A stretch of 64,000 nt of DNA, taken from Bacteriovoracia bacterium. Its GTDB lineage: Bacteria > Bdellovibrionota > UBA1018 > CAIPTA01. The position numbers were made by a program, and so were the translations under genes. The stretch is taken from the NCBI GenBank assembly GCA_050246755.1, contig JBFWVL010000006.1, positions 1 through 64,000 on the forward strand, read 5' to 3'. How positions within the stretch are numbered: the first letter of the stretch is position 1; each line of letters begins with the position of its first letter. Below, in pieces: positions 1-64,000 of the stretch. The notes beneath the pieces are model-generated. The model did no database searches and was not told the DNA's origin. It saw only the letters and a list, made by a program, of their open reading frames with translations.

Positions 1-5
1 AGACT

Positions 6-623
6 TTGAGAGCACCACTGATTCAAGGCAGTTTTGTTGAAGCGCGACTTCGAGCACAAAGCATAATCCAGAACTCTCAAGTTGCTTGTGTAACGATCAC
101 GGCAAAAGATGTTCCTGTTACTAACTGTGAGTTGGATTCCGAAAGGCAAGCGGGCCTCTACTCCGTGAAGGACGAAGTATTTTACGACGAAGCGCAAAGT
201 GTTAGCGCCGCGACGGTAACGCTCTACTTTGACAACTCGGACATCTACCAATCTCTTCGTCAAAAAATTCAATTTGCGGCCGTAGGAAACTCGGCCCTAG
301 CACTTCTCGTTTTGGGCATTTTGTTGTTTGCTAGTCGAATTATCAAGCGTGACTTGAAGACCATCATACTCGAATGCGAGCGCCGCCCATCACAAGAAAC
401 GCCAATTTATCTTGCTGAGTTTTCGTACCTTCGAGAAAAGATCAATTATCACATGGACGCGGCAGAAGTGAATGCGGAAACGCGGGCTTCGGGCGAATTG
501 GCAAGGCAAGTTAAACACGATATTCGCTCGCCACTTGCAGCCCTGAATAACACCATCAAATCACTTGTCCTGCCAGCCGATAAAAAGGCGCTAATTCAAA
601 GTGCGATTACGAGGATCTCCTAA
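6..623 (+). pseudogene. Truncated membrane sensor histidine kinase (runs in from the window edge, stops just after the HisKA domain)
   Basis: TM segment followed by H-box ELARQVKHDIRSPL; stop codon precedes any HATPase N/G boxes. Confidence 0.7.
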
Positions 624-658
624 AGCTCCTCACGCCTCAACAGCATAGAATTATCCAG

Positions 659-1021
659 ATGAATTTCTGGGAAGGCCGAAGCGAGCGTTTTATCGCCGAG
701 GAGCTGCGAGTTTCCAGATCAACGATATATGTGCTTAAGAAACGAATTCTTCGCAAGCTGGCTCGTCAGCTAAAAGGGGTGTCCATGCAAAACGTCATTC
801 GATTTTCCGTGGATAAGATCGTCGCGCAGCGAGCTTACCCTGTAGAAATTCGAGTTGATTTGAAGAAAGGCATTGCTGTCATCGAGGGAGATCGAATCAC
901 TTCCATTCAGGGCCTTAAAGCTGCTGGAGACTTACGCTTGGAACTGGGCTTTGAGTCCGGCCCACGCACGGAGCAGAATCCGTGGGGCGTGTATGTCTCG
1001 AAGGAGAAGGAGTTTCAGTAG
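659..1021 (+). pseudogene. Fragment with a sigma-70 region 4/LuxR-type HTH fused to an unknown C-terminal segment
   Basis: FWEGRSERFIAEELRVSRSTIYVLKKRILRKL is a region-4-like HTH; no region 2 lies upstream in frame. Confidence 0.5.
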
Positions 1022-1064
1022 TTCTCGACTAGACGGCCTACTTCATAGTCAATAAACTACTTTC

Positions 1065-1577
1065 ATGACGACAAAGAAAACTCATGAAGTAACTCAAGCC
1101 CTTCTTCGGTTCTGGCAATCCAAGCATGATGGTCGTGATGGTTTTTGGGTCTTTGATATTGAACGACAAAACTTGAGGTTTGCGAGTGGTCAGCAAGCCT
1201 TATCATTTGCTGCTGAAAACTATCTGTATATCCCAAAAATTGAAGGAAAAAGACAAGAAGATGCAGAAAAGTGGTTAGCGGATATTGAAGCAGCAATGAT
1301 TTCCCTTATTCGACGGATCGAAACTCAAGACTTTTTAAAAGGTGTTCACGGACAAGACTTGTTAAAAACACTAGAAGCTCTAGTGTCTTTAGCATATCGA
1401 AGCGGCTATCAAATAAAGACTTTGATAGCAGAAATGCTCAAAGATGATTTTCTTAAAGAACATTTCGGTGTTTCCACAGAAGATGATGCACATATATGCG
1501 AGATCAACCCCATCAAACTTGAGCCATCTCTATGCGCCGACCTACGGAAGCGGCGGCGGTTCTGCCTCTTCCGGTGA
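1065..1577 (+). pseudogene. DUF4238-like protein, N-terminal fragment
   Basis: N-terminal KKTHEVTQALLRFW motif and AENYLY segment; AT-rich, and it runs out of frame into virB10 sequence at ~1500. Confidence 0.45.
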
Positions 1578-2196
1578 TGAGCGTAACAGCTCGATGATTC
1601 TTGCCCGTGGCGGCCTAGATAGCAAAACCCAACTTCCCCCTGGAAGTCGGATTTCTGTCAGGCTCTATGAGCGAGCCATCGTTGCCAATCAAGGGATGCC
1701 CGTTATCGGAGTAGTCACCCGTGATTACATTCACGAGGATTCGTTGGCGATCCCCCAAGGTTCAAAACTCTTTGGGGATGTGACCTTTGATGATGGTGGA
1801 GATCGAGCCAATGTGAGCTGGAAGTCCGTTCAATTCCCTGATGGAAGAGAGCGAGAATTTGCGGCCATAGGCGTTGGTTCAGATGGACAGGTTGGAGTTT
1901 CTGGCCGGGTTCATTCTGAAGCCTTGAAGAATACTGTGGGGCAAACGCTCACGCGTTTTATCGGAGCATATGCGGAAGGCTCTATGCAACGCGGAGCATT
2001 GGGTGGAAACCCTGGGGGCGACGACAATGGATGGAAGAATGCCATTGCCGAGACTGCTAAAGATCGAGCCGAGAGTTGGGCTGGCGACCTCAAGAAAGAG
2101 AAACGATGGATTGAGATTTCAAATCAAACGGAATTTTATGCCGTTCTAACGGCAAATTTCGCTTTCCGCGACCCTGGAACCACTTATGGCAGATAA
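1500..2196 (+). pseudogene. virB10: TrbI/VirB10-family protein, C-terminal part (no N-terminal TM anchor)
   Basis: LPPGSRI...AIPQGSKLFG...DGQVGVSGRV pattern; similar to 46709-47638; lies directly before the T4CP gene. Confidence 0.7.
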
Positions 2197-3796
2197 GAAA
2201 GAAAGTTCCCAAGTCAGCGAGCAAACGCTGCTTTGGGGAGCCGGAATTGTTTTTGGCCTGATGGTCTTGAATAAGGTCTTTAACTTTTTGAACGTCTGGA
2301 TCAGAGAGCCTCAAAACCAAATCATTCTCATTGGAATTTGTGTGTTGCTCTTAACGCCCCTCTTTTACTGGGTGCTTCGGGCGCGCGAATCTAATTTGAA
2401 GAAAAGGGATCAAGAGAAAGCGGTCATAGGAAAATCCGAAGGCTCCGTTTTTTGCGGGGTCACGGATAAGAAGGAAGAAGTCCATATCAAAACTCGCCAG
2501 CGAGCGATGCACACTCAAGTGATCGGCACAACCAATGCCGGAAAAACCGAGAGCGTGATCTTGCCCTGGGCGATTCAAGATATTGAGCAAGGGCGCGGCC
2601 TGATTCTTATTGATGGAAAATCAGACCGAAGCCTTCTCGATAAACTTTGGGCGTATGCGGTGAAACACAAGCGGCAAAAGGATTTTCGCTTGTTTTCACT
2701 AAGTAGCCCAGATGAGTCTCACCAGTTCAACCCTCTTCTTGGCGGTAGCCCCGAAGAGGTGGCCGAACGCGTTTTCAATTCTTTTGAGTTTGAAAATGAG
2801 TATTACCGAAGTGTTCAGTTTGAAATCTTCGCTCAAGTGATGAGGATTTTTTCGGAGAGTCAGGAGCTTCCGACCTTCTTAAAGGTTTTTGAGGCCATTT
2901 CTACACCGAACAAGCTAAAGGCTCTGGCTGAGAAAACCGGAAACCAAGGATTGAAAAATTGGGCGAAGCACTACGCGAGCCTACCGCCGACAGAAACGGC
3001 GCAAAGGACAAGTGGCCTCACGGCAGCTCTTAGTCACTTTGCTTTCGGAAAAACCTCGGCTTTGTTCAATACGGATAAGCCAAGCATCGACCTGGATCGT
3101 GCCTTGAGCGAAAATCAGATCGTGTACTTCCAGCTTCCCGTGATGCTTTCGCCTTTCTTGGGGAAAGCCTCTGGGAAGATGATTCTGCAATGTCTTCAAA
3201 GTGCGGTCGCAAACCGTCACCGTGGAGAGAATCGGAATCACAAGTTTTACTCGGTGTTCCTCGATGACTTCTCTGAGTATCTTTATCCAGGCTTTGTCAC
3301 GATCTTGAATAAATCAAGAAGTGCCAATGTCGGAATCGTCTTCGCGCATCAGGCTTTGGGCGACATTAAGACGATGGGTGATGCCATTGCCAATTCGATT
3401 TTGACCAATGCGAATCTCAAAGTGTTCATGCGAGGCAATGATCCTGAATCGGCAGAATACTTCTCGAAGGTGATCGGAACCGTCAAGAGCATGAAATACA
3501 CCTCGCGCACGAAGCGAGGCGTATTCAGCCAAGAGGATACAGGAGACGCTTCGGTCCGTGAGGTGGACGAATTTATCATCCATCCTAACCGATTCAAAAA
3601 TGAACTTGGTGTGGGTCAAGCCGTGATGGTCATTCCGCATGAAGCCGGAAGTAGAACCATTAACATCAAGTTCCAAAAATTTGACGATCTACCGCCTGAG
3701 CCATTTTTGAAAATTGAAAAAGCGGCGGCAGCCGGACTTGCGGATTTACCTGAGACTGAAACTCCTCAATTTCATGGAGGTAAAAATGCAGCGTAA
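2186..3796 (+). CDS. virD4: VirD4/TraD-type type IV coupling protein
   Basis: Two N-terminal TM helices, Walker A GTTNAGKT, IDGKSD, Walker B-like FLDDF, KSRSANVGIVFAHQ, ND-x-ESAEYFSK. Confidence 0.85.
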   Translation: MADKKESSQVSEQTLLWGAGIVFGLMVLNKVFNFLNVWIREPQNQIILIGICVLLLTPLFYWVLRARESNLKKRDQEKAVIGKSEGSVFCGVTDKKEEVHIKTRQRAMHTQVIGTTNAGKTESVILPWAIQDIEQGRGLILIDGKSDRSLLDKLWAYAVKHKRQKDFRLFSLSSPDESHQFNPLLGGSPEEVAERVFNSFEFENEYYRSVQFEIFAQVMRIFSESQELPTFLKVFEAISTPNKLKALAEKTGNQGLKNWAKHYASLPPTETAQRTSGLTAALSHFAFGKTSALFNTDKPSIDLDRALSENQIVYFQLPVMLSPFLGKASGKMILQCLQSAVANRHRGENRNHKFYSVFLDDFSEYLYPGFVTILNKSRSANVGIVFAHQALGDIKTMGDAIANSILTNANLKVFMRGNDPESAEYFSKVIGTVKSMKYTSRTKRGVFSQEDTGDASVREVDEFIIHPNRFKNELGVGQAVMVIPHEAGSRTINIKFQKFDDLPPEPFLKIEKAAAAGLADLPETETPQFHGGKNAA

Positions 3797-4220
3797 AATG
3801 TATGTGACTTTTTGTACTTTGACTTTCGCACTTATCCTTAACGGATGCGCGACCCAAGGAAAGAGTGCCGGACTTGGAGGATTGATTGGAGCTACTGGTG
3901 GGGCCGCCCTGGGCGGCATTGCCGACCCTGGAAAAAAGGGAGAATATCGAACTCGCAATGTGGTGGTTGGTGCGACGATTGGTGGAATGGCGGGCCTGAT
4001 AGCTGGCTCTGCTCTCCACGATGAAATCAAAACACGAGAGGCCAAAGCCTACGCGAACGGACGCGCATCGGCTCCTCGTCAAGCAACGGGAGCCATGCCG
4101 TCCTTGCGCGAAGCCCAGGTTGAGTCACGATGGATCGAGGGTCGCGTGGTGGGCAACCGCTACATCGAAGGCCATTTCGAGTACATTATCACGGAACCGA
4201 CGCGCTGGAACCCGCAGTGA
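3786..4220 (+). CDS. Glycine-zipper lipoprotein
   Basis: GGAGG RBS, signal peptide with lipobox LNGC, Gly-zipper helices; counterpart at 50160-50570. Confidence 0.7.
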   Translation: MQRKMYVTFCTLTFALILNGCATQGKSAGLGGLIGATGGAALGGIADPGKKGEYRTRNVVVGATIGGMAGLIAGSALHDEIKTREAKAYANGRASAPRQATGAMPSLREAQVESRWIEGRVVGNRYIEGHFEYIITEPTRWNPQ

Positions 4221-4963
4221 GTGTAAAGCACATTCCACTGAAAGAGATCAGCTTTGCGGCGAAGACGGGATTCTTGAGTAAAGCCCTTTGGCAAAGGTTT
4301 TTTACCACGCGGTCCTATAGCCGGAACTCACGGATTTGGCATCGCTTCGTTGAGGACGGATATTTCCGTCCTCACGAATCCAAAATGCTGCCGGATGTTC
4401 TGATCTTAGGGAATCGGTCTTTGGTAGAACTTGAGCGGCGCGGGATCGCGGCTGTTACTAAGCCTCATCTCGGTCAATTCGACCACGACGAGAAGGCCGC
4501 CAACATCATTCTAAGCCTTGAACAAGAGAAGGTGCTGGACGGCTTTACGACCGAAGCTGAGTTGAAACGCAAGAACTGGCTGTGGATGAAGACCACACGG
4601 GATGGCAAGGATGCCAAATTTCCCGACCTGACCTTGCAGCTTTCAGGCTCCGCGAAGTTCCGCACGGTGGCTCTTGAGATCGAGCAATCGAAGAAAAGCT
4701 TTGATCGGTATAAGAAGGTAATGAACAGCTACGCCACTGCCGACGAAATTAAGGTCGTCGTTTTCATTGCGAACCAACAGTATATCTTCAACAGCATTTC
4801 TCGTGCGATGAAGGAAGTCAGCTATCCCTCATGGGATCGGCCCGTTGGATTTGGAGAGATGGAGGCGTGGCTCAAAAACCCTCTGACGGCACCGATCTAC
4901 ATGAGCCGTGGAGTTGAGTCCATCGAACAATGGATGAACGAAAAATACGAACGCGCTGGCTAA
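4217..4963 (+). CDS. Replication-relaxation (Replic_Relax/MOBC-like) PD-(D/E)XK protein, putative relaxase
   Basis: N-terminal wHTH-like region, FDHD, FPDL...VALEIEQSKK...RY motif; downstream of the T4CP; GTG overlaps the upstream stop. Confidence 0.7.
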   Translation: MSVKHIPLKEISFAAKTGFLSKALWQRFFTTRSYSRNSRIWHRFVEDGYFRPHESKMLPDVLILGNRSLVELERRGIAAVTKPHLGQFDHDEKAANIILSLEQEKVLDGFTTEAELKRKNWLWMKTTRDGKDAKFPDLTLQLSGSAKFRTVALEIEQSKKSFDRYKKVMNSYATADEIKVVVFIANQQYIFNSISRAMKEVSYPSWDRPVGFGEMEAWLKNPLTAPIYMSRGVESIEQWMNEKYERAG

Positions 4964-4964
4964 G

Positions 4965-5179
4965 CACTAGCAACACCACTAGCAAATCGTTTGCTAGTTG
5001 AGAGCATTTTCTTGAGGTCAATTTTTTAGTGAAATTCAATTCAATACAAAGACTTACCCACCGCCTCGCTTTAAAGAATCTGCCCCTGATCGCTAGTGAC
5101 CCCTCCCACCCAACGAGTACATTGGTTGGAAGGGGTCACTAGCTGGTGCAGAAAATAAATCTCGGCGGTGGGTAAGTCT
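4965..5179. repeat. Nested inverted repeats, oriT/single-strand-origin candidate
   Basis: CACTAGCAA x2; ACTAGCAAA-TCG-TTTGCTAGT (4978-4998); 16-bp IR 5050-5065/5164-5179 enclosing 13-bp IR 5092-5104/5131-5143. Confidence 0.6.
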
Positions 5180-5191
5180 GAAAGGATTTTT

Positions 5192-5713
5192 ATGAATAAT
5201 TTTAATAATGGGGAGAAGAGAGAAACGGCCTTGGGTGTCATCGAAGGTCGGGAGAACAAAACAAGTGAAGTGATAAATGAAGAAGCTCCGGTTTTCAATC
5301 GTAGGGGCCGTAAGGGTGCTGCTCAAAAGGCGCAGAGCCTTGATCCGAGGAACAGCAAAGTCAATCACTCGTCCCTGGGTGAGGTGTTTCGCGTGGTTAT
5401 CTCGAAGGAGTCCAACGAGGCGTTGGAGTCGGCTGTACGCCGATGCGCGGAGGGCTTCGATGCTGGAGAGTTCACCAAGTCCGACATTGCCAACTATATC
5501 TTCCAGAACTTGAATAAGTTCTTTTCAGCAGCCGACGTAAAAAATCTTAGGGTCGCGCACTTTGACGAGAAGAAGATGCTTGGTTCCATTCTACGAACGG
5601 ACGCCGATCTTCCTGAAGAATTGAGAAAAGCTATCCGCGCTCATTACGGCGTCGATGATAAGGAAAAGAAAAAGTCCTCTAAGAAGACCGATTCTCTTCC
5701 TTCCGTCGCCTAG
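5192..5713 (+). CDS. Hypothetical protein, RHH-like putative relaxosome accessory
   Basis: RVVISKESNEAL...TKSDIANYIF...FDEK aligns by eye with 50567-50959; same position after the oriT candidate. Confidence 0.45.
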   Translation: MNNFNNGEKRETALGVIEGRENKTSEVINEEAPVFNRRGRKGAAQKAQSLDPRNSKVNHSSLGEVFRVVISKESNEALESAVRRCAEGFDAGEFTKSDIANYIFQNLNKFFSAADVKNLRVAHFDEKKMLGSILRTDADLPEELRKAIRAHYGVDDKEKKKSSKKTDSLPSVA

Positions 5714-6214
5714 CTACTGTGGGAACGAGGCCAGAGGCAAAAACAAGGTCATGGGTTCATCGACCAGTTCGATGAACCCATACTTCTTATAGAAGGACTT
5801 TGCAGGATCATCCTTGGCATCGACCAGAAGTGCGTAAACGCCGACCGAAGCCGAAGCGGATTGAACTCGCTTCATCGCATCGACTAAGAGGAGCTTTCCT
5901 AGGCCTTGCCCCTTGGTTGAATTATCAACTGCCAGTCGGCCCATTCGGGCGACGGGCACAGGATGCTTAGGGAGCTTCTTCTGCATTTCTTCGGGGAGCG
6001 AAGACAAATCCACTTCGCCCATGCTGAGACTGTAGAAACCAAGAACGCGTTTGGCTTTGTCACCTGATTGAATGGCTACAAAGGTTTTATTGAAATTTGC
6101 CGTTTGGTTCTGGCGGGCCTTTGCCTTAAGAAAATCATTCAGCTCACTTGATCCACAATCAAACGGCGCACGATCAAAAGATTTATCTAGGGCGTGAAAT
6201 TCAAAGCTGCTCAC
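5714..6214 (-). CDS. GNAT acetyltransferase toxin (TacT/AtaT-like)
   Basis: FDCG..LNDFL, PVARMGRLAVD, GQGLG acetyl-CoA loop, VDAKD..AKSFYKKYGF. Confidence 0.9.
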   Translation of the reverse strand: MSSFEFHALDKSFDRAPFDCGSSELNDFLKAKARQNQTANFNKTFVAIQSGDKAKRVLGFYSLSMGEVDLSSLPEEMQKKLPKHPVPVARMGRLAVDNSTKGQGLGKLLLVDAMKRVQSASASVGVYALLVDAKDDPAKSFYKKYGFIELVDEPMTLFLPLASFPQ

Positions 6215-6223
6215 AAATCTCGA

Positions 6224-6529
6224 TTACTTTCTGGACTGCTTCGCGTAGTCCTTGAAAGCCTTCTTGAGCGCTTCGTTCGGAGCCGGAGGATTGGTCAATG
6301 CTGAGAAGAACACATGGGCGTCACGTTCCGTTAGGCTTGCGCGTTCAACTTCCGACAGCTCTTTACGAGCGGCGCGAATTGAGTTTTGCAGCATGAAGGA
6401 ACTCACCGTAAGCCCCAAATGATCGGCGGCTTTCTCAATGAGAACTTTGTCCTGCGGGGCCGTGCGGATCATTACAACGCTTTCTTTCTTCAAAGAAACT
6501 TGTGGCTTTCTTTTTCTTGCGACTGACAT
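6224..6529 (-). CDS. DUF1778 RHH antitoxin
   Basis: IEKAADHLGLTVSSFML...NPPAPNEALKKAF; directly upstream of the GNAT toxin. Confidence 0.9.
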   Translation of the reverse strand: MSVARKRKPQVSLKKESVVMIRTAPQDKVLIEKAADHLGLTVSSFMLQNSIRAARKELSEVERASLTERDAHVFFSALTNPPAPNEALKKAFKDYAKQSRK

Positions 6530-6690
6530 GGTAAACCTCTTTCACCGCGCTTAAACGGTTATAGATACACCATATCATATTGTACTTCATTTGTCTATAC
6601 GACGTTAATCTAATGATTTCAGTAAGTTGAGAGTTTTAACAGGACTTCTGGAAGGATTTGCCCTTGCTGGGCTGCCTACAAAGGAGTATT

Positions 6691-6918
6691 ATGAACTCCA
6701 AGAATGTAGTTCTTGAGCTACCTAGCTCATCGCTCTTTGATAATCGAATAGAACGCGAGTGGCTTTCAACTGAAGAAGCAGCTCAATACTTGTCGATCAC
6801 CGAAAACGCTTTACGCATCATGGTCTATCGAGGCCAGATTCAGTCGTACAAATTCGGAAGACGACTAAGGTTTAAGTTGAAGGATTGCAAGGCTCTTTTC
6901 CTAAAGAAAGGAGCCTGA
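6691..6918 (+). CDS. xis: Excisionase-family HTH_17 protein
   Basis: AAGGAG RBS; WLSTEEAAQYL...GQIQSYKFGRRLRF; immediately upstream of the integrase. Confidence 0.85.
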   Translation: MNSKNVVLELPSSSLFDNRIEREWLSTEEAAQYLSITENALRIMVYRGQIQSYKFGRRLRFKLKDCKALFLKKGA

Positions 6919-6919
6919 C

Positions 6920-8017
6920 ATGGCAATCAAAACTTATATTGAGAACGGAAAGAAATTTTATGAAATTTACGTCAACGGATTCGACTCCAGAGGGATTCGG
7001 GTTCAACGGCGTAAAAAAGGATTGGACACTCTTAGAAAAGCGGAGATGGCCGAGTTCGAGCTAAAGCGAGAACTGGCTAAACTCAAAGAAGAGGCTGTAC
7101 CTTTTCGCTGGTCGGAGTGGCTTTCCGAGTGCTTGAAGAGAATGAAGCTCGTTCACCGCCCTTCAACTGTCATCAACTACACTGCACAGATGGACAAATG
7201 GATTAGCCCGCATTGGGATAATCTCGATTTGCACAAGATCACGAAGCAGAAAGTTTACGACACCATTTTTACGGACATAGATTCAAAAATCACTCCGTGG
7301 ACACGGAAAACAATCCTGAAAATGGTTCGGCGAATTTTCGAGATGGCCGTTGAAGAAGGCATTATAGACCGGAATCCCTGTGCAGGAATCCGGGTTAATG
7401 TGCCGGAGGTAGATCAGAAGGTTTTAACCAAAACTGAAGTTGGAATCTTCCTACAAGAAGCGAAACAAACGAATCATCGTTTTTATCCCATCTGGGCAAT
7501 GGCCCTTATGACGGGCATGAGATCGGGAGAGTTGTTCGCTCTTAAATGGACAGACATCGACTTCGATGGAAAGACCATCTCTGTTTCTAAACAGTGGACG
7601 AGCAAAAATGGGTTTGGCCCTACTAAGACGCAAAGGAGCCGTGTGGTTCCGATTTCCAACGCGCTTTTGAAGTTCCTAAAGGAACTCAAAATCAAGTCTG
7701 GGAATCAGAGTGAGTTTGTCTTGCCGCAAATGCCCGAATGGGAGAACGGCGAACAGGCACGGATCACGCGAGAATTTTGCGCCGCAATAGGAATCACGCC
7801 CGTCAAGTTTCACGACCTCAGAGCAACCTTTATCACCAACCTACTAGCGCGTGGTGAGTCTCTGGCAAGAGTTATGGCAATCGTAGGCCATAGCCAGATC
7901 AAGACCACCAACGGCTATCTAAGAAAGGCTGGTGTGGATGTTCAGGGGGCTACGGAAAAACTTGGCTATGATCTTCCAGATGAGGTTGTAGGAGCCAAAG
8001 TCCTGTCTCTTAGATAG
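6920..8017 (+). CDS. int: Tyrosine integrase (Int1)
   Basis: TGMRSGE, FHDLR, VGHS and TTNGY catalytic motifs; N-terminal arm-binding-like region. Confidence 0.95.
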   Translation: MAIKTYIENGKKFYEIYVNGFDSRGIRVQRRKKGLDTLRKAEMAEFELKRELAKLKEEAVPFRWSEWLSECLKRMKLVHRPSTVINYTAQMDKWISPHWDNLDLHKITKQKVYDTIFTDIDSKITPWTRKTILKMVRRIFEMAVEEGIIDRNPCAGIRVNVPEVDQKVLTKTEVGIFLQEAKQTNHRFYPIWAMALMTGMRSGELFALKWTDIDFDGKTISVSKQWTSKNGFGPTKTQRSRVVPISNALLKFLKELKIKSGNQSEFVLPQMPEWENGEQARITREFCAAIGITPVKFHDLRATFITNLLARGESLARVMAIVGHSQIKTTNGYLRKAGVDVQGATEKLGYDLPDEVVGAKVLSLR

Positions 8018-8050
8018 AGACAGGACGGCTTCTGTGAACTCAAAAAACCT

Positions 8051-8098
8051 TGCTACTTCATGCTACTCGCGGTATTCGATTTGCTGTAATTACAGCAA
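8051..8098. repeat. Putative Int1 arm sites and palindrome
   Basis: TGCTACT at 8051 and 8061; perfect palindrome TTGCTGTAATTACAGCAA at 8081-8098. Confidence 0.4.
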
Positions 8099-8116
8099 CT
8101 TAGGTCGGGAAAAATC

Positions 8117-8130
8117 ACCCCGACCAATTT
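8117..8130 (+). repeat. att core direct repeat (copy 1), resembling a tRNA-Pro 3' end
   Basis: ACCCCGACCAATTT is identical to 52746-52759. CACCCCGACCA matches the acceptor end of tRNA-Pro genes that start CGGGGTG. Preceded by the inverted half GGTCGGG. Confidence 0.75.
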
Positions 8131-8250
8131 TCCTTTCGGATAGTTGGCGGAGACCTAAAATTCCCGAGTTTCTAAATACTTAAAATCATTCGGAGCCGAG
8201 ATCCCGAATTTTTTGAATGGCCTTCTGCGCCCGCTGAAGTCCTTGTAGTT

Positions 8251-8269
8251 CCCTTCCATTTCCCTGCCA
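8251..8269 (+). repeat. Putative Int2 arm-binding sites (left end)
   Basis: CCCTTCCATTTCCCTGCCA, matching CCCTTCCATTCCCTGCCA at 52691-52708 and CCCTGCCA at 52880-52887. Confidence 0.65.
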
Positions 8270-8285
8270 CCGCTGCCTCTCTCAA

Positions 8286-8338
8286 GTGAACTTTCACCAA
8301 AGTTCAGAATTTCTGTATTCGCGGTGAACATTCACCGC
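8286..8338. promoter_or_regulatory. Operator-like palindromes upstream of the dual-XRE gene
   Basis: GTGAA-CT-TTCAC (8286-8297) and GCGGTGAA-CA-TTCACCGC (8321-8338) flank TTCAG-AATTT-CTGTA (8303-8317). Confidence 0.5.
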
Positions 8339-8382
8339 CGTTCAAATTTTTACCCCCAAAACCTAAGAAAGAGAGGCGTTCT

Positions 8383-8961
8383 ATGAACCACTACGGAGTC
8401 ATTTTGCGAAAGCTACGGGAGCTGAAACAGCTCCCGATCAAAGAGGCCGCCAAGCGCATCGAGAGAAGCGCGGGGTGGCTCAGTGAGATCGAAAACGGAA
8501 AAGGTGCCGCCCGCATCCACCCCCAAGAATTCGAGAGGATCGTGGCTGCCTACGATGGCGAGTCCTACCGTAAGCAGTTCGGGATCTGGGTGGCCCAAGC
8601 CCACAAGCCAGCCGCCGCCCCCAGAGAAGTCCAATTCACCGGCCCTGTGCTCAGGTATTTGCGCGAAAAGGCAAAGCTCTCCTTGAGGGCCGCAGCCCGC
8701 CAGGTGGAGCTTTCGAGCTGCTACCTGTCCTACCTAGAAACCGGCGTGAAACCCCTCTCCAATGAGCTTCGGGACCGCCTCATGCGGGTCTATGGATACA
8801 GCCCGGCCAGCTTCAAGAACTTCACGACCGAAGACAAGAGATCCAAGAACATCCCCACGCGGTACAAGCTCGGCGTTTTACTCCGGCACTTAGGCGAAGC
8901 GGAGATTGAAAAGGTCTTCGTCTTCGCTTTGGAGCAGAACCAGAGCCACGCCAAACCTTAA
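8383..8961 (+). CDS. Tandem XRE-family HTH regulator
   Basis: Two HTH_3 units: LRKLRELKQLPIKEAA..SAGWLSEIENG and LRYLREKAKLSLRAAA..SSCYLSYLETG. Confidence 0.85.
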   Translation: MNHYGVILRKLRELKQLPIKEAAKRIERSAGWLSEIENGKGAARIHPQEFERIVAAYDGESYRKQFGIWVAQAHKPAAAPREVQFTGPVLRYLREKAKLSLRAAARQVELSSCYLSYLETGVKPLSNELRDRLMRVYGYSPASFKNFTTEDKRSKNIPTRYKLGVLLRHLGEAEIEKVFVFALEQNQSHAKP

Positions 8962-8983
8962 CCAACGACAAGGAGATAAACCT

Positions 8984-9181
8984 ATGAAAGAAATCCTCAG
9001 TGCAGTTCTTATGATCGTTTCGCTTTGGGGAGGCACCGCCGTCCTCAAAGGCATTCATGACAGCATCCGCAAGGCCGCTCTTGAAAAAGCCGCGCAGGGC
9101 CTTCCATCGCTTGAAGGGATGAGCCGGGCCTTACAGCAGCCGCCCAAACAGGCCCATAAGCCGAAACGATCTGGAAACTAA
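8984..9181 (+). CDS. Small hypothetical protein with an N-terminal hydrophobic helix
   Basis: AAGGAG RBS; MKEILSAVLMIVSLWGG. Confidence 0.55.
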   Translation: MKEILSAVLMIVSLWGGTAVLKGIHDSIRKAALEKAAQGLPSLEGMSRALQQPPKQAHKPKRSGN

Positions 9182-9201
9182 GGAGCGCGGCTCACCGGGG
9201 C

Positions 9202-9441
9202 TTATCGAATTTCGATCCCGGTGAGCTTTGCCAGCGGTACGCCAATCGTGATTGCGATGAGGGCCAGGGTGGAGATTTTCGGCTCCACTCGGCCACTCTC
9301 GATCTTGCTCAATGCCCCACGGGACAATCCCGCCTCCAGGCACACGCGGTCTTGCGAGTATCCCTTGGATTTTCGCACCTTGGCGATCTGTTTTCCCAAA
9401 TCCTCCAAAAAACGGTCTTTGTTAAAGTCTTCTGCATCCAT
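9202..9441 (-). CDS. XRE-family HTH regulator
   Basis: LGKQIAKVRKSKGYSQDRV..AGLSRGALSKIESG..PKISTL. Confidence 0.85.
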   Translation of the reverse strand: MDAEDFNKDRFLEDLGKQIAKVRKSKGYSQDRVCLEAGLSRGALSKIESGRVEPKISTLALIAITIGVPLAKLTGIEIR

Positions 9442-9484
9442 CAGATGACTCTAAAAATTCCGCAGACTTGCATGATGCTTGCCA

Positions 9485-9520
9485 GGCAGGTATTCTTCCG
9501 GCAGGCATATTTTAGGCAGG
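9485..9520 (+). promoter_or_regulatory. Three phased GGCAGG repeats between divergent HTH genes
   Basis: GGCAGG at 9485, 9500 and 9515 (exact 15-bp period). Confidence 0.5.
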
Positions 9521-9525
9521 TTTAT

Positions 9526-9876
9526 ATGGGCGCGTTAAAGCCTTCGGACATCGCAGAAGCTCTTCAAATCAACCATCGGTTCGGCCTTCTCATGCGTGAG
9601 GAGCGCAAGGCCGCAGGCTACGCCTTGGATAAGGTTGCCCAAGATTTCGGCCTGACCCTGCGCGACCTCTACGATTGGGAACTCGGTCTTACGTCGCCGC
9701 CCGCCAAGCTATTCTATGCCCTTATGAAGCACTACGGCCCCGCCGCTTTCCATCGAGCCGCCGAATTGGACATGGAAATTCAGATGGAAAAATACGATAT
9801 TCTGGTTGCGGCCAAGAACGGCTCCGCGCCGGTCCATGCTCCCGCCACCTCGCGCAGTTCCGCACTCACGGCCTAG
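9526..9876 (+). CDS. XRE-like HTH protein
   Basis: FGLLMREERKAAGYALDKVAQDFGLTLRDLYDWELGLTSP. Confidence 0.7.
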   Translation: MGALKPSDIAEALQINHRFGLLMREERKAAGYALDKVAQDFGLTLRDLYDWELGLTSPPAKLFYALMKHYGPAAFHRAAELDMEIQMEKYDILVAAKNGSAPVHAPATSRSSALTA

Positions 9877-9959
9877 TCGCCAGCCAACCCCTTCGATCCG
9901 AGTCTTTCCCACTCTCCCGTCTCATCCCTTTCATGTCTTCGCCGGGCATGGAGGGAGTC

Positions 9960-10409
9960 ATGCACTCGAAGAAATGTTCAGCTTGCGGCCGCAAATTCAA
10001 AAAACAGTCGCCAGGTCGCCAAATCTACTGCTCAAACAGCAAATGCCAGAGGGAACGGCGGCGGCATTGGCAGAGGGAAAAGCGAAAGTCCGATCCCGAC
10101 TACAAGGACAACCAGTTACGCGCTCAACAGGCTTGGGCGGAACGTAATCCGGATTATTGGCGGGAATATCGCCGACGCAATCCCGAATATACAGAGAAAA
10201 ATCGGCGGCGTGAGAAAGAACGCCGCGTGAAACGCAAGGTCAAGCCCGTTGCAAAGATGGACTTGGCATCCGTGAATTCACTGGCGCCTTCTGGCACTTA
10301 TCTGCTGATTCCGCTCTCTGAGGATGGCGTTGCAAAGATGGATGCGTGGACGGTGGAAATCCGATTTATCTCAAGAGCTTCCGGTAGCAAGAGCGGCAAG
10401 AGTCGATAA
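9960..10409 (+). CDS. Zn-finger-like basic hypothetical protein
   Basis: GAGGGAG RBS; CSAC...YCSNSKC followed by an R/E-rich helix with NPDYWREYRRRNPEY repeats. Confidence 0.6.
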   Translation: MHSKKCSACGRKFKKQSPGRQIYCSNSKCQRERRRHWQREKRKSDPDYKDNQLRAQQAWAERNPDYWREYRRRNPEYTEKNRRREKERRVKRKVKPVAKMDLASVNSLAPSGTYLLIPLSEDGVAKMDAWTVEIRFISRASGSKSGKSR

Positions 10410-10598
10410 TTGCAAAGAGAGGACTGCATAGTTGCCGCTCGTGCGCGGTGTTACATTCCGAGGCCAGGTATCTCTCGGCGGCAGGCGTGATTCGATGTTG
10501 GTCCTTTCGTATTTCACCGAAAAGGTGGACTCGGCGTTATCAAATAGGAACCGAACCTTCCCGAGAGGCGCTTCAAGAAATACGCCGGGAGACGGTAG

Positions 10599-12158
10599 AT
10601 GCAGAATCAAGAAACAGGCAGCGGAGAGCAGAAATTTCTATATCGAGCGGTTGAGTATGTTCGGATGTCCACCGAGCACCAACAGTATTCGACGGAAAAC
10701 CAATCAGAAAAAATCCGCGAATACGCGGCTCATCGAAAAATTGAGATCGTCAGAACCTACGCGGATGCGGGGAAAAGCGGCCTCAATATCGGAGGAAGAC
10801 AGGCGCTTCAGCAGCTCATCAGCGACGTGGAAAGCGGAAGAGCGGACTTCCAGATCATCCTCGTCTATGACATAAGCCGATGGGGACGTTTTCAAGACGC
10901 CGATGAGAGTGCCTACTACGAGTACATATGCCGCCGCGCAGGAATCCAGGTCGCCTACTGTGCCGAGCAGTTCGAGAACGACGGTTCTCCTGTTTCCACC
11001 ATCGTCAAAGGCGTTAAGCGAGCGATGGCTGGTGAATATAGCCGGGAGCTGTCCGCCAAGGTCTTCGCGGGCCAATGCCGCCTGATCGAGCTTGGATACA
11101 GACAAGGCGGCCCGGCGGGGTACGGCCTCCGCCGGACGCTGCTCGATCAAAACGGATCAGTGAAAGGAGAGCTTTCCCGAGGCGAGCACAAAAGCCTGCA
11201 AACCGACCGCGTGATTCTCATGCCCGGCCCCGACGATGAAATCCAGAACGTCAATCAAATCTATCACTGGTTCATCAACGAGGGGCTGGTGGAATCCGAG
11301 ATCGCCGCCCGGCTGAACGAGAGCAATATCAAGACCGACCTTGATCGCCCGTGGACCCGCGCCACCGTCCATGAGGTTCTGACCAATGAGAAATACATCG
11401 GCAACAACATCTTCAACCGCGTCTCATTCAAACTAAAGAAGAAGCGCGTGGTGAACACCGAGAATATGTGGATTCGTAAAGTGGGCGCGTTCGAGGGAAT
11501 CGTGTCGCCGGAGACGTTTTACAAAGTCCAAGGGATGATCCTTGCCCGTACCCGCCGCTACACCGATCAAGAACTTCTCGAACGGCTCAAGAAACTCTAC
11601 TCGGAACGTGGATTTCTCTCGGGGCTTATCATCAACGAAGCCGAAGGGATGCCTTCTCCATCGGTCTATTCGCATCGCTTCGGCAGCCTGATCCGGGCAT
11701 ATCAGATGGTCGGGTTCACGCCCGAGCGCGATTACAAATATCTGGAGATCAACAAGTTCATCCGTCAGATGCACCCGGAAGTGGTGCGCGAGACGGAGCA
11801 GAAAATTGTCGATCTTGGTGGCGCGGTGACTCGTGACCCTCTCACGGACTTGCTTACGGTTAACGAAGAGTTTTCCGCCTCTCTGGTTCTGGCCCGTTGT
11901 CATCAACTGGAGAACGGTCGGAAGCGGTGGAAAGTTCGATTCGACACCAGCTTGCTCCCGGATATTACGGTTGCCGTTCGTCTTGATCCATCGAACAAGG
12001 CACCGCTGGACTATTACCTGCTGCCGCGCCTCGATTTTTCCCATCCCGGCATCAGCTTGAACGACCACAACCCCGCCGAGCTTGAAAGTTACCGCTTTGA
12101 CAGCCTGGATTATCTCTACGGCATGGCCGAACGTGCGCGTATTCGGAGGATCGCATGA
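10599..12158 (+). CDS. Large serine recombinase
   Basis: YVRMST..Q..S..NQ, DAGKSG, YDISRWGR, recombinase domain GYG...LTNEKYIG. Confidence 0.9.
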   Translation: MQNQETGSGEQKFLYRAVEYVRMSTEHQQYSTENQSEKIREYAAHRKIEIVRTYADAGKSGLNIGGRQALQQLISDVESGRADFQIILVYDISRWGRFQDADESAYYEYICRRAGIQVAYCAEQFENDGSPVSTIVKGVKRAMAGEYSRELSAKVFAGQCRLIELGYRQGGPAGYGLRRTLLDQNGSVKGELSRGEHKSLQTDRVILMPGPDDEIQNVNQIYHWFINEGLVESEIAARLNESNIKTDLDRPWTRATVHEVLTNEKYIGNNIFNRVSFKLKKKRVVNTENMWIRKVGAFEGIVSPETFYKVQGMILARTRRYTDQELLERLKKLYSERGFLSGLIINEAEGMPSPSVYSHRFGSLIRAYQMVGFTPERDYKYLEINKFIRQMHPEVVRETEQKIVDLGGAVTRDPLTDLLTVNEEFSASLVLARCHQLENGRKRWKVRFDTSLLPDITVAVRLDPSNKAPLDYYLLPRLDFSHPGISLNDHNPAELESYRFDSLDYLYGMAERARIRRIA

Positions 12159-13048
12159 AGAATCGCACACGAGAAATCCGCATGATCCCGGTCGAAAAGA
12201 TCGACGTGCTCAACCCCCGCGAGCGCAACAACCGGGTTTTCGAGGATGTCGTCAAAAATATCGGGTCGATTGGCCTCAAAAAACCGATTACGGTCACGCC
12301 GCGAAAGACAGATGGTGGCGGTGAGCGGTATCTCCTGGTCTGCGGCGAAGGAAGGCTCAAGGCGTTCAAGTCATTGGGCGAAGCAAAAATCCCGGCGCTC
12401 GTCATCGAAGTGAGCGATGATGATGCGTTCATTATGAGCCTCGCGGAAAATATAGCTCGGGTGAAACGCCGGCCGCTGGAGGTTCTGGCCGGGATCGAAC
12501 AGCTCCGGGAGAAGGGCTACACCCCCAAGGAAATCGGCGAAAAAACGGGTCTGACGACGAGCTACGTTCAAGGCGTCCTGACTCTCCTTCGCCAAGGGGA
12601 AGAACGGCTTCTCATCGCGGTTGAAAAGGGAACGATCCCCCTCACGGCGGCGCTGACCATCGTTGGGGCCGGTGAAGACGATAAGGCCATCCAAACGGCT
12701 TTGCAGGAAGCCTATGAATCGGGAAAGCTGCGAGGCAAACGCCTGCACGACACCCGGAAAATCATCGAGAAGCGGAAAACGCACGGGCGCGGGATGGGCC
12801 GTAGCACTCCACGAGAAAAGAACAACAGCGTTTCAACCTCAAGCCTCGTTCGCACCTACCAGCGGGAGGTCGCTCGGCAAAGGATGATGGTCAAAAAAGC
12901 CGAATTTACCCAACAGCGTCTTTTGTTTGTCATCGGCGCACTTCGCCAACTCTACGCAGACGAAAACTTCAACACCCTCCTGCGGGCGGAAAAACTCGAC
13001 AACCTGCCAAAATATCTGGCTGAACGTGTTTGGGAAGGCCACGCATGA
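12155..13048 (+). CDS. ParB/RepB-family protein 1
   Basis: IGLKKPITV, LVCGEGRL, SLAENIAR, then an HTH. Confidence 0.85.
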   Translation: MKNRTREIRMIPVEKIDVLNPRERNNRVFEDVVKNIGSIGLKKPITVTPRKTDGGGERYLLVCGEGRLKAFKSLGEAKIPALVIEVSDDDAFIMSLAENIARVKRRPLEVLAGIEQLREKGYTPKEIGEKTGLTTSYVQGVLTLLRQGEERLLIAVEKGTIPLTAALTIVGAGEDDKAIQTALQEAYESGKLRGKRLHDTRKIIEKRKTHGRGMGRSTPREKNNSVSTSSLVRTYQREVARQRMMVKKAEFTQQRLLFVIGALRQLYADENFNTLLRAEKLDNLPKYLAERVWEGHA

Positions 13049-13953
13049 GCGACGTTTCACTCGGGTTTGTTCCCGAAACCATATCCCTGCCATTCAACCA
13101 GATTCTTCCGTCGAGAAAAATGCCGATGGGGATTTTAAACTCGCGTAAGTTCAAGCAGATCAGAGCGTCCATCGAGGAAGTTGGCCTCATCGAGCCCCTG
13201 TCTGTATCGGCCACCACCAAGAAATCGGAAAACTATCTCTTGCTGGATGGTCATATCCGAATGCTCGTCCTGAAAGACCTTGGCTATGCGGAAGCGCCAT
13301 GCCTCGTTGCCAAGGATGATGAGAGCTATACCTACAACACCCGCATCAACCGGCTTTCGACCATCCAAGAACACTACATGATTAGGCGAGCCATCGAGCG
13401 CGGGGTTTCCAAGGAGCGGCTGGCCCGCGCCTTGAGCGTGGACTTGAGCCATATGGAGAAGAAGATCACCCTGCTGGACGGCATCTGCCCCGAAGCCGCC
13501 GAGCTGCTGAAAGACCGCCAGTTCTCCGCCGATATTTCCCGCGTCATTCGAAAGATGAAACCGACCCGGCAGATCGAATGTGTGGAGCTGATGGTTTCCG
13601 CCGATAACGTCACGGTTTCCTACGCGGAAGCCTTGCTTGTTGCCACGCCTGTCGAACTACTCGTGGATGGCAAAAAACCGCAGAAGCTCCAGGGCGTGAC
13701 CCAGGAGCAAATGGTCAAAATGGAACGCGAGATGGCGAATCTCCAGGGCCAATACAAAATGATCGAGCAAACCTATGGGCAGGACGTGCTCAACCTCGTA
13801 TTGGCGCGGGGCTACTTGGTCAAACTCCTGGAGAACAAAACCATTGCGAAGCATCTGAAGCAACGCTACCCCGAGGTGCTAGAGCAGTTTCAGAACATCA
13901 TCGAGACGACCACACTTGATGGAGCAGGCCAGCTTTCGCAGGCTTCCGGATGA
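13045..13953 (+). CDS. ParB/RepB-family protein 2
   Basis: SIEEVGLIEPL, LLDGHIR; RepB-type C-terminus; ATGA coupling to the upstream gene. Confidence 0.85.
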   Translation: MSDVSLGFVPETISLPFNQILPSRKMPMGILNSRKFKQIRASIEEVGLIEPLSVSATTKKSENYLLLDGHIRMLVLKDLGYAEAPCLVAKDDESYTYNTRINRLSTIQEHYMIRRAIERGVSKERLARALSVDLSHMEKKITLLDGICPEAAELLKDRQFSADISRVIRKMKPTRQIECVELMVSADNVTVSYAEALLVATPVELLVDGKKPQKLQGVTQEQMVKMEREMANLQGQYKMIEQTYGQDVLNLVLARGYLVKLLENKTIAKHLKQRYPEVLEQFQNIIETTTLDGAGQLSQASG

Positions 13954-13990
13954 TTGGGGGCGAATCCGGCGGATGGAGAGGGCCACGCCT

Positions 13991-14488
13991 CTATTTGCAC
14001 CAATTCCGCTTGAGCTTCTTCTCTCCGTGATACGGATACGCCAGCCCTCGCTTGATAAGCTCGTCGGCGATTGATCGGCCATCGGCGACGATGGTGCCAA
14101 GAATTCTGAAGTATTTGTCCTTCTGGACATTCACAATATCGACCCGTTCGGCCTTGCCCAAGAGAGCTGTCAAAACAGCCTTGGCCTCTTCCGCTTTTTT
14201 CTTTTCACAGGAATTTTTTGTTCGCAGCTCCGGAGTGTCGATGCCGAAAACCCTCACCCCCATTCTTTTACCAAAGAGCGGGTGTTGATTCGGCAGATCG
14301 ACAAAAATGCTATCGCCGTCATAGACTTCGACAACCTTGACGCAGTTGAAAGCGGTTTCCGTCGGCAAGCACGGGTTTGTCGAGTCTGAGTCTGTGCGAG
14401 GCGCGGGCGCGAAAGATGCCTCTTTCACTTGGGGCGTGGAGCATCCCACCGCGAGTATCACGAGAACGAAGCAAATACAGCGGCTCAC
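13991..14488 (-). CDS. Thermonuclease (SNase) family lipoprotein
   Basis: GTG start, lipobox AVGC, VYDGDSI, RVFGIDTPE, DKYFRIL, LIKRGLA. Confidence 0.85.
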   Translation of the reverse strand: MSRCICFVLVILAVGCSTPQVKEASFAPAPRTDSDSTNPCLPTETAFNCVKVVEVYDGDSIFVDLPNQHPLFGKRMGVRVFGIDTPELRTKNSCEKKKAEEAKAVLTALLGKAERVDIVNVQKDKYFRILGTIVADGRSIADELIKRGLAYPYHGEKKLKRNWCK

Positions 14489-15507
14489 TTTTCCCCCGAA
14501 TTGAATATGACCTCGAACTCGCCAATCGTTTTCAGGATCAACGTCCAATCCGGGCGTTCCCGGAAAAACATCGACGCCATCAACTCGTAGTCGTTTTCGA
14601 GAGCCGTAAGAATTTTGTCGGGCGGAGATAGCTTCAGCGAACCCTTGCGGGCCGTTCCGTAGTTCGCCCATCCCGAAGGAAAATAGACGCTTTTGTGAGT
14701 GGCGACGCGTTCGAGCAGCGAAATGTCGTTCAGGGCCTTCGCTTTGATGTCGGACCCCAGCAGACAGCAAAAGTCGTAGAAATGGCGGGAGATCCGGCGG
14801 GGAGCCGCCTTGCCCTCCGGGAAATGTGCGTACTGATGCAAGATCGTCGCTTTCTCCCAAAAGGTTCTTTCCGCGTTCAACACGCGAACCGTGACCTTTT
14901 CCTCCGTGACCTTCTCTTTCAGGGTGTCCTTCAGATAGCTATGGATTTTGTGCTCGCTGACCGGCCAATGTTCTGACCTTGCGCCCATTTCAATTTTCAC
15001 TGAAGGCTCAATGTAGCCACCTTTTGCCGTCAGCGTCGGATAGTCAAAAAGAAGTGTCTGTCCATCTGGATCTTTGGTATCGACGGTCAGGCTCCAGCCT
15101 TCCGTGGCTCCGAGCTTGGCCGCGATACCTTGGCGTAGCGACGCAAGCATTTTCCCTTGAACATACTCCGAGCAAAGTTTGCCGAGAGAGTCTATCGCCG
15201 CCTTCTGTTTTTTCTTCGACGCAGCCTTTTCCGGATCGCTTTCTCCATCGAAGCCGAAGAACTCCTTCTCGATCGACAAATCAATGTCTTCGGAAAACCT
15301 GTGAATCAGTCCGTACACCTTGGAGAGCGAAGTACCGCCCTTGAACGTCAAGTGCTCTTGTAGCTCGGCAAGCTCGAACAGACGCTCCAGCGTCCAAACG
15401 ACCCAAAAATCCTTCTCCAGAATCGCCAAGGAGATCCCGCTTTCGACAACTGCGGTATCGAAGAAGAGCTGTCGCTCCTCGGACGGTAGCAAATAAATCT
15501 CGCTCAT
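14485..15507 (-). CDS. abiEii: AbiEii nucleotidyltransferase toxin (type IV TA)
   Basis: EKDFWV, FKGGTSLSK, RFSEDIDL, RTFWEK, SRHFYD. Confidence 0.9.
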   Translation of the reverse strand: MSEIYLLPSEERQLFFDTAVVESGISLAILEKDFWVVWTLERLFELAELQEHLTFKGGTSLSKVYGLIHRFSEDIDLSIEKEFFGFDGESDPEKAASKKKQKAAIDSLGKLCSEYVQGKMLASLRQGIAAKLGATEGWSLTVDTKDPDGQTLLFDYPTLTAKGGYIEPSVKIEMGARSEHWPVSEHKIHSYLKDTLKEKVTEEKVTVRVLNAERTFWEKATILHQYAHFPEGKAAPRRISRHFYDFCCLLGSDIKAKALNDISLLERVATHKSVYFPSGWANYGTARKGSLKLSPPDKILTALENDYELMASMFFRERPDWTLILKTIGEFEVIFNSGEK

Positions 15508-16109
15508 AGCTCATCCTTCATCAGATTCAATAAAATCGAACGAATCCACTGAGGCGCGAACTTGATGTTCTTCTCGAATTCGCGCCGCTTGCTGGATTTC
15601 AAGAAACTCTTCACCGTTTTGAGCACCGTTTCGTCAATCTGATCCTTGCCCATGAATTTAAGGGCTTGGATCACGAGAGATTCCCGGCTTCCTGCCGCGA
15701 ACATATTCTTCACGGTGGACTGCTTAAAGACGATTTCCAGCTTTCCGATCTTCAGTTTTTTAGGCGGACCGTCAGTCAGGAAAATCACTCGACCCGGCAC
15801 TTGATCCGAAATGCCGATGAGGTTAGCCGCGTAAGCGCCCGTGGGCTGAATTTTCGCGCCATTCTTTTCCGCAATTGCCGTTGCGACCGCATCAATGCTC
15901 GGTGGGACTTTCCCGAGTACGTTGTGCTCTCTTGGGTAGTCGTAGAGCCCCTGAGCTATCCGTCGAATGACCCCTTGCTTTTGAAGAAGCGAAAGAAACT
16001 TTCGCACAGCCGTATCGGTGCCAAGGTCTAAAAAGTGCTTTGGGGTAAAGCACCATCCCTGGCCGTGGGAAAGGATTCTCTTTTTCATGCTCATCTCAAC
16101 GCCTTGCAC
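15504..16109 (-). CDS. abiEi: AbiEi-type antitoxin
   Basis: N-terminal wHTH with IRRIAQGLY; AANLIGISDQVP; coupled to abiEii. Confidence 0.8.
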   Translation of the reverse strand: MQGVEMSMKKRILSHGQGWCFTPKHFLDLGTDTAVRKFLSLLQKQGVIRRIAQGLYDYPREHNVLGKVPPSIDAVATAIAEKNGAKIQPTGAYAANLIGISDQVPGRVIFLTDGPPKKLKIGKLEIVFKQSTVKNMFAAGSRESLVIQALKFMGKDQIDETVLKTVKSFLKSSKRREFEKNIKFAPQWIRSILLNLMKDEL

Positions 16110-16126
16110 GTCAAATCTCCCTCAGA

Positions 16127-16204
16127 TTCATTCACAAAAGATACCATATTTTGTGAATAAGAATCCAGGTCAATTCACAAAATATGGTATCTTTTGTGAA
16201 TGAA
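16127..16204. promoter_or_regulatory. abiE operator: perfect 32-bp inverted repeat, each arm itself palindromic
   Basis: TTCATTCACAAAAGATACCATATTTTGTGAAT (16127-16158) and its exact reverse complement (16173-16204). Confidence 0.8.
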
Positions 16205-16331
16205 AACAGAAATATCGGCGTTTTATCAAGTGGTTAGTGGCTGGCCTTGCGGAGCCCTGCCTAGACCTTCTTCATTCAGGCGGAAGGTCAGGCAGGATGA
16301 CGACAATCGGGCGGCGGGAAAGCTGTCAGAC

Positions 16332-16724
16332 CTACTTCCGACGGCCAATGACTTCCCCAAAGGGGAAGAAGAATAATGGCTGTGGCTGGTTCTTCGGAGT
16401 CAGATGCTTTCTGTACCGGCGGGGATTCTTGAGCTTGTACCCGTAGCAGTCATCTTCCTCGAAATACTTGCAGTCAACGATTTCCACCGAGCCGACAATC
16501 ACGCCCGCTGGCAGGTCGCCTGGCTGCATTCGGAGCTTCTTCCAGTAGCTCTCGGCTCCCGAGCCAAGGGACGCGTATAGGTAAACTCGCCCGCGAATCT
16601 TCGTCGGGCGGCTGCGGTATTCGTACTTCTTGCCGCCGCGAAGAATATCTTCGACATAAGGCTGTCTGATGCTGATGGCGCGGCCTGATGGAACATCCGT
16701 CTTGCTGGCTTTCTTCGACTTCAT
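16332..16724 (-). CDS. ASCH-domain protein
   Basis: AISIRQPY..ILRGGKKYEYRS, GVIVGSVEIVDC. Confidence 0.85.
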   Translation of the reverse strand: MKSKKASKTDVPSGRAISIRQPYVEDILRGGKKYEYRSRPTKIRGRVYLYASLGSGAESYWKKLRMQPGDLPAGVIVGSVEIVDCKYFEEDDCYGYKLKNPRRYRKHLTPKNQPQPLFFFPFGEVIGRRK

Positions 16725-16748
16725 AGCTTCCTTTCCTACCAATCGCCG

Positions 16749-18065
16749 TTAGCGTTTCTTGGCATCTGCCTGGATACGAGTGATTTTTCCATTGGAGTCC
16801 GCTTCCGCGATCACGCTCAAGCCTTTTTCTTCCACGCTATGAATGAAGACCCCAATTCGCTTTGTCGCCCCATGAACCATCCGGACCCGTTCAATGGAGT
16901 CTTCACAAGATGTAACAAGATTCTGCATCTCAGCCCGCAGGCTCTTCTTCTTCGTCTTGATACTCTCGTCGGATTCCCAGAATCGCCCGGAAAGCTGGCC
17001 CGCCTTCTTCTTCATGCGTTCCGCGTCTTCACGGATTTTTGCCAGCATCCTCTCGGCATCCTGGATGATGGAATCAATCCGCCGAAGCTCACGCCCTGGT
17101 TTCCTGTCGATGAATGCGCCCATGTACTCCGAATATGCGGCTACGAGGGTAAAGCGGATAGCGTAGCTCGCTGGAATAAAATAGGCGTCCATCGCTTTCC
17201 TGAACTCGACGGCTTTATCTTCGATGCTGCCGCTGAATTCCCTTGAGGCGAGGGCATCAGCGGCGGCATTCGCCCGCAAGATACTGGCCTCGATGGACTG
17301 CAAACTCTCGTGATAGATGCGTTCGACCTGATTTCTCATGATAAGGGATTCTTCGGCACTGAAAGACGTTCCCCGCGAAATATCCGCGAGATACTTCATG
17401 CTTCCCAAGAAACGTCCTTGCTCTTGGGTATCAAGCCAGCCTTCCAATTGTTTGACGCTCTCCTCGATGGAGGCGAGGCGTTCGTTGATGTCGGAAAGAA
17501 ATTTCTGAGCCGTGACTATCGCTAGAATCTGCCACGCGGCTGAAACTGCGGCAATGGAGGAGGCCGCGCGATCCGGAGAGATTTTTCCCTGACCGATAAT
17601 CTTGCCGCTACGGTCAACGGCTGTCGCTCTAAAAGTTCCGCCCGAGCGCATGAGAGAGTAGGTATTATCCGTCAGCCCTTTGGCGACCTCCGGACTGAAT
17701 GTGATTCGATAAAGATTCCCCGAGCCCGTCGAGAGAATCGCAAGGGAGGGAATCGACTTGAGGATGGGAGCAATCGCATTTCCAATTTCGGACGGCAAAT
17801 TCTCGCCGCCCTCAACGATGGGGGCATCAAATGGCGCAATTACGATGTCTGGCGGGAATTCATCAGCCACCGGAAGCGACTCTTCTAAGTCCGAATTTAT
17901 CGCGTTGGTGGCAGCCGAGTTGACGGATACCGAATGTGGTCTGGCGAGCCGACGAACCGCCAGAGCTAGATATGCCAGAACGCCAGCTCCGATGAGCAAC
18001 GCAGCCGCAACGATATATGATCCCAGCCCCTCAATCATTTGCATGGTTCGCGTCTTTCCGCCCAA
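16749..18065 (-). CDS. Hypothetical membrane-anchored helical/coiled-coil protein
   Basis: 438-aa ORF with N-terminal TM helix, second hydrophobic patch and coiled coils; overlaps the mcrC end; start uncertain. Confidence 0.65.
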   Translation of the reverse strand: MGGKTRTMQMIEGLGSYIVAAALLIGAGVLAYLALAVRRLARPHSVSVNSAATNAINSDLEESLPVADEFPPDIVIAPFDAPIVEGGENLPSEIGNAIAPILKSIPSLAILSTGSGNLYRITFSPEVAKGLTDNTYSLMRSGGTFRATAVDRSGKIIGQGKISPDRAASSIAAVSAAWQILAIVTAQKFLSDINERLASIEESVKQLEGWLDTQEQGRFLGSMKYLADISRGTSFSAEESLIMRNQVERIYHESLQSIEASILRANAAADALASREFSGSIEDKAVEFRKAMDAYFIPASYAIRFTLVAAYSEYMGAFIDRKPGRELRRIDSIIQDAERMLAKIREDAERMKKKAGQLSGRFWESDESIKTKKKSLRAEMQNLVTSCEDSIERVRMVHGATKRIGVFIHSVEEKGLSVIAEADSNGKITRIQADAKKR

Positions 18066-19398
18066 GGCTAAGTCCTACTTGGACCAGTCTTGTCAGCTCA
18101 TTCACCAGAGCGCCAAAGTCAGTTTGAAAATTCATGGACAAGTCGATGGTGGCGGAAAAGAAGGTCTGCTTTCCGCCGTTGACTCGGAATTCCCGCCAGA
18201 GACTTTTCTGGTACTTTGGATAGAGCAGCCCAACGGAAGGCAGGTCTTCTTCATTGGAGTGAATTTGCTTATAGGCAAGAACCTGATAGGCGTCCGCGTT
18301 TCCAATACCGTAATGAGAGCCGTCGCCCACGATTTTATACTTCGTATCGAGAATCATCATGGAGCCGCTATCGGAAGAGCGGATCTCTATGTCCGTATAG
18401 GTATCGAATAGGCTACGATCCACCCAATCAGATCCATCCAAGAGATTGCGCTCGGCAGTTACCAGGCGTTTCTTCTTCTGGGCTCGGACTTCAACCCGCA
18501 GATTCTTGGCGTTTCGCCGCAAGACCTCGAAAATGAACTCTTCGAACAATTCGTTCATATCGAACAACAGCGCGAAGACGCGTCGAGAATTGTCCCTTCC
18601 GAACTCCGGCCGCAACCTCTCAAGAAACATCTTCGTTAACTGGACAAGGGCCAAAAAATCGCGCTCGAGCCGGCCAGAGGCCATTCGCTCAAACTGACCT
18701 GGATCGACAAACGCGTTGCCCGCTCCTTCAAGAAGTCCGATGCACCTTTGCAGCTTTCTCTTGGATTCAACATTCCTAGTCTGCCGCTCCAGTGCGACAG
18801 CGACAAATTTGAGAGCCCTGGAAACAGGATTGTCTTCCGTAAACTCGGAGAATTCGCAAAATACCTTAGACTGGTTTACGGCGTTGAAAATGGAGTTGCG
18901 GGCGAAGTTGACCTTTCCTTTAAGGCAGTCCAGGTTTTCGCTTTGTTCCTCATATCGCTTTGGGACTCCAGAACGCGTCAACACACGGTTTAGCCGACTC
19001 GCAAAAATGGAGATATATGCTTCAATGAAACTTCCGAAGTCGTTGGATAAACCGGCGACCCCCGCATCTTGAACATCAAGAGCATTGGTGTAAGAAAGCA
19101 TAAACATCAGATTACGAAGAATCTGATTGTTCTCGCCATGCCCCGACAACAGCTTCGGTAGGATTTCGATTTGCGTTCCATCGACATCAATGACCCCGAC
19201 AAGGCTTCGCGCTCGAACCTTTGTCGGTGAAAAATCAAAGACGGTCTTACCGGGAACAATATTGGAGGAAGCCACCTGAAGCGCACGAAGGGTCGCGGGA
19301 GCAATGCCAAGATCGCCAAGTTCTTCCGAATAGCTTCCGTCGCTTCGCTTGAAGCCGGAATATTCGTGAAAGGTGATGTAGCTGCGGGCCGACACCAT
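18031..19398 (-). CDS. mcrC: McrC-family restriction nuclease subunit
   Basis: IEILPK, LFDMNELFEEF, TD...ILDTKYK, DAYQVLAY, LLYP. Confidence 0.9.
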   Translation of the reverse strand: MVSARSYITFHEYSGFKRSDGSYSEELGDLGIAPATLRALQVASSNIVPGKTVFDFSPTKVRARSLVGVIDVDGTQIEILPKLLSGHGENNQILRNLMFMLSYTNALDVQDAGVAGLSNDFGSFIEAYISIFASRLNRVLTRSGVPKRYEEQSENLDCLKGKVNFARNSIFNAVNQSKVFCEFSEFTEDNPVSRALKFVAVALERQTRNVESKRKLQRCIGLLEGAGNAFVDPGQFERMASGRLERDFLALVQLTKMFLERLRPEFGRDNSRRVFALLFDMNELFEEFIFEVLRRNAKNLRVEVRAQKKKRLVTAERNLLDGSDWVDRSLFDTYTDIEIRSSDSGSMMILDTKYKIVGDGSHYGIGNADAYQVLAYKQIHSNEEDLPSVGLLYPKYQKSLWREFRVNGGKQTFFSATIDLSMNFQTDFGALVNELTRLVQVGLSLGRKDANHAND

Positions 19399-21819
19399 CT
19401 ACTCCAACGTCTTCATCAATTCGATGAATTTCTCATCGGTGATGGATTCTTCAACAAAAGAGCCATACGACCTGGCAACGGCCACGTCATCAAGGCCCGA
19501 AACTTCGCTTTCCACAACGAAATCTCCGACTAGCGCCTTCAGCTTACTCCAATCATCGAAGAGATATTCTTGGAGCAACGGAAGAATGCTGCCAAACCAT
19601 GTCGCCTTGAGCGCGGCGATCCCACTCGCTCTCTCACCCATGAAATAGCTGTGTCCGATCTGGTATTCGCTTCCAAGAAGCGCGGCGATTTTCTCGTTGA
19701 GCCGGGAGAACACGGTTCTTAGATCGAATCCAGAAATGGCGTCGGCGTTCACAAGGGATCTATCGGGCCGCACTGCCACGAATTGGAATCGACGGCGAAG
19801 GGCCATATCGACCAACGCGATGGAGCGGTCAACCGAATTCATCGTGCCGATGATATGCACATTTTCCGGCACTCCGAACTCGATGCCGGAATATGGCAAG
19901 GTGACGGTTACTTCGTGATTCGCGCCGATTCTTTTATCGGGCTCAATGAGAGTGATTAGCTCTCCAAATATCTTCGAGATGTTACCCCGGTTTATTTCGT
20001 CGATGAAGATGGCGTAGTGCTTTTCCGGATTCTCCAGGGCTCGTTGGCAGATCCGCCGAAAAACGCCGGGGCGGACCTCATACCGAATGCTGGAACCGTC
20101 CTCTGAGGATTCTGGCCTGATACCTTCGACAAATTCTTCGTAGGAGTAGCTTTGGTGAAAAGTCACCATTTCATATCTGCGGCTGGTTCCGATGGAGCTG
20201 TTGGCTCTTAACCGATTCACTTCTTCGACAAGATCCTCAAGCTGCTCCTCCCAATTGTTGGCAAGAAACCACTTCGAATCATCGGATTTATCAACAACAA
20301 GTGGTTCTTGGCGCTTCTCAAAATTCACGGTCTTCGATCCCGCCACCGCATGAGACTGGAGAGTTCCCCAAATCGTGTTTTTGGGGGTCTTTGTCGCCGA
20401 TTGCTTCGACTTAATTTGAATGAACTCGTGTTCAAAAAGCTCCGGCACCGTCACGGATTTCCTCAGATCAATCATCGCGGCGGCGATCACTTCCCACCAT
20501 GTCGCTTCTTGCACCCAGCGTACAATCTGATCGGACGAGCTGTTCTCGTCGCTATCTTCAAAATGCGATTGCAGTTGAATAATCTGATAGGTTTTCCCTG
20601 TTCCCGGCGGCCCCCAATAGATGATATTTCGCGGGCGGGACGTGTCGAACATGGGGCCTCCAGTTGGCTTGCGCTCTCGGGTGGATTTCGCACCCCCGCC
20701 AAGGATGGGAGAGAAAATCATCTTGATGATTTTCTCCAACCTGACAGGCTCGAAGGTTTTGCGATAGGTGATATTATCAACGTCGAAGCCAGGGCCTTTG
20801 TACTTCCAATCTACCTTGAGGTTGACCCCATCGCCCATATTCTCCGTGATGATGCCGAGGGCCTTCACCTTGAGGAAAGAAGTTTTCCTTCCTGGCCCCT
20901 TGGTGGATGAGCTTTTGATTGCGATGAAATCGCCCGGCTTGGCGGACTTGACGCTCTCGACGGATTTATCGCCCGAGTTCGCATCGTATCCATTTCTCCA
21001 CACGCCGTCTTTGACGAACTCTGCGGTCTTGTCTTCCGGAGCGCTATCGTTGTTCCAAACTGCCCCAGCGACCCAATAGGTTATGCCGGGACTCTGTTCT
21101 TCAGAGTCTTCTTCGCCGCTTTCATCAACCAGGCCATCATCTTGGCTCTGCTCGTAGGCTGCCAGGCTGATTTCAGCAAAGGTCTTTCCTGGAATCGCTT
21201 TTCTGACCTTCTCCAAAAAGGACTCGTAGGCTGAATAGGGATTGTCCAGATTCCGCCATTTCTTCAGGACGCTTGTGATTGAAGGGTCTATAGAATCCAG
21301 ATATTGCCTGGTGCGCCGGTCACGAGGAAGGTATTTGTCGGGCCAAACAATGAAGCAAATCGTAGAAAGATAGGTCAGCCCTGTGCCCGAGCTCTCCAAG
21401 GCCGCATTGAAATGCTTGGCTCTCATTTCGCCTGTGGCAAGATCGCGGGCGAAATTCCACAGCGCGCCGAACTCATGTCCTTTTCTGTCAGACTGGAATG
21501 GGAAAAACCAATAGGCCATGTTTTGAAAAATCGGAATCCCAGCGAAGTCCTTCGGAATCTCCGAGGAGAGATTGAGCACTTGTTTCGCCTTCTGGCAGTA
21601 TGCGATGCGCTTTTCATCGCGTTCTTTGCGGTTGAAACGCGCCAGAAAAGTGCATGGCTCAAGCTCGTCAAGGCGGAATTCCTTCCCGGAAGAATCACGG
21701 TCCATCATCGCCTTCTCTGGAAATATCTCGTAGGCGACCTTGGCCAGTGACTTTGAGTCGTACTCCTTCACGACCTTCAAAAACAATTCGTTGTAGAACT
21801 TCACCCAACTGAACGACAT
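19399..21819 (-). CDS. mcrB: McrB-family AAA+ GTPase with extra specificity domains
   Basis: GPPGTGKT, TFHQSYSYEEFVEG, IDEINRGN, GTMNSVDRS, ALRRRF, IGHSYF. Confidence 0.92.
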   Translation of the reverse strand: MSFSWVKFYNELFLKVVKEYDSKSLAKVAYEIFPEKAMMDRDSSGKEFRLDELEPCTFLARFNRKERDEKRIAYCQKAKQVLNLSSEIPKDFAGIPIFQNMAYWFFPFQSDRKGHEFGALWNFARDLATGEMRAKHFNAALESSGTGLTYLSTICFIVWPDKYLPRDRRTRQYLDSIDPSITSVLKKWRNLDNPYSAYESFLEKVRKAIPGKTFAEISLAAYEQSQDDGLVDESGEEDSEEQSPGITYWVAGAVWNNDSAPEDKTAEFVKDGVWRNGYDANSGDKSVESVKSAKPGDFIAIKSSSTKGPGRKTSFLKVKALGIITENMGDGVNLKVDWKYKGPGFDVDNITYRKTFEPVRLEKIIKMIFSPILGGGAKSTRERKPTGGPMFDTSRPRNIIYWGPPGTGKTYQIIQLQSHFEDSDENSSSDQIVRWVQEATWWEVIAAAMIDLRKSVTVPELFEHEFIQIKSKQSATKTPKNTIWGTLQSHAVAGSKTVNFEKRQEPLVVDKSDDSKWFLANNWEEQLEDLVEEVNRLRANSSIGTSRRYEMVTFHQSYSYEEFVEGIRPESSEDGSSIRYEVRPGVFRRICQRALENPEKHYAIFIDEINRGNISKIFGELITLIEPDKRIGANHEVTVTLPYSGIEFGVPENVHIIGTMNSVDRSIALVDMALRRRFQFVAVRPDRSLVNADAISGFDLRTVFSRLNEKIAALLGSEYQIGHSYFMGERASGIAALKATWFGSILPLLQEYLFDDWSKLKALVGDFVVESEVSGLDDVAVARSYGSFVEESITDEKFIELMKTLE

Positions 21820-21826
21820 ACCAACC

Positions 21827-23845
21827 TCAAGCTGCTTTCCGAGCTGTTTTTTCGATTTCGTGCTTCCAATATTCCCAGATCATCACCATCGCGAATGTGT
21901 CCAGCTCACAGTATTTCAGGAGCGCCTTGGCGACGCGTTCGCATTCGGCCTCCGTCATTTCCGTGAACTGCATACGGGAGTATGCGGTCATCGCCGCGCC
22001 ACCATCCGCGATGCTTCCATCCATAATCAGCGAATCCATTTCCTCAAGATCCAGATCGGAGAATACGGGCGGCAGACGCTTGTACGGGTCTTTCACGACT
22101 CCGCTTGCGTCGGCCTCGATCCATTTCCAATCTTCGAAATTCAGGCTTCGAACACCGTCGGCTGCTCCGTAAACCGGGCTCTGATATTTCTTCCTCAGAA
22201 AGTCCGAGGCGTTCAGGATGGCGGGAAGCACCTTTTTGATCGAATTCGAGCCCTTCATGTTTGGATGATAGAAATATTTCTTCACCAAATCGCAGAGGTC
22301 GATCATGCAGCGCGGTCCTGATACAGATTTTCCAGATCCACCGGAGTAGGAGGTGATTGATTCGATGAATCGAACCAAGTCATCACGATCCTTGATCGGC
22401 TCTTCCCAGGAGAGAAGTTGATCTTTGATTTGGTTCAAGACCGTGTTTTCGTGAGCTGCGTATCTGAAGATCGTTCCATTGTCTCCTTCAAGGGATTTTT
22501 TTAGCGCCCGGACAAAATCAAAGTTGGGGAATTTTCCCTTTTCGCGGTTGATGTACTCGCCGACATGAGCGATGGTGCCGTCCTTCTCGACCCGATGGTG
22601 AGAAAATTGGAATGCAATCTGCTCATACGGCCTGCGGCCCTTATGAAAAGGAATGGCAACCATCGTGGTTTCAAAGTCGATGAAGTGGAGAGGATAGCGC
22701 CAAGTAGAGAACTCCTTCGCCAGACCGTGTTTGTCTATGAACGGAGTCTGATCCTTGTTTTTGACTTTCTCCACCTGGAGCCACTGACGCTCTGAAGAGG
22801 AGAGGCCGATGCTATCGCCGGATTTGCTGGGGGCAATATCGACTTCGGACAACTGATCCATGAACAGCGTTCCACTTTCGATTAGATCGCCAGATTTCCT
22901 GAAGTTCCAGATGTCGAAGACAAACTCTTTTTCGAAATCGCCGGGTTTCAGATTTTGCGCGGCCTGCCAGCAGTGCTCGAACCCGCTTTTCTTTCCCTGG
23001 GATTTCAGTTCTTTTTCGATGCGGAATTCGCATGACTTGCACTGCGAACCGACCACCGGCCTGACAAAATTCCGGTTTACGCAGGTTTCGGCCAGGAAAT
23101 CCACCAACTCAGGGAATGGCAGAGCTTGCTCCGCGATTTCGTAGGTGGAGTTCCATACAACGTCGATTTCATTGGATACGGGAACGCGCACAAGAAGGCG
23201 GTCACCAAGAGATTCCTCGCTAACGCCGTCTGCCGCGCGCGCGGAAGTGCGCCCATCGGCCGCCTTCTCCAAGAAAAATTTCTGGTTGATCCCATCAATA
23301 GAAGCCTTGGCCGACTTATCGGCGAGCATCAGAGAGCCGGAGACTTTCGCGGACGGAATGGCGCATTTCACAACGTAGCATTGGAAAGCCACGTCAATCA
23401 GGTACGGCTCCCAAGCCGAACTCAGCTTTTTCACGCCCTTCTTGAGCTGTGATTTATTGTAGAACTGATCTTCTTCGTGCGGATCGTAGCTCTTCGCCTT
23501 GACCTCAATGATCTCAATGGTGTCGCCGTTCTTAATGAGGATGTCGGCGCGGATGAATAGATTTTTGTGCTGGATCGCGGCCTCGAAGATGATGGCGGAT
23601 TTTTGCTTTAACAGCTCGTTGGTTTGCTGGACTGCCTCGACTTTATCGAGCGTTTTGATTTCGACGCCGCCAGGGTGGTAGATTTTCGCCAGCTCGCCGA
23701 CTTGGAAGCCGCCTTCCGCCAGGGCTTCGAGGAATGAGTTGTCGATATTCGAATTCCCATATGCGGGATCATCCAAGAAGAAGAGTTTGGTGGGGCATTC
23801 AAAACCGATTTTGAATCTCGATTTTGTCAGAAAGCGAACCGACAT
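21827..23845 (-). CDS. DUF2779-domain protein (PD-(D/E)XK nuclease-like N-terminus plus RNase H-like domain)
   Basis: LTKSRF..C, RADIL..IEVKAK, CKSCEF..C, FIDFET..PYEQIAFQFS, GSNSIKKVLP, YCELDT. Confidence 0.8.
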   Translation of the reverse strand: MSVRFLTKSRFKIGFECPTKLFFLDDPAYGNSNIDNSFLEALAEGGFQVGELAKIYHPGGVEIKTLDKVEAVQQTNELLKQKSAIIFEAAIQHKNLFIRADILIKNGDTIEIIEVKAKSYDPHEEDQFYNKSQLKKGVKKLSSAWEPYLIDVAFQCYVVKCAIPSAKVSGSLMLADKSAKASIDGINQKFFLEKAADGRTSARAADGVSEESLGDRLLVRVPVSNEIDVVWNSTYEIAEQALPFPELVDFLAETCVNRNFVRPVVGSQCKSCEFRIEKELKSQGKKSGFEHCWQAAQNLKPGDFEKEFVFDIWNFRKSGDLIESGTLFMDQLSEVDIAPSKSGDSIGLSSSERQWLQVEKVKNKDQTPFIDKHGLAKEFSTWRYPLHFIDFETTMVAIPFHKGRRPYEQIAFQFSHHRVEKDGTIAHVGEYINREKGKFPNFDFVRALKKSLEGDNGTIFRYAAHENTVLNQIKDQLLSWEEPIKDRDDLVRFIESITSYSGGSGKSVSGPRCMIDLCDLVKKYFYHPNMKGSNSIKKVLPAILNASDFLRKKYQSPVYGAADGVRSLNFEDWKWIEADASGVVKDPYKRLPPVFSDLDLEEMDSLIMDGSIADGGAAMTAYSRMQFTEMTEAECERVAKALLKYCELDTFAMVMIWEYWKHEIEKTARKAA

Positions 23846-23971
23846 GATGCCCCCTCAAATTGAAATAACCCGAGGGCTTATCGGCACTTACGCATTAAAA
23901 CTGAATCAGCCAAAGGTGTTGGCTCGGCCTTTGGTCGAGATAGCAGAAATTGGTCGGATCAACGGCGGCGT

Positions 23972-26608
23972 CTAAACGGTGCCGTTTACGACGTAACGAT
24001 AGGTGCTCTTTGAGTGGTGCGTCTTTGGAAAAACGAACGCCACGGCAAAGGCATCGCCCGCCGCCCGAAGCGGCATGGTCTGAGAGGGCGAATCCAGGTG
24101 CGTTTTGATCTCCTCCTCCGTCATCTGGAGGTTGGGACTGAGTGCATAAAGCATGAGCAGGCCACGGTCCCGTGGGCGAAGGTTCTGGCGGAAATACACT
24201 TCCGTTAGCTCGGGCTCACTCTTGAAGATCTCCTCGGTGGTTCTCACGTCCGCGTTCAAGAGCTGGTCCTTGAGGTCGATCAGCTCGTCTCTGGGTGCGG
24301 TGATAACCTTGATATGATCCGCGCCTGGATCTCGCTCGGATCTGGTCTTTTTCATCACGGAACGATCCACCTTAAAGACGCTGCGGCCCGACCCAATATC
24401 AAGGGAAGTCCCTGTTTTGGGCGACATGACCGCCACGGACCATTTCGTAAGCTCTCCCGCTTTCGTCAAATCGTGAATGTAGTCCACAATCATTTTCGCG
24501 GTGAACCGGATATTCGCCGCGCTGAAGTTGTATCTTTCCATGAACTGAAGAATCAGCTCGGGGCTCACGTCCCGATACAGGAGGGACGCAGACAAGTCTT
24601 CGAAGCCCGACGCGACGGATTTTCCGTGGTACTTCTCGATGCCATCAAGAAGTTGAACAACGGCCTGAAAATTTGAGCGCAGGAGAGCGGCATCCTTCAG
24701 ATTCATATACAACGCTTGAATCTTGGACGCCGAATAGGTCAGAGAAGCGGACTGCGCGCTTCTCATTTTGAGGTTCGATGTCACGGTCATTGTTGGGTGA
24801 GTTCGAATTCTCAGCCCTACGTCTTTAGGGCGTTCGCGGTTCGCAGCCATCGTTTTGATCTCGTCCCGAACCTCCTGCTCCACGGTTGCCAAGTGGTAGA
24901 ACTTCGATTGAAGATCATCCGAGACGTAGATCCTCGTCAGATCAACATAGTCAGGTCTGTATCCGAACCATCGTCCCATTTGTAGAAGCGTGTCGTACCC
25001 CTTAGATCCGCGAACGAAGTAGCTGGTCGTCAGCCCTTCGAGAGTAAGACCCCGCGACAAGGTGTTCCCGCCGATGACGATTCCCCAAAACGGATCTGGC
25101 CGGTCGTAGGTCAGACGCTCCTCGGACTCATGATTCTCCATGATGATCTCAAGGCGCTCGATGAATTTCTCCGTATTTTTCCAGATCGTCGAAAACGGCG
25201 GCACGACGGCCGCGTTGAATGTCTTGGACGAGGATACAGGAAGGAAATCCTTTTCCCAAATCGCCTGAAGGCGCTCCATCAGCTCCGGAGATTCCTCTTT
25301 TCGATCCAGCTTCAGATTCAGAACGTAGTCGTCGAAGGCATCTTTCAAAGTCATGTGTTGAGCGACCAAATGGGACGTGTGCATCAGCATGGTCATATGC
25401 TGCTTCCACTGGTTTCGCGCCAACCGCGCCGAGCAGGCGACAATGAACGCGTCGAACGCTTCGATCATAGACGGCAGAATCGGATCTTCCGGCAGAGTTC
25501 CTTTGGCCTTTCTCTTTCCCGAAAGCCTGGCCGCTTCGTTATCTGGGATCGTGCGAATCACAGGAAGGCCAGTCAACGCGCCTCTGGGCTCAATCGTATC
25601 CCGCCCAAACAGCTCTTCCGTTCCGACATACCCAACTGGCTTTTCAAGGCTTACCAGAAAATCTTTCGGGAACAGATCGTCGTCAACGGAAGCGTCAATG
25701 AGGACGTTCGCAAACGGCGTCGCCGTGTATCCGACATAGCTGATAATCGGAAATCGTTTGATGATGTTCCGGATATGGTCATTGATGGCGGTGGGATCAT
25801 CTTCAGGGCGATTGGTGTTCACGCTGGCCTGATCGGACTCATCGTCGATAACGAGGGTCGGGCAACACCTCAAGGTTTCCTCGGAGGCTTCACTTAGCCA
25901 CGAGTTGAAGTTTCGCAACACCGCCGAATTTTTCTTCAACACGACCAGCGTGAAGCCGTCGCTTCCACCCAGAGCACGATTCGCGGTCACGAACTGCTTC
26001 TTTTGGAAATCGCCCTTTTCGTCCACCTTCGTCAGCGTCGTGCAGGCGGACTCCTTCGGAACAACGATTTCCTCATGTAAGCGGGCCTGGGTTTGCAGTC
26101 GAAGGATGTTGTGCATCCCCGCGAGCACCACGACGAGCTTGTAGCCGGCATCAACCGATTTGGAAATCACCGCCGAAAAGTTGGCGGTTTTCCCGCTTTG
26201 GACATAGCCGAGAACCAAGCCCTTCACGGCACGAGGAACCTGGGACTTCGGAGGAGCCAGATGCGCGACGACGGTTGAAGATGAATGATCGAGGCTTCGA
26301 ACCATATCATCAGACCAGGGGCGCGATTTCTTGTGTCTTAAAACTTCTGTCAAGAGCTGCCAATGCGACTGAGGATCATCGGACGGCCCCTTGTACCAGC
26401 TCTCATACTCCTGATCGTCAACGAGGGTGTTGACGGTTTGGGCGGCCCGGATCGTCGCGCTTTGAGCCTTAAACGCAGCCATTGCCGCCTCGATCTCCTC
26501 ATCCGAGGCGACAGCTCTCAGGCGGCGAGCGATGTCGCCCAGCGGACGCCCTAAAGCCAGGTGATCTTGGATCGAATCAATCAGGTATTGTTTGCGGTCT
26601 TCGCTCAT
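23972..26608 (-). CDS. Z1-domain SF2 helicase-like protein
   Basis: GYVQSGKT, IDDESDQAS, YVGYTATPFAN, GGNTLSRGLTLEGL, DTLLQMGRWFGYR. Confidence 0.88.
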   Translation of the reverse strand: MSEDRKQYLIDSIQDHLALGRPLGDIARRLRAVASDEEIEAAMAAFKAQSATIRAAQTVNTLVDDQEYESWYKGPSDDPQSHWQLLTEVLRHKKSRPWSDDMVRSLDHSSSTVVAHLAPPKSQVPRAVKGLVLGYVQSGKTANFSAVISKSVDAGYKLVVVLAGMHNILRLQTQARLHEEIVVPKESACTTLTKVDEKGDFQKKQFVTANRALGGSDGFTLVVLKKNSAVLRNFNSWLSEASEETLRCCPTLVIDDESDQASVNTNRPEDDPTAINDHIRNIIKRFPIISYVGYTATPFANVLIDASVDDDLFPKDFLVSLEKPVGYVGTEELFGRDTIEPRGALTGLPVIRTIPDNEAARLSGKRKAKGTLPEDPILPSMIEAFDAFIVACSARLARNQWKQHMTMLMHTSHLVAQHMTLKDAFDDYVLNLKLDRKEESPELMERLQAIWEKDFLPVSSSKTFNAAVVPPFSTIWKNTEKFIERLEIIMENHESEERLTYDRPDPFWGIVIGGNTLSRGLTLEGLTTSYFVRGSKGYDTLLQMGRWFGYRPDYVDLTRIYVSDDLQSKFYHLATVEQEVRDEIKTMAANRERPKDVGLRIRTHPTMTVTSNLKMRSAQSASLTYSASKIQALYMNLKDAALLRSNFQAVVQLLDGIEKYHGKSVASGFEDLSASLLYRDVSPELILQFMERYNFSAANIRFTAKMIVDYIHDLTKAGELTKWSVAVMSPKTGTSLDIGSGRSVFKVDRSVMKKTRSERDPGADHIKVITAPRDELIDLKDQLLNADVRTTEEIFKSEPELTEVYFRQNLRPRDRGLLMLYALSPNLQMTEEEIKTHLDSPSQTMPLRAAGDAFAVAFVFPKTHHSKSTYRYVVNGTV

Positions 26609-26762
26609 GGGCCTTCCAAACTGAGGTGATTTTCAAATTGTAGGCATCTTTTACAAATGACGCATTACGCCATGCGAAATGCCGTCCAAATAAGCACGTT
26701 TTTTGTTGAACATTGTCGAACGCAATTATACGACGCCATCCAATCGTTACGAGGGAACCGTT

Positions 26763-26963
26763 ATGAGTAAAGTGCGCGGCGTTCGCTTCTCAGAAAGCGA
26801 AGAGAAGCTGATCGAAGAATTTCTTCGAAAAAACACACTGCTAGATTTTTCTACTCTAGCAAAAGTCGCCATCCTGGAATTTATCAGGAAGCCGCAGATC
26901 AACCTCACACCTGTCGGAAGCCCCTCACGAAAGGAGAATCGAGATGTCAGACCAATTTCGTGA
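26763..26963 (+). CDS. Small RHH-like regulator
   Basis: GAGGG RBS; VRGVRFSESEEKLIEEF...FSTLAKVAILEFI. Confidence 0.55.
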   Translation: MSKVRGVRFSESEEKLIEEFLRKNTLLDFSTLAKVAILEFIRKPQINLTPVGSPSRKENRDVRPIS

Positions 26964-28347
26964 AGTCCTTCCTGGCCTGGAATCCAAAGTCATTCCGTTT
27001 CCGCTCAATAGCATTAGGGAAATCGCGGAGCCAAAAGAACAAGTCATCCTGCCGCCGACGCCCGTGTACGACAAGCTCTCTGCGGAAGCAGAAAAGCTAG
27101 ATCGTCTATCGAAGTATCCCTGCTCATTGGATTATGGGATCTACCGTGACTTGGAGCTGCGATTCATGGATAAGCCGATCAACGGCGGCATCGCCATGAA
27201 GACCGCATTTCGATTGGTGAATTCGCACAACACCTGCCAGCAGTGTCTCTATGCTTTCGAGGTCGATACCTACGGACGAGGATGCGCCCACAATTGCGTG
27301 TACTGCTATGCAAAAGCAGAGCTGACGGTTCACGGCTACTGGAATAATCCGATTCCGGTTCCGATTGATTTTAATGTCATAAGGAAAGCATTTTACACCG
27401 TCTTCGAAACCGACAAGCGGAACAAGTGGCGTGAGCTTCTGAATCGAAGAATTCCTCTTCGCATTGGTTCCATGAGTGATTCCTTCATGTGGTCGGACAC
27501 CAAATATAAGGTGACCCAGGAGCTGCTGAAGCTGCTCAAATTCTACGACTATCCCTATGTCATTTTCACCAGATCGGATTTGGTGGCGCATGATGACTAT
27601 ATCAAACTTCTCGATCCGAAGCTCGCCGCAGTTCAGTTCAGTATGTCTTCGACAAATGAAGAACTTATTCGGAAAATAGAGCCAGGCGCGCCTTCAGCAA
27701 AGCGGCGTCTCAAGGCTCTTCAGAAGCTCGCCGAGAGTGGCTACTGGACGACGGTTCGACTGAACCCGCTCTTCCCAATTTATCCAGATGGGTACTTCAC
27801 CAATCCGGACTTCAAGTGGGATGGACCGGTGCCGAAATTTGAATACAGCTCCTTTGATATGGTGGACGAGTTGGCGGCCCATAAGGTTCCCGCTGTCCTG
27901 GCCGGATTTGTTCGGTTCAGCCGCCTCTCACTCAATGGAATAGAAAGGGCCACCGGAGCAAACCTCCGGCAGTTCTACAATCGGGGGGAGGTCAACAAGT
28001 CAGTGCGTGACTTCCATTTCTCCGATAGAGAAATTCGCTACTACTACGAGCAGATTAAAGCGAAATGCAGACAGCATGGAATTCAATTCACGACGTGCTA
28101 TATCGGCAACGGCGACGGCCACTTCTGGAAGGACCAGGATCTATGGTCGAATAAAAAAGACTGTTGCAATGTGAAAGGGCGCGTGTCGGCATTTGGCCCT
28201 GATAGCCGTGAGATTCCGTTTTCGACTAGGTTGAAGTTTACCAACCATAAGTGCTCCGTACCAATGAGCGACCGGCTTCATGAGCCACTTGAAAAGCTAA
28301 AGGTTGCACGAGAAAGCACAGCGCAACAGCCAGAAAATTTCTTATGA
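26944..28347 (+). CDS. Spore-photoproduct-lyase-like radical SAM protein
   Basis: DTYGRGCAHNCVYCYA (CxxxCxxC), RIGSMSD, FTRS, IEPGAPS..RRL, RLNP; extra C-terminal cysteines. Confidence 0.85.
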   Translation: MSDQFREVLPGLESKVIPFPLNSIREIAEPKEQVILPPTPVYDKLSAEAEKLDRLSKYPCSLDYGIYRDLELRFMDKPINGGIAMKTAFRLVNSHNTCQQCLYAFEVDTYGRGCAHNCVYCYAKAELTVHGYWNNPIPVPIDFNVIRKAFYTVFETDKRNKWRELLNRRIPLRIGSMSDSFMWSDTKYKVTQELLKLLKFYDYPYVIFTRSDLVAHDDYIKLLDPKLAAVQFSMSSTNEELIRKIEPGAPSAKRRLKALQKLAESGYWTTVRLNPLFPIYPDGYFTNPDFKWDGPVPKFEYSSFDMVDELAAHKVPAVLAGFVRFSRLSLNGIERATGANLRQFYNRGEVNKSVRDFHFSDREIRYYYEQIKAKCRQHGIQFTTCYIGNGDGHFWKDQDLWSNKKDCCNVKGRVSAFGPDSREIPFSTRLKFTNHKCSVPMSDRLHEPLEKLKVARESTAQQPENFL

Positions 28348-28730
28348 GAAAGATCGCAGGTATCAACATTCAATTTCCTATTTCGCAACTCATATTGAAG
28401 GGCGAAAAAACAATTGAAACAAGAACCTATCCGATTCCAAGTCACTACGTTGGAAGGGAACTAGCAATTATCGAAACCCCCGGAGTTAACGGCGATTTCG
28501 AGGCGAGAATTGTTGGTACAATTATTTTTTCTGGCTGTTTTGCTTACGAAAATCAGCGGAGTTTCTACGCAGATCAATCCAGACATCGAGTTTCGAGCGC
28601 CTCTCCCTGGAGGTGGACTGATGAAAGGCCCAAATGGGGATGGGAGATCAGCAAAGTGGTTACTTTTGGAGCCCCCATCCCCGCACCAAAACGGCGAGGG
28701 ATTGTTTACACGAAAGACGTTGAGATTTAG
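28344..28730 (+). CDS. ASCH-domain protein
   Basis: INIQFP..LILKGEKTIETR; ATGA coupling to the radical SAM gene. Confidence 0.8.
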   Translation: MRKIAGINIQFPISQLILKGEKTIETRTYPIPSHYVGRELAIIETPGVNGDFEARIVGTIIFSGCFAYENQRSFYADQSRHRVSSASPWRWTDERPKWGWEISKVVTFGAPIPAPKRRGIVYTKDVEI

Positions 28731-31700
28731 GCTGCGCGCCTGCTTCTTTTCTTTGATTTCACATCAGCGAAAAGTTTTTTATCAAGTGACTGTAGCTCCG
28801 ATTTCAGAGTGGCCTCATCTTCGTCTTTTGCGAGTTTGGCAAGAGTTCTGAACGCATCGTCAAGCACCCCGCCAAAAGACAGCATTTCAAGCTCAATCGG
28901 GATTGTCTTGAGAACTGTCGGTTTTACGTTTACATCGTTATTCACTTGCTTGAACCAGCCATTGACGGAAGGCAAATTCAAATAGACCGACAAAGCCTTT
29001 GCTGAAACCTTTCGTTTGAACTCTTCTCTCGGCTTTAAAACCGACAAACCGACGGACGAAACAGAATCATCGTCAATGAACGCAGCAACCAATCTTTGTT
29101 CCAGCTTCGGATTGCGAATTCGCTGAACTACAACGCGGTCACCCTCATGGAATTTTGGGTCACGGGGAGCCGAAAGGTTGGGACCATACTGAATGAATTC
29201 TTCATTACGCCAACTCTTGTGCATCATCCGTATGTCATTTCCGTAAAGATAAGGACGATATTTCTTATTTAATTTCTTAGTAGAGTTATAGATTTTGTCC
29301 TCAAGCATGGACCTCGTCTGCTTCGGAGTTCCTTTTCCAACCTCATATGCTTGAGCGCCCGCCGTAGCCTCAAAAAAATCATCGACAGTAGATGAAAGGG
29401 CATTCAGAGGGCTATTGGAGCGGACAATAAACCTCGTCGTTTTGTCCGCACGGCTCTCATCAACATCAATCGGAGATAGCTCCACCGAAGCAAGATCGGA
29501 TGGCGTCTGCGAAATTCCGATCTTTAGCGACGGTCTGGCGCCTCGGATTGAATTCGCAATAAGCAATAGGGTGCTGACATTAGCATCCTCAAAAACATCG
29601 TACTTATTGAGAATAAAATCCGCATCCACATTCGACTCGATGAAGGCTTCGCGCAATTTCTTGAAGCAATCTAACGAAAGAATTGTGTCCGGTATGATGA
29701 ATCCAATTCTGTATTTTTCGATATTGCAGAACTTTAGCCACTCATCGTCCATCAACATCCGTTCAATGAAGACATGGAATGAATCATGCTTTTGGTGGAG
29801 TGTCTTGAAGCGCGCAAAAAGTTGACCAACTTGATCTTCTGAAAAATCAATCCCGTAGGGTGGATTTCCAACCACGGCCGTGACGCCATTTGGATCGAGA
29901 AGGTGGCGAACTTTTCCTAAAACATCTTTAGTAAAAATTGTGTCTGCGACGACGAGTTGATCGTCCAACTCTTCAAGGGGCTTGCCTGGCATTGCGCTTT
30001 CCAACCACAGGCTCAACTTTGCCAGCTTTGCAGCTCGTGGATTCACGTCGATTCCAACGAGACAAAGGGACAAAAGCCGTCGCTTTGCTTCTAGGACTGA
30101 TAAAGAAATGTCGTCATTTTTTTCCTTCGAAAGAGCATCAACGTATTTCGTAGCCAAGTAGTTTAGAGCGCCACTCAGAAAGTGTCCCGAGCCCATTGCG
30201 GGGTCTACAACGCGCAGCTTCTCAATGGATTTTGCGGATTCACCACTGACTAGTGGCTCCAGCACTCTCCGCACAACCTCCTGAACGATATAGTCCGGCG
30301 TGTAGTAGCTTCCGGTCGCCTTCCGGTCTTTGTTGTCTGGGGAGAAAAATAGGTCTCCCTTTCTAACCTTGGGAACATCCAGCTTGCGAACTTTCTCGCT
30401 GGACAAGTTGGCTGACTGCCATTGTTTCTTTGCAAAGATCATGTCTTCTGAAGCGACATCGAGCTTAAACTCCAGGAAGCTCTCGTAGATTGATCCGAGC
30501 TGTCGAGGGGAAAAGAAGTTATAGGGAATTTGCTGGTACTTTTTCCCTTTGATGTCCGACTTGCTGTAGCCCAGCTCGAACAAAATGTTCACCATATCTC
30601 TGTTAGACAGCTTAAGTTCCTTCGCAAATTTCCATTCCTCTTTAGAAAAAATTGTTTCTCGAAACCCTTTTATCTCGAATCCAGAAAAGTCGCTGCCTGT
30701 GCCTTGTTGAACAATTTTTGTGAGGCCGAGAAGGCGATCATAGAGTTCGGTGCCATCCGTGGAAAACTGGAAGTCCTTGCTAAAGACTCTTTTTAGCATT
30801 GGGAGATTCAGGCCATCCGACTCCTTCTCAAGATCAAAATACTCCAACTTGTCAATTACGTTGGAGAGAGAAATCTTTCTGTATTCCGGTGACTGCTTCA
30901 GGGGCAAGACGTTCCTGGCCTCGCAATGCTTTATAAATAGTATGTTGAATAGATGGCTTTCTGCGATATTTCTGATTTTCGCAATATCGGAAGTGACCCC
31001 TGACTTCTTGGCGCATTTATAAAGTCCATTACAGGCAACCGACATCGCCTGCACAAACCGATCTTTTAGATCTTCTTCGACCCGTAAAACATACTTTTTG
31101 CTATACTCCAAAAGATCATCTACGAAGCGGCGATCACCGCTTTCGCTATAAAGGGCCTCTTTTGAAAAAATATGGAAGAAGTACTTGGCGTTCTCGATGA
31201 AAAGTTCGTAGTCGCTTGTTGTTCTGTCGAGCCCAGCGTTAACGTGCATGAGTAGCCGACCAAGGTTAAACTGAAAGTAGCGCTTATAGCTGCCAGATGA
31301 CAGCTCAAGATTATACAGCCTCCACGTTTTTCCGTCGGTTAGAATTCCGAAATCCTTTTTCAATATCTCCATGTATTTCAAGCATTGCTCGTCGAAATCC
31401 ATTCCTCGGTTTGCATCATCCTTGGAGGACTTATCCGAACGATTTTTGTCTTCACTCTGTGCCTGCCTCGCATCTTCGATTCGGTCCCAATACTTCGCTT
31501 CGATGGGCAGAATCACTAACTGCCTGGCTTCTTCAATTTTCGCATCGCCCCTTTTTCTCTCGATATATTTTAACTCTTTTGGGTCATTAACAATAATGAG
31601 ATCCGGCTTATACGTTTTGCTTTGCCCACTTTCGCTAACGCTAAACGGCTCATCCTCGGCCCAAGGCTCCTGCGAGGGAGAGCAGTTGTCATTATATCCA

Positions 31701-32005
31701 AGCAACGCAAGGACTGGCTTGATAAAGCGATTAATGGTGTTTCGCTCGCTCCAACTGTCAAAATCTTCGCCCCGAAGCTCCTCGCATAGATTTCGAAACC
31801 CATTGCAGAACTGGTAGAATGGACCGGCTTCATCGAATTCCCATTTTTCTTTGTACTTAACGGGAACATCATTCAAAAGAAATACTTCGTTAAATAACGA
31901 TGTCTGCCAAAATGGATTATTTCGATTGGCTGGAATCAACTCCAACTGCGCCGGAGTATCTTCAATTTTTTTCATTCGCTTTGTTGCCTGTGCCATGCCG
32001 ATCAA
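28727..32005 (-). CDS. Type IIG/Eco57I-like fused restriction endonuclease-N6-adenine methyltransferase
   Basis: KPD...EAK nuclease motif, GILTDGKTWRLY, LGSIYE, GSYYTP, DPAMGSGHF, GNPPY, TaqI_C-like TRD. Confidence 0.88.
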   Translation of the reverse strand: MIGMAQATKRMKKIEDTPAQLELIPANRNNPFWQTSLFNEVFLLNDVPVKYKEKWEFDEAGPFYQFCNGFRNLCEELRGEDFDSWSERNTINRFIKPVLALLGYNDNCSPSQEPWAEDEPFSVSESGQSKTYKPDLIIVNDPKELKYIERKRGDAKIEEARQLVILPIEAKYWDRIEDARQAQSEDKNRSDKSSKDDANRGMDFDEQCLKYMEILKKDFGILTDGKTWRLYNLELSSGSYKRYFQFNLGRLLMHVNAGLDRTTSDYELFIENAKYFFHIFSKEALYSESGDRRFVDDLLEYSKKYVLRVEEDLKDRFVQAMSVACNGLYKCAKKSGVTSDIAKIRNIAESHLFNILFIKHCEARNVLPLKQSPEYRKISLSNVIDKLEYFDLEKESDGLNLPMLKRVFSKDFQFSTDGTELYDRLLGLTKIVQQGTGSDFSGFEIKGFRETIFSKEEWKFAKELKLSNRDMVNILFELGYSKSDIKGKKYQQIPYNFFSPRQLGSIYESFLEFKLDVASEDMIFAKKQWQSANLSSEKVRKLDVPKVRKGDLFFSPDNKDRKATGSYYTPDYIVQEVVRRVLEPLVSGESAKSIEKLRVVDPAMGSGHFLSGALNYLATKYVDALSKEKNDDISLSVLEAKRRLLSLCLVGIDVNPRAAKLAKLSLWLESAMPGKPLEELDDQLVVADTIFTKDVLGKVRHLLDPNGVTAVVGNPPYGIDFSEDQVGQLFARFKTLHQKHDSFHVFIERMLMDDEWLKFCNIEKYRIGFIIPDTILSLDCFKKLREAFIESNVDADFILNKYDVFEDANVSTLLLIANSIRGARPSLKIGISQTPSDLASVELSPIDVDESRADKTTRFIVRSNSPLNALSSTVDDFFEATAGAQAYEVGKGTPKQTRSMLEDKIYNSTKKLNKKYRPYLYGNDIRMMHKSWRNEEFIQYGPNLSAPRDPKFHEGDRVVVQRIRNPKLEQRLVAAFIDDDSVSSVGLSVLKPREEFKRKVSAKALSVYLNLPSVNGWFKQVNNDVNVKPTVLKTIPIELEMLSFGGVLDDAFRTLAKLAKDEDEATLKSELQSLDKKLFADVKSKKRSRRAA

Positions 32006-32235
32006 ACTTCCTTCACGCGAGAAACTTGAGCGAACGTCACGTCGTCAACGAGTTGAAATTTGACCTTCTTTTTATCCTTCAGCGATTTCCATTTTCTTCC
32101 GGAATCAATGGCAGAATAGTGGACGTAATACGACTGGCCACTGTCAGCCTTAATCATCCCTTCACCGGATTTTTCATCGAACCAATGAACGGTCCCGAGC
32201 TGCCAGGCTTGTGAAATGGTTTTTGAGCGTGCCAT
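32002..32235 (-). CDS. Cold-shock domain protein (divergent)
   Basis: GTVHWFDEKSGEGMI, YYVHYSAI, KSLKD..KVKF; GGAGG RBS. Confidence 0.85.
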   Translation of the reverse strand: MARSKTISQAWQLGTVHWFDEKSGEGMIKADSGQSYYVHYSAIDSGRKWKSLKDKKKVKFQLVDDVTFAQVSRVKEV

Positions 32236-32526
32236 GAACTTCCTCCGCTGAAGTCTCTTGTTGCGTCGTCGCTGCGGACTCCTAGCGGTCGCCGGAGCCG
32301 CTGGCTACCTTGCCTGCGACGGTCAAAGAACTTTTCGGTCGTATTCGAAAAACCTAAAGAACGAAGCCCGTTTACACGGCGGAACTGGTCAAACGAAGGA
32401 CTCCCCCGGAGGGCAAGGCCCAGCGGCAAAACAAAGCCCTATCCGGTGGCGGATATTTGCTGGACCAAGAAATGGGAAGACTATGACGGGAACCCGTTGG
32501 AGCCCTCGACTGACGGCCAATGTGGG

Positions 32527-33360
32527 CTAGGCCCTGGAGACTCCCAGCTCTCGCCGGTACTTGAAGAACGTCCGTCGCTTCAGGCCGGTGGACTCCTCGA
32601 AAATTCGAACCTGATCTTTGACGGCTAGGCCGCGCCGGGAAAGCTGGCGAACCAGTTTCTTCGGATCTTCAGGAGCGGCAACAACCATTCGCTCCAGCAA
32701 ATCGCGCCACTGCTCCCCATTGTGCTGGGCCAGCTCGTACCCCATCTGCAAGGTTCGATAGCTGATTTGATGGACCGATGTGGCGCTGATCTTCTGACTG
32801 AGGAATCGCGCAACTTCCGTGGCCTTCTGCGTGTCCGAGTACAGATCCTGGTTCTCGGCAGCTTTCTCCAGCAACGCCTTTGCGCCTGTCGGATCAATAT
32901 TGATTCTATATGGGAAGCTCCGCGACTTCACCGCCTCGGCATCCGCTGTCGCGGGAAATGAGTTGCACACTATGACCAGCTTGCCCTCGAAGGTGAACTC
33001 TTCGGCGGACGCCTTGCCGCTGGTAGAGCCCCAGCGAATCTTGCGCTGCTTTCCCTGCCCCCATGTGGCGGCTTTCAGAATCGCCATTGAACTTTGGTCG
33101 CTGAACAGTCCCGCGCAGTCGTCGATAACGACGGTGTTGCGGGCATTGTCGTGCAGGAAATTGAAGAGATGCAGCGGTGTTGAGTACGATCCGAGATGCA
33201 CTCCGGTCACGCCCGCCGCTCGCAGAGCATCCTCGACAGCCGTAGTCTTGCCCCATCCGGGCGGCCCCTCGATAATCAGGGCGTGCATCCGCTCGCTGGC
33301 TCGGATCGTGAGGAGCAGCCGTTTGATGGCTTCAATGTGATTCAGCGACTCATTCTTCAT
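32527..33360 (-). CDS. AAA-type ATPase with C-terminal HTH
   Basis: GPPGWGKT, VVIDD, IVCN, AVKSRS arginine finger; FEESTGLKRRTFFKYRRE. Confidence 0.75.
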   Translation of the reverse strand: MKNESLNHIEAIKRLLLTIRASERMHALIIEGPPGWGKTTAVEDALRAAGVTGVHLGSYSTPLHLFNFLHDNARNTVVIDDCAGLFSDQSSMAILKAATWGQGKQRKIRWGSTSGKASAEEFTFEGKLVIVCNSFPATADAEAVKSRSFPYRINIDPTGAKALLEKAAENQDLYSDTQKATEVARFLSQKISATSVHQISYRTLQMGYELAQHNGEQWRDLLERMVVAAPEDPKKLVRQLSRRGLAVKDQVRIFEESTGLKRRTFFKYRRELGVSRA

Positions 33361-33393
33361 AAAGCCTCACACATAGGGGGGAAGCGCACGGAA

Positions 33394-33449
33394 AGTGCAA
33401 GATGCACTAGCCTGAGAGCAAAAGTCCACGAAAAAGTGCGCCTTGCACT
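33394..33449. promoter_or_regulatory. Two AGTGC-N5-GCACT palindromes upstream of the AAA-HTH gene
   Basis: AGTGC-AAGAT-GCACT (33394-33408) and AGTGC-GCCTT-GCACT (33435-33449). Confidence 0.5.
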
Positions 33450-33458
33450 TCCTGCGCA

Positions 33459-34847
33459 TTAGGCCCCGGTTCCTTGGCCGAGCTTCGCCGCCTTCGACTG
33501 ATTCAGCAGGTATTGCAGGTGTTGGGGCGTCACGCCGAGCCTGCGGGCCGCTTCGATCTTGCTGCCGGAGGCTTCGATGGTTTCCAGGATGTAGGACATT
33601 TTGGCCTTGGACTTCTGCTCTTCCCATTCGGAAAGCCTCATGCTTCCGGGGGAAAATGAATCTTGATCCGAATAGAGCGCCAGGTCCAAGTCTTCAGGAC
33701 GCACCAGGGGGCCTTCCGTTTGGACCAAATGCTTCTCAACGACCGCCGCCAGCTCACGGACATTGCCGGGCCAGGGGTACTTTTTTAACACGTCCACCGC
33801 TCGGCTCTGGAAATAGCGATTTGTCTGATACCGCTTGTTGTAAATTTCCGAGAAGAACGCCACAAGCGGCTCGATATCTTCTACGCGCTCACGCAGCGGC
33901 GGGATCTCAATTTCCGCCACCTTGATCCGGTACATGAGGTCTTCGCGGAAGAGCCCATGTTTCATGAGGTCGTCGATCTTTTTGTGGCTTGCGCAAACGA
34001 TTCGCACGTCGATTTTCCGTGAGAGCCTTGCTCCAATCGGCTCGACCGTTCTTTCTTGCAGGACGCGCAGGAGCTTTGCCTGAAGATCCAAGGAAAGATC
34101 CCCGATCTCATCAAGAAAAATAGTCCCTTTGTCGGCCTGAATGAACTTGCCATCCTGATCCGCGATGGCTCCGGTGAACGAACCCTTTTTGTGTCCGAAC
34201 AAGGTGGATTCAAGCAGCTCCTTAGCGATGGCCGCACAGTTGATGGCAACGAACGGCCCTTTTGCGCGTGGTGAAAGATCGTGGAGAGCGCGGGCGACAA
34301 GCTCTTTTCCGGTGCCGGACTCGCCGTGAATGAGCACGGAAACGTCGCGGGCCTCCGCGATTTTTTTGGTCTTGATAGCGACTTCCGCCATGACCTGGGA
34401 CTGCCCCTCCATCTTGACGGCCGCCAAGTGGCGGCGATTCTCGTTCTTATTCGTCGTTGGGCGGATGGTTTTCAGCAACTCGTCATACCTGTTGCAGTAC
34501 ATCCGCACTTTGCTCAAAAGATCCTGCGGCTCCGAGCTTTTTTCGATGAACTCCACGGCTCCGGCCTGGTAGCTCAGTTTCAAAGCGTCACGGCTGTAAT
34601 CGGCAGAGTACATGGCGACTTGCTGAACTGGATTGATCTCACGAATCAGCTTCGCCACAAAATCGCCAGAGGACTGCGGCATCTGAAAATCCAGCAACAC
34701 GAGGGCAAATTCCTCTTTTTTGACCAGCATCAGCGCCTCATCGGAGGTTTGGGCCGTGCTGACCTCGTAGCCGTTGATTTCCAAATAGCCCTTAGTGGCT
34801 TTGATGTTCTTCAGGTCGTCATCGACCATGAGGATCTTATACGGCAT
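33459..34847 (-). CDS. Sigma-54-dependent response regulator (NtrC/AtoC family)
   Basis: REC domain (VDDD, LDFQMP), GESGTGKE, GSFTGA loop, FLDEIG, FREDLMYR, WPGNVREL, Fis-type HTH. Confidence 0.93.
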   Translation of the reverse strand: MPYKILMVDDDLKNIKATKGYLEINGYEVSTAQTSDEALMLVKKEEFALVLLDFQMPQSSGDFVAKLIREINPVQQVAMYSADYSRDALKLSYQAGAVEFIEKSSEPQDLLSKVRMYCNRYDELLKTIRPTTNKNENRRHLAAVKMEGQSQVMAEVAIKTKKIAEARDVSVLIHGESGTGKELVARALHDLSPRAKGPFVAINCAAIAKELLESTLFGHKKGSFTGAIADQDGKFIQADKGTIFLDEIGDLSLDLQAKLLRVLQERTVEPIGARLSRKIDVRIVCASHKKIDDLMKHGLFREDLMYRIKVAEIEIPPLRERVEDIEPLVAFFSEIYNKRYQTNRYFQSRAVDVLKKYPWPGNVRELAAVVEKHLVQTEGPLVRPEDLDLALYSDQDSFSPGSMRLSEWEEQKSKAKMSYILETIEASGSKIEAARRLGVTPQHLQYLLNQSKAAKLGQGTGA

Positions 34848-36234
34848 GAGTGCTGCTCCTTTCCGTTCCCTCGGAGGGAACTGATACCGTGATCGTGGTC
34901 CCTTGACCCTGTCGGCTTTCGACATGGACCGAGCCATTTCTCTGCTCGCAGATATGCTTAACGATAAAGAGGCCAAGCCCTGTGCCGGTGGCGGGTTTGG
35001 ACGTGAAATCCGGCTCGAAAATCCGATCATACAAATGCGCCGGGATGCCGCACCCCCGGTCGGCAACTGAGAGAACGGAGGATTCCCCCTGTTTTTCGAC
35101 CTTGACGGAAATCTCCGCGCCCGTGTTTGAGGCATCCGCCGCATTTTCGACAAGGTTCTGAAGAATGCGAGCCACTTCCGAACGAGAAAGCGGAGCCAGG
35201 ACACCGGCCGCGGCTGATATATTCAACCGGATATTTTTGTTCTTGATGGATTCATTTTTCTGAAGAGACTCAATCTCCAGTCGAGCGGCATCGGAAAGAT
35301 CCAGGAGATTTTCTCTCTGATCGTTCTCGTTGAGAGTTTTCACCTGGGAGGCAATCATGGAAACTTTGCGAAGTGAGGTCTTAATTTCGTTAAGCGTGTC
35401 ACTGGCCGAGGGATCGACTTTCATCTGCTGATCCAGCGTCGCAAGATATAGTTGAACCTGAGAAACGGGGCTCAATAAGTCGTGCGCGATCCCGCGAAGT
35501 ACCAGCATCTTGGCCTTCTCGCTGGCCTGGCTTTCATAGCGTTCAATCTGGGCGGTCAGCCCCTCTATGGCATCTCGGAGCGGCGCAAGCTCTAAAAAAG
35601 GAGCCAGTGAAAGAGGGCTTTGGCTTTTGGGATTGATCCGCAGCCGCTTCGCCCATTCTTCGACTTCGGAAGCGAGCTTTTTTGACGAGACGCGGGCAAC
35701 GCTTCCGAGGCCAAGCAACATGGCCGCATAGCCAAAAGAGAAAATGAAGAAAACGATGACGACAAAGAGCCAGTCAATTTGCACCGATTTTGAAAGATAG
35801 AGGTAGCCGAAGAGGTTTTCCTTCTTCTCGTCAAAATAGATCGGGAAGAAAATTCGCCCAGGGCCGGTATAGCCATCGAAGCAAGTGAATCCCACGGTGC
35901 CACATGGACGAATAGTGTTTGGTATGATCGAGGTGGAGCGGTAAATATGCTGACGGTCTTGATTGAGAATCAAAGCGTCTTCGCCTTCCCCCAATCCGAG
36001 AACATTGTGGATTTGGTTTTCCACCGCCTTGATGTCACCTTCCAAGATCCGCGAGCGAAAGGCTTCAGCGGCAGCAGTGGCCGATTTCTGAAGATCGGTC
36101 GCCATTTTGTAGCGAGACAGAAAGAACGTGGCCGTCACGGAAATCAGAGCCATCGCTGTAAACCCGATAACGGATTGACGGAGGATGCTCCTTTCCAGGT
36201 AAGACTTGATCGTGGTGACGGCCCTTTTCTTCAC
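34837..36234 (-). CDS. Membrane sensor histidine kinase
   Basis: Two TM helices around a periplasmic domain; AHDLLSP H-box, NLVENA, DRGCGI, FEPDFTSK, GTGLGL. Confidence 0.93.
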   Translation of the reverse strand: MKKRAVTTIKSYLERSILRQSVIGFTAMALISVTATFFLSRYKMATDLQKSATAAAEAFRSRILEGDIKAVENQIHNVLGLGEGEDALILNQDRQHIYRSTSIIPNTIRPCGTVGFTCFDGYTGPGRIFFPIYFDEKKENLFGYLYLSKSVQIDWLFVVIVFFIFSFGYAAMLLGLGSVARVSSKKLASEVEEWAKRLRINPKSQSPLSLAPFLELAPLRDAIEGLTAQIERYESQASEKAKMLVLRGIAHDLLSPVSQVQLYLATLDQQMKVDPSASDTLNEIKTSLRKVSMIASQVKTLNENDQRENLLDLSDAARLEIESLQKNESIKNKNIRLNISAAAGVLAPLSRSEVARILQNLVENAADASNTGAEISVKVEKQGESSVLSVADRGCGIPAHLYDRIFEPDFTSKPATGTGLGLFIVKHICEQRNGSVHVESRQGQGTTITVSVPSEGTERSSTHAV

Positions 36235-37721
36235 TTGAACCTGACTTTCGAGAAGGCAACGGTTTCATCCGTCGTCGGCACTTGGGAAAGATCAATTCCT
36301 TCCTTAGCGATGACGATGGTCGAGTAGTGGAAAATCGGTAGCAAAGATCCTTCTCGGGTGGCTTCCGTGAAGATGCGGCGATACTCTAGGTTTCGTCCCA
36401 GGTGATCGGGGTTCAAACGGGCTTTCTTAACTCTAGCCTGGAAGTCTTTCGATCCCTCGCCCGCGTTGGGAATGATCGGTGGGGTTAGGCCGAAGAAGAA
36501 ACCCATCGCGCCTTCCACGTTCGGATCATTGACCGGCAGTGAACCAGCGACGAGATCATAGTTTCCTGCGGCTCGGGTCTTCTCAAAATCTGCAAGTGAA
36601 ACGAGCTTAAACGTGGGCTCAATGCCGGTCAGCTCCTTGAGCGTGCTGCGGATATTCCGTTGAAGGATCTCACTCATTCGGGACTCGGCGGCGAGGATTT
36701 CCAGCGGCTTCTTGCGAAAGCCTTCCGGCAACTTTGCCTCCGATCCCGCTTTTTGAAACTCGGGATCGAAAAGGATATACCCTTGCGGGAAAAACTGTTC
36801 TGTCGAATTGAAGCCAGCGAGCCCTTTGGTGATCGCGGAGCGGTCGAGGCGCTGGTTCAGATATTGGAACAGCAATCGGCCATTTTCGTTGGTCAGCCGA
36901 GGGCCAGGCGCAAAGAAGAATACTTTGTCCAGATTGCGGTGCCAGACTTCATACTTTGCTTTCTTAAATCTCTCGCTCGTTTCCACGGGAAGCAATGAAG
37001 ACGACCCCAGGAGGTTCGCCCAAGAATCTTTAAGAAAAGATTCTTGGATTTCCTCTCCGGCGGGTGGGCGGCGGATATGCACGGACTTCGGCATATTGGG
37101 CTGCGTGAAGATCCAGAACTTATTCAGCGATAGTTCGATCTCCGCGTTGGAAACGGATTTTAAGGCGAAGGGGCCGGTGGTTGTTGCCAGATCCAGCGAG
37201 TCGCCCTCTTTCACTCGAACGATACCGTACATCGGTTCCGTGAGCTTCTTCACGACTCCGCTTGTGGCCGCCGCGACATTCAACTTGAACACCAGCGTCT
37301 TGGCGTCCTTCGCTTCAATCGCGGTTACATAGTCGTAGAGGGTCTTCAGGGAATCGCCGTGGACTCGTTTGGCGCGGAGCAGGCTTTTTACAGCCTGCTC
37401 CGCCGTGACTGCGCTTCCGTCGGACCATTTGGAAGCCGCTCCGATCTTGAACGTGATCTCTTTTTCTCCGGTAACGCTCCATGATTCGGCAAGGCCGGAG
37501 ACAAGCTCTCTCGTCTTGCTCCAGCCGACAAGTGTTGAGCCGAGGGCGTAAGATAAATCGAGATCCACCAAGGTTCGCACGTTCGCGGGATCAACCGGGA
37601 GTGTGAACGGCATATAGGTTTTTACGGTGTTCTGGTTCTCTTTTGACATGACATTCTCCCCCGGCAAGATACCGGCTACAACCAACAAGAGCGAAATGCA
37701 GAGAGGCTTCCAGGCTTTCAT
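36231..37721 (-). CDS. Family-5 (OppA/DppA-like) periplasmic solute-binding protein without permease genes
   Basis: Signal peptide, VDP, GLAESW..ITFKI..KWSDGSAVTA, TTGPF, LPIFH. Confidence 0.85.
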   Translation of the reverse strand: MKAWKPLCISLLLVVAGILPGENVMSKENQNTVKTYMPFTLPVDPANVRTLVDLDLSYALGSTLVGWSKTRELVSGLAESWSVTGEKEITFKIGAASKWSDGSAVTAEQAVKSLLRAKRVHGDSLKTLYDYVTAIEAKDAKTLVFKLNVAAATSGVVKKLTEPMYGIVRVKEGDSLDLATTTGPFALKSVSNAEIELSLNKFWIFTQPNMPKSVHIRRPPAGEEIQESFLKDSWANLLGSSSLLPVETSERFKKAKYEVWHRNLDKVFFFAPGPRLTNENGRLLFQYLNQRLDRSAITKGLAGFNSTEQFFPQGYILFDPEFQKAGSEAKLPEGFRKKPLEILAAESRMSEILQRNIRSTLKELTGIEPTFKLVSLADFEKTRAAGNYDLVAGSLPVNDPNVEGAMGFFFGLTPPIIPNAGEGSKDFQARVKKARLNPDHLGRNLEYRRIFTEATREGSLLPIFHYSTIVIAKEGIDLSQVPTTDETVAFSKVRFK

Positions 37722-38024
37722 TTAGAAGGGAGCCGTCCAGCAACTCGGTTCGCTTACGGTTTCCAGTCCAGCGGAGTTTCTTCCCCGGAGAACCAGATTT
37801 CCATTTTCATCCACGCCAAGAATAACCGATTCCCAGTCGATACGCACGGTCCTCTCTAAGTCGCGGATCAATTGTTCGTAGCGAGCGCGCTCATCCGTGG
37901 AAAGTCGTTCCAAGGGAGTGAACTTCCCGTTCGGAATGATCGGGACTTGCGCTTTGGCCGCATGGCCCATCCCCAGCAAAGCAGCGGCGACCAAGAGCCC
38001 CAACTTAGGTTTTGCGTTCTTCAT
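37722..38024 (-). CDS. 100-aa exported protein, candidate RiPP precursor
   Basis: GGGGG RBS; Sec-type signal MKNAKPKLGLLVAAALLGMGHAAKA; C-terminus LETVSEPSCWTAPF with the only Cys; sits between ycaO and the SBP gene. Confidence 0.7.
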   Translation of the reverse strand: MKNAKPKLGLLVAAALLGMGHAAKAQVPIIPNGKFTPLERLSTDERARYEQLIRDLERTVRIDWESVILGVDENGNLVLRGRNSAGLETVSEPSCWTAPF

Positions 38025-38038
38025 ATACTTTCCCCCTT

Positions 38039-39067
38039 TCAGGAAACGATATGCGGTTGAGTATTTAGAGTCCGTTCCTTCATGGAGACAGAAAAATTCC
38101 TCTTCTCTGCCTGTTTCAAAACTTTTTGAATGTCGGTGCTTCCCCATGCCAGTTCAAAAGCTCTTTCGTGAGTGGCAAATCCAGCGATGACCGGATGCTC
38201 CAGGGCTTGGTGAAACTTGAAATCGGACGCTTCCGACCGGAGAAGGTCGAGTCGTTCGTTCCAGGATTGCTCTGCTTCAAGCCAGGATGTTGCTGGGCCA
38301 AACATCCATGCGGGAAATGGCTCATGATGGGCGTAGTAAACCGCGTGAGCACCCGGCTGCACTCGAACTCTTTCTTCACGCCGAAGAAGGATTTGCGAGT
38401 CATTCCAAAATGAGCGGCGCAGGGCATGGTGGGCGGCCCGGCAGGTTTCGGCGATGGCGGATTCGATGCTGTCCTGCAATTCCGTCTTCGTCGAGTGGCC
38501 GGATACTCCGTAACCGGCGGCATTCAGAAAGAGACAAGTCACCGAGGGGCCAAGACCCTCGGTGGAAATCAGGAGCTTCATTTCGGGAAACTCGGACTGC
38601 GACAACTCGTTCCGCACCCAATGCAAGATGGACTGCGGCCATTCGCTCGGTGTGATTTCGAGAAACGGAACCGACAGATACCATTGAGCAAGAACGGCGT
38701 CGCGTTCCACCAGCTCAAGAATCGCTCCGGTTCTTGCTTGCGGAAGGGTTTCGTGCGCCGCCCAGCCATTGCTCGTTCCTAGATTTTCGTGGTTGAGTCC
38801 CTTGTGCCAGCGCATCAGGCTCGCACGTTCGATCAACTCCATGATCGCTTTCGTCATGGCAAGATCCTCTGTCTTGGCCTCTCCGCAAGCCCGAACCTCC
38901 ATGCCATCCAGGGAGGCTTCGATATTGATGATGAACTTGGAGAATCGGAAGCCTGCTGGCCGAGTGCCGCGAGAAACGCGCACGTCTCTAAACCCGAATG
39001 GAAGCGACTCCCACCAGGGAGCGGAGGCACCGCTTTGAGAATCTGGAATGGCGTTATCTAATCGCAT
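38039..39067 (-). CDS. ycaO: Stand-alone, compact YcaO-family protein
   Basis: KAIMELIER and TSNGWAAH...AILELVERDA ATP/Mg-binding motifs; C-terminal QPHIVS resembles the Pro-His tail of YcaOs. Confidence 0.85.
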   Translation of the reverse strand: MRLDNAIPDSQSGASAPWWESLPFGFRDVRVSRGTRPAGFRFSKFIINIEASLDGMEVRACGEAKTEDLAMTKAIMELIERASLMRWHKGLNHENLGTSNGWAAHETLPQARTGAILELVERDAVLAQWYLSVPFLEITPSEWPQSILHWVRNELSQSEFPEMKLLISTEGLGPSVTCLFLNAAGYGVSGHSTKTELQDSIESAIAETCRAAHHALRRSFWNDSQILLRREERVRVQPGAHAVYYAHHEPFPAWMFGPATSWLEAEQSWNERLDLLRSEASDFKFHQALEHPVIAGFATHERAFELAWGSTDIQKVLKQAEKRNFSVSMKERTLNTQPHIVS

Positions 39068-39127
39068 GAAATACCAAGCCTTCTTGTTGATAGACCGCCT
39101 TGTTTCAGGCGCTCGGGTTTCCCTATG

Positions 39128-39144
39128 AGCAAGGACGGGGCCAA
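39128..39144 (-). promoter_or_regulatory. Sigma-54 -24/-12 promoter for the ycaO operon
   Basis: Minus strand TTGGCCCCGTCCTTGCT = GG-N10-GC, about 60 bp upstream of the ycaO ATG. Confidence 0.7.
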
Positions 39145-39227
39145 GTCGTAAAAGTGCTGAAAACCTGGGTTTTACGGCGAAATCCTGCATTTTTGTTGAT
39201 CTGCGGGTGCAGTTGGTGGTGCGGAAA

Positions 39228-39515
39228 TTCAGGATTTCTGAATCGGCCTGTGCGATGCGCGGTCGCCTGTAAACAATAACTGCGTGATATGTTTTACGTT
39301 TTCCACACGAAAGGCCCTGGTGCCACAAATTCAGGAACTCTGAATCGACATATAATTTTTATAGGCCGAGTGTCCGCGAGCGCACATGAGGCTGTTGTTT
39401 CGATGACAAATTCAGGATTTCTGAAGGGCTTCAGGTTTCCTGAATGTCATCGCAAGCCGTTGATTTCAAACTCGTAGTTTATTGTTTATCCAATCCGCTA
39501 TTCAGATTTTCTGAA
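39228..39515. promoter_or_regulatory. Five TTCAG-N5-CTGAA palindromes (enhancer/operator array) plus an IHF-consensus site
   Basis: Copies at 39228, 39330, 39411, 39430 and 39501; AATCAACGGCTTG on the minus strand at 39453-39465. Confidence 0.75.
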
Positions 39516-39666
39516 CTGAATCGGCGCTTTTCGAGAGCGCGAAAAATCCGATTTGTCTTTTTGCTTCTGAGACTTAGGTCACTTCAGCATTTTTCTGGCA
39601 TCGCCTTGCACTTTTAGAAGGTGAAAGGCCGCTCATTCCAGCGGGCCTGTTGGAAAGGAAAACGAA

Positions 39667-39891
39667 ATGTCCAAGTCCTATCTCACCCAATGCCCTCGCT
39701 GCGGCACTCGAAGCTACGAACAGCTTCACACCCATGGTCACTGCATCGAATGCCTCTACTCAAACGACCTCGCTCCACAGAGCGACAAGCGCGACTTCCT
39801 CACTCTGCGGGAAGCTGAGGCGCTGATCGAGCCGTCCGAGATTCATCAAATGCGAAGAGATCAAAAAAAGATTTCGGGAGCGGCGTCGTGA
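39667..39891 (+). CDS. Small Zn-ribbon protein
   Basis: AAGGA RBS; CPRC...CIEC. Confidence 0.65.
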   Translation: MSKSYLTQCPRCGTRSYEQLHTHGHCIECLYSNDLAPQSDKRDFLTLREAEALIEPSEIHQMRRDQKKISGAAS

Positions 39892-40077
39892 TCTGCCGAA
39901 GCACGAAATCCGCCATCAGAAATTTCTGGATCTGGCTCTGCCGCCAATGGGCCAAAGCCGAGGAAGTTCAGCAGCGAATTGATGCTGAACGCCTCAAGGC
40001 CCAAGAGCGTTACGGCTCCGATTTTCCGTCTCGCTGGATCTAAGGAGTCCAAACACAAACGAACGAATGGGGGTTCA

Positions 40078-40314
40078 ATGAAAAATTCCGAAACGACTTT
40101 GCGAAAGAACGACTGCGGGCGCTGGGAGGTCGGCACCCACGAGCTGACTTCGGGAAGTGTCCTTGAAATTCAGATTGACGGCCACTGGATCAGCGGCGTC
40201 ATCGAACACTGGCACGACAACTATTACTGGTTCAGCCGCCGCGACGGTGTTCCCGTCGTGCTTCACTCCGGCATTTATGCTCGTCTCCCAGACTCGAACG
40301 AAAGGAGGTTCTGA
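40078..40314 (+). CDS. DUF5348-like small beta protein
   Basis: GRWEV..ELTSGSVLEIQIDGHWISGVIE..YYW...LHSG. Confidence 0.65.
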   Translation: MKNSETTLRKNDCGRWEVGTHELTSGSVLEIQIDGHWISGVIEHWHDNYYWFSRRDGVPVVLHSGIYARLPDSNERRF

Positions 40315-40376
40315 AAACGTAGTTGAGAATCAATGAGGGGCTTTGAGGGTTCATTGTTTCAAATACGGAGTTAAAT

Positions 40377-40730
40377 TTGTCAGAAAATAAAATCGAACAA
40401 AAGCAGAAATCGGAAAGGCTGAATCTCTACTGGCTGTGCGGCCAGACGGGACGAAAGCATCCCGCCGGGGTCGCATTCTTCAACGAAGAACAAGGCGACT
40501 ATCGGCTGAAGATCGACGTGATGCCCGACGATAAGACGTTTTTCCTGAAAACGATCTCGTCGAGCGATGACGTGACTTACTACCGCGTGGAGGCGGCCGT
40601 GAAAAAGGCCGGGCGCGTGGTCCACAGGGCGGAAGTCGGTTCCGGCTACGCCAAGAAGGAAGATCCCACCATCTACATGGACATCGGCCCGTTCTCGCGG
40701 ACCCTTGTTCTTGAGCAACAACAGGCTTGA
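40377..40730 (+). CDS. Hypothetical protein leading the transfer operon
   Basis: GGAG RBS, TTG start, beta-rich sequence, coupled to the pilin gene. Confidence 0.6.
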   Translation: MSENKIEQKQKSERLNLYWLCGQTGRKHPAGVAFFNEEQGDYRLKIDVMPDDKTFFLKTISSSDDVTYYRVEAAVKKAGRVVHRAEVGSGYAKKEDPTIYMDIGPFSRTLVLEQQQA

Positions 40731-41032
40731 AGCAGGATCGTTTTCTGATGGTTCTCTTCGCGGGCTTTGCCGTTCTTATGGTGCTTTGCCCGGAACTCGC
40801 GCTCGCGCAGTTCTCGGGTGGTGCCCTGGAAAGCAAAGTCAACGGAGTGACGAGCGGGCTTATCAACTTTCTCTTGCCCGCCGCGAGCGTGATCGGACTG
40901 ATTTACAGTGCGATCCTCGCCGCGACCGGCGACGCCTCGGCGAAAGCCAGGATGACCACCATCGCAATCTGTAGCGTGGTGGGAATGCTGGCTCCTCTCA
41001 TCATTCGCTGGCTGCAAGGGATGGTGAACTGA
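40727..41032 (+). CDS. virB2: VirB2/TrbC-like pilin
   Basis: Signal ending PELALA-Q, two hydrophobic helices, first in the VirB2-3-4 order. Confidence 0.75.
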   Translation: MKQDRFLMVLFAGFAVLMVLCPELALAQFSGGALESKVNGVTSGLINFLLPAASVIGLIYSAILAATGDASAKARMTTIAICSVVGMLAPLIIRWLQGMVN

Positions 41033-41316
41033 TGCTCAAGGCATCGACGGTTCACCGAAATCTGGATGCGAAGTTTAAGATCGGCGGCGTCGAAGCCGCC
41101 GATCTGTTGGCCGTTCTACTCACGGGTGCCGTGATGAATCTGATCTTTGGGCGGCTGTCCATTGGCCCCATTTTCATCTTCGGCATTCCGGGTCTTCTTT
41201 TCTGCGCTCTCTACTTTGGGAAGCGCGGAAAACCGGAGGGCTATCTTATGCACGCACTCAAGTTTTTTATTTCATCCGGCGAACTCAGAGCCGGTGAAAT
41301 CGAGGATTCCGTCTGA
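41032..41316 (+). CDS. virB3: VirB3-like membrane protein
   Basis: VHRNLDAKFKIGG, two TM helices, directly before virB4. Confidence 0.7.
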   Translation: MLKASTVHRNLDAKFKIGGVEAADLLAVLLTGAVMNLIFGRLSIGPIFIFGIPGLLFCALYFGKRGKPEGYLMHALKFFISSGELRAGEIEDSV

Positions 41317-43742
41317 AGAAATCTCCCATTGCGGGGAAAGTGCCGTTCTTCCGGTTCGACGATCATCTGATGGTCTATCAAGACGGCTCGATGGGCGTCG
41401 GTTTCAGGCTCGGCGGATTCGATAGCAGTTGCGCCTCGGTGGACTCGATCAATGCGTTTTGCCAGAAGATCGAAAACTTTCTCGCCGGGCTCTCCGAGGG
41501 CCTGCGAATCCAGGTTTTCTACCGGCTGACGAACAACGCCTATGACGTGGTGGAGCAACACCGGGCGGTTTCGAGTGACAGTGCGCTTATCTATCAACCG
41601 ATCCGCAGCGCCCGCATCGCGTTTTTTGAAGAGAAGCTGGAATCTGGCCGGTTTTTTATGCCGGAAATCTATCTTTTCGTGCGCAGCCAGCCGCTTCAGC
41701 TCAAAAGGCGCAAGTTTTTCGAGAAGAAAGAGCGGTTTGAAGGGTTCCCGCCGGAGCAGTTTCGCGCCCATCAGGAACGGTTTGCCATTCTCGTCTCGCA
41801 GGTGGAGGCGGCGCTGCGCTCGGCGGCGATTGCGCCCAGCCGTCTGTTAAAGACGGATTGGTTCAATCTCTGCTTCTCGTACTTCAACATGGAGCGGGCC
41901 GAGATCATCGGTTGCCCCAGCTTGAGGGAGCCGACGGACGCGCTCGCTCCGAGCCTTGGTGCGCAACTGGCGCTCACGGACATTTCGGTTTCCGAGAAGC
42001 ACCTGAAGATTGGTGGGCTGTTCTTCCGCGTCGTCACGATGGGGATTTTACCGGAGGGCCAGACGGTCGCCTCCATGATCGAAAGCCTGATGAAACTGCC
42101 ATTCCACTTCTGGATGTCGCAGAACATTCACACGCTGGAACAGCGCAAAGAGATCGAAAAGCTCGAACTCATGCGCCGGATCGCAAGCTCGATGGCCTCG
42201 GGAAGCAAGAACGTCTCCGACATCGAAAGCGAATCGAAGCTGTCGAACCTCGAAGACCTGCTCCGCGAGGTCATGACCGGATCGGAGCGGCTGGTGTCTT
42301 CCGACCTGAACGTGATCTTTTGGGCGGAATCCCAAGAGGAGCTGGAGCAAAAGACGGAAGAAATCTTGCGGGCGTTCCGCGCCACCGGCCAGGCCGAAGG
42401 TCTGGTCGAGACGTTCGGCCTGGAGGACGCCTTTTTTAAGGCCGCGCCCAGCGTGTGCGAAGGGTTCCGCCATAAGCGCATGAAGACGAGCAATTGCGCT
42501 CATCTGATGCCCTTATACGCGGCCTGGATGGGCAATAAGCGGCCGGTGGTGCTGCTCACGAACCGCGAGGGAGCGCCCTTTGCCATCGACCCGTTCGCAC
42601 CGGAATTACCCAACTGGAACGGTCTGATTTTCGGCGGTAGCGGCTCAGGGAAGTCTTACTCGATTTCCCAGATGATGCTCCAGTTTTCCGGCCAGAAGTA
42701 TGGCGGCAAGCCGCCGAAGATCGTGTGGATCGACAACGGGGCCTCCAGCGAAAAGCTGATCGAGGTCATGGACGGCGAGTTCATCGACCTGAACCTCAAT
42801 TCGGGCATCCGCCTGAATGTGTTCGACCTTGAGGCCGGAGAAGCGAAGCCCACCGCCACCAAGATCAAACTGATCCTGGGGTGCCTTGAGCTGATCCTGA
42901 AGGACGACGACAAGGTGGGGCTCCCGAAGCGGGACAAGGGCCTGCTCGAAGAGGCCATTTTTTCCTGCTACCGCAAAACCGGTGAGCGCATTCCGCAGCT
43001 CTCCGATCTGAGGGAGATCCTGCGCGAGCATCCGGTGACGGATATGCGCAAATACGCCGACATCCTGTTCTCGTGGACTGGAGAAACGGCGTTCGGTCGG
43101 ATGCTCGATGGCCCCAGCAACGTGAAGCTCACCAAGGACTTGGTGTCCATCGAGATCAAGGGGCTGGAGAACTACCGGGATCTGAAGGACATCTTTCTGC
43201 TGCTGCTCACTTCGTACATCAAGGACGAAGCGGCCAGCGACTTGGCCCGCCCTTATCTGCTGATCGTGGATGAAGCACAACGGCTGTTCAAGTCGGGCTC
43301 TCCGATGGGAAGGGAGTTCGCCATAGATTCCTTTCGCGTTTTTCGTAAGTACAACGCCGGAATCTGGTGCATCTCGCAGAACTATAAAGATTTTTTGTCG
43401 GACCCGGATCTGGCAGATTCTCTCATGCCTAACACCACGTTCGTTTTCATCCTGCGGCAGCGGAAGATCGACTGGAACGACTTCAAGGAAACCTTCGACT
43501 TCGACGAAGCGGTTGTGGAGGCGGCGAAAAGTCTGGAGATCGTCAAGCGCAAGTTCTCCGAGTTTTTGCTGATCCAGGACGAAAATATCGCAGTTTTGCG
43601 TCTGGAATCTGACCCACTCAGTTACCGCATCTGTACCACCGACGGAAACGAAAAATCGGAGGAGAAGGCTCTTCGGGAAAGATATCCCGACCGCCCTCTC
43701 GTGGAAATTTTAAGTGAGCTTGCTCAAGGAGATTCGCATTAA
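41313..43742 (+). CDS. virB4: VirB4/TraC conjugative ATPase (start CTG 41313 or GTG 41340)
   Basis: GGSGSGKS, IDNGAS, LNVFD, IVDEA, FRKYN...SQ. Confidence 0.92.
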   Translation: MKKSPIAGKVPFFRFDDHLMVYQDGSMGVGFRLGGFDSSCASVDSINAFCQKIENFLAGLSEGLRIQVFYRLTNNAYDVVEQHRAVSSDSALIYQPIRSARIAFFEEKLESGRFFMPEIYLFVRSQPLQLKRRKFFEKKERFEGFPPEQFRAHQERFAILVSQVEAALRSAAIAPSRLLKTDWFNLCFSYFNMERAEIIGCPSLREPTDALAPSLGAQLALTDISVSEKHLKIGGLFFRVVTMGILPEGQTVASMIESLMKLPFHFWMSQNIHTLEQRKEIEKLELMRRIASSMASGSKNVSDIESESKLSNLEDLLREVMTGSERLVSSDLNVIFWAESQEELEQKTEEILRAFRATGQAEGLVETFGLEDAFFKAAPSVCEGFRHKRMKTSNCAHLMPLYAAWMGNKRPVVLLTNREGAPFAIDPFAPELPNWNGLIFGGSGSGKSYSISQMMLQFSGQKYGGKPPKIVWIDNGASSEKLIEVMDGEFIDLNLNSGIRLNVFDLEAGEAKPTATKIKLILGCLELILKDDDKVGLPKRDKGLLEEAIFSCYRKTGERIPQLSDLREILREHPVTDMRKYADILFSWTGETAFGRMLDGPSNVKLTKDLVSIEIKGLENYRDLKDIFLLLLTSYIKDEAASDLARPYLLIVDEAQRLFKSGSPMGREFAIDSFRVFRKYNAGIWCISQNYKDFLSDPDLADSLMPNTTFVFILRQRKIDWNDFKETFDFDEAVVEAAKSLEIVKRKFSEFLLIQDENIAVLRLESDPLSYRICTTDGNEKSEEKALRERYPDRPLVEILSELAQGDSH

Positions 43743-44439
43743 ACGAACGAAGACTTGCCTGGTGGCGGCCCTCATTATGGCCTGCGCGTTGCGCCCAGCG
43801 CCCGCGCTGGCGTTCACCGATGGTTCGGGATGGGCTGCGGTTGGATACCTCATTAAAATTCTGGAGGAAAACTACCGGCGGTATGTGCAGCTCAAGGCCA
43901 TGATCGACACGGCGAACGGTCACTATGACTATATCCGGGCGCTCAATCGCGGCCTGGACAATTCCATCGGTCTTTTGGAGGCGCTGCCCATCAAGGACGA
44001 GAAGGTTCTGGCGGAACTGAAGAACTTCAAGGAAGCGGTCGCCCGCGTGGAACTGCTCTATGGAAAAATTCCGCAGAGCCCGGATGAAGCCCTGCATCTC
44101 CTGCACGATCAATCGGTGGCGGAAAGCCTGCGGATGGCAAACTCCTTCAAGGATTTCTCCGACACGCAGGAGAAAAATTCGCTGTTGATCGCCGCCCAAG
44201 CGCGGGAGGCATCGCCCAAGGGCGCAGCCCGTATGCAGGCCGAGACAAGCGCGGAGATCCTGCGCACTCTCTCGCAGTTGATTCGCCTTAACACGCAGAT
44301 GCTCAAGCTCCAAAGCGAGCAGATCGCAATGGCGAATAAGTCCGCGAAAGACGAAGTGGCGGGATTTCAGAAGATCAACCAAGACCTTGGAAGCGGATTT
44401 TCCAAGTTCAAGCCGGACATGAAATTCATCGTTTTCTAA
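43714..44439 (+). CDS. VirB5/TrbJ-like exported helical protein
   Basis: Signal peptide (PALA), coiled-coil, located between virB4 and virB6. Confidence 0.6.
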   Translation: MSLLKEIRIKRTKTCLVAALIMACALRPAPALAFTDGSGWAAVGYLIKILEENYRRYVQLKAMIDTANGHYDYIRALNRGLDNSIGLLEALPIKDEKVLAELKNFKEAVARVELLYGKIPQSPDEALHLLHDQSVAESLRMANSFKDFSDTQEKNSLLIAAQAREASPKGAARMQAETSAEILRTLSQLIRLNTQMLKLQSEQIAMANKSAKDEVAGFQKINQDLGSGFSKFKPDMKFIVF

Positions 44440-45387
44440 ATGTTTGAATATCTAGGAAGCGTTGGCGCGGAACTCCACGCGCAGATGGTTCAAATGTACT
44501 GGATTCTTTTGGTTCCATTCGTCGTGTTCCTGTTCGTGTTGGAGGTCATCAAGGACGACAACCCGAATTTGCGCGATTTGTTCCGCCGGATCGTGTTTTC
44601 GGTGCTGCTGCTGCTCACCTTTGACTGGACCCTTCAGACGATTGCCGTGGTTGGCGACGCCGTGACGGAGAAAATCAACGGACTGCAACGACTCTCCGAG
44701 GTTCTTCAGAATCTCGGGCCGAACTACTCCGGCAAGGATAGCTGGTTCAATGTGCGGGAAACGATTCTCTATGTCTTCAGCGTCGCTGCCTACCTGATCG
44801 CCTATCTTGGCTTTTTCGTGGCAACGGCGTTGACCCATTTCGTCTGGACGATCTTGTATGTGGCGGCACCCTTGATGATTCTCATGTACGTCAGTCGCCA
44901 TACGGAGCGCGTGACCATGAGTCTCTACAAGGGATTGGTGCAGGTCGTGATCTGGAAAATTTTGTGGTCGATTCTCGGCGTATTGCTGCTCAAGCTCGCC
45001 ATGCAGCCGGAGGTCACGGGGCTTGAGGATTATATCATGTCCATCGTGGTGAATCTTTGCATCGGCTTCTCGATGCTGTTCATCCCGATTGCCACGAGAT
45101 CCTTGATTTCGGATGGGATGTCGTCGGTTGCAAGCTCGCTTGCGGCGGTTCCGGCGATTGCCGCCGGGGGCGCGGTCAAGATGGCGGCGGCCAAGTACGG
45201 AGGAAAAATCGCGGGTGCCGCCGCGTTCGCGGCCAAGCCCGCCACGAACCCCATCGCGGGGCGCGTGGAGATGATGAAGGACCGACTGCAACCACGATTC
45301 GAGCAGGCAAAGAAGGCTTACGGAGCCATCGGGCTCCCGCAGGAAATTCTCAAAAAAAGAGCCAGAAAAGAAAAGAGGAATAAGTGA
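44440..45387 (+). CDS. VirB6/TrbL-like polytopic membrane protein
   Basis: About 5-6 TM helices, APLMI motif, Ala/Gly-rich tail. Confidence 0.75.
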   Translation: MFEYLGSVGAELHAQMVQMYWILLVPFVVFLFVLEVIKDDNPNLRDLFRRIVFSVLLLLTFDWTLQTIAVVGDAVTEKINGLQRLSEVLQNLGPNYSGKDSWFNVRETILYVFSVAAYLIAYLGFFVATALTHFVWTILYVAAPLMILMYVSRHTERVTMSLYKGLVQVVIWKILWSILGVLLLKLAMQPEVTGLEDYIMSIVVNLCIGFSMLFIPIATRSLISDGMSSVASSLAAVPAIAAGGAVKMAAAKYGGKIAGAAAFAAKPATNPIAGRVEMMKDRLQPRFEQAKKAYGAIGLPQEILKKRARKEKRNK

Positions 45388-45977
45388 ACGAAAAATCTAA
45401 GAACACGATCCCGAATATCTGGACCGCGCAAGAGAACCTGATCCATTTTTATCGGATTCTCTCTGCGGGTCTGGGCGGGCTCGCCGTCATTTTGCTGGTG
45501 GTGGCCGTCGCATTCGGTTTTCGAGATCCGATTGTCGTCGTGAAATCGGATGATGCGCAGGAGTTTTTTGTGAGCCGCCGAGCGCCGGTTTCCATTGAAA
45601 AGAAGGATGTCGAAAATATCACGCGGCGTTTTCTCGATGCGCTGTATGTCTGGCCGGAGTTTAACGGCCAGGCGCTCGCCAAAGAGATCGCGCCTTATGC
45701 TGAAGAAGCCTTGGTGGGAAAAATCGTCGAAACGCAGGTGCTCAAGTACGGAAAGGACTTCAAGGGCAAGAAGCTCGCTCAGGAGCTGTCCTTCGTCAAT
45801 GTGACTGTTCAGGAGGATCGCGTGGTCTGTAACTTCGACCGCATCCTGAAGATCGAAGGGATACCGCTGGTCATTCCAACCGAAGTCACGCTGTCGATGC
45901 TGCGCGGAAGTAGCACACGGGAAAATCCGATGGGCGTCTTCGTCTCTGGTATTTTAGAAAATGAAGGCGCGAAGTAA
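45384..45977 (+). CDS. VirB8-like protein
   Basis: Single TM helix, PIVV, terminal TRENPMGVFV motif. Confidence 0.75.
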   Translation: MNEKSKNTIPNIWTAQENLIHFYRILSAGLGGLAVILLVVAVAFGFRDPIVVVKSDDAQEFFVSRRAPVSIEKKDVENITRRFLDALYVWPEFNGQALAKEIAPYAEEALVGKIVETQVLKYGKDFKGKKLAQELSFVNVTVQEDRVVCNFDRILKIEGIPLVIPTEVTLSMLRGSSTRENPMGVFVSGILENEGAK

Positions 45978-46713
45978 GTTGTGGGGTTTTGTCGGACTGT
46001 TGATGCTGATTTCGATTGAAGTCGGAGCAATGGTCCCGCCGGGTGACAAACGAACTATCCTCACCTCCGGGGAGAAGGTTTACCCGATCCAATATCGGCT
46101 CGGCACGAGTACGATTTTGTATTTCGGACTGCGCCCCGAGACGGTGATCTGCGGGAACAAAAACTATTTCAACATCGAGAAGATCAAGGAGGGAATCACG
46201 ATTCAACCTCTGTCGAATTTCTCCACTAACCTGACGGTTCTCGCTCAGGGTCGGCGCTATTTGTTTTTCCTGACCCCCGCGAGCGGTCGCCCCGATGGGT
46301 TCGTGGAAGTGAAATGGGTTCCACCCGGTCAGGCCAGATCCGTCAAAGCGTTGGCGAAGCATGACGGCGAAGTGACCCGAGAGCTCGGACAGAAGACCAA
46401 GATCGGCACCGCCGTTGAATTTTCCATTTTGCGCGAGAAGGCATTGGACAAAGGGAAGCGCCGGATCTTCGAGATCGAGATGAAAAACCTCGGCGGGAAA
46501 GCCATTCCCGCAAACCAGTTTGAGGTAGTGGCCTCTATCGCGGGCGTCCCTCTCGCCCGCCAGGTTGTCGTCTGGGAGGGCGACGACCTGAAGGAGAAAG
46601 GCAAGCTCCGGGGCCGCGTGATCGTCTCGGGCCACGATGGAAAGCCTCTGAGTCTCGTTGTCGGCTATCTCGGCAAGAGCACCAAGCTCATCATCAAGGG
46701 GGGCCGCAATTAA
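45961..46713 (+). CDS. VirB9/TrbG-like protein
   Basis: Signal peptide, GTSTILYF, ITIQP..TNLTV..RRYLFFL. Confidence 0.7.
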   Translation: MKARSKLWGFVGLLMLISIEVGAMVPPGDKRTILTSGEKVYPIQYRLGTSTILYFGLRPETVICGNKNYFNIEKIKEGITIQPLSNFSTNLTVLAQGRRYLFFLTPASGRPDGFVEVKWVPPGQARSVKALAKHDGEVTRELGQKTKIGTAVEFSILREKALDKGKRRIFEIEMKNLGGKAIPANQFEVVASIAGVPLARQVVVWEGDDLKEKGKLRGRVIVSGHDGKPLSLVVGYLGKSTKLIIKGGRN

Positions 46714-47638
46714 GTGGTGGGGAACGTGTCGGGAGTGGCTGAAGCGGATTTTTCTCCAGGCTAGCGGCGGCAAAACCATTGTCGCCCTTCAGCGCGTGGG
46801 TGTCGTGGCTGGCGGCGGGCTTTTGCTGCTCGCTGCTGGCATGGCCTGGTTCGGCCCCGCAGAGGATCGGACGTTCTATTTGCAGACGACGCAGACGCAG
46901 AATCGCGGCGAGGAAAATTCCCCAAGCAGCAGAACGGCGGTCAGCGGGCCTGTCGCGGCGCTTTTTGGCAATAGCGAGAGGAAAAAGGAATCAGAGGCGC
47001 GGGCCGCGATGGAGCAAAAACGAAAGCGCGTCGTTATCAAGTATTACGCGCCTCAACTCGTAGGCCAATCGAACAAGGTGCCGAAGGCCATTCGCTCGGG
47101 TGCCAAGCTGGTTGGCTTTCTCCTGAAAGCCATCGACACCCGTGCGCCTTCGCCGGTTCATGTACGCATCGCCCAGGGCGGCGAAGTGAATGGCGTCGAG
47201 ATCGAGAAGGGCTCGGTTTTGACCGGCCAGTATTCCTACGCCGGTTCCGGCGAGCTGGTTTTCGTGTCGTTCTCGCGGCTGGATACGCCCGAGGGCGAGC
47301 CCAAGAAAATCCAGGCGCAGGCCCTTGATAGCGGCACCTACACCGCCGGGATTTCCGGCGAGGTGTATTCCGACGCCGGGCTCAAGACGGCCGCGAGCCT
47401 CGGGCTGACCATGTTCGGCGGTATGGCCGATGTCCTGACGGAGAAGGAATCGCTCGGATTCTCGCAAAACGGTGTGCAGGCCAAATCCACCATGCGGAAT
47501 GCACTCTTGCAGGGGCTTTCCCGTTCAGCACAGGAGCAGACAGGCCGGATGCAGAACGAGATCAACTCGGCGAAGGACTATGTGCTCATTCCCGAGGGCA
47601 AGGAAATGATTATCGAACTGACTGAGGATTTCAAATAG
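46709..47638 (+). CDS. virB10: VirB10/TrbI-like protein (start uncertain, ATT at 46709 proposed)
   Basis: TM helix, IRSGAKL, IEKGSVLTG, ALD..AGISG, IPEGKEM. Confidence 0.8.
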   Translation: MKWWGTCREWLKRIFLQASGGKTIVALQRVGVVAGGGLLLLAAGMAWFGPAEDRTFYLQTTQTQNRGEENSPSSRTAVSGPVAALFGNSERKKESEARAAMEQKRKRVVIKYYAPQLVGQSNKVPKAIRSGAKLVGFLLKAIDTRAPSPVHVRIAQGGEVNGVEIEKGSVLTGQYSYAGSGELVFVSFSRLDTPEGEPKKIQAQALDSGTYTAGISGEVYSDAGLKTAASLGLTMFGGMADVLTEKESLGFSQNGVQAKSTMRNALLQGLSRSAQEQTGRMQNEINSAKDYVLIPEGKEMIIELTEDFK

Positions 47639-49173
47639 AGAGCAAAAAGCATGATGGAAAATCAGACGGTTTTACGGCTTTAGGAAAAGTGATCGGCGGA
47701 ACGGCCCGCTTTTTTGGTTCGGTGATCTGGACCGGGATTCGCTACGGCGTCCATTGGAAACCGAGAGTGTTTCTCTCTTGGGGCATTTACCTTGTGTGGA
47801 TCGCCCTCGTCATCTTCGGGCCGAGGTGGAACTTGAGCGTTCTGCTTCAGCTCGCGGGCTCAATCGTAGGATGGGGCGGATTCGGCGCGTGGATGGGGGC
47901 GCACGTTCCGCGCCTGGTGCAGCTCTTTGTGTTTTTCGTTCTGCCCCTGTGCGGCTGGCTGTTCGCGCACGGAATCCGAACGTGGATCGGCTTGAAAAAG
48001 TATCAGCGGGCCATCGACCACTTGGGGCTGAAGACGCCCACGGGGGTCACGCCGAAAGTCGCTCGGGTCGTCGAACTTGAGAACAAGCAGCGCCGGGTTC
48101 TCGTTCACGCCGTTGGGCTCGATGTGGCTCAGTTTCGGGATAAGAAAGGCGTTTTGGAATCGAGCTTCAACGCCATCGTGCAGGAAGTTCGCGTGACACC
48201 AGCAAATCGCCAGATGGTCGAGATCCTGGTTTCCGACCGGGAGCTGCCGACGCTCGTGCGCTTCGACTCTCACGCGGAAGCCTTACGCAAGCCCTACACG
48301 TTCCTCGTGGGCGAAACGGTGGATGGTTTTATCACCGCCGATCTGTGTGAGATCCACCACCTACTGATCGGGGGCGCGACAGGAGGAGGAAAAAGCGTGT
48401 TCTTCAAGCAGGCGTTGGTTGGAATCCTGAAAAGCTCCGACCACGTTCAGCTCTATCTTTTGGACCTGAAACGCGGAGTTGAGTTTCGGGTTTTCGGCAC
48501 ACTCAAGAACGTGCGGGTTTCCAAGGACGAGGCCACGGCGATTTCCATGCTCCAGCGGGTTGTTGAGGAAATGGAGCGCCGGTTCCGCATTCTGGAGGAA
48601 AAGGGATTCACCGAGATCGTGCCGGAAAGGGATGGGTTGGATCGAATCGTGGTCGCGGTGGACGAGGCTTCCGTGCTGTTCACCGTCGGCAAGATGTCAA
48701 AGGAAAGCAAGGCCGCTGCCATAGGTGCCCGCGAGCTGACGGACAAGATCGCCAAGCTCGGCCGCGCCGCTGGCATTCACTTGATCCTGGCGACGCAAAA
48801 GGTTGTGAAGGAAACCATCGACACCCGTGTTCAGACGAACATCAACGCGAAAATGTGTTTTCGCGTGAACACCATCGCAAGCTCAATGACCGTGCTGGGT
48901 AATAAGAAGGCCGCAGACCTCCCCGACATCAAAGGGCGCGGCATTTGGTCCGTTGGAAGCAACGATCTGGTCGTTCAGGTTCCATATCTGGACGGCGACG
49001 AGATCAACGAGGAAGTCTTGGGCCTGGCTGCCAAGTTCAACGGTGAAGCATCGCCGCTGAAGCAAAAAATGCTTCAAACGATGGCGCCGAAGAAGAAGCG
49101 GTCCAAGAGCAACACCATGAGCCAGGAGGAGATCGAACAATTCGAGGCCGAGGAGAATCAGGATGTCGATTGA
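47635..49173 (+). CDS. FtsK/SpoIIIE-family ATPase, putative coupling protein (start ATA 47635 or GTG 47689)
   Basis: N-terminal TM helices, HLLIGGATGGGKS, DLKRGVEF, EMERR, VDEA, GRAAGIHLILATQ, GRGI. Confidence 0.88.
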   Translation: MESKKHDGKSDGFTALGKVIGGTARFFGSVIWTGIRYGVHWKPRVFLSWGIYLVWIALVIFGPRWNLSVLLQLAGSIVGWGGFGAWMGAHVPRLVQLFVFFVLPLCGWLFAHGIRTWIGLKKYQRAIDHLGLKTPTGVTPKVARVVELENKQRRVLVHAVGLDVAQFRDKKGVLESSFNAIVQEVRVTPANRQMVEILVSDRELPTLVRFDSHAEALRKPYTFLVGETVDGFITADLCEIHHLLIGGATGGGKSVFFKQALVGILKSSDHVQLYLLDLKRGVEFRVFGTLKNVRVSKDEATAISMLQRVVEEMERRFRILEEKGFTEIVPERDGLDRIVVAVDEASVLFTVGKMSKESKAAAIGARELTDKIAKLGRAAGIHLILATQKVVKETIDTRVQTNINAKMCFRVNTIASSMTVLGNKKAADLPDIKGRGIWSVGSNDLVVQVPYLDGDEINEEVLGLAAKFNGEASPLKQKMLQTMAPKKKRSKSNTMSQEEIEQFEAEENQDVD

Positions 49174-49903
49174 TATTCAGCCACGGGACCGGCGGATCAT
49201 GCGCCATGTGTTCGTTCATCGTGTTGCGACTTACGATCAGATTCGCAGGAAGTTTTTCACTAAGAACTTTGAAACGGTGGCGAGAAATCGCATTCGTAAG
49301 CTGGTTAAGCACGGATATTTCCGCTCGTTCGGCGCGGAACATGGTGGCGTCCTGATCCGCGCCTTGAGCCTTACGGAAAAATCGTGGCCGCTCATTTCGG
49401 AAGGATGGGGCTTTGACGTGGATAATCCGCACTTCCGCAGTGAATCCATCGAGCATGATTTTCGCTTGGCCGAGGTGGTCTTGAAGTTTGAAAGGCTCCA
49501 GTCCTTTGTGCGGTTCCTGTCGGAGAACCTTCTACAATCCTCATCGGCACTCGCGGCGGACCCGATTTTTCGGGATGCGGTCAACCTGCAAGCGGACGGC
49601 GTTCTCGCGCTCAAAGAAAAGGATGGCAGCTCTATTCTGTACGCGGTGGAGTATGAGATCAGCAAGAAAGCGCCGGATCGCTATATCCGAAAGCTCGAAG
49701 GCTACTATCAGGCCGGCGGCATTGATGGCGTTTTGTACGTCTGCGGGAATCAGGAGATCGCCGCCGCCGTTGCGCAGGCGGATCGTAAGATTCGCACGGG
49801 ACACGAATCCATCGTGTTCCTCGCCGGGGAATCCAGTGTTCTCAAGTCGGAAGGCAAGATCATCTTCAAGGGAGTCAGTGGTGGCGGCATAGGGCTTATT
49901 TGA
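49163..49903 (+). CDS. Replication-relaxation (Replic_Relax/MOBC-like) protein, putative relaxase
   Basis: QPRDRRI wHTH, IEHD, ADG...AVEYEISKK..RY..K..Y. Confidence 0.8.
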   Translation: MSIDIQPRDRRIMRHVFVHRVATYDQIRRKFFTKNFETVARNRIRKLVKHGYFRSFGAEHGGVLIRALSLTEKSWPLISEGWGFDVDNPHFRSESIEHDFRLAEVVLKFERLQSFVRFLSENLLQSSSALAADPIFRDAVNLQADGVLALKEKDGSSILYAVEYEISKKAPDRYIRKLEGYYQAGGIDGVLYVCGNQEIAAAVAQADRKIRTGHESIVFLAGESSVLKSEGKIIFKGVSGGGIGLI

Positions 49904-49925
49904 GGGGTCAGTCGGACGACTAAGT

Positions 49926-50101
49926 TGCCTCAGTTTTTTCTCAGTCGCTCGACTGAGGCATTTCAAGCGTAAGTGACTGATATGACGGAAATTCGGTTGC
50001 CGGTTTTTATGGGGGGTCACGGCCATACGGAAATTTGCTTCTGAGACGATTTTGCCGGGAGGCAAGGTCGTCGAAGGAGCAAGAAGTGACGAGGCCGTGA
50101 C
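49926..50101 (+). other. Structured intergenic region: oriT candidate plus an ~86-nt hairpin
   Basis: CTCAGTCG-CT-CGACTGAG (49940-49957); nested stems 50016-24/50093-101, 50035-42/50075-82 and 50045-56/50061-72 with a GGGA loop. Confidence 0.55.
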
Positions 50102-50159
50102 GGAGCGGCGGCGGGCCGGAGGAAGGATAGAGCGTATTAAATAACAAGAGGAGCTACAT

Positions 50160-50570
50160 ATAAGAGCAAAACTTTTTGTCGGATTTGTTGCAGTTCTAAC
50201 GATGAATGGATGTTCTACGCTGCGCGAGTCGCTGATTCTCGGCGCAGGAACCGGTGCGGTCGTCGGCGGCATCGCTGGCGGTCAGCGGCCCGGTGATCGT
50301 GGCGAGAACGCGATCATGGGTGCTGTGATCGGCGGTGTTGCCGCCGGTCTTGCGAGCTACGCCATCCACGGGGCACTGGAGAGGCGCGACGCGAACGTGC
50401 GCCGCGAGACGCTGATGAACCTGGAGCATTACGATGTTCTTGGCTTCGAGGGCCTGAACGCCAACCCCGGCGGCGACCGTAGCGGCAAGTGCTTCACCAC
50501 GCAGGAGGTTGACGGCCGGCTCATGTCGATTCCCTGCGACCTCGTGAATGGATCGGATGAGGCCAAGTGA
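50160..50570 (+). CDS. Glycine-zipper lipoprotein (signal peptide requires an ATA start)
   Basis: GAGGAG RBS 6 nt before ATA; IRAKLFVGFVAVLTMNGC lipobox; homologous to 3786-4220. Confidence 0.65.
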   Translation: MRAKLFVGFVAVLTMNGCSTLRESLILGAGTGAVVGGIAGGQRPGDRGENAIMGAVIGGVAAGLASYAIHGALERRDANVRRETLMNLEHYDVLGFEGLNANPGGDRSGKCFTTQEVDGRLMSIPCDLVNGSDEAK

Positions 50571-50959
50571 GGAACGATCCCATGCAGCCGGGTGCGAATA
50601 AAGAATTCCTGCGCGTTGCCTTGGATAAACAAGCGGCTTTAGCTTTCGCGCAGATGGCAAACCGCCTGAAGGCCCAGAACCCGCACGTCCGGGTTCAGCC
50701 TTCGGCCTTCGTGAGTTTTCTGGTATCGGATTTCTTCACTACTTATTTTGAAAAGGATCTTGGGATTCTGGTGGCCGAGTTCTTCGACTCGAAGAGCTAC
50801 CACGAGGCGCAGTTGCGGCAAGCTAAGGCCCAGGGCGATTTTGAAAGGGTCATGTCGGAATCCCTGGTCACGATTCGGAAGATCAAGGCCAGGGCGCGGC
50901 GTAAAAGCGGCCAGAAGCGGAAGGCCAAGCCGTCGCCCACCTCCACGAGCGCCGAGTGA
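50567..50959 (+). CDS. Hypothetical RHH-like protein
   Basis: Similar by eye to 5192-5713; GTGA coupling to the upstream gene. Confidence 0.55.
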   Translation: MRNDPMQPGANKEFLRVALDKQAALAFAQMANRLKAQNPHVRVQPSAFVSFLVSDFFTTYFEKDLGILVAEFFDSKSYHEAQLRQAKAQGDFERVMSESLVTIRKIKARARRKSGQKRKAKPSPTSTSAE

Positions 50960-51028
50960 AGCAATATAATCGTGCGCGGGAACGAAAAAATCTCTTGAAT
51001 AGTCTTCTAAAAGAGACTATATTGGCAA

Positions 51029-51274
51029 GTGATGGATCTGGACGAGTTCACGCTGGCAGACAGATTGAAGGAACAGCTTCTGACCTCCATCGAGAAGACG
51101 ATGGAGGATGCGAATATCAGCCAAGGGGAAGTTGCTCGGAGAATCGGCGCTCTCCGGCGGAACGTGAATCAGATCATGGGTCGGAAGAAAAACGCGTCCC
51201 TCGACTACATATTGAAAATGGCCGAGAGCATCGGCCTCGATGTGGAGATGAGGGTCAAGAAACCGAGGGCTTGA
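51029..51274 (+). CDS. XRE-family HTH protein
   Basis: MEDANISQGEVARRIG..RRNVNQIM..NASLDYILKMAESIG. Confidence 0.8.
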   Translation: MMDLDEFTLADRLKEQLLTSIEKTMEDANISQGEVARRIGALRRNVNQIMGRKKNASLDYILKMAESIGLDVEMRVKKPRA

Positions 51275-51360
51275 AGAAGGCCAGCGGTGACTTCGCCGAT
51301 TGCGGCGGGTGATTCATCCGATCCAAAATTGATGATGGTTTTTCGACCCCACAAGGGTCA

Positions 51361-51537
51361 TTGCTCTTTGACAATTCATGGTTAGATACGAAAGAGGCAG
51401 CGGTGTACTTGCGGACCTCTCCGAAGCAGATTCGGAGCTGGGTCTATCAAGGGAAAATCAGGGCCTACAAACTTCTCGGACGTAGTTACCGATTCAAAAA
51501 ACAGGATCTCGACTCCTTGCTGAAAGGGGTCGGATAA
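51361..51537 (+). CDS. xis: Excisionase-family HTH_17 protein (absent from the ORF track, 58 aa)
   Basis: Manual translation LLFDNSWLDTKEAAVYLRTSPKQIRSWVYQGKIRAYKLLGRSYRFKKQDLDSLL; TAATG overlap with int. Confidence 0.85.
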   Translation: MLFDNSWLDTKEAAVYLRTSPKQIRSWVYQGKIRAYKLLGRSYRFKKQDLDSLLKGVG

Positions 51538-52688
51538 TGTCGATTACGTCATATAAGAAAGAAGTTTTGCCAGGAGTGACCAAGAGATTCTTTTTGGTTT
51601 TGGCCGAGGGAATCAACAAGTACACCGGAAAGAGAGTCCAAAAGAAACGCAGGGGCATCACGTCGGAGGTAAAAGCCGAACGTGTTTACCGCGAGTTGTG
51701 GAGTCTATGCCGGGAAGAGCGGCCCGATGGTCCCGCGATCAAAACGTGGGGCGAGTTGAAGGCCGCTTATCTCGACTACGTTCAGAAGAACATCCGAAGC
51801 GAAACCAATAAACATGGTTTTAGCCCGAAGACGTTCGAGAAGAAAAAGAGCCGGTTCAATCATTTGAATGACTGGCACGATCTCCACCTCGCCCTCATCA
51901 ATCCGCAGCGGTTGCGGGAGCGGTTAGATACCCTGGAAGCCCAGGGTATCGCCACTCGTGAGTTGACCAGGGATATTCAGAAGGAAATCCGGTGCGTCTT
52001 CAGCTATGCGGTTGATCGAGGGGCACTCAGCGCGAACCCGCTGGCCGAGATGAAGAACAGGCCGGTTCCGAAAAAGCGAAAGCAGGCTTTGAATCACGAG
52101 GAGGCCAACAAGCTCCTCTCCGAAGCCCGCCACCGGAACCATCCCTATTTCTTCATCTGGTTGTTGTCGATTGCGCTGGGCCTCCGCCGGAGCGAGCTTG
52201 CCGGACTGAAATGGCTGGACATTGATTTTGAAAATCGTCTGGCCCATATCAGGCGGCAGGATATTCCGAGGGAGGGCATCGTCGATGATCTGAAGAACCA
52301 TAAGGAGCGGGTCGTTGCGATCCCGGCCTTCGTTATCCCGACTCTCAAGGAGTACAAGCTACGGTCGAAGACGGATTTTGTGATTGAGGTGGACTGCAAG
52401 CAGTGGAAAAGCGGCAACCAAGCCGCCGTGTTACGGGAGTTTTGCCGGGAAATCGGCATCAAGGAAGTGACGCACCACCGACTGCGGGCCACGCATATCA
52501 CGCTGGCTTTGGTCGATGGCATCCCCTTGGGGATCGTGAAAGAAAACGTGGGGCACTCGAAGCTGAGTACCACGGACGAATACTTCAGTTCGTCCGGTAT
52601 CCAGATGCGAGGCCAAACGGATGGACTGCGAATCAAAGTGCCAACGGGAGTGGAAGCGGAAGTGATGCCGCTCAGGGCTGCAAAATGA
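51537..52688 (+). CDS. int: Tyrosine integrase (Int2)
   Basis: LGLRRSE, HHRLR, VGHS, TTDEY; related to Int1. Confidence 0.93.
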   Translation: MSITSYKKEVLPGVTKRFFLVLAEGINKYTGKRVQKKRRGITSEVKAERVYRELWSLCREERPDGPAIKTWGELKAAYLDYVQKNIRSETNKHGFSPKTFEKKKSRFNHLNDWHDLHLALINPQRLRERLDTLEAQGIATRELTRDIQKEIRCVFSYAVDRGALSANPLAEMKNRPVPKKRKQALNHEEANKLLSEARHRNHPYFFIWLLSIALGLRRSELAGLKWLDIDFENRLAHIRRQDIPREGIVDDLKNHKERVVAIPAFVIPTLKEYKLRSKTDFVIEVDCKQWKSGNQAAVLREFCREIGIKEVTHHRLRATHITLALVDGIPLGIVKENVGHSKLSTTDEYFSSSGIQMRGQTDGLRIKVPTGVEAEVMPLRAAK

Positions 52689-52690
52689 AC

Positions 52691-52759
52691 CCCTTCCATT
52701 CCCTGCCAGGTCGTGCTAACTATTTGAATTCATTGGCCGGGGATTACCCCGACCAATTT
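52691..52759 (+). repeat. Right att region of element 2: arm repeats and core copy 2
   Basis: CCCTTCCATTCCCTGCCA (52691-52708); TTGGCCGGGG/CCCCGACCAA inverted pair; ACCCCGACCAATTT at 52746-52759. Confidence 0.75.
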
Positions 52760-52890
52760 ATTCTTCACGCAGTTAGCACAATCCCAAAATGGGCATCGTT
52801 CTAAGTAGTTAAATTCTCTCAGAGTCCATATTCGGTTTTTTGAGAATGTCACTCTACGTCCCCTGAGAACCCTGTAGTTCCCTGCCAAAC
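52760..52890 (+). mobile_element. Left end of a third, related element
   Basis: 52800-52887 aligns by eye with 8171-8258 (TCTAARTASTTAAA...TGTAGTTCCCTKCCA). Confidence 0.55.
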
Positions 52891-53021
52891 CAATTGAGTA
52901 AAGTGCCGAAAAGAATGCTCCGCAAGGCAATCAATGGCGGAGGAAATCTAACCTGTGCGCTATCGACATCCACTTTAAAAAAATCATTTAGTTGCGGAGA
53001 GCCCACCAGCGCGAGGACGAC

Positions 53022-53801
53022 TCAATCTAATTTGCTCAGCATCCGATCCACCGACCGACTCATCTGCTTTAAAATGAAATCAGGTGCAATTCGGCTCATC
53101 ATTTTAAGCTGGTTGCTCTGGCCCGGCCGAATTTCGAATCGATCGTTCATCATGCCGTTGACCGCGACCTTCACCATATCTTCGACCTTCATGATCGAAA
53201 TGCCCTTCCTATCTTCTTCAGACAAGTCTCCGAGAAGCTCGGTTTGAGTGGCCGGCGGTGCAAGTTCAAAGACTTTCACTTTGGTGTTTTTGAGCTGGAC
53301 CCTCAGGGAAAGAGTATACGAGTGAAGTCCCGCTTTAGTGGCGCAGTAGACCGGAGAGACGGGGAGTGGAACAAACGCGAGACCTGAGGTCACGTTAACA
53401 ATTGCCGCCGCAGCTTTTGCTTTAAGGTGCGGCAGGAACTGTTTCACCATCCGAATCGGGCCATTCAAATTGATTTCAATTTCTTGCGTAAGATCAGTCA
53501 ATGTTCCGGTGGTGTCGTGAACGTTAATGGTCTTCATAATGCCGGCATTGTTGATCAGTATATTTAAATCAGGAAATTGTTTCGTGACTTGTTCGTACAA
53601 TGCAACAACCGCTTTAGGATCGCTCACGTCACTTTGAATTGTATGAATTTTTGGGAAACTTTTTTTAGTGCGCTCGAGCTTTTGCAAATCACGTCCAGTG
53701 ACAATGATGGTATTGTCGAGGTCACTCAGTTGCCTGATAAATTCAAAGCCAATTCCACTGGTGCCGCCTGTGATTAAAATCGTATTCTTTGTCATTTTCA
53801 T
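53022..53801 (-). CDS. Short-chain dehydrogenase (DltE-like)
   Basis: TGGTSGIG, NNAG, YCATK. Confidence 0.92.
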   Translation of the reverse strand: MKMTKNTILITGGTSGIGFEFIRQLSDLDNTIIVTGRDLQKLERTKKSFPKIHTIQSDVSDPKAVVALYEQVTKQFPDLNILINNAGIMKTINVHDTTGTLTDLTQEIEINLNGPIRMVKQFLPHLKAKAAAAIVNVTSGLAFVPLPVSPVYCATKAGLHSYTLSLRVQLKNTKVKVFELAPPATQTELLGDLSEEDRKGISIMKVEDMVKVAVNGMMNDRFEIRPGQSNQLKMMSRIAPDFILKQMSRSVDRMLSKLD

Positions 53802-53859
53802 AAAACACCTCCGAAAGATAATTTTGTCCGAGCTTGAGTCCGGGTTCAGCGGCCCAATC

Positions 53860-54792
53860 TTAACCTGAAAACGCCTCGGTCAACAGATCCTGTGCGGCCG
53901 TTGCGCCTGCCCACTGCCCAGTCGATAACGCGCCGACTACGGCATGTTGCATTGTCATACTGTCCCCACCGGCGTAGACTCCAGGAACACTTGTTCGATT
54001 CCATTCATCGACTTTGTAGAGGCCCTTTTCATTTTTTTCGCAGCCCAAACTCTCACCCACGTCAGACTTCATCTTAAAGGGCATTGGACCACCGCCCAAC
54101 ATGGCGTCGAGTTCAAATCGCTTACCCCCCGCAATCACCGCTTGCAGAGCATTCCCATCGTGGATCAGCTTTTCCACCGGATGCTCGATGATCCGCACTT
54201 TTCTGCACCGGAACATTTCCGTCTGCTCGGAGGTCAGCTCGCTTTTGCCGTGAGTGAACAGAGTGATGTCAGAAGTCACGCCCGAGATCATAGGAACGAA
54301 GCGCATGGCCGCAGCGCCATTGGCAAACACGCCCATTCTTTCACCTCGGTGTTCATAAGCATGACAAAACGGGCAGTGAAATAGGGATTTGCCCCAAAGC
54401 TCTTGCATGCCTGGGATCGGGGGTAATCGGTCTTCAACCCCGTAGGCAAGAATGACCTTCTTGACCTTCACCGCGCTCTTGGACGAAAGCGTGGCTTCAA
54501 ATCCTCCATGTACCTTAACGACCGAGGCTACGGCTCCCTCGAAAAAATGGACAGTATCGTACCTCTCGATGTCGATCCTTGCTTTCTTGCGCCATTCAAG
54601 AGGCGATAGACCTTCATGGCTCGCGAAGTTATACATATGTGCGGCCGCTAGGTTGCGGGGACGATAGTCGTCGCAGACCAAGACTGACCGCCGCAACCGA
54701 CCCAATGACATAGCTGCTCCTAATCCAGCGGGTCCGCCCCCGATGACTAGGACCTCGTGATCCCACTTCACTCTGTTTTCAGGGAAATTCAT
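53860..54792 (-). CDS. NAD(P)/FAD-dependent thioredoxin-reductase-like oxidoreductase
   Basis: GGGPAG, HCPFCH, TSVPGVYAGGD. Confidence 0.9.
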   Translation of the reverse strand: MNFPENRVKWDHEVLVIGGGPAGLGAAMSLGRLRRSVLVCDDYRPRNLAAAHMYNFASHEGLSPLEWRKKARIDIERYDTVHFFEGAVASVVKVHGGFEATLSSKSAVKVKKVILAYGVEDRLPPIPGMQELWGKSLFHCPFCHAYEHRGERMGVFANGAAAMRFVPMISGVTSDITLFTHGKSELTSEQTEMFRCRKVRIIEHPVEKLIHDGNALQAVIAGGKRFELDAMLGGGPMPFKMKSDVGESLGCEKNEKGLYKVDEWNRTSVPGVYAGGDSMTMQHAVVGALSTGQWAGATAAQDLLTEAFSG

Positions 54793-55457
54793 TTCATACT
54801 CCTTGGTTGATCGTTCTTTTGTGTGACGAACAAGCCGGACTGAACATTCCGCCATGCCGATTCAAGGGCCAAAAGGCTGTTGAATCCATCTTTTCCAATC
54901 AAAAAATTCAAACGACCTTCAATGAGGAGCATCGCCAGGCCATGGATCGACGACCACATCTGCACCGAGATGGCGTTGATGTCCTCTCTATTTTTATCCG
55001 GAAAAATTTCCGAAACCGACAAATGCAAATTTTCAAAGCATGCTTTGCTGGCTGATTTCAGCTCTGGATTGTCAGCATCCAATCTCGATCCAAACATGAC
55101 TTTGTAGAGCGCCGGATTGCTTTTTGCGAATCGTAAATACTCAACAGAAGCAACTGAACATGGATTTTCGGCGTCTTTGGGCATGCTCAGAAATTTGGCC
55201 CGTAGCTTTGAAGACAAAGATTGAAATCCTTCAACGGCAAGACTGTTCAAGAGCCCATTGGCATCCTGAAAGTGATGGGCGGGAGCGCTGGGGGAAACCC
55301 CTGCACGGGCAGCGCACTTACGCAGCGTGAACCCCTCGTATCCAACTTCCTCAAGAAGCTCAGAAGCCGCGACCATCAGGGCGCGCTTTAAATCGCCGTG
55401 ATGATAGTCCGTTGTGCGAGTCGTTGATTTCCTCTTTTTCTCTTTCTTTGCAACCAT
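54789..55457 (-). CDS. TetR-family regulator
   Basis: YHHGDL, FTLRKCAARAGVS.SAPAHHF, WSSIHG. Confidence 0.92.
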   Translation of the reverse strand: MVAKKEKKRKSTTRTTDYHHGDLKRALMVAASELLEEVGYEGFTLRKCAARAGVSPSAPAHHFQDANGLLNSLAVEGFQSLSSKLRAKFLSMPKDAENPCSVASVEYLRFAKSNPALYKVMFGSRLDADNPELKSASKACFENLHLSVSEIFPDKNREDINAISVQMWSSIHGLAMLLIEGRLNFLIGKDGFNSLLALESAWRNVQSGLFVTQKNDQPRSMK

Positions 55458-55502
55458 TTAGAGCTCCTTTCCCTGGTTTGGTTTGAGTCAGCCTAACATG
55501 CT

Positions 55503-55552
55503 ATCTTGACACTGACAAGATTCCGATCTAGTAATCTAGACACCGTTAAGAT
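55503..55552. promoter_or_regulatory. Two TetR-type operators in the divergent promoter
   Basis: ATCTTGACACTGACAAGAT (55503-55521) and ATCTAGACACCGTTAAGAT (55534-55552). Confidence 0.7.
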
Positions 55553-55561
55553 TGGAGCCTA

Positions 55562-56218
55562 ATGATGGATCACTTGTCAATGAATAAGAAAATCTATGTC
55601 CTAGCCCTCAGCTTACTTTTGATGCCACAGGGGGCGAGTGCCACCGATCATAGGGTCTCAATTATCAAAGCCGAGCCCGTCTCAGCGACCGTACCGCTGA
55701 CATTGATTGCTGATGTTTCAGATTCGCCTGATAGCAAAGTCACTTCGCTGGCCGGGCGGAACTATCGTCTCTCGATTCTGGTTCCCAGGGGCACGGTCTT
55801 TAATTTGTCGCTCGGCTCAAGTGTGCCGGTGGCCTTACCAACGATCCATCACCGAAATGCTCGAGCAAAAGTGAGTTCGATTTCCAAAACCAAAATCGAG
55901 CTTATGCTCGCCAACCAAGTTCAGCTGCTCGAAGGTCAAAGGCTGCGGGTGACTCTTCCGGCAAAGCCGGTCCATCTTTATCGGATTCCTTTCCAGGCCG
56001 TTTACAGCCCAAGAGGCATAACAGCTGAGGTTTTTGTTCTATCAAGTGATCAACGAGTGAATCTTGTTCCCATCGTTCCTCTCCGTGTACTCTCAAACGG
56101 AAACGTCGTCGTTTTCTCCGATCAACTCAAAGGCGCCACTATCGTCGTGCAAGGAACAGACAATCTTGTCTCGGGAGATAAAGTTCAAGTCATCGAACAG
56201 AAAGAAGCTCATTTATGA
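55562..56218 (+). CDS. Short membrane-fusion-protein-like periplasmic adaptor
   Basis: Signal peptide; C-terminal IPFQAV..VFV..IVVQG..LVSGDKVQV; no alpha-hairpin evident. Confidence 0.65.
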   Translation: MMDHLSMNKKIYVLALSLLLMPQGASATDHRVSIIKAEPVSATVPLTLIADVSDSPDSKVTSLAGRNYRLSILVPRGTVFNLSLGSSVPVALPTIHHRNARAKVSSISKTKIELMLANQVQLLEGQRLRVTLPAKPVHLYRIPFQAVYSPRGITAEVFVLSSDQRVNLVPIVPLRVLSNGNVVVFSDQLKGATIVVQGTDNLVSGDKVQVIEQKEAHL

Positions 56219-59200
56219 TCTCACTCAAAAACAAGATTGGGATCTTTGCTTGGCAAAGGCTATTGCTCACGATTGGTGCTTTGTTAGTTCTCAACGGAGT
56301 GCTGAGCTGGTTTTCCACTCCGCGCGAAGAAGACCCGCGTCTTCCTCCGCGCCAAGGAAATATCGTCGTGATTTTCCCCGGGTCAACTCCGGAAGAAGCG
56401 GAACGGTTGGTCGTTAAGCCTATTGAAGATGAACTGGCAAAAGTTGAGGAAATAAAAGAGATCCGGTCCCGGATTCATACCGATCTTAGCTTTTTTGAAG
56501 TCAAACTCAAGGACACGGTCGCTCATTCAGAATCCGAAATCGTGTGGGATAAAGTTCAAAGAGCGCTCGACAAAGCACAGCTCAAATTTCCGGATACGGT
56601 TTGGAAACCAGATCTCAACCGGGAAATATTCGATCAAGATGCCGTGTTCATCGCTCTTTATGGCGAAGTGGATCGTCTTAAGTTGTACGACCTGGCACGC
56701 GACTTAAAAGACAAAATACAACTGCATCCGATGGTCAAATTCGTGGATGAGGTAAGCTCTCCAGGCGAGCAACTGACCGTTCTCGTGGATTATAAAAAGC
56801 TCGGTCAGCAAGGTATTTCCATCGCCAATTTCTTGAGCCAACTCAAAGGCGGAAACGCCAATGTTCCGTCCGGATACGTTCGTCTGGAGGACCGAAAAAT
56901 CAGTGTGGTAACGAACTCATTTTACAAGTCCGCCGAAGAGCTTCAGAAATTTCCAGTTGTCGTGAAGTCAGGGGAAACAATTCTCTTGTCAGAGGTCGCA
57001 AGCGTTTCAAGAACCACCGCGCTTCCCGTTCGAGAAAAGATGCTATTCAATGGGCATCAGGTCGTCGGAGTTGGAGTCGTCGCCCAAAAAAGAGTGAATC
57101 TTCAGGTTTTTGGCGAAGAGGTTCGAAAGATTATCGAAGAGTTCAAGAATACTGAGGAGTTCAAAAAGAGCGGTGTCAAGACAGAAGAAATCAGCTTCCA
57201 GCCCCGCTATGTTGAAGAACGAATTCACGAGATCGGACTCGATTTGCTGAAGGCCATAGTTCTGGTCGGTGGAATTCTCATGCTGATGCTGGGGGTTCGC
57301 GTGGGCTCAATTGTCGCCATTCAGGTTCCGCTCGTTACCGCGATCGCATTTGGACTGTTTTCGCAATTGGGCGGAACTATCAATCAAATTTCGGTCGCCG
57401 CATTCATTCTGGCGATCGGACTGCTGGTCGATAACGTGGTGGTGATCGTTGATGGGATTCAGTCAAAACTAGACCAAGGCTTGGACCCCATCGAAGCTGG
57501 CGAGAGAACTCGCAAAGAGTATCTTATTCCGCTCCTTGCCGGAACTTTGACGACGATCGCCGCATTTCTTCCGATGCTGATCGCACAAGGAAACGCGGCC
57601 GACTTCACGCGCGATATCGGTATTATCTCCACGATCGGTCTGGGCGGCAGTTATCTGTTCTGCATTTTTATCACTCCGCTACTGGCGGCAAAAATGCTTA
57701 AAAAAGGCAAATCCCGTCAATGGGTTTTCGTGACTCCGCTTGGTGAAAAACTGGGTGGACTCGTCCATGCTCATTCCAAATTAATTTCGATAACCGCGAT
57801 GGTTGCCGTCGTAGTCGCAATGCTCGGTTTTGGTTTTGTAAAAAAGCAGTTTTTTCCTAATGCGGATCGCGACTTAGTGATTGTTGACGTTCAGTTACCG
57901 GAAGGAACGCATCTTAAAACGACAGAAGAGACGACCAGACGGCTGGAAGAAGAGATCCGCAAGGACAAGCGGGTTGTTTCCATCGCCAGCGTCATCGGTC
58001 GTGGAGTTCCACCGTTCTACTATAACCTTCCAAGAGAACCAAATGCTCCTCACGTAGCTCAAATGATCGTGAAAACGGTCGACGCCAAGAGTGCGGTAGC
58101 CTTTAAAAGAGACCGACAAAATGATCTCGCAAGGCTTGCACCTTTCGGCACATTGATCGTGAGAGAATTAGCGCAGGGGCCGCCCGTTAAAGCACCAATC
58201 GAAGTTCGCATCTTTTCCGAAGACCCTCTCAAGCTTCAACAAATGGCTCAAAAAACGTTCGCTTTGGTGCGCGCAGCGCCCGGAATTGCGAAAGTTCGAT
58301 CCACGCTCGGTGTCGGATCCCTAAATTACAAGATTGACGTCAATGACGGTGCCGCAGGCCTTTACGGTCTCACCAGAGCTGATGTTTCTGCGGTTATTCT
58401 TTCGCGAACCACCGGAGTGCCCGCCACTACGTTTCGAGGTGGATCAGATCCTTACGCGGTCACCTTGCTGTCAACCCAAAATGAGAACTCCCAGTTCTCC
58501 GAACTGGAAGAAAGTTATCTTGGGTCGACCCGAACCGATGATCTGACTGTGCAGACTTTGGTTCACAGTGGGTTCAAATTCAGCCCATCGGTTCTCGAGC
58601 ATATGAATCGAACCCCCGTGGTTTATATCTACGGCGAGCTAGCCGATGGATTTTCAGAAAATGACGTCGCGGCAAATACGGCTGATCAGCTCAAAAAACT
58701 GCAGCCAGAAGATGGAGTCCGCGTCGAGCTCGGCGGGGCAATGAAAGAAGCGCAGGACATGCAGCAGAGAATCTTCGCCGCACTTCCGTTCGCTATGTTT
58801 CTTCTTCTGATTTCTCTTTTATTTGAGTTCAATTCTTTTCGAAGAATTGGAATCATTCTTCTCACGATCCCTTTGTGCGTCGTTGGGTCAGTTCCTGGTT
58901 TGCTTCTGACCGGGAGCACATTTGGATTTATGACACTTCTTGGTCTCTTTGCATTGGCCGGAACCGTTATTCACAACGGAATTTTTCTCCTCGACTACAT
59001 CGATCACAGGCGGCACGAAGGCATCCCACTCGATCAGGCGGTCACTGAAGGAATTCAACGCCGCATGCGTCCGATCATTTTGACGGCCGCCGCGACCATT
59101 GTGGAATTACTTCCAATGACGATGTCCTCGGCGACTCTGTGGCCGCCATTTGCATGGGTGATTATCTCAGGCCTCTTGGTATCAACTCTGATGACCCTTC

Positions 59201-59253
59201 TGGTAATCCCCGCGGTATATAAGCTTACATTTCAGAAAGAGGCTCACTTATGA
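56215..59253 (+). CDS. RND efflux permease (AcrB family)
   Basis: IGLLVDNVVV, GTLTTIAAFLP, RMRPIILT; 1012 aa. Confidence 0.93.
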   Translation: MISLKNKIGIFAWQRLLLTIGALLVLNGVLSWFSTPREEDPRLPPRQGNIVVIFPGSTPEEAERLVVKPIEDELAKVEEIKEIRSRIHTDLSFFEVKLKDTVAHSESEIVWDKVQRALDKAQLKFPDTVWKPDLNREIFDQDAVFIALYGEVDRLKLYDLARDLKDKIQLHPMVKFVDEVSSPGEQLTVLVDYKKLGQQGISIANFLSQLKGGNANVPSGYVRLEDRKISVVTNSFYKSAEELQKFPVVVKSGETILLSEVASVSRTTALPVREKMLFNGHQVVGVGVVAQKRVNLQVFGEEVRKIIEEFKNTEEFKKSGVKTEEISFQPRYVEERIHEIGLDLLKAIVLVGGILMLMLGVRVGSIVAIQVPLVTAIAFGLFSQLGGTINQISVAAFILAIGLLVDNVVVIVDGIQSKLDQGLDPIEAGERTRKEYLIPLLAGTLTTIAAFLPMLIAQGNAADFTRDIGIISTIGLGGSYLFCIFITPLLAAKMLKKGKSRQWVFVTPLGEKLGGLVHAHSKLISITAMVAVVVAMLGFGFVKKQFFPNADRDLVIVDVQLPEGTHLKTTEETTRRLEEEIRKDKRVVSIASVIGRGVPPFYYNLPREPNAPHVAQMIVKTVDAKSAVAFKRDRQNDLARLAPFGTLIVRELAQGPPVKAPIEVRIFSEDPLKLQQMAQKTFALVRAAPGIAKVRSTLGVGSLNYKIDVNDGAAGLYGLTRADVSAVILSRTTGVPATTFRGGSDPYAVTLLSTQNENSQFSELEESYLGSTRTDDLTVQTLVHSGFKFSPSVLEHMNRTPVVYIYGELADGFSENDVAANTADQLKKLQPEDGVRVELGGAMKEAQDMQQRIFAALPFAMFLLLISLLFEFNSFRRIGIILLTIPLCVVGSVPGLLLTGSTFGFMTLLGLFALAGTVIHNGIFLLDYIDHRRHEGIPLDQAVTEGIQRRMRPIILTAAATIVELLPMTMSSATLWPPFAWVIISGLLVSTLMTLLVIPAVYKLTFQKEAHL

Positions 59254-60554
59254 ATAAACATTTTTTTCAACTGCTCTTTTTATCGGCCCCGCTCGTTTTT
59301 CTTCTAGGGGCGGCTCACGCAGAGGATTCTCCTGTTTCAATTCCGGAACTCCTCGTTAAAGCTTCATCTGGTCCCGAAGTTAAAGCAGCTCAGTCGTCGG
59401 CGAATGAGATGAAAAACAAAGAGGCTGCGACATGGCGACAGATTTATGTACCTAAGCTAAGCGCAGGAGTGAGTTATTCACATTTACTGAGCGATCAGTC
59501 GTTACAGCTGCCACCTCTTGGCGGGATGGCAATTCCTCCGATGAAGTTAGGGCCGGACTTTGCCTCTGGTTCCCTGAGTTTGAGCCAAGTTTTGTTTGAT
59601 CCAGCGAGCATGCTCTACAGCGCTCCGGCGACAAAACGTCTTGCAGAGGCAGCGGAATTAAGAGGCTCCCGGCAAGTGAAGGAAACTCAAAGCAAGGCCA
59701 TCGAACTTTATCTCCGCGCACTTGAGCTGAGGGCCAAACGAAAAGCATTGGAGAAGTACGCCGCGAACTTAAGTAGCCGCTTGCGCGAAATCCGCCGAAT
59801 CTACGAACTGGGAGGCCTCAGTGAGGGCGACCTTCTTAAAATCAAATTAGGTGTCGACGACGCCAATCAAGGAATCAGGGATTTGCAGAAAGGTGAGAGC
59901 TACCTTGCTCATATGATCGCGGCTATCGTCGATGCCAGCAAACCCGTTGTTCCCGCAGATCTGCCGGAAGAGCTCCCCACATCGGCTGCCTGTTCTGATG
60001 AAGCGAACGTCTCGAACCGAGAGGACATCCGGGCCATCGATCAGGAGGTTGAAGCTCTCAAGCTTTCTAAAAGCGGACAAAAGGCAGAGTATCTTCCGAA
60101 AGTTTATGGCTTCGTCCAGCACGGCTACACAAATACCGAACTTGTTTCCAAATCCAATTACGATTTGGTTGGCGTTCAGCTTTCATGGGCCCTTTTTGAC
60201 GGCGGAGTCGCCCTCGCAAATTCAAAAACGGCGGTGGATCAGCTGTATGCCTTAGAGCAAAAAAAGAATTTGGCTCTTTCGACTTCTCGCGCCGCCCTTT
60301 CGGATTCGGTGGCGGCTTTGCAGATTAAAAGACGGGAATACGAAGAAAGACGACAAAACATTTCAGATGCTCGAGTGGTATCTGAACTAGAATTTAAAAG
60401 GCTCAAGAACGGAAAAACGACCATCAACAATTTAATTGATGCAGAAGACATGCTGAAAGATCGCACGGAAAAAGCGAACCTATCGAAGGTCAGTTGGTAC
60501 CAGGCATGGTTCAGTTGTCAGCATGCATCTGGAGGAGCCTTGGCTGCGCCCTAA
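59250..60554 (+). CDS. TolC-family outer membrane protein
   Basis: Signal peptide, duplicated YxPK..LFD repeats, helical body. Confidence 0.88.
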   Translation: MNKHFFQLLFLSAPLVFLLGAAHAEDSPVSIPELLVKASSGPEVKAAQSSANEMKNKEAATWRQIYVPKLSAGVSYSHLLSDQSLQLPPLGGMAIPPMKLGPDFASGSLSLSQVLFDPASMLYSAPATKRLAEAAELRGSRQVKETQSKAIELYLRALELRAKRKALEKYAANLSSRLREIRRIYELGGLSEGDLLKIKLGVDDANQGIRDLQKGESYLAHMIAAIVDASKPVVPADLPEELPTSAACSDEANVSNREDIRAIDQEVEALKLSKSGQKAEYLPKVYGFVQHGYTNTELVSKSNYDLVGVQLSWALFDGGVALANSKTAVDQLYALEQKKNLALSTSRAALSDSVAALQIKRREYEERRQNISDARVVSELEFKRLKNGKTTINNLIDAEDMLKDRTEKANLSKVSWYQAWFSCQHASGGALAAP

Positions 60555-60722
60555 AAAAAACGGAGGAGATCGTAAAAATCATTACTTCTCATCTTTGAGA
60601 ACGGCCGGAACGTTGAACATGACGAATTGTGCCTTTGCGGCAATTTCAGGGCCGTAGTGTGTAATCAACCGATAGACTTTGACGTTTCTGGGAAAACCGG
60701 TCCAAAACGGCAATCTAGGATA

Positions 60723-61130
60723 CTACTGGGCGCTGTTGGCCCCCGTCTCGTCTGCAGGCTCTTCCGTCGTAGGATGCTCACCGCTGGCTCTACTAGTACG
60801 AATTGGCTTTAAATAGGCTCCAGATTCTTGAATAAACTGCACATCGCAATTCTTCCGGATAAGCACGTTCCCGAAAGCGGCGAGAAGCCCGGTATCAGTC
60901 ACGGAAAAGAACGGAACCGCCATAAGGTTTTCATTACCCTTATAAATCTCCGCCGGCCTTACGTGCAAAAAGCACTTTTTTGCGCCGTCTCCCGGGAAGC
61001 AAGAAAGATCTTTTTTCATTAATGCCTTCTCGGCAATTTGCTTCGCCTTATATTCGTCACAGGCAAAGGCGTTCATGGGAGCAAAAGTAAACGCAAGCAA
61101 TGCATAAAGAATTAATTTAGAAACGGTCAT
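60723..61130 (-). CDS. Secreted hypothetical protein with four Cys
   Basis: GGAGG RBS; signal peptide ending AFA. Confidence 0.65.
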   Translation of the reverse strand: MTVSKLILYALLAFTFAPMNAFACDEYKAKQIAEKALMKKDLSCFPGDGAKKCFLHVRPAEIYKGNENLMAVPFFSVTDTGLLAAFGNVLIRKNCDVQFIQESGAYLKPIRTSRASGEHPTTEEPADETGANSAQ

Positions 61131-61402
61131 AGGCGCCTCCCGCGGTGAGCCCGCATAACTTTTAAAGTGTGTCCTTGTTTATATCGGCGCACTATGTGGG
61201 TTTCATTAATTTGGTTCTGCAGAAAACCGTGAGTTAAATTGGAATCGTGCCACCGCCCTCCGGTGGTTTAAGCCGCCTTTGATATTCTGGCCGATCCGGA
61301 AATCAGTTCGATTTTAAGCGCCACTTAGGTTTTTGAGATGGGGGTTCGCTTAAAATCCTAAAATAAATTAAAGGCTTAGCTTCATTATTGCGATAGTGAC
61401 TC

Positions 61403-62848
61403 ATGCGGCCATTTGCTTTGAGCGCACAATCCCTGTTCTCGCGTATCTTGCTGCTTTGGATTCTCTCGTTTCAGGCTGCTTTAGCGGTTGGAACCGTAGA
61501 CGAACTCCCCGCGCCTTTGCAGGATTTTATTGCCGTGGAGCAAGGACGAATGTCTCGCGCGGTAGATACCAGCAAACTGGTGTCTCCTAACCTATCAAAC
61601 CAAGACCCTCTGTTTGCGCCCGAATCCAGGGGCATATTTAAAGTGAAAACGTATTGGATCGACGAAAGCAAGTTTGATCATTTTCAAGCCGAAGCAATCA
61701 GCCCGGGCGTTCGCGATAGCGTCACCCGAAAAGGAGAAGACGGCAAACGGCAGATCCGCTTAATCGTTCACCCAGAATCTAAAGATTTTTACCAAGAGTT
61801 TCTCAAAAATGCTCAGCCCGGAGAGGATCTTTGGGCCACCGCAACCTCTTCCTCGCGCACCGTCGTTGTGTGGAATGAAAACACCAAACCATTTTTTGCA
61901 AAACTTAGTCTTGATCGCAAAATAGGAGGCGCAAAGCGCACTCTCCCATTGTCGGAGGTTCCGCGATCCCTAGGAACGATGGCCATTCTCGATGCTTCCC
62001 GCGATTCTTTGCCTTCAACGTTTCACTTTTTTCCGGAAACTTTTGGAATTCATCCGGCAGAGATGGCGAGAGGAGGAATGATTATTCGCGAAATTCCTGC
62101 TGAACTTCTATCTGGCGAAAAAAAATACATCCCGCTTTTCTCTCTTTACGCGGCCCCGCCCGAAGGCCCAAAGCCCTATCTCTTGGAAATGATCCAAAAA
62201 AGCGGACAAATGCCGAGCGAATTCATTCACGAGCGAATTATCGCGCCATTCGCGAAGCAATGGGTAGATCTAGCCCTTAACCAAGGGATAACGGTTGAGG
62301 CCCATGCGCAGAATACACTGATTGAATTAGGCCGCGATGGCTTGCCTAACGGAAACTATATGTTTAGAGACCTTGCCGGTTTCGACATAGATATAAATTA
62401 CAGAAAAAAGCTTGGCCTGCCTCTCCCGGAAAAACTTCCGGTGATCGGCAGCTTTACGGACGAATACCACCAGAGGGAGATCTCGGGTGCTCTAAAGCGA
62501 AGCCTCTATAATCACTATGGCGGGGGCTTTCTCTATAACCTGGATAAAAGCATCATCGATTGGGAACGCGCGGGAATGCTGCCCGATGAATTTTTGGGTA
62601 AGGAATCGTTCACCCGGATGCTGATCCGTGAACTAAAAGTAAGCTACGAAAAAGAAACCGGAATTAAAATGGGGCCCATCTCTAGCTTAAAAAATTTTGG
62701 GCCCTATATCAAAAAAGCAAAAGCGAAGAAGATCTCGGCCTTAACGCCCGAGAAAGGCGGGATCTCCTTGGGCTGTTCCTCGATGTTCGGTCGGTTAAGA
62801 AGTTTTTTTACTGAAGGGCCCACCGGCATAAAAAACCTCTCGGAATAG
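61403..62848 (+). CDS. IucA/IucC (NIS synthetase)-like protein with an N-terminal signal peptide
   Basis: VHP, ATSSSRT, KLSL, IIRE, EAHAQNTL, FRD motifs; hydrophobic leader ending ALA. Confidence 0.7.
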   Translation: MRPFALSAQSLFSRILLLWILSFQAALAVGTVDELPAPLQDFIAVEQGRMSRAVDTSKLVSPNLSNQDPLFAPESRGIFKVKTYWIDESKFDHFQAEAISPGVRDSVTRKGEDGKRQIRLIVHPESKDFYQEFLKNAQPGEDLWATATSSSRTVVVWNENTKPFFAKLSLDRKIGGAKRTLPLSEVPRSLGTMAILDASRDSLPSTFHFFPETFGIHPAEMARGGMIIREIPAELLSGEKKYIPLFSLYAAPPEGPKPYLLEMIQKSGQMPSEFIHERIIAPFAKQWVDLALNQGITVEAHAQNTLIELGRDGLPNGNYMFRDLAGFDIDINYRKKLGLPLPEKLPVIGSFTDEYHQREISGALKRSLYNHYGGGFLYNLDKSIIDWERAGMLPDEFLGKESFTRMLIRELKVSYEKETGIKMGPISSLKNFGPYIKKAKAKKISALTPEKGGISLGCSSMFGRLRSFFTEGPTGIKNLSE

Positions 62849-62996
62849 CCATTGCTCCCAGCATACTTTTTGAAGCACTAGTCATAAAAATCCAGAGGAA
62901 GCATAGGGGGAGATCGATCCTGCCTTGGCAAATCAACTCTTCCGTCTCCGCCGGTATTCATTTAAACTAGCGGCAAGTACGGAGTGGCTCGATAGT

Positions 62997-63704
62997 ATGG
63001 CACGCGTAGAATTCGATTATTTTTCTCCCAATGAGCTCGCCGAAAATCTCTGGGAAGTTCGCGGCAAATGGTCCAATAAACTCGGGCGGAGGATGACCGT
63101 GATTCGATTGAGCGGCAATCGCTTGGTTCTTCATAGCTCGATCCAGCTCGAAGAAAGCGAATTGGCCTGGCTGCAGTCTTTAGGCGCTCCCTCTTTTATC
63201 GTGGCCCCTAATATTTTTCACTGTTCGGATGCGGACTGGATGGCCAAAAAATTTCCCGCCGCCGAAGTGTTCGTGCCCGCTTCAAAATTAGCCGAATTTA
63301 CAAAAAAGGGCTTCCAGCCTAAAGACGTGAATTCGCAATTTCCTGCGCTTCTTGCCAATGAGCTTAAGTGCATTCCGATGCGCGGAACGAGGATCGACGA
63401 AGCGGCGTTTCTTCACGTTCCTTCCAAGACCCTTATTCTGTGCGACCTGGCCTTCAATATGGACGACGTATTCTCTGGCCTGGAAAAGTGGGTGATGAAA
63501 TGGAATAGGGTTGGCGGGCATTTCGGCCCGAGCCGCATTACAAAATGGCTATTCGCTAAAAACCAGCGAGCTCTCGTTGAGTCGTATGAGGAGCTTCTGA
63601 ATCATGACTTCGATCGCGTGATCGTCAATCACGGGGAAGTGCTGGATTCCGGTGGGCGAGAGAAACTACGCAGTGGTGTAGAGCTCATTTTCGGGAAGAT
63701 CTAG
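62997..63704 (+). CDS. DUF4336-family (metallo-beta-lactamase-like) protein
   Basis: RMTVIRL, IVAPN.FH, FLHVPSKTLILCD, FDRVIVNHG. Confidence 0.8.
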   Translation: MARVEFDYFSPNELAENLWEVRGKWSNKLGRRMTVIRLSGNRLVLHSSIQLEESELAWLQSLGAPSFIVAPNIFHCSDADWMAKKFPAAEVFVPASKLAEFTKKGFQPKDVNSQFPALLANELKCIPMRGTRIDEAAFLHVPSKTLILCDLAFNMDDVFSGLEKWVMKWNRVGGHFGPSRITKWLFAKNQRALVESYEELLNHDFDRVIVNHGEVLDSGGREKLRSGVELIFGKI

Positions 63705-63724
63705 CTGGCGGTTGGCCGATCTAT

Positions 63725-64000
63725 TCAGTCCGCACTCACTAATTCATAGATCACCGTAGAAATAGGATTTAGCGGCAGGCGCACGGCTTCGCGCATCGTG
63801 TAGCGAAGCTCCAACTGCTTACGCATTAGTTCGATTTCCTGGGCGGGTACTTCGGTGCCGGTATGAATCCAAAAAATCTTTCCGATCGCGCCCTGGGCTT
63901 TAAGCTCTCCCAGCTCTTGTTCGTGCTCCAGAAAAAAATCCAAATCCACGGCGGCTTTTCCTAAAGAGAGGAGGAATTCCGACGGGTGAAAAATATAGAG
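63725..64000 (-). CDS. C-terminal part of a hypothetical protein entering from the right edge
   Basis: Open frame converging on the DUF4336 gene; start probably outside the window. Confidence 0.45.
   Translation of the reverse strand, partial: LYIFHPSEFLLSLGKAAVDLDFFLEHEQELGELKAQGAIGKIFWIHTGTEVPAQEIELMRKQLELRYTMREAVRLPLNPISTVIYELVSAD

Follow-up and report, generated by a model that had tools for sequence, protein, structure and literature searches.

A YcaO-like enzyme, a small exported protein and a binding protein-kinase-activator set beside conjugation genes: a candidate self-sensing circuit in Bdellovibrionota

Gene content and conservation of the locus

The window, i.e. the whole 64-kb stretch of DNA that was analysed (C6:1-64000), contains five genes on the minus strand that diverge from a transfer operon on the plus strand:

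38039..39067, minus strand: ycaO-like gene (342 aa), compact YcaO-fold enzyme, proposed maturase of the small protein
37722..38024, minus strand: small exported ORF (100 aa), proposed precursor/ligand
36231..37721, minus strand: orphan family-5 substrate-binding protein (SBP) gene (496 aa) with an N-terminal signal-like segment, proposed receptor
34837..36234, minus strand: sensor histidine kinase gene (465 aa)
33459..34850, minus strand: gene for an NtrC-type response regulator / sigma-54 enhancer-binding protein (EBP) (463 aa)
39667..43742, plus strand: start of the divergent transfer operon (Pfam)
51537-52688: tyrosine integrase (Phage_integrase, Pfam)

The tight packing of the five genes, described in the initial annotation, agrees with the ORF coordinates and the Pfam matches. 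The ycaO-like gene is separated from the ORF of the 100-aa protein by 14 bp, and the gap between this ORF and the SBP gene is 0 bp. The kinase and SBP genes overlap by 4 bp, the response regulator and kinase genes by 14 bp. From three runs labelled cDNA ("probably DNA"), only read-length contigs were obtained, which cover the genes of the kinase, the SBP and the regulator in part.

The transfer operon begins with a Zn-ribbon ORF (39667-39891), followed by DUF5348 (39979-40314), orf117, a TrbC/VirB2 pilin, a VirB3-like protein and VirB4 (Pfam). TrbL/VirB6, CagX/VirB9, TrbI/VirB10, an FtsK-like ATPase (FtsK_SpoIIIE), a Replic_Relax match (weak, 23.5 bits, under the Pfam cut-off) and the tyrosine integrase are found farther along. 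Given these predicted T4SS genes together with a coupling/translocase ATPase, a relaxase-like protein and an integrase, it is justified to call the element an integrative conjugative element (ICE). The head-to-head arrangement with conjugation genes on an ICE is thus borne out by the divergent VirB-type genes and the integrase, and the same linkage exists at three more T4SS clusters. The SBP was also correctly described as lacking a permease on the element: no BPD_transp_1 permease is encoded within C6:1-64000, and the closest one is located at C6:85440. TfuA (PF07812), likewise reported as missing, had no match in the genome, which is 95.7% complete. Among those ICE ORFs that were run through Pfam in a general scan, none corresponds to ThiF/E1, a flavin dehydrogenase, a protease or an exporter.

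Conservation of synteny had been set beforehand as a test of the proposed association. The order ycaO, small ORF, SBP is kept in 12/12 related contig loci, and kinase and regulator come next in all nine contigs that are long enough (9/9). Judged by this gene order, the five-gene arrangement is therefore non-random. The same transfer genes are divergent from the module in six of the 12 loci and also in L024; four of the ten loci with at least 1.8 kb of upstream sequence contain no T4SS genes there. Furthermore, the same genome harbours a second full copy of the module, whose YcaO is 33% identical and which is again divergent from a T4SS operon. At a third T4SS cluster of this genome, the order is EBP, small exported protein (ending in ...SVICY), SBP5, YcaO and kinase. 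A fourth T4SS element encodes EBP, radical SAM, small exported protein, SBP5 and kinase. According to the predicted gene content, the maturase is swapped in this fourth element (radical SAM for YcaO) and the other parts are kept.

The YcaO-like enzyme and its candidate substrate

The YcaO domain (PF02624) of the 342-aa protein scores 61.7 bits, compared to a Pfam cut-off of 25.7, and covers only profile positions 113-289 of 325. For the AF2 model of the enzyme (pLDDT 89, pTM 0.88), the best Foldseek matches are the YcaO structures from M. jannaschii and M. kandleri, with E-values of 6e-10 to 1e-8 and TM values of 0.5-0.56. At E<=1e-3, the model gave 41 matches in the PDB, and the listed ones among them are the YcaO structures 6peu, 6ci7, 4q85, 4v1v, 6gri and 7u58 (TM 0.4-0.56). 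Both the domain score and the predicted fold thus place the enzyme in the YcaO superfamily, although it is only about 15% identical to solved YcaOs. When the family profile was compared to PDB chains by sequence search, only the SNG...ERD block matched (best E 0.0016); this motif, SNG...E-x2-ERD (SNG...ELVERD block), aligns with TruD, LynD and MusD.

The enzyme has 185 homologues at E<=1e-3, and the 120 that are listed are mostly 330-345 aa long (range 273-374). The short family occurs in 15/301 sampled genomes of the phylum Bdellovibrionota. Across 26 homologues, 48 residues are invariant, including E-x2-E-R twice and a C-terminal P-H-I-V-S. Invariant positions are E77/E80/R81, S99-N-G, E118/E121/R122/D123 and E207/R210; the acidic residues among them may correspond to ATP/Mg2+-binding residues of YcaO enzymes.

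The enzyme differs from known cyclodehydratases. The latter have a proline-rich (PxPxP-like) C-terminus; the family studied here ends in N-x-[KQ]-P-H-I-V-S, which lacks a PxPxP-like end. The locus neighbours (small ORF, SBP, kinase, EBP; Zn-ribbon, DUF5348 and T4SS genes) comprise neither an E1-like/RRE partner or fused domain nor the flavin dehydrogenase that usually accompanies such enzymes. With 59 bits, the enzyme is far under the cut-off of 219.25 bits of TIGR03604 (SagD-type TOMM cyclodehydratase, NCBIfam), and the term "YcaO-RiPP" of the initial annotation is therefore a functional analogy.

As the closest solved folds are those of thioamide-forming YcaOs, the chemistry could also be other than azoline formation. 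Thioamidating YcaOs without TfuA exist according to a published account; since they do and since the nearest folds belong to this type, thioamidation may still be considered a candidate chemistry although TfuA was not found in the genome. Further reports describe a YcaO that forms azolines and interacts with a long, structured leader and, for MusD, a YcaO-type ATP-dependent removal of C-terminal residues.

The 100-aa protein consists of a signal peptide (residues ~1-26), a small alpha+beta domain (~35-85) and a flexible C-terminal tail containing P93-S94-C95-W96; signal peptides, like the kinase topology given below, were judged by eye from translations. Neither Pfam nor NCBIfam gave a match for the small ORF. 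In the AF2 model, a helix (43-59) and a hairpin (67-81) are confident and the tail is devoid of secondary structure. The confident folded domain makes up ~50 residues of a mature protein of ~70 aa. A fold search with the small protein gave 0 PDB matches at E<=1e-3.

The family of the small protein comprises 96 short representatives, 81 of which were aligned. A P-[S/T]-[C/S/T] motif is located close to the C-terminus, and its [S/T]-[C/S/T] pair is invariant in 81/81 sequences: position 94 is Ser in 69 and Thr in 12 cases, position 95 is Cys in 66, Thr in eight and Ser in seven. P93 occurs in 72/81. The motif is followed by a variable tail of 2-16 residues and is doubled in two family members. 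Short forms of 48-60 aa, encoded beside distant ycaO/SBP pairs, are reduced to the signal peptide and an [S/T][C/S] pair at the C-terminus. Ser, Thr and Cys are the residues acted on by YcaO cyclodehydratases, and the putative modified position thus carries a residue suited to a substrate of an azoline-forming TOMM enzyme. The features of a RiPP precursor are likewise present, i.e. a short gene beside a maturase (12/12 loci), a conserved modifiable core and variable flanks. Due to the invariant pair in a flexible tail, the doubled motifs and the short forms that keep signal peptide and motif, the small ORF looks like a candidate YcaO substrate. The initial proposal that YcaO acts on the 100-aa protein gains from the substrate-like tail motif.

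The receiver proteins and the regulatory DNA

The SBP matches SBP_bac_5 with 73.1 bits, and only the first 141 of the 368 Pfam positions are matched. Its profile detects OppA and MppA at E ~1e-15 and also AapF, NikA/CntA and MbnE (5icq, E 1e-5); the NCBIfam matches are of the NikA type. The SBP has 159 homologues, and its hydrophobic N-terminus is retained in divergent homologues. The kinase is characterized by HATPase_c (87.7 bits) and a weak HisKA match (23.3 bits, both Pfam), and its translation contains two hydrophobic segments around a periplasmic domain of ~105 aa. SBP and kinase genes are adjacent in all variants except L025, where ycaO sits between them. The arrangement of an SBP beside a kinase with a predicted periplasmic domain, with no cognate permease in the window, is that of a binding-protein-dependent two-component sensor.

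In the regulator, Pfam identified Response_reg, Sigma54_activat (220 bits), AAA_lid_14 and HTH_8, and the translation contains GSFTGA and GESGTGKE. With the LuxO model of NCBIfam, it gave an E-value of 8e-81 and 272 bits, which is far under the 800-bit cut-off. By its predicted domains and the GAFTGA-type loop, the protein is an NtrC-family sigma-54 enhancer-binding response regulator.

Co-variation of SBP and precursor had been proposed as a further test. Pairwise distances of the small protein correlate with those of the SBP, of the kinase and of YcaO with r values of 0.92, 0.90 and 0.85; with the regulator taken into account, the partial correlations are 0.74, 0.69 and 0.46. The small protein thus follows SBP and kinase more closely than YcaO, but this signal is weak because only 9 loci contribute and the pairs are non-independent. 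A co-fold of the SBP (25-496) with the mature small protein (27-100) scored 0.00, which is no answer and neutral either way.

The intergenic region between the two operons contains the following elements:

39128..39143, minus strand: predicted canonical sigma-54 promoter TGGCCC-N5-TTGCTC (GG-N10-GC), in front of ycaO at 60 nt from its start
39228..39515: five TTCAG-N5-CTGAA palindromes (starts 39228, 39330, 39411, 39430 and 39501), candidate EBP binding sites
39596..39650, plus strand: conserved element TGGCAY-N3/4-TTGCA...GGTG, which precedes the first transfer-operon gene by 58-74 nt

The promoter is the sole score-11 sigma-54 site in the 64-kb window. Equivalent sites are found 28-60 nt upstream of ycaO in 14/14 loci, compared to 0.009 per locus expected by chance. 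Genome-wide, 26 sites have the N10 spacing, whereas other spacings yield 3-10 sites, and rpoN is present in the genome. The palindrome occurs five times in the window (0.09 expected), always in the divergent intergenic region; the 3.5-Mb genome contains seven copies, five of them in this array. In L011, L015, L019, L020 and L022, clusters of this palindrome or of variants are likewise located in front of ycaO, and in L024 they take the form TTCAA-N5-TTGAA; upstream of ycaO in L012, L018 and L021, no match to the pattern was found. The changes in the half-site track the HTH of the regulator: TTCAG goes with HLQYLLNQSK, CACAG with HLRHLL, and TTCAA (C1 copy) with a different helix. Sigma-54 and, at the target, a predicted -24/-12 promoter with upstream dyad sites are thus both at hand. 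Taken together, the predicted sites suggest that the five-gene operon is probably sigma-54 dependent and auto-activated via the palindrome array.

The transfer-side element is conserved in the window and in L011, L013, L015, L019, L020, L022 and L024. Its interpretation as a sigma-54 promoter was rejected for now, as its spacing is GG-N8/9-GC and the genome's is N10; for the same reason, direct sigma-54 control of the transfer genes is less supported. An RNA structure at this element is unsupported as well: the consensus fold, at -3.6 kcal/mol, is weak, and one pair out of six is compensatory. An Rfam scan of 39000-40400 gave a single sub-threshold chance match only.

The proposed circuit, its alternatives and known systems

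In our best reading, to which we assign an even chance, the five genes form one sigma-54-dependent operon and, together with the divergent intergenic region, a self-activating circuit by which an ICE of a Bdellovibrionota bacterium, a relative of predatory bacteria, would sense its own modified peptide. Using ATP, the YcaO enzyme would activate the backbone of the 100-aa protein at the P-S-C motif of its flexible tail; an azoline at the Ser/Cys pair would be the likely result, possibly combined with loss of the variable residues behind it. As its N-terminus suggests, the protein would be exported by Sec. The permease-less family-5 SBP would recognise the modified tail, either in the periplasm or after release and re-entry, and the liganded SBP would switch the kinase via the ~105-aa periplasmic domain. 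The domains of both proteins imply that the kinase would phosphorylate the NtrC-type activator. Well supported by conserved DNA is the predicted last step, in which the activator would bind the TTCAG-N5-CTGAA array and fire the sigma-54 promoter in front of ycaO. As this is the promoter of its own operon, positive feedback would result. Given the conserved head-to-head linkage, the circuit may gate the adjacent T4SS operon, directly or via the operon's first genes, and would then probably decide when the element switches on its own genes and DNA transfer. Each element has its own diverged set of enzyme, peptide, receptor and operator, and the channel is therefore probably private to each element. 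Cell-to-cell quorum sensing, as initially proposed, is one among several readings of such a circuit. A freely diffusing signal fits badly with a diderm cell, because the protein has a folded domain of ~50 residues and no exporter, outer-membrane channel or protease was found at the locus, which also speaks against our best reading.

It is rather unlikely that SBP, kinase and activator sense a non-self cue, for instance a peptide originating from prey or from the cell wall, a metal complex or an opine-like compound. In that case, the small protein modified by YcaO would be a periplasmic accessory, i.e. a co-receptor, a tethered pseudo-ligand or a bufferin-like metal- or redox-reactive cofactor. 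The SBP profile, which is nearest to OppA and the murein-peptide binder MppA and also matches nickel/metallophore binders and MbnE, is in line with an external ligand, and so are the retained folded domain and the lack of an exporter or protease among the scanned ORFs. Moreover, Sec-exported periplasmic RiPPs that bind metal through Cys-derived heterocycles exist, according to the bufferin literature. A general cue, however, would not need a diverged set of enzyme, peptide, receptor and operator in each of four elements of the same genome, and the short forms keep the tail motif without any folded domain. The weak co-divergence of the small protein with SBP and kinase also argues for a self-made ligand, as does the predicted auto-activation of the operon, a feature typical of self-signal loops but not confined to them.

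We consider it improbable that the YcaO product is a weapon or exclusion factor, i.e. an antimicrobial or a surface/entry-exclusion peptide that serves the element. In this reading, the SBP and the two-component system would confer immunity or let the product induce its own synthesis, as in the auto-induction of lantibiotics. Antibiotics are frequent among YcaO products, Firmicutes contain RiPP operons that are auto-induced through two-component sensing, and an arms race could underlie the variability of tails and SBPs. The scanned ORFs, however, include no immunity transporter, exporter or leader protease, a ~70-aa Sec-exported protein with one modifiable site is not what such a product would suggest, and the module is repeatedly and tightly placed beside transfer genes rather than among cargo. 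Very improbable, finally, is a function like that of PrgZ, the OppA homologue encoded by pCF10 that feeds a host permease: the genome has chromosomal family-5 SBP/permease sets, and the SBP could hand the peptide to a chromosomal Opp/Dpp permease for a cytoplasmic receptor, leaving kinase and regulator to answer something else. The 4-bp overlap of the SBP and kinase genes and their adjacency outside L025 argue against this, however, the SBP matches only part of the Pfam profile (141 of 368 positions), and the scanned ORFs include no cytoplasmic receptor of the RRNPP type.

The self-sensing circuit may be an instance of something wider. Somewhat more doubtfully, we suggest that a family of private channels resides on the conjugative elements of Bdellovibrionota, each channel composed of a swappable maturase, a Sec-exported peptide that would be read outside the cytoplasm, an orphan SBP-kinase-sigma-54 activator set and its own operator code, by which each element would count its own copies or detect donors and recipients before transfer. 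The maturases in this family would be YcaO in three clusters and radical SAM in one. If true, YcaO and radical-SAM maturases are exchangeable in one signalling architecture, and diderms have, in these channels, a counterpart of the Phr, pheromone and arbitrium systems whose peptide is modified by an enzyme. Enzyme, peptide, receptor and operator would then be orthogonal parts, present in several versions that have diverged from each other, and because these share one genome, specificity is directly testable and the parts are potentially useful as insulated sensors. A function would also be assigned to a populous short YcaO family (at least 185 homologues) that is absent from the characterised set. 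A literature search, which covered main texts outside subscription journals, found no published description of this circuit beyond the analogies cited here. As far as this search shows, the circuit, if real, would be the first peptide-based self-sensing system governing a conjugative element in a diderm lineage, and the first case of a YcaO-modified, Sec-exported protein serving as a signal that is read by a binding-protein-coupled kinase.

Several known systems resemble parts of the locus. Stand-alone YcaOs (the methanogen YcaO for McrA thioamidation, the bottromycin YcaOs and MusD) share the fold without fused E1/RRE and the proposed action near a C-terminal follower; here, the enzyme is far diverged from them (~15% identity), shorter (342 aa), has a distinctive conserved C-terminus and would act on a Sec-exported substrate. 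Methanobactin-binding MbnE is a family-5 SBP as well, and its ligand is a heterocycle-bearing ribosomal peptide; MbnE, however, serves in the uptake of a copper chelator and not as a kinase co-receptor. Bufferin precursors, according to published work, also have a Sec signal peptide; their Cys residues are modified to a heterocycle before export, and maturation yields a small protein that is folded and periplasmic. The bufferin enzymes are MNIO/DUF692 and DUF2063 instead of YcaO, and the products act as copper chelators, with no coupling to conjugation genes or to an SBP-kinase-EBP set.

The three-part receiver of SBP, kinase and sigma-54 regulator is the same as in AioX/AioS/AioR and similar systems, where the SBP is the ligand sensor. 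Those systems sense inorganic or metabolic ligands and encode no ligand-making enzyme and precursor. In Vibrio, LuxP/LuxQ feeding LuxO is a binding-protein-dependent kinase acting on a sigma-54 activator in quorum sensing; common to both are a permease-less periplasmic binding protein, a membrane kinase and an NtrC-type sigma-54 activator. In contrast to LuxP/LuxQ, no LuxU-type relay is seen at the locus, the SBP is of family 5, the ligand would be a modified ribosomal peptide instead of AI-2, and the genes reside on a mobile element. With pCF10 (cCF10/PrgZ/PrgX) and ICEBs1 (RapI-PhrI) of Firmicutes, the locus would share an element-encoded secreted peptide and/or family-5 SBP governing the element's own transfer, and private signal-receptor pairs. 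The peptides of pCF10 and ICEBs1 are unmodified, imported by Opp and read by cytoplasmic RRNPP receptors, whereas the peptide proposed here would be enzyme-modified and read in the periplasm of a diderm cell via a kinase and sigma-54.

The locus and its mobile element

The Bdellovibrionota genome from which the window originates comprises about 3.5 Mb (3.55 Mb) and is 95.7% complete. Five minus-strand genes were found in it at exactly the positions, and with exactly the gaps and overlaps, that the initial annotation had claimed. The identities proposed there for the enzyme, the binding protein, the kinase and the regulator were borne out by Pfam and NCBIfam; the small ORF gave zero matches in either collection. 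The features are:

38039-39067, minus strand: ORF of the YcaO-like enzyme; domain confirmed by Pfam and NCBIfam
37722-38024, minus strand: ORF of the small protein (100 aa); 14-bp gap to the ycaO-like gene
36231-37721, minus strand: family-5 binding protein (SBP); 0-bp gap to the small ORF; domain found by Pfam/NCBIfam
34837-36234, minus strand: histidine kinase; 4-bp overlap with the SBP gene; domain found by Pfam/NCBIfam
33459-34850, minus strand: response regulator; 14-bp overlap with the kinase gene; domain found by Pfam/NCBIfam
51537-52688: tyrosine integrase, beyond the transfer genes

The divergent plus strand carries a transfer operon, which starts with a Zn-ribbon ORF, DUF5348, a pilin, a VirB3-like protein and VirB4, and continues with VirB6/9/10-like proteins, an FtsK-like ATPase and a Replic_Relax protein. 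These T4SS genes agree with the conjugation operon that had been placed head-to-head with the module, and together with the integrase they justify the term ICE. As was also stated, no ABC permease is encoded within the window (C6:1-64000). On the upstream side, defence-like cargo at 16749-32005 gives the region an island-like appearance. It comprises McrBC (AAA_5 plus McrC), a Z1-domain protein, DUF2779, a 1092-aa Eco57I/MmeI-like type IIG methylase-nuclease, and a radical-SAM protein (26944-28347) with a 128-aa partner. Located 3' of the regulator are genes for a 277-aa P-loop protein with weak nSTAND3/AAA_16 matches (32527-33360, minus strand) and a cold-shock-domain protein (32002-32235, minus strand); both are kept beside the module only in L011, a 90%-identical locus. 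An RND efflux set (55562-60554, plus strand), consisting of an AcrB-family pump (1012 aa) and an outer-membrane factor, lies past the integrase and outside the element.

A search with the YcaO-like protein yielded 185 homologues at E<=1e-3; the 120 listed were mostly 330-345 aa long. A pattern scan with one genome per species gave 12 loci, and the conservation of synteny that had been named as a check was observed: the order ycaO, small protein, SBP is kept in 12/12 loci, and the kinase and the sigma-54 regulator follow in all nine contigs that reach far enough. The five genes almost certainly constitute one functional module. Divergent transfer genes are visible at six of the 12 loci; at four, T4SS matches are absent from the 1.8-8 kb upstream, and two have hardly any upstream sequence for judging. 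The family occurs in 15 of 301 sampled genomes of the phylum (13/170 genera), a patchy distribution that fits a mobile origin.

We propose that the module operates as a self-activating loop. A sigma-54 promoter would drive the operon, the YcaO-like enzyme would modify the tail of the small protein, and the modified protein would be exported by Sec. The SBP would then read the tail and signal to the kinase, which would act on the activator and, via palindromic dyads, on the ycaO promoter. The downstream output would be the adjacent transfer operon. According to the main rival explanation, what the receiver detects is an outside cue, with the modified small protein acting as a periplasmic accessory.

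The enzyme, the small protein and a proposed maturase swap

An AlphaFold model of the enzyme, computed from 26 homologues, was confident (pLDDT 89, pTM 0.88). Its best structural matches were the minimal thioamide-forming YcaOs of M. jannaschii and M. kandleri (E 6e-10 to 1e-8, TM 0.5-0.56), followed by E. coli YcaO, LynD, McbD and MusD. The family possesses 48 invariant residues, including two E-x2-E-R motifs, S-N-G-W-A-A-H and a C-terminal P-H-I-V-S, and its SNG...ELVERD block can be aligned with TruD, LynD and MusD. The protein scores far below the NCBIfam cut-off for TOMM cyclodehydratases. No E1/RRE or dehydrogenase partner was detected among the element ORFs run through Pfam, and the claimed lack of TfuA holds for the whole 95.7%-complete genome. 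ORF 38039-39067 is a real but atypical YcaO.

A profile built from 15 locus-derived sequences of the small protein was used to search 1.84 billion proteins and retrieved 111 representatives, 96 of which are full-length (<=140 aa). All have an N-terminus of the basic-hydrophobic-AxA type, which judged by eye is a probable Sec signal peptide. Among 81 aligned rows, the S94 site holds only S or T, P93 is conserved in 72, and the C95 site is occupied by C in 66, by T in 8 and by S in 7. An aromatic or aliphatic residue mainly follows, and then 2-16 variable residues; two members contain the motif twice. Cys, Ser and Thr are precisely those side chains that are used by YcaO cyclodehydratases. Their free exchange at one site therefore argues for a role of this residue as a nucleophile, rather than as part of a disulfide or as a metal ligand. 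The small protein is probably the substrate of the YcaO-like enzyme.

In the AlphaFold model of the small protein, a confident helix and hairpin (residues about 35-85) precede a tail without secondary structure; no relative of this fold was found in the PDB. Such a folded domain favours the sensing of an outside cue. Against it stand the short forms encoded between distant ycaO/SBP pairs (about 33% identity): these genes of only 48-60 residues comprise just a signal peptide and a tail ending in ...GATCEK, ...GAPSSG or ...GGASCG, and lack the folded domain. The very long repeat proteins P0243, P0244 and P0304 (755-3473 aa) match the 'IDW...GxDExG' stretch of the small protein 8-24 times; the hairpin of the small protein may come from a common repeat unit or imitate one.

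The genome contains four related T4SS clusters with a module at each. The copy on contig C1 (L024) has the same five genes in unchanged order, is divergent from a Zn-ribbon/pilin/VirB3/VirB4 operon, and carries a canonical sigma-54 promoter ahead of ycaO. The other two are:

G000:C6:142000-156000, positions 3760-9395: third module (L025), upstream of another T4SS operon; permuted order
G000:C5:216000-232000, positions 4043-10088: fourth module (L026), at the fourth T4SS cluster; radical SAM where YcaO is expected

In the third module, which was missed by tblastn with the window proteins, the activator is followed by a small exported protein with the C-terminus ...SVICY, then by SBP5, a 283-aa YcaO and the kinase. 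In the fourth, the radical SAM enzyme comes directly after the activator, and next are a small exported protein with the C-terminus ...KIPSEW, SBP5 and the kinase; ahead of its T4SS genes lie a small sigma70_r4-like protein and a Zn-ribbon ORF. Here, a second class of peptide-modifying enzyme replaces YcaO while the other four parts are kept. Of all arguments for a tailoring of the peptide by the enzyme, and for the peptide being part of the sensing unit, this swap is the strongest.

Sigma-54 promoter and palindrome array

The genome contains rpoN, and its sigma-54 promoters have the canonical spacing: 26 sites fit TGGCAY-N5-TTGCW, versus 3-10 for other spacers. Two elements of the intergenic region are:

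39143-39128, minus strand: sigma-54 promoter TGGCCC-N5-TTGCTC; sole window site scoring 11; the ycaO start lies 60 nt downstream
39596-39650, plus strand: conserved element TGGCAY-N3/4-TTGCA(A/C)TTT...GGTG; located upstream of the first transfer gene (the Zn-ribbon ORF) at a fixed distance, 58-74 nt across the loci

An equivalent promoter is located 28-60 nt upstream of ycaO in all 14 module loci having upstream sequence, compared to 0.009 per locus expected from background density. Between the promoter and the transfer operon, there are five perfect TTCAG-N5-CTGAA palindromes (0.09 expected in the window); the whole 3.5-Mb genome has seven, five of them in this array. Arrays at other loci consist of TTCAG (L011, L020), TTCAG/TACAG (L022), TACAG (L015) or CACAG (L019) dyads, and the C1 copy has TTCAA-N5-TTGAA. 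The C-terminal helix of the regulator reads HLQYLLNQSK with the TTCAG half-site and HLRHLL with CACAG, and the TTCAA copy has a third version of it. Read most simply, the activator encoded in the operon would bind the dyads and fire its own sigma-54 promoter; sigma-54 dependence and auto-activation via the dyads are considered likely.

The transfer-side element is present in all eight loci examined (window, L011, L013, L015, L019, L020, L022 and L024). It resembles a sigma-54 promoter that is one or two bases short, with GG-N9-GC in the window and L011 and N8 in the others, versus N10. An RNA structure was considered for this element, and its fold was not supported. That the circuit governs transfer appears somewhat more likely than not.

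The putative receiver and known systems

The SBP profile is closest to OppA and MppA and also matched nickel/metallophore binders and MbnE; the Pfam match is limited to the first 141 of 368 profile positions. The hydrophobic N-terminus is conserved in divergent homologues. Some public gene calls start 24 residues later (472 aa), so that the signal-like N-terminus is lost, and some homologues are labelled 'SgrR-like transcriptional regulator', apparently carried over from the shared SBP_bac_5 domain. For nine complete loci, the distances of the small protein were compared with those of the other parts. The best correlations were with the SBP (r 0.92; partial 0.74, controlling for the regulator) and with the kinase (r 0.90; partial 0.69); that with YcaO was lower (r 0.85; partial 0.46). 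With nine related loci, the co-divergence with SBP and kinase is only a hint. The chances that the SBP reads the small protein appear evenly balanced, and a signal acting between cells seems rather unlikely. The lack of an exporter among the element ORFs run through Pfam favours an outside cue, whereas the divergence of every part element by element speaks against it.

For the proposed loop, precedents exist: Sec export of RiPP precursors is described as rare, yet was shown for bufferins; a long structured leader can be engaged by an azoline-forming YcaO; and C-terminal residues can be removed by a YcaO-type enzyme. The impression of the initial annotation that the arrangement had not been described was shared by our full-text literature searches, which covered texts outside subscription journals and supplements and met no description of this combination. 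The system appears to be a new combination of known kinds of parts. Its receiver is similar to LuxPQ-LuxO and to AioXSR, and its logic is similar to that of Phr and pheromone control of conjugation in Firmicutes.

Follow-up and report, generated by a model that had tools for sequence, protein, structure and literature searches.

Bufferins, the first ribosome-made peptides with post-translational modifications (RiPPs) reported to carry a Sec signal, are presented as large protein-like products, modified by an MNIO (DUF692) enzyme, which bear a Cys-derived heterocycle and are exported by the Sec route to the periplasm. The NHLP precursors possess a long structured N-terminal part that is recognised by azoline-forming YcaO cyclodehydratases through protein-protein contacts, and carry their core at the C-terminus. 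Microcin B17 and bottromycin, with its enzyme BotC, represent the linear azol(in)e peptides and the stand-alone YcaO enzymes. In the field of signalling, the LuxP/LuxQ/LuxO system of Vibrio answers to the ligand AI-2 through a periplasmic binding protein, a kinase in the membrane and a regulator that depends on sigma54, and the nisin NisK/NisR and agr systems are autoinduced peptide circuits. Conjugation in Gram-positive bacteria is itself placed under peptide control, by Rap-Phr in pLS20 and ICEBs1 and by the pheromones of pCF10.

The window analysed here, which is the whole stretch of 64,000 nucleotides of contig JBFWVL010000006.1 from a Bacteriovoracia bacterium, contains a small minus-strand gene (37722..38024) that an earlier note had read as an atypical RiPP precursor modified by a YcaO enzyme, and this interpretation is on the whole supported in silico. 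The full texts searched yielded no description of a YcaO whose precursor has a Sec signal or of the five-gene cassette described below, and no such peptide signalling system was found described in Gram-negative predatory-type bacteria.

Like BufA1 and BufA2, the putative precursor is protein-like, would be exported by Sec and would bear a Cys-derived heterocycle. It differs from them in its enzyme (an ATP-dependent YcaO instead of an MNIO with a DUF2063 partner), in its single Cys near the C-terminus (4-6 Cys in bufferins) and in its neighbours, which are a solute-binding protein (SBP), a kinase and a sigma54 regulator on an integrative conjugative element, in contrast to copper-stress genes. 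With the NHLP precursors it shares a structured recognised part followed by a C-terminal core; unlike them, it gives no NHLP or Nif11 match and has, behind a Sec signal, a helix-hairpin body of no known family. The Ser/Thr-Cys site lies next to Gly, Ala or Pro as in azol(in)e peptides, the short forms of the precursor are Gly-rich like microcin B17-type cores, and the YcaO stands alone without an E1-like partner in the manner of BotC; the azol(in)e systems differ in that here there is no dehydrogenase, dedicated exporter or immunity gene, and a single modification site.

The set of binding protein, kinase and sigma54 regulator recalls LuxP/LuxQ/LuxO, from which it differs by its proposed ligand (ribosomal and YcaO-modified instead of AI-2), by the SBP_bac_5 type of its binding protein and by encoding no phosphotransfer protein. 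As in the nisin and agr systems, precursor, maturation enzyme and sensor belong to one operon that appears to be self-activating. A peptide signalling module on a conjugative element is also what Rap-Phr and pCF10 offer, although they rely on unmodified peptides, Opp import and cytoplasmic sensing, whereas a periplasmic two-component sensing is proposed here.

Results

The precursor gene and its product

The open reading frame list and its translation give a gene for a 100-aa protein on the minus strand (37722..38024, stop at 37722-37724 included), preceded by a strong ribosome-binding site, AGGGGG, read from the sequence at 38032..38037 (minus strand), which stands 8 nt upstream of the ATG and 14 nt past the ycaO stop. 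The stop of the precursor gene touches the ATG of the binding-protein gene (TAAATG). The reading frame is therefore as the earlier note had described it, and its homologues, 12 of them close (59-96% identity), 28 belonging to a paralogue and dozens more distant, make it more than a chance frame.

Residues 1-25 (37950..38024, minus strand) would form a Sec-type signal peptide cut after AKA and before Q. The N-region contains 3 Lys within its first 10 residues, the best 10-residue Kyte-Doolittle window of the hydrophobic core reaches 2.82, and Ala25 of the cleavage site is invariant in 13/13 close homologues (alignment A1). Over the wider family, the N-region is net-positive in 94 of 96 members and the hydrophobic core attains at least 1.8 in 92 of them. 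A positive n-region, a hydrophobic h-region and small residues at -3/-1, all judged by sequence heuristics, are the marks of a Sec (type I) signal, and the features that the earlier note had listed at this end of the protein are present.

The helix and the hairpin-like segment anticipated by the same note are seen in the AlphaFold2 model (25-row alignment), which consists of a predicted helix (43-59) and a beta-hairpin (67-81, strands 67-71 and 77-81) encoded at 37782..37898 of the minus strand, followed by a tail predicted to be disordered. The mean pLDDT is only 64, with blocks at 74-84 over residues 31-80 and values below 50 for the signal peptide and residues 97-100. Partly overlapping the helix is the conserved stretch TPLERLSTDER (residues 36-46, 37887..37919, minus strand), which holds the invariant L41 and R46 and is the predicted docking element for YcaO, in agreement with the modelled interface. 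The proposed modification site is the core motif P93-S94-C95 (37740..37748, minus strand), invariant in 13/13 sequences; Cys95 is, as had been claimed, the only Cys of the protein. It is followed by the tail WTAPF (residues 96-100, 37725..37739, minus strand), which tail lengths and column entropies across the family designate as variable.

Foldseek returned no PDB match to the precursor model at E <= 0.001, and Pfam and NCBIfam no family on the precursor at E <= 0.01; the DUF2282 type of bufferin precursors is likewise not recognised. NHLP and Nif11 are absent from the 17 families matched at E <= 1 by any of 25 family members; scattered sub-threshold matches of these 25 members, for instance to US22 and SUKH-3 (best E 0.0049), were treated as noise. 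The ESM Atlas gave no usable feature match, and its structural neighbours of the precursor all remain under TM 0.5 by query.

A cassette of five genes

The precursor comes second in an operon of tightly packed genes on the minus strand. Gene 1 (38039..39067, start ATG at 39067) encodes a stand-alone YcaO of 342 aa (Pfam PF02624 at 60.6 bits, the cut-off being 25.7). Behind the precursor come a periplasmic SBP_bac_5 protein of 496 aa (36231..37721; PF00496, 73.1 bits) with an N-terminal hydrophobic signal and weak NikA/OppA matches, a sensor histidine kinase of 465 aa (34837..36234; HisKA and HATPase_c) whose hydrophobic segments 21-40 and 145-180 supply two transmembrane segments on either side of a periplasmic loop of ~105 aa, and a sigma54-dependent response regulator of 462 aa with its own ribosome-binding site (33459..34847, ATG at 34847; Response_reg, Sigma54_activat and HTH_8). 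The regulator is NtrC/LuxO-like, with scores under the equivalog cut-offs, and matches the LuxO model at E = 1.7e-80.

Since neither a permease nor an ABC ATPase is found among the five genes, the binding protein is an orphan. Pfam and NCBIfam reveal no E1-like/Ocin-ThiF partner and no FMN dehydrogenase in the cassette, which likewise contains no DUF692/MNIO or DUF2063 domain and no immunity or exporter gene. No RNA sequencing run holding the locus was listed, and four runs guessed to be RNA (three of them flagged as probably DNA) gave only short contig pieces that cover parts of the SBP gene, the first ~30 bases at the 3' end of the precursor gene and the promoter region, which speaks neither for nor against expression.

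A conserved C-terminal Pro-Ser/Thr-Cys site

Among the 12 close homologues of the precursor, E-P-S-C is nearly invariant, and the hairpin IDWESV..GVDENG is conserved as well. The same genome encodes a paralogue of ~21% identity (on contig C1, ending in GQPSCVGGL), which has 28 relatives of its own and belongs to a cassette of identical five-gene order adjoining another TraC/VirB4 gene. The columns invariant across both subfamilies are M1, K7, L41, R46, G75, P93 and S94, followed by Cys or Ser. More distant relatives of ~95-110 aa number dozens at the 50% cluster level, and searching 1.84 billion cluster representatives with a profile yielded 1273 matches at E <= 0.001. Many of these matches are long repeat proteins, which align only at the hairpin (positions ~65-90), in many stretches, and were not retained as family.

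The long-form set comprises 96 sequences of at most 140 aa, namely 41 homologues of the precursor and paralogue and 55 distant members; neither the 64-aa fragment P0038 nor any long protein was kept, and a few near-duplicate rows remain. P-[ST]-[CST] is kept in 92 of the 96 (PSC 68, PSS 11, PTC 8, PST 4, PTS 1) and missing in 4. In the 92 motif-bearing sequences only Ser or Thr occupies the second position and only Cys, Ser or Thr the third; after the motif comes a tail of 1-18 residues, which amounts to 3-5 residues in 69 of them. In three members (131-135 aa) the hairpin-plus-PSC unit is present twice, as in multi-core precursors.

Column entropy, computed by region in bits per column, bears on a possibility that the earlier note had held against itself, that of a conserved body with an unconserved tail. 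The EPSC motif is the region of lowest entropy in subfamily 1 (0.10 bits, 0.73 in subfamily 2) and the hairpin the second lowest (0.51, and 0.36 in subfamily 2), which speaks against that possibility as far as the motif is concerned. The residues past the motif, on the other hand, are variable, at 1.07 bits in subfamily 1 and 2.23 bits in subfamily 2, of which they are the most variable part. This variability fits a specificity function, and equally a discarded follower or the lack of any constraint.

Short and long precursors across the phylum

The YcaO clade, which comprises at least 185 clusters of ~335 aa, occurs at 21 loci in 20 of the 401 sampled genomes of the phylum. A profile of the small protein matches 8 of these 401 genomes, one of them doubtfully, and the first such profile found, within the class, 1 genome of 127, the window's own; a match in genome G260 (E 0.009, within a 1018-aa frame) was treated as false. 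The distribution is patchy, as expected of mobile DNA.

At 20 of the 21 loci the ycaO stop is directly followed by an ORF (48-117 aa) whose N-terminus is hydrophobic, and a small gene adjoining the enzyme throughout its clade is what a YcaO-dependent precursor should look like. [ST][CS] appears among the last 10 residues of the small ORF at 18 of the 21 loci; the exceptions are two ORFs with Gly/Thr-rich ends and one truncated ycaO. The PSC-like motif with variable flanks that the earlier note proposed to look for downstream of homologous YcaOs is thereby recovered, in these loci as in the long forms.

At 11 loci, two of them identical, the small ORF is a short form of 48-60 aa, mostly Gly-rich and devoid of the helix-hairpin body; the nine motif-bearing short forms end in [ST]-[CS]-x(1-2). 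The binding protein, the kinase and the regulator follow in the same order at locus L018 and, by BLASTP, at 8 of 9 further loci, the ninth ending at a contig edge; ORF sizes and termini point to this same order at L005, L006, L015-L017 and L019. All five genes diverge together. Because the short forms have no body and are followed by the same downstream genes, the C-terminal Ser/Thr-Cys site is, on the sequences compared, the only element common to long and short precursors, as one would expect of a core peptide. The body, absent from the short relatives, is a lineage-specific addition in the branch of the window.

The enzyme and its predicted complex with the precursor

The AlphaFold2 model of the YcaO (pLDDT 90.7, with homologues of 342 aa at 100% coverage) finds 41 PDB structures by Foldseek at E <= 0.001, all of them YcaO structures (TM 0.42-0.56, 12-16% identity). 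The archaeal thioamide-forming YcaOs match best, and E. coli YcaO, LynD, McbD, MusD (7u58) and TruD are also found, with E-values of 7e-10 to 1e-5 that extend over all YcaO types and do not discriminate between their chemistries. Searching PDB sequences with the YcaO profile gave 0 matches at E <= 0.001, so that no similar complex is detectable there by sequence at this threshold; the weak matches to solved cyclodehydratases (TruD, LynD and MusD, E 0.0015-0.014) are confined to the SNG..ELVERD stretch. With the SagD model the enzyme reaches 58 bits, where the cut-off is 219.

The ExxER, SNGxAAH and ExxERD motifs are conserved, and 32 sequences (alignment A3) show no variation at E77, E80, R81, S99, G101, E118, E121, R122, D123 and E207; the conserved acidic residues are presumably those that bind ATP and Mg. 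The absence of any hydrophobic segment argues for a cytoplasmic enzyme and, together with its need for ATP, for a modification that would precede export, which was also the view of the earlier note.

The complex of YcaO with precursor residues 27-100, ATP and Mg was predicted from custom alignments and reached an ipSAE of 0.85, the best of 3 controls being at 0.00. The mark used for this score, attained by 58/80 solved complexes and 2/110 mismatched pairs, holds only roughly here, its calibration being approximate with custom alignments and added ligands. At least 36% of the contacts are common to the runs, and the partner has a pLDDT of 78 or more. In the model, residues 37-44, 46, 50, 64-65 and 68-69 of the precursor lie on residues 32-39, 157-159 and 210-222 of the enzyme, with 37-44 and 46 as the interface positions of lowest expected error, and the tail (87-98) contacts R81, S99, N100, E207 and R210 as well as residues 341-342 at the C-terminus, all of them fully or almost fully conserved in alignment A3. 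L41 and R46 of the precursor and the acidic motifs of the enzyme are conserved independently and meet at this interface, which supports the predicted binding. The earlier proposal of a body acting as recognition element and a tail acting as core agrees with the placing of residues 37-46, 64-69 and 87-98 on YcaO; a caveat is that the short forms have no body.

Promoter and operator sites

A putative sigma54-type promoter, TGGCCCCGTCCTTGCT, lies at 39128..39143 of the minus strand, ~60 nt before the ycaO start, with the canonical -24/-12 spacing. It matches a relaxed consensus, the strict form TGGCAC-N5-TTGC having 0 matches in the window. There is no sigma70-like site upstream of ycaO, the single one in 33300-40800 being on the other strand within the kinase gene. 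The genome contains rpoN, and a sigma54-type element precedes ycaO at 16 of 18 related loci (8/9 and 8/9 examined).

Further upstream, at 39228..39515, are five TTCAG-N5-CTGAA palindromes, candidate enhancer sites, where 0.09 would be expected in the window. Five of the seven such sites of the whole genome (3.55 Mb) are thus placed before ycaO; the remaining two, each a lone site within an ORF, were rejected as members of a regulon. This layout is typical of a sigma54 activator, hence the operon most probably activates its own promoter. Subfamily-1 cassettes use the half-sites TTCAG/CTGAA and subfamily-2 cassettes TTCAA-N5-TTGAA. Between the two cassettes of the genome the tail, the binding protein and the palindrome half-site are all different, and their circuits look mutually insulated.

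The cassette sits in an integrative conjugative element

Divergently from the promoter region run small genes and those of TrbC/VirB2, TraC/VirB4, TrbL/VirB6, CagX/VirB9 and TrbI/VirB10, and beyond this type IV secretion set come an FtsK-type ATPase, a Replic_Relax-like protein and a tyrosine integrase; the other side of the cassette holds restriction and defence-like cargo. These genes together place the cassette within an integrative conjugative element, adjoining its type IV secretion genes. TraC/VirB4 is found in the fetched flanks of 8 loci, by Pfam in the window, L006, L015, L016 and L019 and by BLASTP in L042, L044 and L045. It was not seen in those of L018, L041, L043 and L046-L049, of which L047-L049 lie on contigs shorter than 20 kb. 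A tblastn search of a plasmid collection with the YcaO gave no match.

Discussion

The model we propose links the maturation of the precursor to its own perception. We consider it likely, and it is the firmest of our assignments, that the precursor is the substrate of the YcaO encoded just upstream. In the cytoplasm, YcaO would dock on residues 37-46 and the hairpin of the precursor, whose disordered tail would be threaded into the ATP site, as the complex model suggests. The enzyme would then activate the backbone at P93-S94-C95 at the expense of ATP, and the most likely product would be a thiazoline from Cys95, possibly with an oxazoline from Ser94 as well. The precursor would be exported by Sec and its signal peptide cut after AKA, and in the periplasm, or outside the cell after further trimming, the modified C-terminus would be bound by the orphan SBP_bac_5 protein. 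The loaded binding protein would signal to the histidine kinase and the latter to the sigma54 response regulator, which, bound to the TTCAG-N5-CTGAA palindromes, would fire the operon's own sigma54 promoter and so establish a positive feedback. Gene content and DNA motifs are what the whole circuit is deduced from, and its function is suggested by the SBP, kinase, sigma54 and conjugative-element context, to which the earlier note did not refer. A Sec-exported YcaO-modified precursor serving as the ligand of an autoinducing SBP-kinase-sigma54 circuit is, with somewhat better than even confidence, the explanation we retain.

That the modified C-terminus itself would be the ligand is the simplest reading, suggested by the peptide size of the short forms, the variability of the tails and the presence of two orthogonal cassettes in one genome. 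The mature long form has 74 residues and is not expected to pass through the outer membrane by itself; a diffusible signal would hence need a trimming step. The exact palindromes lie essentially only at the operon's own promoter, and no further output gene was identified.

The main rival to this signalling role makes the modified protein an output, that is, a periplasmic RiPP-protein (with a heterocycle tail binding metal, or with antimicrobial or anti-prey activity), whose production would be turned on when the binding protein, kinase and regulator sense an unrelated ligand such as prey-derived or cell-wall peptides. Sec-exported protein-like RiPPs active in the periplasm do exist in the form of bufferins; for a signal that has to diffuse, a 74-aa product is large; the ligands of SBP_bac_5 members include many peptides and nickel complexes, with weak NikA/OppA matches here; and the palindromes mark no output gene except the operon. 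This explanation nevertheless sits badly with the precursors of 48-60 aa, which would give products of ~15-30 residues, a typical signal size, and with the co-divergence of the five genes and the two orthogonal copies, with different operator half-sites, in one genome. It is also weakened by the lack of immunity or exporter genes and by the single Cys, which rules out a multi-Cys metal site. We hold an effector role, in both its parts, the product as output and the sensing of an unrelated ligand, to be possible but improbable.

As to the chemistry, the motif would probably carry an azoline. The restriction of its third position to Cys, Ser or Thr supplies the nucleophiles that an azoline needs and a thioamide does not, and since no dehydrogenase belongs to the cassette the expected product is an azoline and not an azole. 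A different outcome at the motif, in which the azoline does not persist and the tail is removed as by MusD or the backbone thioamidated, appears to us rather unlikely. MusD is among the fold matches and is reported to cut C-terminal residues via an acyl phosphate; it shares the YcaO fold with the enzyme of the window, and in both systems a short C-terminal sequence comes after heterocyclisable residues, the tail past P-S-C ranging here from 1 to 18 residues, and the nearest folds are those of archaeal thioamide YcaOs, which work without the usual partners. Thioamidation, however, would leave the Cys/Ser/Thr restriction unexplained, and no TfuA was found in the 95.7%-complete genome. MusD, for its part, is a fused cyanobactin heterocyclase of ~780 residues (length 784) instead of a stand-alone protein of 342 aa, and it reportedly took substrates already bearing azoles/thiazoles, cleavage and cyclisation not being exclusive. 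An ATP-dependent removal of the variable tail of the MusD kind is possible next to the azoline that we favour.

That the small protein would stay unmodified and assist the binding protein or kinase in the periplasm as an accessory, the YcaO having its substrate elsewhere, is very improbable: its body is conserved and partly foldable, and YcaOs can modify ordinary proteins, as with the thioamide reported on the full ribosomal protein uL16 (PMC13063428), but adjacency to ycaO persists even with body-less small ORFs, long and short forms share just the [ST][CS] ending, and the complex model stands well apart from its controls.

If the modification is confirmed, the precursor would be a YcaO counterpart of the bufferins, with a second class of enzymes acting on RiPP-like substrates that take the general Sec route, and the substrates of YcaO would extend to small secreted proteins. 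The constant link of SBP, kinase and sigma54 regulator and the apparently self-activated promoter point to a peptide signalling between cells or of the cell to itself in Gram-negative predatory-type bacteria. These observations extend to a conserved and, by its DNA motifs, probably self-activated YcaO-precursor-SBP-kinase-sigma54 module on the conjugative elements of Bdellovibrionota. As the cassette rides on such an element, it probably gives it a private peptide signal, and its location suggests a control of gene transfer.

Could these precursors form a class of Gram-negative peptide pheromones, with a C-terminal Pro-Ser/Thr-Cys site, modified by YcaO, exported by Sec and read in the periplasm by an orphan oligopeptide-type SBP, a kinase and a sigma54 activator? 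The idea is speculative and we give it only a small chance. If so, each conjugative element of the Bdellovibrionota would have its own 'pherotype', made of a tail, a matching binding protein and a matching operator, and could detect the cells that carry it and time its transfer. In a bolder version, the YcaO-made azoline would be a weak point releasing the short variable tail as the real ligand.

The compactness of the family and the simplicity of its motif make co-expression and mass spectrometry an easy test of the modification.

A second copy of the cassette

The genome from which the window is taken carries a second cassette on contig C1 (1319000-1325000; loci L003, L006 and L040), composed of YcaO, the precursor, the SBP, the kinase and the regulator. 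Its precursor ends in GQPSCVGGL, its promoter is TGGCATCGGTCTTGCT, and its palindromes read TTCAA-N5-TTGAA, versus TTCAG-N5-CTGAA in the window cassette. As for the window cassette, a TraC/VirB4 gene adjoins this paralogous copy. Ahead of the divergent Zn-ribbon gene of the window (39667-39891), about 57 nt upstream, lies TGGCAT-N4-TTGCA (39596-39610, plus strand), and TGGCAC-N3-TTGCA occupies the equivalent relative position in the paralogous element (L006, about 6957-6970, minus strand). Both resemble a sigma54 -24/-12 element, but with a spacer short by 1-2 nt. At another locus, L049, the SBP gene of the cassette (6633-8097, minus strand) is split into two ORFs of 151 and 340 aa, possibly by a frameshift or an assembly error.

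Variants of the precursor

Glycine-rich short forms of 48-60 aa are encoded at loci L023-L033, L036 and L039; they mostly terminate in [ST]-C-x(1-2) and share an (S/G)(S/T)(R/K)xL motif C-terminal to the hydrophobic segment. Among these same loci, one precursor of 117 aa is of an intermediate form and ends in HPTSI. Three family members of 131-135 aa (P0175, P0194 and P0209) each contain two hairpin-plus-P-S-C units, an arrangement that resembles that of multi-core RiPP precursors. The precursor profile also matched proteins of 1000-3500 aa, such as P0163 and P0164, in which 5-24 repeats, presumably beta-propeller-like, fit the hairpin motif IAVDxxGxVYV only; this likeness being of the repeat type, they were rejected as family members.

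Gene content of the element and its flank

The conjugative machinery of the ICE spans 40727-52688 and comprises TrbC/VirB2, a VirB3-like protein, TraC/VirB4 (41340-43742), TrbL/VirB6, CagX/VirB9 and TrbI/VirB10, together with an ATPase of the FtsK/SpoIIIE type (47689-49173), a protein resembling Replic_Relax (49163-49903) and, at 51537-52688, a tyrosine integrase. The cargo at 19399-33360 (minus strand) is defence-like, with an AAA_5 protein (19399-21819), a DUF2779 protein (21827-23845), a Z1-domain protein (23972-26608), a type IIG enzyme (Eco57I/N6_Mtase; 28727-32005) and, at 32527-33360, an ATPase that is nSTAND3-like. Beyond the bounds of the ICE, at 56215-62848, the plus strand encodes an AcrB-family RND efflux pump together with an outer-membrane factor, as well as a siderophore synthetase resembling IucA/IucC.
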